This document shows positions 1-19,014 of a stretch of 19,014 nt of DNA, piece by piece. Both the position numbers and the translations under genes were made by a program. Below the pieces are notes generated by a model. It saw only the letters and a program-made list of their open reading frames with translations, was not told where the DNA came from and ran no database searches. How positions within the stretch are numbered: position 1 is the first letter of the stretch; each line of letters opens with the position of its first letter. The stretch comes from an archaeon (GTDB taxonomy: Archaea > Iainarchaeota > Iainarchaeia > Iainarchaeales > CSSED10-239), in contig DAOOUC010000012.1 in the NCBI GenBank assembly GCA_035390665.1, positions 1 to 19,014 on the forward strand, written 5' to 3'.

Positions 1-1
1 A

Positions 2-370
2 AGAGAAAGGAATTTTGGTTTATTGACAGGGAATACAAAAGAAGAATTCGGATTTGATAAATATCAACCATTTCCTGCAATATGGATTGATAATCCTGAA
101 ATTTTAAAAAAATATAAAATAGAAACAAAAACAGATATGTTAAAAAGAGCAAAAGAATTTATTGATGAAGTTTATGAAAAGCACAAGAATGATACAGTAG
201 TATTAGTAAGCCACGGAAGTTTTAGTAAAGCCCTTACTGCCGTGATTATTGGAAAAGATTATTCTGAAGTAGAAATGTTATCAAATACAGGGGTTTCGAT
301 CTTTGAAATTGATGAAGATAAAAATCATAAGATAATTCTTCATAATTGTACTAAACATTTAGATATGTGA
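2..370 (+). CDS. Histidine phosphatase (phosphoglycerate-mutase-like) family protein, 5' end cut by the window edge
   Basis: The frame stays open back to base 2 (RERNFGLLTGNTKEEF...), so the TTG at 23 is probably not the true start. ERNFG..G and VVLVSHGSF resemble the substrate-loop and C-terminal SHG catalytic-His motifs of the histidine phosphatase superfamily. TGA stop at 368-370. Confidence 0.65.
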   Translation, partial: RERNFGLLTGNTKEEFGFDKYQPFPAIWIDNPEILKKYKIETKTDMLKRAKEFIDEVYEKHKNDTVVLVSHGSFSKALTAVIIGKDYSEVEMLSNTGVSIFEIDEDKNHKIILHNCTKHLDM

Positions 371-375
371 TAAAT

Positions 376-1137
376 ATGAAACAATATAGCTACGAACAAA
401 CATGTAAATATTATGACTTGCTTGAAACAAGTGAAAAAGATAACAAGGAAAGAAATTCTTTTCTGGAAAGAGCTTTTAAAAAATATAAAATTAAATCAAT
501 CTTTGATTTGACTTGTGGAACAGGGGCTCAAGCAATCTATTTTCTTAAAAAAGGCTATAAAATAAAAGCAAGCGACTACTCCAAAGGAATGATTGATGTT
601 GCTAACGATAAGTTACATAAACTTAAAAGAAAAGAAAAGTTTCTTGTAGGAGACATGAGAACAATTAAGTTTGGTAAAGCTGATGCAGTAATAACAATGT
701 TTAATGCTATCGGCCATCTTTCAAAAACAGATTTTGAAAAAGCCCTTTCCAATTTTAAAGAAAATCTAAAACCTAAAGGATATTATATATTTGATATATA
801 CAATCTTAATGAGATGCCAAATGGACTTCCAAAACACAAACATATAGATAATGTTGTTTCTAAAGATAATCTTTATATTGTAAGATATTGTACAAATAAA
901 TTAAACATGAATACAGGAAAGATTACAACAATTCATGAATGGCACATACAACAAGACATGAATCCTTATAATATTATTAAAAACAAATGGGATATGCAAC
1001 TGTATGTCTATAAAGAACTAAAAGAAATACTTGAAAGAAACGGCTTTAAAGTTTTAGAAGTTTATGGAAATGCAAAAATGTCAAAATTTAAAGACAAAAC
1101 AAGTGAAAGCATTTATTTGATAACACAAAAACAATAA
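376..1137 (+). CDS. Class I SAM-dependent methyltransferase
   Basis: Motif I is IFDLTCGTGAQAIYFLKKGYKIKASDYSKGMIDVA (D-x-G-x-G-x-G followed by an acidic residue at the end of beta-2). Post-motif region is DAVITMFNAIGHL...LKPKGYYIFD. I chose the ATG at 376 (MKQYSYEQ); the GTG at 367 is an alternative start overlapping the upstream stop. Confidence 0.85.
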   Translation: MKQYSYEQTCKYYDLLETSEKDNKERNSFLERAFKKYKIKSIFDLTCGTGAQAIYFLKKGYKIKASDYSKGMIDVANDKLHKLKRKEKFLVGDMRTIKFGKADAVITMFNAIGHLSKTDFEKALSNFKENLKPKGYYIFDIYNLNEMPNGLPKHKHIDNVVSKDNLYIVRYCTNKLNMNTGKITTIHEWHIQQDMNPYNIIKNKWDMQLYVYKELKEILERNGFKVLEVYGNAKMSKFKDKTSESIYLITQKQ

Positions 1138-1144
1138 ACCTGAA

Positions 1145-1164
1145 GAAGTATTTATAAATACTTC
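1145..1164 (+). terminator. Perfect 20-bp palindrome GAAGTATTTATAAATACTTC, 8 nt after the methyltransferase stop
   Basis: The sequence is its own reverse complement. It lies between the stop at 1137 and the argF upstream region, so it could be a hairpin terminator or a dimeric-regulator site. It is AT-rich, so chance occurrence is not negligible. Confidence 0.3.
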
Positions 1165-1323
1165 GCTACTTCATATTTAAAATGAAAAATATTTTTGGTT
1201 TTGAACGGCATTTCTCTTCAAAATCAACATCTTTTTTTATTATTCTCAAATTCTATTTCTTCAAAATCAATTTTTTTTCTCTTTCTTTCAGACTAGCTAA
1301 TAAAAAATGGGGGTTGAATATCT

Positions 1324-2271
1324 ATGACTAGACATCTTTTGACCTTACTAGATTTTAGTAAAGAAGAAATTATGGAGATTCTGGAGTTATCAAAGAAGAT
1401 AAAATCAAATCCAGAGAAATTTTCAGACAAGATAAAAGGAAAAAGTGTATACATGTACTTTGAAAAGAGTTCAACAAGAACTATGGCTTCAATGTATGCA
1501 GGAGTTAATGCCATTGGAGGGCAAGCTTTTGTTCTAACTAACGCTCAGTTTTCTGTTGGAAAGGAATCACTTGCAGATACTGTTAAAACCTTAGAAAGAT
1601 ATACTTGTGCTCTTGCTGGAAGAGTGTATAAACAAGAACTTCTTGAAGAGTGGGCTAAATATTCTAAAGTTCCAGTAATAAATCTTCTTTCTGATAAATA
1701 TCATCCTTGTCAGGCACTAGCAGATTACTTAACAATTTTAGAACACACAGGAGCAATTTACTCAGATGGAAAGATTAATACTGAAAAGATAAAACATACA
1801 AGTGTGGCTTTTATTGGTGATGGAAACAATGTTTGTGCTTCTCTTGCCATATGTGGATTAAAATTAGGATTTACTGTTAGAGTAGCAACTCCAAAAGATT
1901 ATGAACTTGAAAATAATTCAAGAGTAAAAGAGTTTTTAGAAGATTATAAAGATAAAAAATATTTTTCAAGTAATGAACCAAAAGAGACGGTAAAAGAAAC
2001 AGACTTTGTTTACACAGATGTTTGGACATCAATGGGGCAAGAACAAGAAAAGGAAGAAAGATTAAAGTTATTTAGACCATATCAGATTAATGAAGAGTTA
2101 ATTGGTTTAACAAACAATGCTAAGTTCTTACATTGTCTTCCAGCTGAACGTGGAAATGAAGTTACTGCAGGAGTCATTGATGGAAAGAACAGTATTGTTT
2201 TTGATCAAGCAGAAAATAGACTTTGGACAGAAGCCGCAGTAATTTTATATTTAAATAATATTAGGGGGTAA
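1324..2271 (+). CDS. argF: Ornithine carbamoyltransferase (OTCase-type transcarbamylase)
   Basis: Carbamoyl-phosphate motif FEKSSTRTM, HPCQALAD, ornithine-binding DVWTSMG and HCLPAERG. 315 aa is the typical OTCase length. GGGGGT ribosome-binding-like motif upstream of the ATG. Confidence 0.85.
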   Translation: MTRHLLTLLDFSKEEIMEILELSKKIKSNPEKFSDKIKGKSVYMYFEKSSTRTMASMYAGVNAIGGQAFVLTNAQFSVGKESLADTVKTLERYTCALAGRVYKQELLEEWAKYSKVPVINLLSDKYHPCQALADYLTILEHTGAIYSDGKINTEKIKHTSVAFIGDGNNVCASLAICGLKLGFTVRVATPKDYELENNSRVKEFLEDYKDKKYFSSNEPKETVKETDFVYTDVWTSMGQEQEKEERLKLFRPYQINEELIGLTNNAKFLHCLPAERGNEVTAGVIDGKNSIVFDQAENRLWTEAAVILYLNNIRG

Positions 2272-2275
2272 AAAA

Positions 2276-3202
2276 ATGAAAGAAATAAAACACATAATCT
2301 CAATTCATGATCTGGATAGAGAACAAATGGATTATATTTTGTCTTTAGCAAAAGACATAGAAGATAAACCAGAAAAATATAAAAACATCTTAGCAGGAAA
2401 AGTAATTGCAAGTCTTTTCTTTGAACCATCTACAAGAACTAAAATGTCTTTTGAAACAGCAGTTAAAAAGCTTGGAGGAAACACTATTGGTTTTGAAGAT
2501 GTACAAAATACTTCGGCAAAGAAAGGTGAAACTTTTTCTGATTCGATTAAAGTAATTGCTGGTTATTCTGATCTTGTGGTTATGAGAACAAAGATTGAAG
2601 GTGCTTCTCGCCTAGCTAGTGAAATTGCAAACAAACCAATAATCAATGGAGGAGATGGCACAAACCAACACCCCACACAAACACTTCTTGACCTTTATAC
2701 AATTAAGAAAGAAAAAGGAAAGCTTGAAGGATTAACTCTTGGTTTCTTTGGAGATTTAAAATATGGAAGAACAGTTCATTCTTTAGTTGAAGCAATAACT
2801 CTTTATAATCCAAAGAAAATAAAATTTATTGCTGCTCCTCAATTCCAGATAGGAAAGGACTATCTTGAGATGCTTGACAGTAAAGGAATAAAATATGAAG
2901 TATTGGACGATGCTAAAGGTAATCTTAAAGATCTAGATATACTTTATGTTACAAGAACACAACTTGAAAGAATTGTTGAACCAATTGATTTAGAACCATT
3001 AAAGAAGAAATACACCATTTCTAGGACACTTTTGGAATCTGAAGGCAACCCTGATATTTTAGTAATGCATCCACTTCCAAGAGTCTATGAGATAACAACT
3101 GATGTTGATAACACATCACATAATATTTACTTCAAGCAAGCAGACAATGGTGTGCCAATTAGAGAGGCAATAATTTGTATTCTTTTAAAGGTGATAAAAT
3201 GA
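2276..3202 (+). CDS. pyrB: Aspartate carbamoyltransferase catalytic subunit
   Basis: FFEPSTRTKMSFE, HPTQTLLDL, RTQLERI and HPLPRV motifs. 308 aa. Starts 4 bp after argF and is followed by pyrI. Confidence 0.92.
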   Translation: MKEIKHIISIHDLDREQMDYILSLAKDIEDKPEKYKNILAGKVIASLFFEPSTRTKMSFETAVKKLGGNTIGFEDVQNTSAKKGETFSDSIKVIAGYSDLVVMRTKIEGASRLASEIANKPIINGGDGTNQHPTQTLLDLYTIKKEKGKLEGLTLGFFGDLKYGRTVHSLVEAITLYNPKKIKFIAAPQFQIGKDYLEMLDSKGIKYEVLDDAKGNLKDLDILYVTRTQLERIVEPIDLEPLKKKYTISRTLLESEGNPDILVMHPLPRVYEITTDVDNTSHNIYFKQADNGVPIREAIICILLKVIK

Positions 3203-3645
3203 GTGAAAGAAAAGTAGGAACAATAAATAACGGAGTAGTAGTAGATCACATCATCTCAGGAAAAGGAACAGAAATTTCAAAAATTTTAGGGCTTGATTCT
3301 CTTGGAGAGTTTGTGGTAATTGCAAGTAATCTAGAAAGCAAGAAATCAGGAAAAAAAGATCTAATCAAGATAGAAGGAAAAGAACTTAGCCAAGAAGAAC
3401 TAAATAAGATTGCTTTGATTTCTAAAAATTCCACCATCAATATCATAAGAAATGGTGAAGTCTATAAGAAATACAAAGTAGAAATTCCAGAAACTATAGA
3501 AAATATACTTGTATGTAACAATCCATATTGTATAAGCAATCAAGAGAAGATAAAAAGCAAGTTTACAAGTACAACAGAAAAAGACAAAACTACATTAAAA
3601 TGTCATTACTGTGAAAAGAAACAAAATGAAATAAAGATAAAATAA
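3199..3645 (+). CDS. pyrI: Aspartate carbamoyltransferase regulatory subunit
   Basis: The ATG at 3199 overlaps the pyrB TGA (ATGA) and has AGGTGAT upstream. N-terminal VGTINNGVVVDHI allosteric-domain pattern. C-terminal four-Cys zinc domain CNNPYC...CHYCEK. Confidence 0.9.
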   Translation: MSERKVGTINNGVVVDHIISGKGTEISKILGLDSLGEFVVIASNLESKKSGKKDLIKIEGKELSQEELNKIALISKNSTINIIRNGEVYKKYKVEIPETIENILVCNNPYCISNQEKIKSKFTSTTEKDKTTLKCHYCEKKQNEIKIK

Positions 3646-3648
3646 TCT

Positions 3649-4503
3649 TTATTTCTTTTTAACAATTATAAGCATATGACTAGAGATATCTGCTGCTGTT
3701 CTTGTTGTACAAAGTTTTTCGTGTGCTTCTAGCCAGTTTCTCTTTATTTTTTTATCTTTCAACTCAGCATATTCTTTTTCTTGAGCAGAAGCAAAGCCTT
3801 CAAGTCCAGCAATCTCTAATTGTTTTACTTTGTTTTTAGGGAAAAGCTTTTCAAGTTCATCAACTGTAAAAAAATGACAGAAAGAAATACTTTTGCCAGA
3901 ACTTTTTATAGACCCCCAATTATAATCGTCTCCATCTATTGATAATCTTTTAAAATTATTAGTGTCTTTTACTTCTTCTGGCCATCTTTTTATTGCACTA
4001 AGAAGTATTGCATATTTTCCCATTACTGAAACAAAAATGGGTGCGTTCTTTTTAGCAACTCTAATTAATTCATTTACTGCTTTCTGTCTTTCATTTTCTT
4101 TAACATGAGATAATGGGCCTCCAAGGCAAATAACTGCATCAAAGGAATTGTCTTTAAATTGAGATAAATTAACAATTGTTCCTTGAATAAAATCTTTAAC
4201 TTTTTTTTCTTGTTTTTCCTCTTTAACTTTTGTTTTTGCAAGTTCTACATTCCCTTTAGAAAAATCTAAAAGGACAATATCATAACCTTTCTTTGCTAAA
4301 TCAATTGTATATCTTCCAGGACCAGCTCCTGCATCTAATATTAAACCTTTCTTAGGCAAATGTTTTTTAAGAAAAATCTGAGTGGTATCCCATTCAAGTT
4401 TGTGATAAGGATCTCTTACAAGTCTATTCCACTCATAGTCTGCATCTTTATCATAGTAGTTTTCTATAGATTTAGAGATGTCTTTTATTTTTTTTATAAC
4501 CAT
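3649..4503 (-). CDS. Class I SAM-dependent methyltransferase
   Basis: LILDAGAGPGRYTIDLAKKGYDIVLLDFS (motif I plus an acidic beta-2 end), then FDAVICLGGPLSH. Convergent with pyrI, leaving a 3-bp gap. Confidence 0.85.
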   Translation of the reverse strand: MVIKKIKDISKSIENYYDKDADYEWNRLVRDPYHKLEWDTTQIFLKKHLPKKGLILDAGAGPGRYTIDLAKKGYDIVLLDFSKGNVELAKTKVKEEKQEKKVKDFIQGTIVNLSQFKDNSFDAVICLGGPLSHVKENERQKAVNELIRVAKKNAPIFVSVMGKYAILLSAIKRWPEEVKDTNNFKRLSIDGDDYNWGSIKSSGKSISFCHFFTVDELEKLFPKNKVKQLEIAGLEGFASAQEKEYAELKDKKIKRNWLEAHEKLCTTRTAADISSHMLIIVKKK

Positions 4504-4563
4504 ACGGATTTATGAATCAATTATTTTATAATATTATTTGTAATATATATTATTGTGATAATC

Positions 4564-5586
4564 ATGTCAGAAATATATTTTAAAACAATTGAAAGTTATT
4601 CAAATACAGAAGAGATTAATAAAGCAGTTTTAGAGCTATTTAAAAAACTTAATCCTGGCTTTACTGGAAACCTTGCAATCAAAGTGCATTTTGGAGAAGA
4701 AGGGAATAAAACTTTTATTTCTCCTAAAAACTATGAACATCTTATTCATTATCTTAAACTAAATAAATGCCTTCCAGTCTATATTGAAACTAATGTTTTA
4801 TATAAAAGTAGAAGAACCTCAAAAGAATCACATATAGAGCTTGCAAGAGAACACGGTTTTACAAATCTTCCAATTGTTATTGCTGATGGAAATGCTGGAG
4901 AAGAAATGCAAGAGGTTGAAATTAACAAAAAACATTTTAAAACTTGTAAAGTTGGTAAAGCCTATAAAGATTATAATCAACTAATAGTTATGTCTCATTT
5001 TAAAGGACACGGACTTTCAGGGTTTGGAGGAGCAATCAAGCAACTTGGTATGGGGTTTGCTGCAAGAGCAGGAAAACTTGCCATGCATTCTAATTCTAAA
5101 CCAATAATCAATCCATTAAAATGTAAGAAATGTCATCTTTGTGAACAGAATTGCCCAGTTAATGCTATAACTATTGGATTAATTCCACATATTGATATCA
5201 AGAAATGTATTGGGTGTGCTAAATGTATATCTATTTGTCCACATGGGGCATGTACTGTTAATTGGATATCAACTCTTCCAGGAACCTTTGAAGAAAAACT
5301 TTGTGAGTATGCTCTTGCTGCTACAAAAGTAGGAGATAAAAGTCAAATAATCTATATTAATTTCTTACTTAACATTACAGACAATTGTGACTGTATGAAA
5401 ACAGCAAAAATAATTGCAAAAGACATTGGTATTCTTGCAGGAACTGATCCAGTTGCTCTTGATAAAGCATGTTATGATCTTTTAACCAAGAAAGAAAACA
5501 AGAAAGTCTTCGGTGGAGAAAAGACTTTTGATTATGCAGAAAGTATTGGTTTAGGAAAAAAAGAATACACTTTAAAAGAAATCTAA
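4564..5586 (+). CDS. DUF362-type Fe-S protein with two 4Fe-4S ferredoxin motifs
   Basis: Two CxxCxxCxxxCP clusters (CKKCHLCEQNCP and CIGCAKCISICP). The N-terminal part, LAIKVHFGEEGN...SHFKGHGLSGFGGAIKQLGMG, is typical of the DUF362/COG2768 family as I recall it. I preferred the ATG at 4564 over the GTG at 4555. Confidence 0.75.
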   Translation: MSEIYFKTIESYSNTEEINKAVLELFKKLNPGFTGNLAIKVHFGEEGNKTFISPKNYEHLIHYLKLNKCLPVYIETNVLYKSRRTSKESHIELAREHGFTNLPIVIADGNAGEEMQEVEINKKHFKTCKVGKAYKDYNQLIVMSHFKGHGLSGFGGAIKQLGMGFAARAGKLAMHSNSKPIINPLKCKKCHLCEQNCPVNAITIGLIPHIDIKKCIGCAKCISICPHGACTVNWISTLPGTFEEKLCEYALAATKVGDKSQIIYINFLLNITDNCDCMKTAKIIAKDIGILAGTDPVALDKACYDLLTKKENKKVFGGEKTFDYAESIGLGKKEYTLKEI

Positions 5587-5599
5587 AGATAAGATATTT

Positions 5600-6406
5600 A
5601 TGAGTCCTATAAGATTACCTAAGGCATTTAGTTTTTTAAGAAGGCCAGTTAAAAAAAAACAATTAACTAAAAGACCATTTGGTAAAGAAAGAGAATTGCA
5701 AAAACAAGTAAAAGAAATGGTTGATAAAAAAAGAGAAGACACTTGGAAAAGAAAAGGGACAATAGAAAGATATTCTGAAATATTTGAAAGCAGATTAAAT
5801 TCTGAGCCAATAGATTTTTTAATAAAAAAAGAAAATAAAAATCCAGAAATCTTAATTGGTGGAGCAGCAAGAGGAGAATATATTGTTCCATTAAGAAAAG
5901 AGCTTATAGAAAGAGGGTTACATCCAGAGATTGATGTTTTTAATATTAGTCCAACAAATGGAACTGCAAACCAGATTATAAGAAGAGACCTATCTATTGG
6001 GCAAGCACTTGAAACAATATCTAGTAAACCAAAAGAATATTCTTCTCAAATTAATAAATTAAAAGAAAGATTTGATTTAGCTATTTTTGCAAGCGGTGCT
6101 GGAATGCATACACTATATCCTGCATTTAATGTATTTAATGCTGCTTTAATGCTAAAGAAAGGCGGAAGAGCATATATAGAAATACCAACACAAAGATTTT
6201 TAGAAATACAAAGTATAAAAAATAAAGAAACATATCCTTCTTCTCAAGTAAAAAGAATACAAAAACAAATTTCAGAAATAGATAAAGTTGTTTTGAGAAT
6301 GTTAAGTGCTTATTCTAAAAGAGATGTAAGTAATGAATATGAAATAAAGAAATTATTAAGATCTAAAACAAGAAATGGAATATTTATTAGAATTGAAAGA
6401 AAATAG
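5600..6406 (+). CDS. Hypothetical protein with a very basic N-terminus and a possible degenerate Rossmann/methyltransferase-like core
   Basis: Long ORF with coding-like composition. The spacing of ILIGGAARGEY...IDVFNIS...FDLAIFASGAGMH...LKKGGRAYIE loosely mimics class I methyltransferase motifs I, II and post-III, but no canonical GxGxG is present. Confidence 0.5.
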   Translation: MSPIRLPKAFSFLRRPVKKKQLTKRPFGKERELQKQVKEMVDKKREDTWKRKGTIERYSEIFESRLNSEPIDFLIKKENKNPEILIGGAARGEYIVPLRKELIERGLHPEIDVFNISPTNGTANQIIRRDLSIGQALETISSKPKEYSSQINKLKERFDLAIFASGAGMHTLYPAFNVFNAALMLKKGGRAYIEIPTQRFLEIQSIKNKETYPSSQVKRIQKQISEIDKVVLRMLSAYSKRDVSNEYEIKKLLRSKTRNGIFIRIERK

Positions 6407-6410
6407 TTTT

Positions 6411-6429
6411 TATTTTTTTGAAAAAAATA
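6411..6429 (+). terminator. T-run inside a 9+1+9 palindrome (TATTTTTTT-G-AAAAAAATA), 5 nt after the stop
   Basis: Oligo-T tracts serve as archaeal termination signals. The arms are perfect reverse complements. It is low-complexity AT sequence, so support is weak. Confidence 0.3.
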
Positions 6430-6505
6430 ATATTTCCATAAAACAAACATATATAAAGATTTAATTTACTAATTATATTAATTAAATTTATTTTGGCGAA
6501 TAGTA

Positions 6506-6595
6506 ATGAATATTAAAAAAAAAGCCCTCTCACCAATAATTGCAACAATACTTTTAGTTGTTGTTTCTGTCATTCTTGTAACCGTAATTATGTCT
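6506..6595 (+). other. Class III (prepilin/preflagellin-type) signal peptide
   Basis: Basic residues KKK, then a small residue (Ala7), then LSPIIATILLVVVSVILVTVI. This matches the archaeal [KR]-[GA] / L-S-P-[VI]-I-A-T-x-L-L pilin N-terminus. I predict peptidase cleavage between A7 and L8. Confidence 0.7.
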
Positions 6596-7927
6596 TTTGG
6601 ACAAAGTTTTACTGCTCAAGGGTTAGATAAGACAAAAGACATAAAAGAACTATCACAATCAGATGCAGAACACTTTGTTTACCCTAAAACTTTTTCTAGT
6701 GGAGTGATGCAATTTAATTATTCTCCTCCAAACAACAGTTTTGGAGATGTTCAAATAACTAAATACAAGATACTATATGATAATAATGAAACATCTGAAA
6801 TAACCTTAACTAATCCACACACACTAAGCACAGGAACAAATCTTTTAAATCTTGAAGATTTTTCTGATCAAAATATAACCTCTAATAAATTTACAATAAT
6901 TTTAGAAACAGAAGACAATGAATATATTACTTTAAAAAACATAACAAATCCTTTTCCTTATGTTGAACCAGAACCCTATATTCCCCAAGAATATTTTACA
7001 GAAGCATTAAGTCCAGGAACAATGGCAGATGATGCAACGATAGGTACACAGGCCTGGAGTAGTCTGGATTATTCAAAAGCAAGTGATAATAGCTATTCTA
7101 GTGTTAATATGGGGAACGTTGTGAATGGTACATTTTCGGGATATACAACCCATTATCTTAAAGCAAATAATTTTGGTTTTAATATTCCTACTGGCGCAAC
7201 AATAAATGGTATAAAAGTAGAAATTGAGAAATATACCTTTGGGCCATATATTAGTTGGGATTTAAAAATAGTAAAAGCAGATGGATCTATAGGAGATACA
7301 AATATGGGAAGTGGAACTTGGCCAACACCATCAGATCCAAATACCTATGAAACATATGGTTCAGATACAAATGTGTGGGGGGAAACATGGACTGCAGAAA
7401 ATATTAATGATTCTGATTTTGGAGTAGTAATCTCTATTATTGGTCTTTCACAGATGGGGGGATGTTTAAATGAAAATACTTTAATAGCAACGGAATTTGG
7501 GCAGAAAGCAATAACTGATTTAAATATTGGGGATTTAGTTATTTCTTATAATGAAAATACAAAACAATTAGAATTAAAACCAATAATAAATATTTGGTCG
7601 GTTCCAATATCTAATGTAAATAGCAGATATTTTTATATTTATTACAATAATGGGCAATTAATAAAAGCCACAGAAAATCATAAATTCTATATTGATGGAA
7701 ATTATGTGAGAGCAGATGAATTAAATGTTGGGGATAAATTATTATCTAATGATTTTAAAGAATATCCTATAGAAAATATAGAAATTGTAGAAAACACAAC
7801 AGATTATGTTTGGGATATTGAAGTAGAAGATAATCACAATTTCTTTGCTAATAATATTTTAGTTCATAATTTAAACTATTATGCTTATGTAGATCATATT
7901 CGTATGACTGTTTATTATACAAATTAA
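6506..7927 (+). CDS. Secreted archaeal type IV pilin-like protein with an embedded Hint (intein-like) domain
   Basis: N-terminus MNIKKKALSPIIATILLVVVSVILV is a class III signal peptide pattern. The middle is a beta-rich S/T/N/G region with several N-x-S/T sequons. Residues 320-455 form a Hint domain, followed by an 18-aa tail. Confidence 0.8.
   Translation: MNIKKKALSPIIATILLVVVSVILVTVIMSFGQSFTAQGLDKTKDIKELSQSDAEHFVYPKTFSSGVMQFNYSPPNNSFGDVQITKYKILYDNNETSEITLTNPHTLSTGTNLLNLEDFSDQNITSNKFTIILETEDNEYITLKNITNPFPYVEPEPYIPQEYFTEALSPGTMADDATIGTQAWSSLDYSKASDNSYSSVNMGNVVNGTFSGYTTHYLKANNFGFNIPTGATINGIKVEIEKYTFGPYISWDLKIVKADGSIGDTNMGSGTWPTPSDPNTYETYGSDTNVWGETWTAENINDSDFGVVISIIGLSQMGGCLNENTLIATEFGQKAITDLNIGDLVISYNENTKQLELKPIINIWSVPISNVNSRYFYIYYNNGQLIKATENHKFYIDGNYVRADELNVGDKLLSNDFKEYPIENIEIVENTTDYVWDIEVEDNHNFFANNILVHNLNYYAYVDHIRMTVYYTN
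7463..7870 (+). other. Mini-intein-like Hint domain (136 aa, no homing endonuclease insert)
   Basis: Block A is C320-LNENTLIA and block B is ATENH (T-x-x-H). Block F is YVWDIEVEDNHNFFANN and block G is ILVHN455. The next residue is Leu rather than Cys/Ser/Thr. Confidence 0.8.
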
Positions 7928-7930
7928 TTT

Positions 7931-10771
7931 TTATTTCTTTTCTAATAACTTTTTTAAAAACTCACCAGTATAACTTTTCTTTACCTTTGTGATTTCTTCA
8001 GGTGTTCCTTTGGCAATTATTTCTCCACCTTTTTCTCCACCTTCTGGTCCAAGGTCAATGATATAGTCTGCTGACTTTATGACATCAAGGTTGTGTTCAA
8101 TAACAACAACTGTGTTTCCTTTTTCTACAAGTCTGTTTAAAACATCAATAAGTTTTTTAACATCATGGAAATGAAGACCTGTTGTTGGCTCATCGAGAAG
8201 ATAGATGGTGTTACCTGTATCTCTTTTGGAAAGTTCTTTTGTTAATTTGATTCTTTGAGCTTCTCCACCCGAAAGAGTAACTGAACTTTGCCCAAGCTTA
8301 ATGTAACCAAGACCAACATCTACCAAGGTCTGTAACTTTCTTTTAATATTTGGATGATTTTCAAAGAAAAGATAAGCTTCATCAACAGACATGTTTAAGA
8401 CATCAGCAATGTTTTTTTTCTTGTATAAGATTTCAAGAGTCTCTGCATTATATCTTTTTCCTTTACATTCTTCACAGTCAACATAGATATCAGGCAAAAA
8501 ATTCATTTCAATCTTAATCTGTCCATCACCTTGACAGGCTTCACATCTTCCACCTTTAACATTAAAAGAAAATCTTCCAATATCATATCCTCTAAGTTTT
8601 GCATCATTAGTCATTGCAAACATTGTTCTGATATCATCAAATAACTTAGTGTATGTTGAGGGGTTTGATCGAGGAGTTCTTCCAATTGGCGATTGATCAA
8701 TAGAAATTACTTTGTCAATAGATTTTGGAACAATTATTTCTTTTACTTTACCAATATCCATTTTTGATTCATAAAATTTAGTCATCAAGTATGGATAGAG
8801 TGTTTCATAAACTAGAGAAGACTTCCCTGAACCAGAAACACCAGTAACACAAGTAAAAACTCCTGTTGGAATCTCTAAATTAATATTTTTAAGATTATTT
8901 TCTTGTGCTCCAAGAATTTTAACAAAATCTTTAGGTTGTCTTCTAATCTTTGGTGTGTGAATAAATTCTGTTCCTGCAAGATATTGACCTGTTAAAGACT
9001 TTTTATTTTTTTCAATTTCTGTAGGAGTGCCACAAGCAACAACTTCTCCACCATAGATTCCGGCCCCTGGGCCCATGTCAATAACATAGTCTGCTTGTCT
9101 TATGGTATCTTCATCATGTTCAACGACAACAACAGAATTACCAAGATCTCTTAATTTACAAAGAGTATCAATTAATTTTTGATTATCTCTTTGATGTAAA
9201 CCAATAGATGGTTCATCAAGAACATACAAGACCCCGGTTAAATTTGTTCCTAAATTTGTGGCTAACCGAATTCTTTGTGCTTCTCCTCCTGAAAGAGAGC
9301 CAGAAGCTCTTGAAAGTGTTAAATAACCAAGACCAACTTTTTCTAAAAACTCTAAACGAGAATTAATTTCTTTAAGAACATGTGCTGAAATTTCTTTTTG
9401 TTTATCATCAAGTTTTATTTTTTTAAAAAATTCACGGGCATTGGAGATTGAAAAATCAGATATGTCAATAATAGATTTATCACCAATCTTTACAGCTAAA
9501 ATTTTCCTTTTAAGCCTTTTACCAAGACAAGCAGGACAAGGAGAAGTTTTCATATACTTTTCCATATCTTGTCTTCTATAATCAGATTCTGTTTGTTTGT
9601 AAAGACGTTGAGATTGAGGAATTAATCCTTCCCAAGTACCTGTGTAATTAAAAGATGAAGTTCCATTTTTTCCTTCAAGATTAAAGGCAATATTGTCTTT
9701 TGAGCCATACATAATAATATTATATTGTTCTTTTGTTAAATCTTGAATTGGAGTCAAAGCTGAAAAACCATAATGTTTTGCTATTGTTGCTAGATGTTGT
9801 CCACGCCAACCATCCACTGCATTTCTATAAATCATTATTGCTCCGTCAGCAATTGACTTAGTTTTATCTGGAATTATTAAATCAGGATCAAAATCCATCT
9901 TAAAACCTAAACCAGAACACTCTTCACAAGCACCAAAAGGAGAATTAAAAGAAAACATTCTAGGCTGTAGTTCTTCAAAGGAAAGACCACAAACAGGACA
10001 AGACATCTTAGAAGAAAAAAGTTTTTCTTTTGCTTTGTCTTTGTTTTTTTCAAAATCTTTAACAGTTATTACTCTTAATAATCCATCTGATTTGTTTAGG
10101 CCTTGCTCTATGTCTTGATAAAGTCTTGTTCTGTCGTCACTTGGTATTATTCTATCAATAACAATATCAATATCATGCATTCTATATCTATCAATCTTTA
10201 TTTCTTCATCTGTCCTTGCAATTTCTCCGTTTATTCTTACTCTTAAGAAACCTTCTTTGTTTAGATCTGAGAATAATTTTTCATAAGTACCTTTTTTCTT
10301 TTGAACAATTGGAGAAAGAATGAAAATTTCGTCAGAGTATTCCTTTAAAATATTCTCTGTTATCTTTTGAGCAGATAAAGGTTGTATAGGGATATTGTGA
10401 TCAGGACAATAAGGAATTCCAATTCTTGCATAAAGCAAACGAAGATAATCATAAATCTCAGTAACTGTACCAACAGTTGAGCGAGGGTTCTTAGAAGTAC
10501 TCTTTTGTTCTATTGCAATTGCTGGAGACAACCCTTCTATAGAATCCACATCAGGTTTTTTCATAACCCCTAAGAACTGTCTAGCATAGGCAGATAAAGA
10601 CTCCATATATCTTCTTTGTCCGTCAGCATAGATGGTATCAAAAGCTAAAGTTGACTTTCCAGAACCTGATAGTCCAGTAATCACTACAAGCTGATCTCTA
10701 GGTATCTCTACATCAATGTTTTTTAGATTGTGCTCTCTGGCACCCTTTATTATAATACTTTTATAAGCCAT
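7931..10771 (-). CDS. uvrA: Excinuclease ABC subunit A
   Basis: 946 aa. Two Walker A sites (GLSGSGKST and GVSGSGKSS), two ABC signatures (LSGGEAQR twice) and zinc modules (CPVCG...CEECSGLG and CEACQGDG...CEECKGKRY). The N-terminal IKGAREHNLKNI is also typical of UvrA. Confidence 0.97.
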   Translation of the reverse strand: MAYKSIIIKGAREHNLKNIDVEIPRDQLVVITGLSGSGKSTLAFDTIYADGQRRYMESLSAYARQFLGVMKKPDVDSIEGLSPAIAIEQKSTSKNPRSTVGTVTEIYDYLRLLYARIGIPYCPDHNIPIQPLSAQKITENILKEYSDEIFILSPIVQKKKGTYEKLFSDLNKEGFLRVRINGEIARTDEEIKIDRYRMHDIDIVIDRIIPSDDRTRLYQDIEQGLNKSDGLLRVITVKDFEKNKDKAKEKLFSSKMSCPVCGLSFEELQPRMFSFNSPFGACEECSGLGFKMDFDPDLIIPDKTKSIADGAIMIYRNAVDGWRGQHLATIAKHYGFSALTPIQDLTKEQYNIIMYGSKDNIAFNLEGKNGTSSFNYTGTWEGLIPQSQRLYKQTESDYRRQDMEKYMKTSPCPACLGKRLKRKILAVKIGDKSIIDISDFSISNAREFFKKIKLDDKQKEISAHVLKEINSRLEFLEKVGLGYLTLSRASGSLSGGEAQRIRLATNLGTNLTGVLYVLDEPSIGLHQRDNQKLIDTLCKLRDLGNSVVVVEHDEDTIRQADYVIDMGPGAGIYGGEVVACGTPTEIEKNKKSLTGQYLAGTEFIHTPKIRRQPKDFVKILGAQENNLKNINLEIPTGVFTCVTGVSGSGKSSLVYETLYPYLMTKFYESKMDIGKVKEIIVPKSIDKVISIDQSPIGRTPRSNPSTYTKLFDDIRTMFAMTNDAKLRGYDIGRFSFNVKGGRCEACQGDGQIKIEMNFLPDIYVDCEECKGKRYNAETLEILYKKKNIADVLNMSVDEAYLFFENHPNIKRKLQTLVDVGLGYIKLGQSSVTLSGGEAQRIKLTKELSKRDTGNTIYLLDEPTTGLHFHDVKKLIDVLNRLVEKGNTVVVIEHNLDVIKSADYIIDLGPEGGEKGGEIIAKGTPEEITKVKKSYTGEFLKKLLEKK

Positions 10772-10859
10772 AGTAGGTCTTGTTTAATTTTTTAAAAAAT
10801 ATAAAGTTAGAATATATAATTAAATAATAAAGATGTTTTAAAGGTAATCCTTTGAAGCA

Positions 10860-10879
10860 TTTTCCTGACGTCAAGAAAA
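10860..10879. promoter_or_regulatory. Near-perfect 20-bp palindrome TTTTCCTGACGTCAAGAAAA with a TGACGTCA core
   Basis: There is one mismatched pair out of ten. It lies 5 nt beyond the stop of the 81-aa ORF and about 90-108 nt upstream of the uvrA ATG. A second small hairpin, AAAGG-TAAT-CCTTT, sits at 10840-10853. Confidence 0.3.
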
Positions 10880-10883
10880 TGGT

Positions 10884-11129
10884 TTATTTAGCTTTGTGTT
10901 TCTTCAAAGATTCACCTACTGGTATTGAATTTATTATTTTTTGGTTCTTAATAAAAACCAATAATTTTTGCAATACCTCATTTAATTTTTCCTTATATTC
11001 AATTAATTCTTTTTCAACTAGAAGCTGTCGTCTTTCAAGGTGTTCTAACCGTTTTAGAATAATTTGTTCGTCGACGTTGAATATTCCGTCTGGAGCAGTT
11101 TCTATTTCTTTTACAACTTTTTTTTTCAT
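10884..11129 (-). CDS. Small (81 aa) coiled-coil protein downstream of dinD
   Basis: The reverse-strand sequence CGGAGGAATAAAATATG provides a GGAGG Shine-Dalgarno ahead of the ATG. Heptad-like charged sequence LKRLEHLERRQLLVEKELIEYKEKLNEVLQKLL. The competing + strand ORF 10852-11163 is F/S/C-rich and looks spurious. Confidence 0.6.
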   Translation of the reverse strand: MKKKVVKEIETAPDGIFNVDEQIILKRLEHLERRQLLVEKELIEYKEKLNEVLQKLLVFIKNQKIINSIPVGESLKKHKAK

Positions 11130-11148
11130 ATTTTATTCCTCCGTTTTT

Positions 11149-11973
11149 TTATTTACCTATTAATTTTTTATCTTCAGAGTTAATTTTTCTTTCAAGTTTT
11201 TTGATATCTTCTGCTGGTGGCAAATTTTCTGGCTTAATTCCGCTTTTACCAAGAACTTCTCTAACATCTTTGTTATTTTTCACGTGTTCGTATGTGATTT
11301 TAGGTTCTCCGTGAAGATCTTCTTTTTTAACATTAAAGTTTGTTATTTCAGTTGCTAGGTCTTTAGCTTTAATTGTAATTGTGGGTAAAAACTCAGCTAA
11401 TGGTCTGTTAGCTGGAACATTAAGCTTTTGTTTCATATCTTGAGTATTGTAACCACCAAATAAAGCCCAATCGCCTTTGCTTCTTATTCTTGCAAAGCCA
11501 TCTCTATCAACTCCTCTTTCATATATTAGTTTAGATAATTCAGTTTCTGTTTCTGTAAGTTTATTCCTTGCAACTATTCTTTCAATCAATTCTAATCTTT
11601 GTTCAACAAGTTCTTGTTTTCTAGTTTGTAATGCAAAATAGCTTTGAGCAAAAGCAATTACTTCCTTTCTTGGATCTCCGTTTTGAGCAATTAAGTAACA
11701 AGCATATCTTGTAAGTAAAATATCATCAATTCCTCTAGTTCCCCCTTTCCCTAAACCTATCATTTTGTTGACGTCAACAAAATGATCCGATATGCTTTGT
11801 TTAGCGTTTTTACAGGACTCTTTTGCTTTATCAATTACTTGATTAAAGTTTCTCCATTCGTTATAATCCAGAAGTTTTTGTAAATCTCTTGCATACCAAT
11901 ATTCCACCTCTTTCTCTTTATGAACATAGTCTTCAAAAGACTTTTGTAGTTTTCCAATAATTAGTTTATCCAT
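11149..11973 (-). CDS. dinD: DNA-damage-inducible protein D homologue (DinD family)
   Basis: [32 protein letters not shown]...SDHF...[36 protein letters not shown] closely matches the conserved DinD core as I remember it from E. coli DinD. The 274-aa length is also similar. GGTGAT lies upstream of the ATG. Confidence 0.8.
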
Positions 11974-12005
11974 ATTCTAATCACCAATAATATATTGTAG
12001 TACAA

Positions 12006-12130
12006 GCGGGGGTTGTTTTCGGGGGGGTAGCTGTCCAGTGGAACCCCTTTAAAAAAGGTGTTGCGATCCCAAAACGAACTATGCTGGTTGCGCTCAGGCT
12101 CGCGCGCAATATTTCTTTGTTGTTTTTTTG
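12006..12130. ncRNA. GC-rich island, candidate structured RNA (independent small RNA on + or dinD 5' leader on -)
   Basis: I counted 59 G+C in 102 nt (12006-12107), in an otherwise very AT-rich window. Nested helices are GTTTT-c-GGG (12015-12023) with CCCAAAAC (12068-12075), and GGGGT (12024-12028) with ACCCC (12043-12047). A third helix pairs TTGCGC (12088-12093) with GCGCAA (12104-12109) and is followed by a T-rich tract. There is no ORF. Confidence 0.4.
12088..12129 (+). terminator. GC hairpin plus T-tract (intrinsic-terminator-like) at the 3' end of the GC island
   Basis: TTGCGC-tcaggctcgc-GCGCAA is followed by TATTTCTTTGTTGTTTTTTT, which includes a 7-T run at 12123-12129. This only makes sense for a + strand transcript. 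Confidence 0.35.
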
Positions 12131-12202
12131 AGAATTAGGTATATAAAAATTTCAATTTTACAAAATACTATTTTTTAAATTCTTTTATTTCTAGTTAATT
12201 AT

Positions 12203-13003
12203 ATGGTTGAATTAAAATTTAAAATTGATAAAGAAGACGATATTAATATCTGGTTAAAATTTCTAAATAATTCAAATAAAGCAAATAGTTTTGGTAGAGA
12301 TAGACTATCTAATCTTCCTAAGGATTTTCTAGATAAAGTTATAGATAAACCAGAATCTGAACAAAGAGAAATAATTTCTAATTATATAGAGCAATACTAT
12401 ACAGAAAAACACTTAATCAAATTTAAAGTAGAATCTTTTAATAAAGTTAAAGAAAATCTAGACAAGATAATAGAAAGGCTTGAGAAGCTACATAACAGAA
12501 AACTACCAGTAAATAAAATTATAGTAAAGTATGAAACCTTTACTTGTTGTCCCTATATGTGGAGAGGGAAAGAATCAGATTGGTTTGGTTTATATTTTGC
12601 AACATATGTTTTAGATCAAGATAGTCAGATTCTAGTTTTTTGTCATGAAGTAATGCATCTTTTTTTCCATTATTATTACTTTGATTATTGTTTAGAGAAA
12701 GGATTAAATGAAAAACAAACAATGGATCTAAAAGAAGCAGTAACAGTTCTTCTCAACTATGAATTAACAGACATTATAGACAAGAAGGATTATGGTCATC
12801 CAAGTCATAAGCAACTTAGAATTCAACTTGTAGAAATCTGGAACTCTATGGAAGAAAAAGATTTTCAATTGCTTTTAGATAAAGCAATAGATAATATGAA
12901 AGGAAAAGATAATTCTAATCAAGATAAAGATTCGCCATCAAGAAAACCAGAGAAAATAATTAAATGTTTACCAACAAAAGAAGAACTAAAGAGATTAATT
13001 TAG
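12203..13003 (+). CDS. Hypothetical protein with an HExxH zinc-metallopeptidase-like motif
   Basis: ILVFCHEVMHLFFH contains HEVMH at 12644-12658, with Glu candidates 14-27 residues downstream (LEKG, LKEAV). I recognised no other family signature. The C-terminal tail is low-complexity and K/D/S-rich. Confidence 0.55.
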   Translation: MVELKFKIDKEDDINIWLKFLNNSNKANSFGRDRLSNLPKDFLDKVIDKPESEQREIISNYIEQYYTEKHLIKFKVESFNKVKENLDKIIERLEKLHNRKLPVNKIIVKYETFTCCPYMWRGKESDWFGLYFATYVLDQDSQILVFCHEVMHLFFHYYYFDYCLEKGLNEKQTMDLKEAVTVLLNYELTDIIDKKDYGHPSHKQLRIQLVEIWNSMEEKDFQLLLDKAIDNMKGKDNSNQDKDSPSRKPEKIIKCLPTKEELKRLI

Positions 13004-13500
13004 TTTTTTTTCTTTAATTCTTTTGCAAGTTTCTCAATCTTTTTCAAGTCTGCCTGTGGTCCATCGTTTGACATTAGGTAGCCAGGATAACTCTTGAAGA
13101 AATCTTCTCTTCCACTTGGGCATTGCTTCCATTTACCTTTTCCTTTAAGGTAAGGGGTATCGTGCATTGGAATTAACTTGATATGTGCATGATTAATACC
13201 TGTTCCTTCCATAATTAATCCCACACGACCAACATTAGGATAATGTTTAAGAAGAATCTTAGATACTTTCTTACTTCTAAGAATAAACTTTTCTAAAAAC
13301 TTATCAGGTAAACTAAGAACATCACTACTATAATGTTTCTTAGGAATAACTACAGTAAATCCTTCAGTGTTTGGATAGATGGAAAGAAAAGCCATAAACT
13401 CCTTATCCTCCCAGAAAATTCCAGGAGTGTGAAAGTTACCTTTAGCTATTTCACAAAAAACACATTTCCCTTTTTCAGTTGTTGATTTATAGTTTGCCAT
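13000..13500 (-). CDS. HIT (histidine triad) family protein with a variant H-x-H-x-K motif
   Basis: The start is reset to MANYK (ATG at 13498-13500). CVFCEIAKG...FMAFLSIYPNTEGFTVVIPKKHY is a typical HIT N-terminal half. The triad region is GINHAHIKLIP (13177-13191). Confidence 0.8.
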   Translation of the reverse strand: MANYKSTTEKGKCVFCEIAKGNFHTPGIFWEDKEFMAFLSIYPNTEGFTVVIPKKHYSSDVLSLPDKFLEKFILRSKKVSKILLKHYPNVGRVGLIMEGTGINHAHIKLIPMHDTPYLKGKGKWKQCPSGREDFFKSYPGYLMSNDGPQADLKKIEKLAKELKKKN

Positions 13501-13513
13501 ATTTTTTTCACAT

Positions 13514-14275
13514 TTATTTTTTCCTACAAACATAAATTGTCCAAAGAGGATATTTAGAATGATGCGCATACTTTTCAGGATATCTATTCTTAAAACTTTT
13601 AATTGGATAACAATCAACAAGATCTATTAATTCAAGATGGTTTTTAATCAATGCTCTTAAATGAATATGAATTGGATACCAGTAACATTTAATATTCATT
13701 CCAGGAAGCCATTCAACATTTTCTAATCTCCCATTTTGACCAAGAAATATTGTTTTATTTCTTTTTTTATCAATAAATTTACCTACCCCTCTTATCTTAT
13801 AATTATTATCCTCATAGTCTTCTCTAACACAAGCAACAGGACTATTGTAAGAATAATAAAGTATTCCGCCTTTCTTTAAGATTCTATTTATTTCTTTATA
13901 TGCAAGATTTAGATCCGCAATATAATCAAGAATAAGAGAACAAGTAACAACATCAAAGGAATTAGATTTATATGGAAGCTTAGTAACTGTTCCTACTTTA
14001 AACTCTACTTTTGGATTATTCTTCTTAGCCATTTCTATCATAGTTTCGCTAATGTCTATACCTGAACATTTTGCACCTTTCTTAGAATAAGCTTTAATAT
14101 GTATGCCAGCACCACAACCAATATCAAGAAGATTTTTTCCTTTTATATTTTTAACAGCCTTTAACATATTTGGGATTTCAACATACTCGTTGTAATATCT
14201 TTTCTTTTGATATTCTTCTCCAAAGTTATTATACATTTTTTTAGTATTTTCTTCTAAATTAATTTTTTTAACCAT
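13514..14275 (-). CDS. Class I SAM-dependent methyltransferase (Methyltransf_11-like)
   Basis: LLDIGCGAGIHIKAYSKKGAKCSGIDISETMIEMAKKN, then FDVVTCSLILDYI and LKKGGILYYS. Confidence 0.85.
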   Translation of the reverse strand: MVKKINLEENTKKMYNNFGEEYQKKRYYNEYVEIPNMLKAVKNIKGKNLLDIGCGAGIHIKAYSKKGAKCSGIDISETMIEMAKKNNPKVEFKVGTVTKLPYKSNSFDVVTCSLILDYIADLNLAYKEINRILKKGGILYYSYNSPVACVREDYEDNNYKIRGVGKFIDKKRNKTIFLGQNGRLENVEWLPGMNIKCYWYPIHIHLRALIKNHLELIDLVDCYPIKSFKNRYPEKYAHHSKYPLWTIYVCRKK

Positions 14276-14348
14276 AAATAATAATTACATAGATAGATTT
14301 TAAATATTGTGTATCTAATATTATATATAACTGAAAGGATTAAATTTT

Positions 14349-15629
14349 ATGACAATTGAATCTTGTGCAGATGTTATTTCTCTTTATAATGGTAAACTTG
14401 TTCTTGTCAATAGACTGAAAATTCCAAAAGGACTAGCAATTCCTGGTGGAAGACTTGAAGTGAATGAAAGCTTAGAGGATTGTGCTCTAAGAGAGTTTAG
14501 AGAAGAAACAGGTCTTAATCTTAAAATACATAAACAACTAGGAACTTATTCTAATCCAAGCAGAGACCCAAGAGGGCAAAAGGTTTCTACTACTTTTATT
14601 GGAGAAGCTTTTGGAAAGATTAAGAATGAAAAAGATAAGACTAAAGTAATATTACTTAAACTAGAAGAAATTGAAAAAAACAAAAAGTTTTTTGTTTTTG
14701 ATCATTATCAGATTATTCAGGATTTTCTTAAATCAGAAGGAATTGTTTTACTAAAGGAAGATAAAAAAGCAAAAACAATATTTAGTTTTTCAATAAATAA
14801 TAATTTCTTTGGAAAAGTAGTTAGTGATAAGAAATTAAACTTTGGTAATAAAGAAAGACTACTATTAGATGCATATGTTCCAGGTATTAAAATAATTTCA
14901 AATATTAAGAACTATGATTTGATAATAAAACACAAAGAATCTAATACTCAAAAACTAATTGTAAATCCAGGAAATATTGAAATCTATGGAGATTGGAAAG
15001 GAAAGATTTCTTTAGATCTATATCATTTAATCTATGGTGTTTCTAGAAAACATTACTTGGAAAATAATCTTTATTCTGTGCATTCTGCTTGTGCAGGTAT
15101 TAATAAAAATCTAAAATTAATTGTGGGCCACACAGGTTGTGGTAAAACCACAGTTCTACTTGAATTAATAAAGAAAAAATATAAGATGGTTTCTGGAAAT
15201 AAAACAATTGTGAGTATAGATAACGATAAGATGTGTGCAATCTCAGGAACAAAAACAATAACCACACTAATAAGCACAAATTTAAATAATGCAATAAAAT
15301 ATGCAGATAGAACTGCATTTCAATTAAAGAAAAATCAATATCTTAATTCTGGAGAAGTAAAATCCATATTTGTTATTAATATTAACAATTATAATCACAT
15401 AGAAAAATTATCAAAGCCTAGTGCTTTATACAGAATATATCCTTATTTTTTAGATACTGTTAATGCAGACACTATCTATGGTGAAACTCTAATAGATGGA
15501 ACAGTAACTAATAAAATAAAAGAAACATTAGTTAAGAAATTAAAAAAAGCATTAACAAAAATTAATGTTTACTTGATATCAGGATCAATAGAATATATAA
15601 CTAATAAGATTATAGAGTTGAAAAAATGA
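14349..15629 (+). CDS. Fusion protein: N-terminal NUDIX hydrolase domain plus C-terminal HprK-like P-loop domain
   Basis: A perfect Nudix box, GRLEVNESLEDCALREFREETGL (residues 34-56, nt 14448-14516), fits GX5EX7REUXEEXGU. The Walker A GHTGCGKTT is at nt 15126-15152. Its context, VHSACAGINKNLKLIVGHTGCGKTTVLLELIKKKYKMVSGN, aligns without gaps to the HPr kinase/phosphorylase P-loop region as I recall it. Confidence 0.75.
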   Translation: MTIESCADVISLYNGKLVLVNRLKIPKGLAIPGGRLEVNESLEDCALREFREETGLNLKIHKQLGTYSNPSRDPRGQKVSTTFIGEAFGKIKNEKDKTKVILLKLEEIEKNKKFFVFDHYQIIQDFLKSEGIVLLKEDKKAKTIFSFSINNNFFGKVVSDKKLNFGNKERLLLDAYVPGIKIISNIKNYDLIIKHKESNTQKLIVNPGNIEIYGDWKGKISLDLYHLIYGVSRKHYLENNLYSVHSACAGINKNLKLIVGHTGCGKTTVLLELIKKKYKMVSGNKTIVSIDNDKMCAISGTKTITTLISTNLNNAIKYADRTAFQLKKNQYLNSGEVKSIFVININNYNHIEKLSKPSALYRIYPYFLDTVNADTIYGETLIDGTVTNKIKETLVKKLKKALTKINVYLISGSIEYITNKIIELKK

Positions 15630-16717
15630 ATATATTATATGGAATTAGTGGAATAGGAACTGGTCATTCAAACAGACAACTACCGATAATTGAACATTTT
15701 TCTAAAGATTCTAGGATTGCAATCTTTTGTTATGGTGAAAGTTACAGAATATATAGTGAGCTTTCTACTAAAAATAAAAATATTATACCCATTTTAGTAG
15801 ACATCCCGTTTATAGCAGAAAGTTCCAATGGATTTGATTGGAAAGAAACTGTAAGAATAAACAAAGGAAAAGACTTTAATACAATAAATAGTTTAGCAAT
15901 TTTAAAAGTAGAAGAAACAATTGGAATACCAGATGTTGTTATTTCTGATTATGAACCATTAAGTGCACAATATTCTTATGCATATGATGTGCCCTTAATC
16001 ACAATTGATCAGCAAAGTAAATATCTTTGTGGCAATTATCCTTCGTTAAATGGTAAAACCGTAATTTCAGAGGTTATGCGTCTTAGAATGTTCTTACCAA
16101 AGGCTAATGCAAGAATTGCTTGTTCTTTTTTTAATGTAGATACTTCTATAAATAAACATAATGTGACTATTTTACCACCAACCATTAAAGATGAAATATT
16201 AAATCTAAAGAAAAAAGAAGAAAATGTAATATTACTATATATTTCTTCCCAAAGCGAGTTTGTTCAAAATCTTGAAGAAGTAATAGATGTTTTTAAATTA
16301 TATAAAAAAGAAAAATTTGAAATATTTGTAAAAGATATACCAATTATTAATTTACCAGAAAATGTTTCAATTCATAAGCACGGAGACAACAATCATTTTT
16401 ATGAAACTTTAAGTAAATCTAAAGCAATTATTTCAACTGCTGGGCACACCTTATTATCAGAAGCAATGTATTTAGGAATTCCAGTATATGCTGTGCCATT
16501 ATCTGTCTATGAACAACACATGAATGCAAATGTTTTAGAGAAAAATGGATTTGGGATATCTAGAAAAAAGATAGAAAAAGAAAGTTTAGATTATTTCTTA
16601 CAGAACCTTTTAAGATTTAAAACAAATATAATGACTGATAAAGAAATATTACTAAGGAGATCTGGAAAAGAAGAAATAATTAAATTAATAGAACAAATTG
16701 CAAGAGGGGAAAAATGA
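15626..16717 (+). CDS. GT-B glycosyltransferase (MJ1255/TIGR00661-like, MurG-type C-terminal domain)
   Basis: N-terminal ILYGISGIGTGHSNRQ (G-x-G-x-G-H-x-x-R). C-terminal ISTAGHTLLSEAMYLGIPVYAVPL...EQHMNANVLEKNGFG is a donor-binding pattern. Its ATG overlaps the upstream TGA (ATGA). Confidence 0.75.
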   Translation: MNILYGISGIGTGHSNRQLPIIEHFSKDSRIAIFCYGESYRIYSELSTKNKNIIPILVDIPFIAESSNGFDWKETVRINKGKDFNTINSLAILKVEETIGIPDVVISDYEPLSAQYSYAYDVPLITIDQQSKYLCGNYPSLNGKTVISEVMRLRMFLPKANARIACSFFNVDTSINKHNVTILPPTIKDEILNLKKKEENVILLYISSQSEFVQNLEEVIDVFKLYKKEKFEIFVKDIPIINLPENVSIHKHGDNNHFYETLSKSKAIISTAGHTLLSEAMYLGIPVYAVPLSVYEQHMNANVLEKNGFGISRKKIEKESLDYFLQNLLRFKTNIMTDKEILLRRSGKEEIIKLIEQIARGEK

Positions 16718-17859
16718 AGATACTTGTATTTTCCCCGCCATTTCTTGGACACCTTAACATTCTTAGAAAAATGATAGAAAATAACAGAGATATAGAATTT
16801 AAACTAGTTATTACTGGTTGGAAAAATATTATAATTGATGGCGAACTTAATCTAAATAAATCAACGCTTACAGAAACAGATCCGGCATTATGGACTTTTA
16901 AAAGAACTTATGAGCTTTTAGATGATTGTCTAGAAGTTACAAAAACATATAATCCTGATTTAATAATTTATGATTTTTTTTGTTTAGAAGCATATTTTGT
17001 TGGAAGATTATTAAATATTCCAGCTTGGGCGTCTATTCCATCAATGCTTGGACCAAATGATAAAGATGATTATCTTAAAGAAAAAATAAAATTGCCAGAA
17101 AATCAAGAATATTTAAAAAAATTAGAAGAAAAATATAAGATAAAAATAGAAGATATAGAAATGATCTCAGATGGTTTGTATTTTCCAGAAAAAAACAACA
17201 TAGTTTGGTCATATCCAGAAATTATTACAAAAGACTTTATGACTGGAAGAAAAGAAAATAAATTTTATTTTGTTGGAAACTATAATACTTATAGAAAACA
17301 AGAAAAAGAAATTATTTATTTTTCCTTTGGTACAGTTGTAATGAATAATTTATGGAACCAACAAGAAGAAACAAGAGAATTACTTAAAGAATTTATTCAA
17401 GAAGTTTCAAAAAAATTAAAAGAAGAAAAAGTAATCTTTGTTACTCAAGGAAAACCAATATTAGAAAACTATCCAAGCAACTGGGAGATAAAAGAAAATG
17501 TAGACCAAGTGGAGTTTCTTTCAAGATCAAAATTATTTATAACCCACGGAGGAAACAATAGCTTTCATGAATCTTTTTTACAAAAAGTGCCAATGATTGT
17601 TATCCCTTTCTTTGGAGACCAGATACTTACTGGGCAAAGAGTTGAAAAATTAGGAATTGGAATAAATCTAGGAATAGATACTTCAATAGACACAAAGAAA
17701 TCAAAAGTATTTCTAAATAAAGAACTAGCAAACAGATTAACACAAGCAGTAAAAGAAATACTAAATAATCCCAAATATCAAAACAAGCTTGATAATTTTA
17801 AATTAACCAATGATAATTTGAATGAGTTAATTAAGAAACAGTTTTCTTCTGTTTTTTAA
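16714..17859 (+). CDS. UDP-glycosyltransferase (GT1, MGT/UGT-like)
   Basis: N-terminal ILVFSPPFLGHLN. FITHGGNNSFHESFLQKVPMIVIPFFGDQ fits the UDPGT signature as I recall it (H-[STAGC]-G-x2-[STAG]-x3-[STAGL]-[LIVMFA]-x4-P-[LIVMTA]-x3-P-x3-D-Q). ATGA overlap with the upstream gene. Confidence 0.85.
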   Translation: MKILVFSPPFLGHLNILRKMIENNRDIEFKLVITGWKNIIIDGELNLNKSTLTETDPALWTFKRTYELLDDCLEVTKTYNPDLIIYDFFCLEAYFVGRLLNIPAWASIPSMLGPNDKDDYLKEKIKLPENQEYLKKLEEKYKIKIEDIEMISDGLYFPEKNNIVWSYPEIITKDFMTGRKENKFYFVGNYNTYRKQEKEIIYFSFGTVVMNNLWNQQEETRELLKEFIQEVSKKLKEEKVIFVTQGKPILENYPSNWEIKENVDQVEFLSRSKLFITHGGNNSFHESFLQKVPMIVIPFFGDQILTGQRVEKLGIGINLGIDTSIDTKKSKVFLNKELANRLTQAVKEILNNPKYQNKLDNFKLTNDNLNELIKKQFSSVF

Positions 17860-17947
17860 ATTATTTGATTTTAAATTCTATTTGGTCATTTATGATATCT
17901 CGTAACTCAATCACCTCTATCTAAAAGATTTAGAAAAAAAGGCAAAA

Positions 17948-18610
17948 TCACATTAGTTTCTTCTCTAGTTCTTTATAGTAATCAAGACTTAGTTTTCTTA
18001 TATTTTTTAGTATTGGAATGGCGATTTTTCTATCTTCTAAAAGATTTAATCTTTCTTCAAACCAAGTTATCCAAACATCTTTTCCTGATTTTTTTGTTTG
18101 ATAGATTATTTCTTCTAAAACAATATCCCAGTCAGGGTTTGTTCTAGCAATTGATTGACAATCATCAATATCTCCATCTCTGTCTGTTATGCTTTTGAAA
18201 ACTAAAATGTCTTCTAAGGAACAAGCAAATAGCTTAATGTTTTTGTATTCTTTTATTAGTTTTGCCCTCTTTATCATATTTTCACTAAGGAAAAGATTAT
18301 TACACACAATTTTATTAAAGATATCAAATCTATAATTATCTTTGATTAGTATATTTTCTAAATTTAATTTATGGTATTCTCTTGTTGGTTTTTCATGTGT
18401 GAAATCATTTTTTTTGAGTGTATTAATCAATGATTCATATTCTTCTTTTGAGTTAACTATTAGATCTATGTCTTTTGTTCCTTGTTTTGCGCTGTGGTAT
18501 AGTAGTACTGCTCCACCAATTAGGTAGATATCTATTTTCTTAGAAATACTTTGATCCATTTTTTCAAATGCTTCAGAGATTTGAGTAAAGTCTGTAATAT
18601 ATTTTTCCAT
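17948..18610 (-). CDS. Nucleotidyltransferase-fold protein (DUF6036/AbiEii-like)
   Basis: IYLIGGAVLLYHSAKQGTKDIDLIV (nt 18464-18517) matches the minimal NTase G-G/S ... D-x-D pattern. The downstream LEDILVFKSITDRDGDIDD resembles the second conserved block of AbiEii-type proteins. The family name comes from memory, not a search. Confidence 0.55.
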   Translation of the reverse strand: MEKYITDFTQISEAFEKMDQSISKKIDIYLIGGAVLLYHSAKQGTKDIDLIVNSKEEYESLINTLKKNDFTHEKPTREYHKLNLENILIKDNYRFDIFNKIVCNNLFLSENMIKRAKLIKEYKNIKLFACSLEDILVFKSITDRDGDIDDCQSIARTNPDWDIVLEEIIYQTKKSGKDVWITWFEERLNLLEDRKIAIPILKNIRKLSLDYYKELEKKLM

Positions 18611-18617
18611 ATTCCAA

Positions 18618-19014
18618 TCACATCTTTATACCATACACTTTTGCTTTTTCTTTTATTTCTTTTAGTGGAGGATATCTGTCTATTTTTTCTCCAGCAAATA
18701 TTTTGTTTAGGTTGTCTAGTATTGGATGTTTAATATCTTTAAATTCATCTTTATATTTGTAATAGAATAACGCAAGATACAATCTGTCTCTAAATTCTTT
18801 TGTTTTTTCTACAATTGCTAAAGTGTGTAAAAGTATATCTTGTTTAGTTAGTTGTTTCTTAGGTAGATAATAGAAGTTTTCAAGAGTATAGATAAGTAGA
18901 TTATAGTCCTTGAAAGCAGAAAAAGAAGTTAATGTTGCATCGTTTATATTTTGCTTTATTGAAAACACAATTTCTTTTTCGTTTTTATAGTAGATAGTAG
19001 AACCAACAGGCACT
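18618..19014 (-). CDS. Hypothetical protein, N-terminus outside the window; upstream partner of the NTase-fold gene
   Basis: The frame is open to the window edge. The stop is 7 bp before the NTase ATG on the same strand. I recognised no motif and saw no HEPN R-x(4-6)-H. Confidence 0.45.
   Translation of the reverse strand, partial: VPVGSTIYYKNEKEIVFSIKQNINDATLTSFSAFKDYNLLIYTLENFYYLPKKQLTKQDILLHTLAIVEKTKEFRDRLYLALFYYKYKDEFKDIKHPILDNLNKIFAGEKIDRYPPLKEIKEKAKVYGIKM

Follow-up and report, generated by a model that had tools for sequence, protein, structure and literature searches.

The gene at positions 6506 to 7927 of the 19,014-nt archaeal stretch analysed here (the window) encodes a 473-aa pilin-like surface protein whose head domain is interrupted by a 136-aa HINT domain, an A-type BIL-like element in an unusual, intein-style position. 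We call the element BIL-like because the residue that ordinary inteins need for splicing is absent. Judging from the catalytic residues, the HINT domain probably excises itself by an N-S acyl shift and Asn cyclisation, leaving the interrupted hairpin either re-ligated or nicked yet assembled. The features of the gene are listed below; the ORF translates to the protein quoted in the first-pass annotation, and the positions of Cys320, the TENH motif, block F, ILVHN and Leu456 were all verified on the DNA.

6506..7927, + strand: whole gene, pilin-like surface protein (473 aa) with nested HINT domain (ORF list, translation)
6506..6613, + strand: putative class III (prepilin-type) signal peptide and hydrophobic pilin helix, residues 1-36, MNIKKKA/LSPIIATILLVVV...
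6677..6946, + strand: beta-sandwich 'stalk' of the pilin module, residues ~58-147 (model strands 58-147)
6986..7462, + strand: N-extein part of the head, residues 161-319, an uncharacterised beta-sandwich, ending in strand 306-314
7463..7870, + strand: 136-aa HINT domain (A-type BIL-like mini 'intein'), residues 320-455 (profiles, PDB and fold matches)
7463..7465, + strand: Cys320 (TGT), HINT residue 1, following Gly-Gly, predicted nucleophile of the N-S acyl shift
7670..7681, + strand: block B, T389-E-N-H392 (ACA GAA AAT CAT)
7805..7855, + strand: block F, YVWDIEVEDNHNFFANN, including Asp437 and His444, aligning to block F of the DnaX and DnaB mini-inteins
7856..7870, + strand: block G, ILVHN, with His454-Asn455 the predicted site of Asn cyclisation and C-terminal cleavage
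7871..7873, + strand: +1 codon TTA, Leu456, non-nucleophilic
7871..7924, + strand: C-extein, residues 456-473, LNYYAYVDHIRMTVYYTN, 18 residues, last beta-strand of the head

A complete mini-intein-like HINT domain had been proposed from the letters alone, and Pfam and NCBIfam profiles and PDB matches agree with that proposal, intein blocks A, B, F and G all being present. Pfam PT-HINT (PF07591) matched the domain over model positions 1-136 of 137 (63 bits, E = 4.5e-17; gathering cut-off 27.7 bits), Intein_splicing matched it at 50.3 bits (E = 3e-13; cut-off 35.8 bits), and the NCBIfam intein N- and C-terminal models TIGR01445 and TIGR01443 both reached their cut-offs, the latter (intein_Cterm) with 27.2 bits for a cut-off of 15.6. 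With that score and block G in place, a B-type BIL was rejected, since such a domain would not carry the terminal His-Asn. The best sequence match in the PDB was the Spl DnaX mini-intein (2.5e-11), and CthBIL4, an experimentally characterised A-type BIL, was also matched (4.6e-10); on PF07591 CthBIL4 scored 178.6 bits and the Spl DnaX mini-intein gave no match. In the AlphaFold model of the full-length protein (mean pLDDT 86) the HINT part lies mostly above 90, and structure search recovered the HINT fold, superposition on BIL and intein structures giving target TM-scores of 0.8-0.87. The top fold matches were Tetrahymena BIL2 and CthBIL4 (target TM-scores 0.82-0.87), then mini-inteins; the Hedgehog-type HINT structures 1at0 and 6tyy were among the matches as well. 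The A-type BIL assignment of the first-pass annotation is thus borne out by the passing of PF07591, as by CthBIL4, and by fold matches led by BIL domains.

The protein is already auto-annotated as 'Hint domain-containing protein', and the sole PADLOC match was a trivial one of block G to a homing-endonuclease model. GC content is ~0.23 in the HINT domain vs. 0.32-0.37 in the head, which may reflect recent acquisition or merely a composition rich in Asn, Lys, Ile and Tyr.

The host was claimed to be an archaeal pilin-like protein, and this too holds, on the evidence of an N-terminus (KKKA/LSPIIATILL) followed by a helix, of profile scores just below cut-off, and of a homologue whose model matches pilus subunits. 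KKKA/LSPIIATILLVVV fits the prepilin motif by eye, with predicted signal peptide cleavage after Ala7; Pilin_N (23.3 bits) and TIGR02537 (19.6 bits) fell just under their cut-offs of 25.2 and 20, and the UpsA profile gave a partial match (27 bits, cut-off 130). The AlphaFold model has a helix at residues 10-36 and then a beta-domain at 58-147. This N-terminal module is homologous to that of an insert-free counterpart, P0014 (E = 1e-49), whose model resembles Pyrobaculum type IV pilus subunits (8fk7, probability 1.0; 6w8u, 0.99). The same pilin module is found under other heads in P0016, P0017 and P0004 (79-86% identity), different heads being swapped on a conserved stalk. No pilus assembly genes occur within the window; one homologue, P0002, adjoins a gene for a T2SSE-family ATPase. 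The stop codon of the ORF occupies 7925-7927, and a convergent uvrA, the next gene, begins 4 nt beyond it. A tRNA scan found no tRNA.

Homologues lacking the 136-aa insert are readily found. When residues 161-319 are joined to 456-473, the result aligns contiguously (positions 5-176) with more than 60 uninterrupted proteins; that is, the HINT flanks are parts of one beta-sandwich head domain of approximately 170 aa. Pfam search of the head matched no family; it bears a weak likeness to CBM22/16/35 jelly rolls and has a clear homologue in a viral protein. P0014, one of the uninterrupted proteins, comes from a related genome in which gene order is partly conserved and identity is 80-91% for the neighbouring genes vs. 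52% for the host gene, which is fast-evolving. The insert had been placed just before the last strand of the domain, and P0014 shows a closed hairpin exactly there: its model (pLDDT 90) has strand 300-308 turning tightly into strand 312-324 at the insertion point. The same two strands are present in the model of the window protein, one either side of the HINT domain, the second at 459-472 of the C-extein with pLDDT ~95; secondary-structure assignment and homology suggest that the hairpin would be closed in the HINT-bearing precursor as well.

The residue after the HINT domain is confirmed as Leu456, and the C-flank, LNYYAYVDH, has no Cys, Ser or Thr among the nine residues after HINT, the first such residue being Thr at +13. 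Conservation was counted over 44 homologous HINT copies, all at the same insertion site. The +1 residue in these copies was Pro (7), Ala (5), Phe (5), Leu (4), Ser (4), Val (3), Gln (3), Ile (3), Asn (2) or Tyr (2), with the rest singletons; Ser or Thr occurred in 5 of the 44, Cys in none, and a non-nucleophilic residue in 39. With the +1 position so unconserved, canonical class 1 splicing, which the first-pass annotation had already thought impossible, is therefore not the designed route.

The findings are best explained by an A-type BIL-like HINT domain, catalytically competent, in the turn of the last hairpin of a head on a pilin-like stalk. We infer processing, products and timing as follows. 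After export and folding, Cys320 would turn the Gly319-Cys320 peptide bond into a thioester, assisted by Thr389 and His392 of block B. Asn455 would cyclise with the help of His454 and His444, severing the Asn455-Leu456 bond. Lacking Cys, Ser or Thr at +1, the protein cannot form a branched intermediate; the alpha-amine released on Leu456, which would be kept beside the thioester by the active site of the HINT domain as well as by the hairpin of the host, could attack this thioester instead and re-ligate the hairpin by aminolysis, as in BIL-type splicing. If hydrolysis won, the product would be a nicked head with its last strand still held in the sheet. By either outcome the 136-aa HINT domain, about 16 kDa in mass, would be gone and the head would equal those of insert-free relatives. 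Type A BILs have been described to splice by aminolysis following Asn cyclisation, with cleavage products dominating (PMC4031507), and a review regards A-type BILs as incapable of ligation (PMC7765530). It is conceivable, if on balance doubtful, that these domains splice naturally and efficiently in a nucleophile-independent way and accept almost any +1 residue. In another BIL, that of Magnetospirillum, exchanging Tyr for Cys at +1 brings about a rescue.

The strongest competitor, which we consider unlikely, is a switch that works by cleavage only, cutting at one or both junctions with no re-ligation and so regulating shedding, activation or inactivation of the head; loss of the last strand could unfold an adhesin, for example, or N-cleavage could free the HINT domain together with that strand. 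The predominance of cleavage products in characterised A-type BILs (PMC4031507; PMC7765530) would fit such a switch, as would the long Pro/Gly-rich linkers that follow His-Asn in several members (P0028 and P0033) and the 7 of 44 copies with Pro at +1, which would be a poor nucleophile for re-ligation. However, the last strand is an integral, 14-residue part of the sandwich and its motif, [VI]DHIR[IM]TVYY, is equally conserved in homologues with and without HINT; it is therefore evidently still needed. Many homologues, moreover, function without any HINT domain, so that heads free of the insert are evidently functional.

Somewhat less probable again is permanent insertion, in which the HINT domain would stay unprocessed in vivo, as a structural or binding module or a neutral passenger on the head. 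The head can accommodate an insert of another kind: that of P0103 carries a non-HINT insert of ~165 aa in another loop, and the adjacency of the HINT termini suggests that a hairpin turn could take the domain free of strain. Residues that serve only the chemistry have nonetheless been retained. Of the 44 copies, 31 have Cys and 13 have Ser at HINT position 1; the block B Thr (HINT Thr70) is kept in 41, with Ser in the other three, and the block B His (HINT His73) in 39; in block F the Asp is Asp in 36 and Asn in 8, and the His is present in 40. The terminal His-Asn is found in all 44 close copies and, when more distant representatives are taken, in 205 of 219 copies, its absence from just 14 showing that degenerate copies are rare. 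Positions -1 and +1, on the other hand, are free to vary. Cys320 has been maintained as the sole Cys of an otherwise Cys-free protein, and P0014 has none. Overall, the HINT domain is conserved at least as strongly as the head (mean identity 55% vs. 49%, HINT higher in 27 of 39 pairs). Autocleavage or splicing by aminolysis is what this conservation of catalytic residues, by itself, would predict.

The window protein is not unique: head-plus-HINT proteins are a sizeable family, with roughly 770 close representatives, that occurs in many ultra-small bacteria and archaea. It includes CPR bacteria, in which the same head and HINT occur on bacterial prepilin N-termini, and the host lineages of the family are labelled CPR and DPANN. 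The occurrence of one head-plus-HINT module on archaeal and bacterial prepilin N-termini suggests cross-domain exchange. These lineages are generally episymbiotic, and their attachment to hosts is ascribed to pili and adhesins. A hand-off of the thioester can be imagined in this setting, and we rate it as improbable: an external nucleophile (a surface amine or hydroxyl, a lipid, another pilin) would capture the Gly319 thioester and so link the head covalently. At the same low probability, the HINT domain would be a warhead: a nucleophile at the surface of the partner cell would capture that thioester, so that an episymbiotic cell of the DPANN or CPR would have its pilus covalently tethered to its host, an adhesive use of Hedgehog- or BUBL-like transfer. 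The thioester of Hedgehog HINT is resolved by cholesterol. The best structural match of the window HINT, Tetrahymena BUBL BIL2, ligates its N-extein to Lys epsilon-amines (PMC8616854), and the exported pilin-like host protein, the adhesin-like head and the CPR/DPANN-labelled lineages would suit a hand-off. Against it, an adduct-recognition region such as the sterol-recognition region of Hedgehog is absent, the HINT domain is structurally no more similar to BIL2 than to other BILs and mini-inteins, and the conserved C-terminal strand together with the insert-free homologues points to an intact head as the end product.

That the element is a normal class 1 mini-intein, its +1 Leu resulting from a sequencing error or its nucleophile lying further downstream, is very improbable. 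Blocks F and G closely resemble those of inteins (VWDIEVEDNHNFFANNILVHN vs. VYDIEVEHNHNFVANGLLVHN in the Spl DnaX intein), Intein_splicing scores over its cut-off, and the insertion lies in a conserved domain with uninterrupted homologues. However, a misread +1 codon, which the first-pass annotation had named as the circumstance that would make this an ordinary intein, is not the case: the identical 473-aa protein was called on contigs of at least three separate metagenome samples, and this recurrence, with homologues equally devoid of a +1 nucleophile, rules out sequencing error. JGI 3300025706 and 3300010429 are among the source communities. With the nearest downstream candidate as far off as that Thr, and with a +1 residue that is no nucleophile in this protein or in most site homologues and is never Cys, a canonical class 1 intein is effectively refuted. 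Equally improbable is a pre-toxin HINT that frees the C-terminal toxin domain of a polymorphic toxin, which the name of the best Pfam family ('Pretoxin HINT') and the annotation of one homologue ('polymorphic toxin-type HINT domain-containing protein') might suggest, but which is refuted by the architecture: a mere 18 residues follow the HINT domain and are the last strand of the head, the next gene is the convergent uvrA and therefore no immunity gene, and Rhs, CdiA or other toxin-delivery architecture is absent.

We found no description of this arrangement in the literature on HINT and BIL domains in DPANN, CPR or pilins, our coverage of which was incomplete, making this absence of evidence only. 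The element bridges inteins and BILs, combining BIL chemistry (no +1 nucleophile) with intein-style, site-specific nesting, and it extends BIL-type domains beyond bacteria, to archaea and to the type IV pilin-like surface proteins of ultra-small episymbiotic DPANN/CPR lineages. If the hairpin is re-ligated, the family would supply dozens of naturally occurring HINT domains able to join peptides that carry Leu, Pro, Ala, Phe, Val, Gln, Ile, Asn or Asp at +1, a resource of practical interest to traceless protein ligation.

Among known systems, the A-type BILs (CthBIL4, PDB 2LWY; PF07591) share with the window element the HINT fold (target TM-score 0.87 for CthBIL4), Cys or Ser at position 1, T-x-x-H, His-Asn, the lack of a homing endonuclease and of a conserved +1 nucleophile, and an exported, fast-evolving host protein. 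They differ in that CthBIL4 scores 179 bits on PF07591 vs. 63 for the window HINT, which scores like a true intein on Intein_splicing, and in that the window HINT interrupts a conserved domain at a defined hairpin, with uninterrupted homologues, in an archaeal organism, whereas BILs have been described from hypervariable stretches of bacterial proteins that are not conserved (PMC7765530). Class 1 mini-inteins (Spl DnaX, Npu/Ssp DnaB, gp41-1) have the same size, near-identical block F and G signatures, site-specific nesting in a conserved domain and insert-free alleles in related genomes; unlike them, the window HINT is without a +1 Cys, Ser or Thr and resides in a pilin-like protein outside the cell instead of in an enzyme of replication or repair. 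Tetrahymena thermophila BUBL BIL2 (PDB 6Y75/6TMM) is the top Foldseek match (E = 6e-11, target TM-score 0.82), and in resolving its thioester an amine takes the part of the +1 side-chain nucleophile (PMC8616854); it sits between ubiquitin-like domains and ligates to Lys of other proteins, whereas the flanks of the window HINT are strands of one domain. Hedgehog (Hog) HINT has the same fold and the N-S acyl shift at Cys1, and its thioester is likewise resolved without a +1 nucleophile, but it has a sterol-recognition region and neither a terminal Asn nor a C-extein, where the window HINT has His-Asn and a C-extein strand. Finally, the pre-toxin HINTs of CdiA, Rhs and MafB belong to the same Pfam family and to exported proteins, and differ in the toxin domain and immunity gene that follow them and that the window HINT lacks.

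The protein, coordinates and splicing landmarks of the first-pass annotation (Cys1, T-x-x-H, block F, His-Asn and the +1 Leu) were all confirmed on the DNA:

6506-7927, + strand, pilin-like protein gene, 473 aa (ORF list, translation)
7463-7465, + strand, Cys320 (TGT), read on DNA
7670-7681, + strand, T389-E-N-H392, read on DNA
7805-7855, + strand, block F, read on DNA
7856-7870, + strand, ILVHN, read on DNA
7871-7873, + strand, Leu456 (TTA), the +1 residue, read on DNA

Cys320 is the only cysteine of the 473-aa protein, and the 18-residue tail following the HINT domain, LNYYAYVDHIRMTVYYTN, offers its earliest Ser/Thr/Cys as a Thr at +13. Identical protein was called on contigs of at least three separate metagenome samples; thus the +1 Leu is not an assembly error. 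Automatic annotation names the product 'Hint domain-containing protein'. The GC fraction of the HINT DNA (7463-7870) is ~0.23, vs. 0.32-0.37 for the head DNA just upstream (7000-7460), which may reflect either amino-acid composition or recent acquisition.

Statistical support for the HINT assignment is solid: Pfam PT-HINT matched over its full model (E=4.5e-17, 63 bits), Intein_splicing matched at 3e-13 (50 bits), the NCBIfam intein N- and C-terminal models reached their cut-offs, and PDB sequence matches included the Spl DnaX mini-intein (2.5e-11) and the Clostridium thermocellum BIL domain 2LWY (4.6e-10). The AlphaFold model of the full-length protein (alignment of 69 sequences, mean pLDDT 86.4) recovered the fold, its top Foldseek PDB matches being Tetrahymena BUBL BIL2 and CthBIL4 (target TM-scores 0.82-0.87), followed by mini-inteins and Hedgehog HINT. 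PT-HINT (PF07591) gave CthBIL4 178.6 bits and a true mini-intein no match, while with Intein_splicing our domain equalled a true intein at 50 bits; its sequence can thus be placed as intermediate between the two. Profile, modelled fold and catalytic pattern agree in assigning it to the A-type BIL domains (PF07591), the reading originally proposed.

Residues 161-319 and 456-473 together form a single beta-sandwich domain of ~170 aa, the head, to which no Pfam family matched. When joined in silico, these flanks gave an unbroken alignment over positions 5-176 with over 60 uninterrupted proteins in the top 120 matches; homologues lacking the 136-aa insert are thus plentiful. P0014 (325 aa, no HINT, from a related archaeal genome) reads ...FGVVLSAYVYYDIAYVDHIRITVYYTN across the insertion point, and its model forms a tight hairpin from strands 300-308 and 312-324; the equivalent strands in our model, 306-314 and 459-472, flank the HINT. 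The models thus place the insertion in the turn of the last beta-hairpin of the head, just before the final strand as first described. The last-strand motif is equally conserved in homologues with and without HINT.

When 1.84 billion cluster representatives were searched exhaustively, 8,877 related HINTs were recovered at E≤1e-3, and 773 with the limit set at E≤1e-10; 205 of the 219 full copies examined end in His-Asn. Conservation was counted among 44 HINT copies from the closest matches: position 1 is Cys (31/44) or Ser (13/44), Thr70 is present in 41 and His73 in 39, block F has Asp or Asn in all 44 and His in 40, and the terminal His-Asn is universal (44/44). No constraint is seen at positions -1 or +1; at our insertion site, +1 is occupied by P7 A5 F5 L4 S4 V3 Q3 I3 N2 Y2 and further residues once each, with Cys in no copy. 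Nearest relatives usually share the insertion site (37 of 44 HINTs at site 1). HINTs also occupy two or more other loops of the same head, one preceding the VKIVKxDG strand and one preceding the HYLKATNFGF strand (the latter in P0051, P0067 and P0084). Mean identity to our copy is 55% for HINT vs. 49% for the head, with HINT higher in 27 of 39 pairs; in some pairs the two identities disagree, suggesting that the histories of HINT and head were partly independent. Tandem arrays of 2-8 HINTs, head to tail with short Lys-Gly linkers (...VHN/KGG/CF...), also occur (P0069, P0134, P0151, P0165, P0170, P0176, P0180, P0187 and others), often straight after the signal peptide or within giant proteins of up to ~5,000 aa; they supply 55 of the 263 full-length copies in 255 collected proteins.

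Both sets of catalytic residues are retained under evident purifying selection: Cys1 with block B Thr and His for the N-S acyl shift, and block F His, the penultimate His and the terminal Asn for Asn cyclisation. The +1 nucleophile on which the branched intermediate depends is absent by design, and this combination defines a type A BIL. The claim that canonical class 1 splicing should not be possible therefore stands for the Leu here, and just 5 of the 44 copies at the site have Ser or Thr in that position. In the published type A mechanism, thioester formation is followed by Asn cyclisation, and the freed C-fragment amine then attacks the thioester, although in vitro cleavage products predominate (PMC4031507). 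Here both the HINT active site and the host hairpin would keep the two junctions together, which should favour re-ligation; without it, the nicked strand should remain in the sheet. We predict that the domain is probably autocatalytically active, and lean towards an intact head as the outcome, ligated or nicked but assembled. A switch that only cleaves is unlikely. A silent, permanent insertion is slightly less likely still: a different loop of the same head does take a non-HINT insert (P0103), but the catalytic residues are conserved. Handing the thioester to an external nucleophile has a precedent in Tetrahymena BIL2 (PMC8616854) and seems improbable here. A canonical intein is ruled out by the +1 data, a polymorphic-toxin pre-toxin HINT by the 18-aa structural tail and the convergent uvrA 4 nt downstream, and a B-type BIL by the His-Asn block G.

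Residues 1-36 read as a probable class III signal peptide and pilin helix (KKKA/LSPIIATILL...), followed by a beta-sandwich at residues ~58-147. As to the proposed archaeal class III signal-peptide host, archaeal pilin N-terminal profiles score slightly under curated cut-offs. The homologous module of P0014 (E=1e-49 to that of the window; model pLDDT 90) was matched to type IV pilus subunits of Pyrobaculum at probabilities of 1.0 and 0.99. The stalk (6506-6985, residues 1-160) is 79-86% identical to those of P0016, P0017, P0004, P0007, P0042 and P0043, whose C-terminal heads are entirely different (GLUG repeats, DUF5018, permuted head), and P0019 (head with HINT) and P0056 (head without) have near-identical stalks; these combinations look like cassette-style head swapping at the Pro/Glu-rich linker. 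Head plus HINT is found on archaeal-type N-termini (P0002, P0003, P0005) and on bacterial prepilin-type ones (PF07963; P0008, P0010, P0027, P0028, P0033).

By record label in a scan of GTDB species representatives, the head is present in CPR/Patescibacteria, DPANN lineages, Chloroflexota, Bacteroidota and others. Its fold weakly resembles CBM-type jelly rolls. With the P0014 model, BFVD entries A0A5Q2W5G0 and A0A6J5M8F0 were matched: the head is clearly homologous to part of a large, 1,310-aa viral protein (E=1e-14, 30% identity, rmsd 1.5 Å across 172 columns) and to a 200-aa uncultured Caudovirales protein. Because of the viral homologue and a weaker resemblance to phage tail-fibre modules, we infer an adhesin-like or receptor-binding-like head; the viral homologues hint at receptor-binding modules exchanged between phages and cellular pilins. 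Permuted, segment-swapped heads (P0004, P0007, P0048, P0099, P0052, P0050, P0044, P0101) carry the 'YLKATNFGF...VEIE' segment after, not before, 'VKIVKxDG...WGETW...FGVV'. In P0103, P0112, P0093, P0102 and P0109 the loop before the HYLKATNFGF strand holds a ~150-165-aa beta-rich insert without Pfam match.

The P0014 locus (L001) runs pyrB, pyrI, methyltransferase, DUF362, hypothetical gene and pilin gene; uvrA lies beyond. The genes around the pilin gene share 80-91% identity with those of the window, and the pilin gene itself only 52%; the locus is therefore fast-evolving, and P0014 a positional counterpart, not a strict allele. Immediately upstream, a 268-aa hypothetical protein (5600-6406, +; no Pfam or PADLOC match) is only 37% identical to its positional counterpart in L001, and is a second fast-evolving gene here. 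Beside the insert-free pilin gene, L001 uvrB (7229-10747) carries a canonical intein with LAGLIDADG endonuclease (Intein_splicing, LAGLIDADG_3); uvrB and uvrC are absent between pilin gene and uvrA in the window. A Bro-N/ORF6N-domain protein adjoins uvrA in the window (11149-11973, -) and L001 (16788-17236); in L002, the P0002 locus, one is encoded at 17657-18490, ~6 kb downstream of the pilin gene with HINT. There (7608-9992) P0002 directly follows an M48 peptidase gene, beside which a T2SSE-family (PilB/FlaI-like) ATPase gene lies on the opposite strand; neither gene is found near the pilin gene in the window.

In line with the initial impression that no intein or BIL was known in an archaeal pilin-like protein, the literature searched yielded no account of a HINT or BIL domain in pilin-like proteins of DPANN or CPR lineages. 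BILs have been described as bacterial, in hypervariable regions of non-conserved proteins (PMC7765530). Unlike these, the present element is found in an archaeon, has uninterrupted homologues of its host domain, and breaks a conserved fold at fixed hairpin sites.

Follow-up and report, generated by a model that had tools for sequence, protein, structure and literature searches.

In archaeal DNA of the Iainarchaeota, a Nudix hydrolase domain is joined in a single gene to a P-loop domain of the PEPCK/HprK superfamily, and P-loop proteins of this kind form a conserved, undescribed module with a GT1-type UDP-glycosyltransferase and an MJ1255-family glycosyltransferase. The fusion gene opens a three-gene operon in the window (the 19,014-nucleotide stretch of DNA analyzed here). 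The P-loop family is found in ultra-small symbiotic and predatory microbes, beside sugar-transferring enzymes, and the Nudix domain is an optional, dispensable accessory of the cassette. We tentatively regard the gene as the mark of an undescribed sugar-and-phosphate pathway and not as a stand-alone bifunctional enzyme, a reading held with somewhat less than even confidence. A first-pass annotation had described the fusion and proposed a bifunctional enzyme; its observation is confirmed, and its interpretation is partly supported.

The fusion open reading frame starts with ATG, ends with TGA, and encodes a product of 426 amino acids that is identical to a protein in public data (P0001). The gene is a genuine joining of a Nudix and a P-loop domain. 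The same architecture is kept in four protein clusters of 426-430 amino acids from independent assemblies (JGI, ENA, NCBI, and Logan) at 77-100% identity. Each domain is about 77-93% conserved across the four clusters, whereas the linker is variable and includes an indel; its identity to the window is 92% in the closest cluster (P0002) and 33-42% in P0003 and P0004. An assembly or frameshift artifact of two adjacent genes would be consistent with the more distant homologue L013, a Woesearchaeote locus in which the Nudix and P-loop proteins are separate genes. However, the reading frame is continuous, conserved domains flank a variable linker in clusters that were assembled independently, and the L013 Nudix gene closes its operon whereas the fused Nudix opens that of the window, so that simple read-through could not yield the fusion. 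The probability of an artifact is therefore taken to be close to nil. The fusion is also rare and, as had been suspected, undescribed: just four close clusters were found among 5.8 billion proteins searched, confined to one archaeal clade, and literature searches on Nudix-HprK-like fusions and related enzyme combinations returned nothing relevant.

Table 1. Coordinates of the features of the fusion gene and its operon in the window.
Feature	Position	Strand	Basis
73-bp AT-rich intergenic stretch upstream of the operon, divergent from a methyltransferase gene (presumed promoter region of the operon)	14276..14348	+	sequence read
Whole fusion gene, 426 aa plus stop	14349..15629	+	ORF list and translation
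Nudix hydrolase domain, aa 1-130	14349..14738	+	Pfam NUDIX
Nudix box GRLEVNESLEDCALREFREETGL, aa 34-56	14448..14516	+	sequence read
SNPSRDPRG motif, aa 68-76	14550..14576	+	alignments
Inter-domain linker, aa 131-142, 12 residues	14739..14774	+	alignment to stand-alone P0029 starts at aa 143
PEPCK/HprK-fold P-loop domain, aa 143-426	14775..15626	+	profile search, AF2, Foldseek
DWKGKISLDLYH, aa 215-226	14991..15026	+	invariant columns; hhalign vs E. coli Pck
VHSAC, aa 244-248	15078..15092	+	alignments
Walker A / P-loop GHTGCGKTT, aa 260-268	15126..15152	+	H, G, K invariant
SGNKT, aa 282-286	15192..15206	+	P0039 HMMER alignment to 1jb1; conservation
YPYFLDTVNAD, family signature, aa 364-374	15438..15470	+	invariant Asp; used as search pattern
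MJ1255/VC2487-family (Glyco_trans_1_3) glycosyltransferase	15626..16717	+	Pfam E=1.5e-44; TIGR00661 E=4.5e-36
GT1-family UDP-glycosyltransferase (macrolide-GT / B. subtilis YjiC-like)	16714..17859	+	Pfam UDPGT, EryCIII-like_C

Pfam NUDIX (PF00293) recognizes amino acids 7-125 of the N-terminal domain (E=9e-16; 58.5 bits, gathering score 21.1). The Nudix box, G34-x5-E-x7-R-E-F-x-E-E-x-G-L56, fits the consensus GX5EX7REUXEEXGU exactly, with the catalytic Glu residues and every consensus position present, just as a textbook box had been described within the first 130 or so residues; to judge from its sequence, the domain is intact. Among solved structures, the nearest is that of A. aeolicus 2yyh (E=1.9e-29; about 55% identity, counted by hand from the alignment), followed by NadM-Nudix 2qjo, and the uncharacterized MutT/nudix protein 2fml is also among the closest. 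Identity to the stand-alone Nudix protein that closes the L013 operon is 43%. The best NCBIfam match is of the NadM-Nudix type (NF003786 and related models; E=3.5e-11), at 42.9 bits against a cut-off of 397 that is beyond the reach of a Nudix domain alone, since these models also span the adenylyltransferase half. The P-x-R-D-P-R core of the SNPSRDPRG motif is common to 2yyh, 2fml, and both L013 Nudix proteins. The motif had been taken as a sign of a nucleotide-sugar or ADP-ribose type enzyme; resemblance at the level of families no more than hints at such a specificity.

The P-loop domain belongs to an uncharacterized and unnamed family that possibly corresponds to Pfam PF27840. A family profile search retrieved 196 representative clusters (50% identity) at E<1e-30, with members of about 290 amino acids; the score of the window protein against this profile, which includes it, is 404.8 bits (E=2e-116). 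Most members (163 of the 185 seen) are stand-alone proteins with no Nudix or other fused domain, and the window domain is 46% identical over 284 amino acids to the stand-alone P0029. The family signatures (AYxPG, VH(S/A)xC, GH(S/T)GxGK(T/S), SGNKT, and YPYF(L/M)DxVNA(D/N)) are all present in the window protein, as is every invariant column of the family. The hosts are mostly CPR bacteria, DPANN archaea, Melainabacteria/Obscuribacterales, and predatory alphaproteobacteria (Micavibrio).

An AlphaFold (AF2) model of amino acids 141-426 (pLDDT 95.8, pTM 0.92) places the domain in the PEPCK/HprK superfamily. In Foldseek searches of the PDB, the model matches ATP-PEPCK with E-values of 1e-9 to 1e-7 (probability 1.0, TMq 0.51-0.60, about 345 columns) and HprK/P with E-values of 1e-6 to 1e-5 (TMq 0.28-0.36); the 50 matches listed are PEPCK or HprK/P folds throughout, with no unrelated P-loop family or other fold among them. 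The sole significant match in BFVD is a giant-virus PEPCK. Sequence profiles of the HprK family score low on the window protein: Pfam Hpr_kinase_C (PF07475) reaches E=0.0027 (17.7 bits against a cut-off of 33.3), no better than generic AAA models; TIGR00679 reaches 16.5 bits against 240; and HprK-related kinase B (TIGR04355) matches the P-loop region only (E=5e-4, 19.2 bits against 200). No match to Pfam PEPCK is found in the window protein. A phmmer search of the PDB with the window segment ranks HprK (E=0.06) behind ABC and midasin P-loops, and the family profile retrieves only generic P-loop matches from PDB sequences, with midasin on top, a result judged uninformative. The resemblance to HprK, weak on the window sequence alone, appears solid through relatives: P0039 and P0023 match Hpr_kinase_C at 4e-6 and 2e-5 (the best relatives top out at 26.9 bits), and the top PDB match of the P0039 segment is L. 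casei HprK/P (1jb1; E=1.4e-4). Because the domain scores below every HprK cut-off and its overall fold is nearer a shortened ATP-PEPCK, it lies outside the HprK family proper; the HprK-like domain of the first-pass annotation thus stands as a superfamily fold and falls as a family assignment. PADLOC and PHROGs models match neither the P-loop domain nor its glycosyltransferase partners and give generic Nudix matches only, on which ground a defense-system or phage origin of the cassette was dropped.

Two alignments describe the active site: A1, with six sequences, and A2, with 47 sequences whose identity to the window P-loop domain is 27-46%. Ten residues are invariant in the 47 sequences (H244, H261, G265, K266, K285, T286, G300, T301, D369, and G412), which argues for a conserved active site. 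The segment quoted earlier for this protein, VHSAC...GHTGCGKTT...MVSGNKT, spans amino acids 244-286. The invariant His of VHSAC lies opposite PEPCK His232 and the conserved His that precedes the P-loop in HprK, and the residue after the Walker A Lys is Thr or Ser across the family. The position of the HprK ‘ADD’ and PEPCK ‘GDDEH’ motifs is taken by SGNKT, in which K and T are invariant and S, G, and N nearly so; S-G-N falls over A-D-D in the HMMER alignment of P0039 with 1jb1, and the reported replacement of the acidic pair is thereby borne out. The DWKGKISLDLYH motif, whose W, D, and H are invariant in A1 (only H is listed, as nearly invariant, in A2), lies opposite W206...K213 of E. coli PEPCK (hhalign E=2e-4, probability 45-62%); outside Pck residues 201-274 this alignment is of low confidence and is taken as a hint only. 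YPYFLDTVNAD lies over PEPCK ‘YHFLSGFTAK’ in a low-confidence alignment. Lys213, His232, and Asp268/Asp269 are the metal and catalytic residues of E. coli PEPCK. In the window P-loop domain, the Lys213 position is His and the His232 equivalent is present; the position of the Asp pair, as placed through the HprK alignment, is Gly-Asn in the family. The invariant Asp of YPYFLD (D369) is a candidate substitute acidic residue.

The acidic residues for metal binding and catalysis in HprK/P and PEPCK are missing across the family, which weighs against phosphoryl transfer. The domain may not be a kinase at all, a reading that we consider rather unlikely: it would be a Pi/PPi-dependent phosphorylase, as HprK/P is in its reverse reaction, or a non-catalytic binder of nucleotides or nucleotide sugars that bridges or regulates two glycosyltransferases. 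With the metal-binding and general-base pair changed to Gly-Asn, an invariant Lys following it, and His at the Lys213 position, the site looks cationic and poor in metal ligands, and in triple fusions the domain stands physically between two glycosyltransferases. Yet the Walker A Gly and Lys, with Thr or Ser next, are kept without exception, ten invariant residues exceed the usual need of a scaffold, and D369 could furnish the missing acid.

The three genes in the window are translationally coupled through ATGA overlaps: the start of the MJ1255-family gene overlaps the stop of the fusion gene, and the GT1 gene shares the same overlap with the MJ1255-family gene upstream. The MJ1255-family enzyme shares 47% identity with its bacterial counterpart in L003, and the GT1 enzyme matches TIGR01426 (E=1.2e-30) and YjiC in the PDB (E=3e-22). 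An MJ1255-type glycosyltransferase lies immediately downstream of the P-loop gene in all 41 non-redundant loci. A second glycosyltransferase is found in 38 of the 41 and belongs to one of two mutually exclusive types, CGA-like (26 loci) or YjiC/MGT-like (12 loci); the remaining three sit at the end of a contig or close to it, where two are clearly truncated. Cassettes with the CGA-synthase-like enzyme are designated type A, and the 12 with the YjiC/MGT-like enzyme, including that of the window, type B. Fusions are recurrent (7 Ploop-GT1_3, 4 CGA-like-Ploop-GT1_3, 3 CGA-like-Ploop, and 1 Ploop-GT1_3-CGA-like), and in some lineages three-enzyme polypeptides reach about 1,100 amino acids. Besides Nudix, the fusion partners of the P-loop domain are all glycosyltransferases, except in a likely chimera (P0185).

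The structural model of the CGA-like partner is a GT-B fold whose top PDB matches are B. subtilis YjiC and UGT109A1; these two are also the best sequence matches of the second glycosyltransferase of the window. Its match to cytosylglucuronate synthase (TIGR04467; E=9.8e-9) reaches 34.8 bits, where the cut-off is 300, and could reflect just general GT1 similarity. Orthology of the two enzymes was rejected (BLASTP E=0.06); they are treated as analogous because both are GT1/YjiC-like and mutually exclusive. Genes for PhyH-type dioxygenases are also found in type-A cassettes. Clustering of neighboring ORFs of at least 70 amino acids, with output cluttered by antisense shadow ORFs, gave no conserved partner beyond PhyH, glycosyltransferases, and hydrolases.

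The neighborhoods bear on whether the P-loop domain could be a protein or peptide Ser/Thr kinase, like HprK/P or the HprK-like lasso-peptide kinases, with the glycosyltransferases modifying the same target. Near the P-loop, the sequence resembles HprK/P most, HprK-related kinase B is weakly matched, and the PhyH-type dioxygenase could hydroxylate a protein. Opposed to this are the lack of a conserved small ORF or target gene in the neighbor clustering, window intergenic gaps too short for a target gene, the resemblance of both alternative first glycosyltransferases to small-molecule UGTs, the missing catalytic Asp pair of HprK/P, and the overall fold nearer PEPCK; such a kinase is very improbable. 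A RiPP or lasso-peptide-kinase reading was rejected because neither a precursor ORF nor RiPP machinery was found.

Nucleotide hydrolases are a less constant part of the cassette. Nudix proteins occur in 8 of the 41 loci: three have the fusion, L013 and three Melainabacteria loci have a Nudix gene that closes the operon, and in L016 the gene is adjacent. NTPase_I-T genes (inosine/xanthosine-triphosphatase family) adjoin the cassette in 8 loci, sometimes two in tandem. The order in L045 (NTPase_I-T, Ploop, GT1_3, UGT) is that of the window with NTPase_I-T where Nudix is fused; the closest stand-alone relative has an NTPase_I-T gene in the Nudix position. Nudix is considered dispensable because most cassettes are without it, it is separate in L013, and NTPase_I-T replaces it in L045. 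No nucleotide hydrolase adjoins 25 of the 41 cassettes, and the data thus do not require a nucleotide-derived substrate. A LOG-family gene and a nucleoside-deoxyribosyltransferase-like gene were each seen once among the loci. An NrtR-like gene is located near the L013 cassette.

The first-pass annotation suggested coupled hydrolysis and phosphorylation, or sensing, of an NDP-X compound. Taken as a rival explanation, this makes the fusion a self-contained bifunctional enzyme that hydrolyzes NDP-X (e.g., ADP-ribose) and phosphorylates or senses one of the products, to which the glycosyltransferases would be incidental. The two domains are indeed fused and both conserved, the best Nudix family matches are NadM-type ADP-ribose pyrophosphatase domains and NrtR, and the L013 neighborhood includes the NrtR-like gene. 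The dominant signal, however, is the two glycosyltransferases, with 41/41 adjacency as against 8/41 for Nudix, and with repeated fusions that, apart from those to Nudix and the likely chimera, are all to glycosyltransferases. The family is largely free of fused domains, and an unrelated NTPase_I-T stands in for Nudix at the same operon position. A self-contained enzyme of this kind is accordingly improbable.

The sugar-and-phosphate pathway that we propose, still on the tentative side of an even chance, consists of glycosylation, phosphoryl transfer, and glycosylation on a small, probably nucleotide-derived molecule, for which we infer both substrate and chemistry. The first glycosyltransferase would attach a sugar to a small acceptor, probably derived from a nucleobase or nucleotide. 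The P-loop domain would then phosphorylate the glycoside with NTP, or possibly PPi, as donor; HprK/P is able to use PPi. It would do so with a rebuilt center: His for PEPCK Lys213, the retained His232 equivalent, Asn-Lys for Asp-Asp, and the new Asp in YPYFLD. The MJ1255-family enzyme would add the second sugar. The order of reactions is a guess from gene and domain order alone. A small-molecule target is favored because both variants of the first glycosyltransferase resemble promiscuous small-molecule UGTs and the three-gene operon of the window has no room for a precursor-peptide gene. The Nudix domain would be an accessory nucleotide pyrophosphohydrolase that either prepares a precursor by turning NDP-X or NTP into NMP or ribose-phosphate, or clears a nucleoside-diphosphate by-product or off-pathway nucleotide. 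NTPase_I-T genes would take this role in sister operons, and fusion to the P-loop protein would set a 1:1 stoichiometry in the archaeal clade. It is possible, if doubtful, that the family is a new PEPCK/HprK-fold class of small-molecule glycoside kinase or phosphorylase, its site rebuilt without the Asp pair, that makes, with two glycosyltransferases, a hitherto unknown phosphorylated, diglycosylated, possibly nucleobase-derived metabolite; this reading includes that the metabolite is typical of reduced-genome episymbionts and predators and that Nudix or NTPase_I-T feeds or polices its precursor.

To our knowledge, the chemistries known from the PEPCK/HprK fold have so far been chiefly the formation of PEP and the phosphorylation/phosphorolysis of HPr. 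The P-loop family would add to the fold a third branch of considerable size, in which the canonical acidic pair is lost and a strictly conserved site is kept. Its obligatory partnership with two glycosyltransferases, some of them fused, amounts to a concrete, testable three-enzyme pathway, and the Nudix fusion is a Rosetta-stone clue that nucleotide hydrolysis would be part of it. We know of very few specialized pathways characterized in CPR, DPANN, Melainabacteria, and predatory alphaproteobacteria, and the product could thus matter for symbiont-host interaction or nucleotide salvage.

Among known systems, the C-terminal domain of HprK/P (PF07475) has in common with the window domain its fold superfamily, a conserved His that precedes the P-loop by about 16 residues, and a layout of G-x-S/T-G-x-G-K-S/T, helix, and beta-strand with the catalytic motif. 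The window domain differs in having SGN(K) for ADD, a PEPCK-like N-terminal extension of about 100 residues, and a low structural overlap (TMq about 0.3); no match to the HprK N-terminal domain was detected in the window protein. In the window family, glycosyltransferases and not HPr or PTS genes are the genomic partners. ATP-dependent PckA gives the closest structural match for most of the P-loop domain, with W206...K213, H232, and G248-T255 of E. coli Pck opposite W...H, H, and GHxGxGKT of the window. However, PckA is about twice as large as the window domain, the two sequences are about 8-13% identical, and the metal ligands are changed in the window family (K213 to His, D269 to Asn). The NadM-Nudix / NrtR / Aquifex 2yyh clade (ADP-ribose pyrophosphatase type) has the canonical Nudix box and P-x-R-D-P-R in common with the window. 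Its Nudix partner is an NMN adenylyltransferase or a winged-helix domain, in contrast to the P-loop domain of the window.

The early steps of blasticidin S and mildiomycin biosynthesis use a CMP hydrolase (BlsM/MilB) and then cytosylglucuronate synthase (BlsD/MilC). Type-A cassettes recall these pathways in a glycosyltransferase that matches CGA synthase weakly, far below the family cut-off, and in occasional LOG-like or deoxyribosyltransferase-like nucleotide N-glycosidases and nucleotide phosphohydrolases. We know of no PEPCK/HprK-fold protein or MJ1255-type glycosyltransferase in the blasticidin S and mildiomycin pathways. Unlike type A, the window cassette (type B) has a YjiC-like glycosyltransferase rather than a CGA-like one. 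The hosts also differ, in that the cassettes belong to CPR, DPANN, and Melainabacteria, whereas blasticidin S and mildiomycin are made by actinomycetes.

The window (G+C about 29%) has archaeal features, among them a type IV pilin N-terminus, and carries a Nudix/P-loop fusion gene. This gene belongs to a conserved module of three enzymes, which nucleotide-processing helpers occasionally accompany. The module, or cassette, includes a gene of a ~290-aa P-loop family, an MJ1255/Glyco_trans_1_3 glycosyltransferase (MJ1255-type GT), and a second glycosyltransferase. A protein identical to the 426-aa product of the fusion gene is present in public databases, where its source is given as "archaeon".

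Features of the window and of related loci
Locus	Position	Strand	Feature
Window	1324-3645	+	Three tandem genes: two carbamoyltransferase-like, one putative aspartate carbamoyltransferase regulatory chain (read from translations)
Window	6506-7927	+	473-aa protein; archaeal type IV pilin N-terminal signal, C-terminal pretoxin-HINT/intein-like domain (PT-HINT E=4.5e-17)
Window	7931-10771		uvrA
Window	11149-11973	-	BRO-N domain protein (E=3.3e-11), adjoining uvrA
Window	13000-14275	-	HIT-family nucleotide hydrolase/transferase and class I SAM methyltransferase, divergently upstream of operon
Window	14349-15629	+	Nudix/P-loop fusion gene, 426 aa
Window	15626-16717		MJ1255/Glyco_trans_1_3 glycosyltransferase; start overlaps fusion gene's stop (ATGA)
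Window	16714-17859		GT1 UDP-glycosyltransferase; same ATGA-type overlap with MJ1255-type gene
Window	17948-19013	-	DUF6036/DUF2204 nucleotidyltransferase gene at contig end; upstream, same strand, HVO_2833_C-like gene (weak, E=0.0036)
L001	8001-10052		Fusion megaprotein P0010
L010	103-5911		NTPase_I-T and P-loop/GT cassette
L012	2296-6680		NTPase_I-T and P-loop/GT cassette
L013	6728-7330	-	NrtR-like gene, divergent, upstream of cassette with one gene between
L028 (also L037, L040)	10061-12706		Oxidoreductase, 338-aa unannotated protein, Nudix; same strand, gaps ~10-40 bp
L045	6486-10100		NTPase_I-T and P-loop/GT cassette
L046	2392-6710		NTPase_I-T and P-loop/GT cassette
L047	5203-8979		NTPase_I-T and P-loop/GT cassette

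The 426-aa protein belongs to the Nudix superfamily, and the first-pass annotation described its N terminus correctly: Pfam NUDIX matches residues 7-125 (E=9e-16, scoring 58.5 bits where the cut-off is 21.1), and the Nudix box at residues 34-56, GRLEVNESLEDCALREFREETGL, agrees with GX5EX7REUXEEXGU at all positions. The nearest solved structure is the stand-alone Aquifex Nudix protein 2yyh (E=1.9e-29), with weaker matches to the Nudix half of NadM-Nudix (2qjo) and to the uncharacterised MutT/nudix protein 2fml; in the printed alignments, the P-x-R-D-P-R motif downstream of the box is also found in 2yyh and 2fml. Among NCBIfam models, the best matches are those for NadM-Nudix ADP-ribose pyrophosphatases (E=3.5e-11) and for NrtR, a repressor that responds to ADP-ribose; this family resemblance suggests an ADP-ribose or NDP-sugar flavour.

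The fusion is real but narrow. The architecture is restricted to four clusters (P0001, the window protein itself, to P0004; 426-430 aa, 77-100% identical). These come from NCBI, JGI, ENA and Logan assemblies made independently of one another, and the recurrence of the architecture shows that it is not an assembly or frame artefact. Among these clusters, identity to the window protein is 80-93% in the Nudix domain and 77-81% in the P-loop domain; the 12-residue linker is 92% identical in P0002 but falls to 33-42% in P0003 and P0004, the latter protein having four additional residues. Most inspected P-loop family members are single-domain proteins (163/185), and the stand-alone homologue P0029 aligns from residue 143 to the end of the window protein with 46% identity.

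The C-terminal domain had been annotated as HprK-like, that is, resembling HPr kinase/phosphorylase (HprK/P). The window sequence alone matches Hpr_kinase_C (E=0.0027), AAA_14 (0.0023) and HprK_rel_B (5e-4) far under the cut-offs, and ABC transporters rank ahead of HprK in a phmmer search of the PDB; at this level the HprK resemblance is indistinguishable from a generic P-loop match. A six-sequence family profile, searched against 1.84 billion proteins (representative clusters at 50% identity), recovers 823 clusters at E<1e-3, of which 196 reach E<1e-30. Two relatives, P0039 and P0023, match Hpr_kinase_C at 4e-6 and 2e-5, and the best PDB match of the P0039 core segment is the L. casei HprK/P (1jb1, E=1.4e-4), aligned His on His and P-loop on P-loop. 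An AlphaFold2 model of residues 141-426, for which 47 sequences were aligned, has very high confidence (pLDDT 95.8, pTM 0.92). Foldseek ranks 1-35 against the PDB are ATP-dependent PEP carboxykinases (PEPCKs; E 1e-9 to 1.6e-7, TMq 0.51-0.60, ~345 aligned columns), followed by HprK/P (E ~1e-6, TMq 0.28-0.36) and GTP-PEPCKs; the sole significant match in a viral structure library is a giant-virus PEPCK. With hhalign, residues 75-143 of the domain align to residues 201-274 of E. coli Pck (E=2e-4, probability 45%), placing the family's invariant W...D...H over W206...E210...K213 and VH(S/A)AC over M-H232-C-S. The domain is thus a compact PEPCK/HprK-superfamily P-loop protein. A few family members bear the precomputed Pfam label PF27840, which may be a recent placeholder entry for the family.

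Ten columns are invariant among 47 family sequences: H244, H261, G265, K266, K285, T286, G300, T301, D369 and G412 (full-protein numbering). H261, G265 and K266 lie in the P-loop, K285 and T286 in SGNKT, and D369 in YPYFLD. The acidic pair of HprK is replaced, as had been claimed, with "mvSGNk" over "liADDr" in the P0039/1jb1 alignment, and it is missing throughout the family rather than in the window protein alone.

The cassette was surveyed in 41 non-redundant loci. These were gathered by exact-protein look-ups and by scanning a single genome of each species, and their genes were annotated with phmmer and jackhmmer from seed sequences. In all 41, the gene directly downstream of the P-loop gene encodes an MJ1255-type GT, which L021 carries as a fusion with the other GT. 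In type A cassettes (26 loci), a ~366-aa unannotated protein precedes the P-loop gene and is itself preceded by a PhyH-family 2-oxoglutarate dioxygenase in 21. Type B cassettes (12 loci, including the window) have instead a YjiC/MGT-like GT, encoded either downstream or divergently upstream. No locus combines the two types. In the window, this second GT is similar to macrolide glycosyltransferases and to B. subtilis YjiC (E=3e-22). The 366-aa protein has no Pfam match and only weakly matches cytosylglucuronate synthase TIGR04467 (E=9.8e-9; 34.8 bits against a cut-off of 300), and every source-named member of its 330-member family is a "hypothetical protein". Its AlphaFold2 model (pLDDT 94) has a GT-B fold with YjiC and UGT109A1 as best PDB matches, so that the type A protein and the window's second GT resemble the same enzymes. 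Natural fusions confirm the partnership: three join this cytosylglucuronate synthase-like (CGA-like) protein to the P-loop domain (including Planktothrix P0010), seven join the P-loop domain to the MJ1255-type GT, four have the order CGA-like, P-loop, MJ1255-type GT (~1,070-1,100 aa), and one has P-loop, MJ1255-type GT, CGA-like. Megaproteins of 650-1,140 aa that combine divergent GT-B, P-loop and MJ1255-type GT include P0010, P0119, P0150, P0152, P0177 and P0191.

Nucleotide phosphohydrolases of two unrelated folds accompany ~40% of cassettes. The Nudix is an exchangeable accessory outside the core chemistry of the P-loop protein. Nudix genes or domains occur in 8/41 cassettes, and NTPase_I-T genes (inosine/xanthosine-triphosphatase family), single or two in tandem, flank 8/41. 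The Woesearchaeote operon L013 has the order P-loop, MJ1255-type GT, UGT, Nudix; its Nudix (133 aa) shares 43% identity with the domain in the window, and the gene has a 4-nt overlap with the one before it. The NrtR-like protein encoded divergently upstream of this cassette has a degenerate Nudix box and matches the model of the ADP-ribose-responsive repressor at E=3.7e-33. L045, which holds the closest stand-alone relative, has the order NTPase_I-T, P-loop, MJ1255-type GT, UGT and so keeps the window's order, with an NTPase_I-T gene at the exact Nudix position that ends 2 nt before the P-loop start. Among the eight Nudix-carrying cassettes are three Melainabacteria operons in which a GFO/IDH/MocA oxidoreductase and an unknown gene come before a final Nudix. 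Single instances were seen of a gene for a LOG-family nucleotide N-glycosidase (L005) and of one resembling a deoxyribosyltransferase (L010). NTPase_I-T (PF01931), often as two tandem paralogues, lies directly upstream of the cassette in five loci (see table), a placement that suggests an unreported dedicated-pathway role for this "house-cleaning" family. The 255-aa P0185 begins with the N-terminal half of a P-loop family protein, up to and including SGNKT...GT, and continues directly with the C-terminal half of an NTPase_I-T; it probably reflects a pseudogene formed by deletion, or else a chimeric assembly across two adjacent genes.

In the most economical model, a small acceptor would undergo a first glycosylation, phosphoryl transfer, and then a second glycosylation. 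This order is proposed because both alternative first GTs look like soluble small-molecule UGTs, no carrier or precursor gene is present in the window's operon, and the P-loop domain lies between the GTs in gene order and in fusion proteins. The nucleotide hydrolases and the faint cytosylglucuronate synthase likeness suggest that the acceptor is nucleobase- or nucleotide-derived; they would also fit the clearing of NDP by-products, which each of the three enzymes should release. Kinase chemistry is unproven because the Asp pair is missing, and the main rival gives the P-loop domain a phosphorylase or scaffold role. A kinase acting in a glycoside pathway is put forward tentatively, at somewhat less than an even chance; the domain and context assignments carry high confidence.

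Other genes lie around the operon. Relatives' fusion genes neighbour a weak HIT fragment (L007) or a similar methyltransferase (L008); the window's 206-aa HIT ORF overlaps the methyltransferase ORF by ~100 nt, and its true start is probably internal. The pilin/HINT protein may be secreted and cleave itself, serving at the cell surface or as a toxin. BRO-N domains are typical of phage and virus antirepressor-like proteins. The gene pair at the contig end resembles a two-gene nucleotidyltransferase toxin-antitoxin-type pair. By sequence motifs, the two carbamoyltransferase-like genes look like ornithine and aspartate carbamoyltransferases; the trio is unusual biosynthetic content if the host is a DPANN archaeon.

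In the one-genome-per-species scan (loci L012-L044), the P-loop family is nearly confined to CPR bacteria (Saccharibacteria, Uhrbacteria, Collierbacteria, Peregrinibacteria, Paceibacterota, and Moraniibacteriota), DPANN archaea, Melainabacteria/Obscuribacterales, and Micavibrio-like predatory alphaproteobacteria, groups with reduced genomes or episymbiotic/predatory lifestyles; single genomes of Planktothrix and Methanosarcinales also encode it. At 47% identity, the MJ1255-type GT of the window is closer to its counterpart in a Saccharibacteria genome than the P-loop domains of these two loci are to each other (37%; P0048). The GT similarity points to inter-domain transfer, and the comparison is consistent with movement of the module as a unit between CPR bacteria and DPANN archaea.

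Defence-system and phage models do not match the P-loop domain, and full-text literature searches turned up no account of this family, its cassette or the Nudix fusion. The local sequence of the domain is HprK-like, whereas its overall fold is nearer PEPCK; it passes the membership cut-off of neither. The earlier HprK assignment stands for local sequence and fold superfamily but not for membership, and the domain is a distinct family in this fold, outside HprK/P, PEPCK, and HprK-related kinases A/B. Although its fold and the classes of enzyme involved are well known, the family is undescribed, as are its active-site make-up, its conserved partnership with GTs and its fusion to a Nudix domain.
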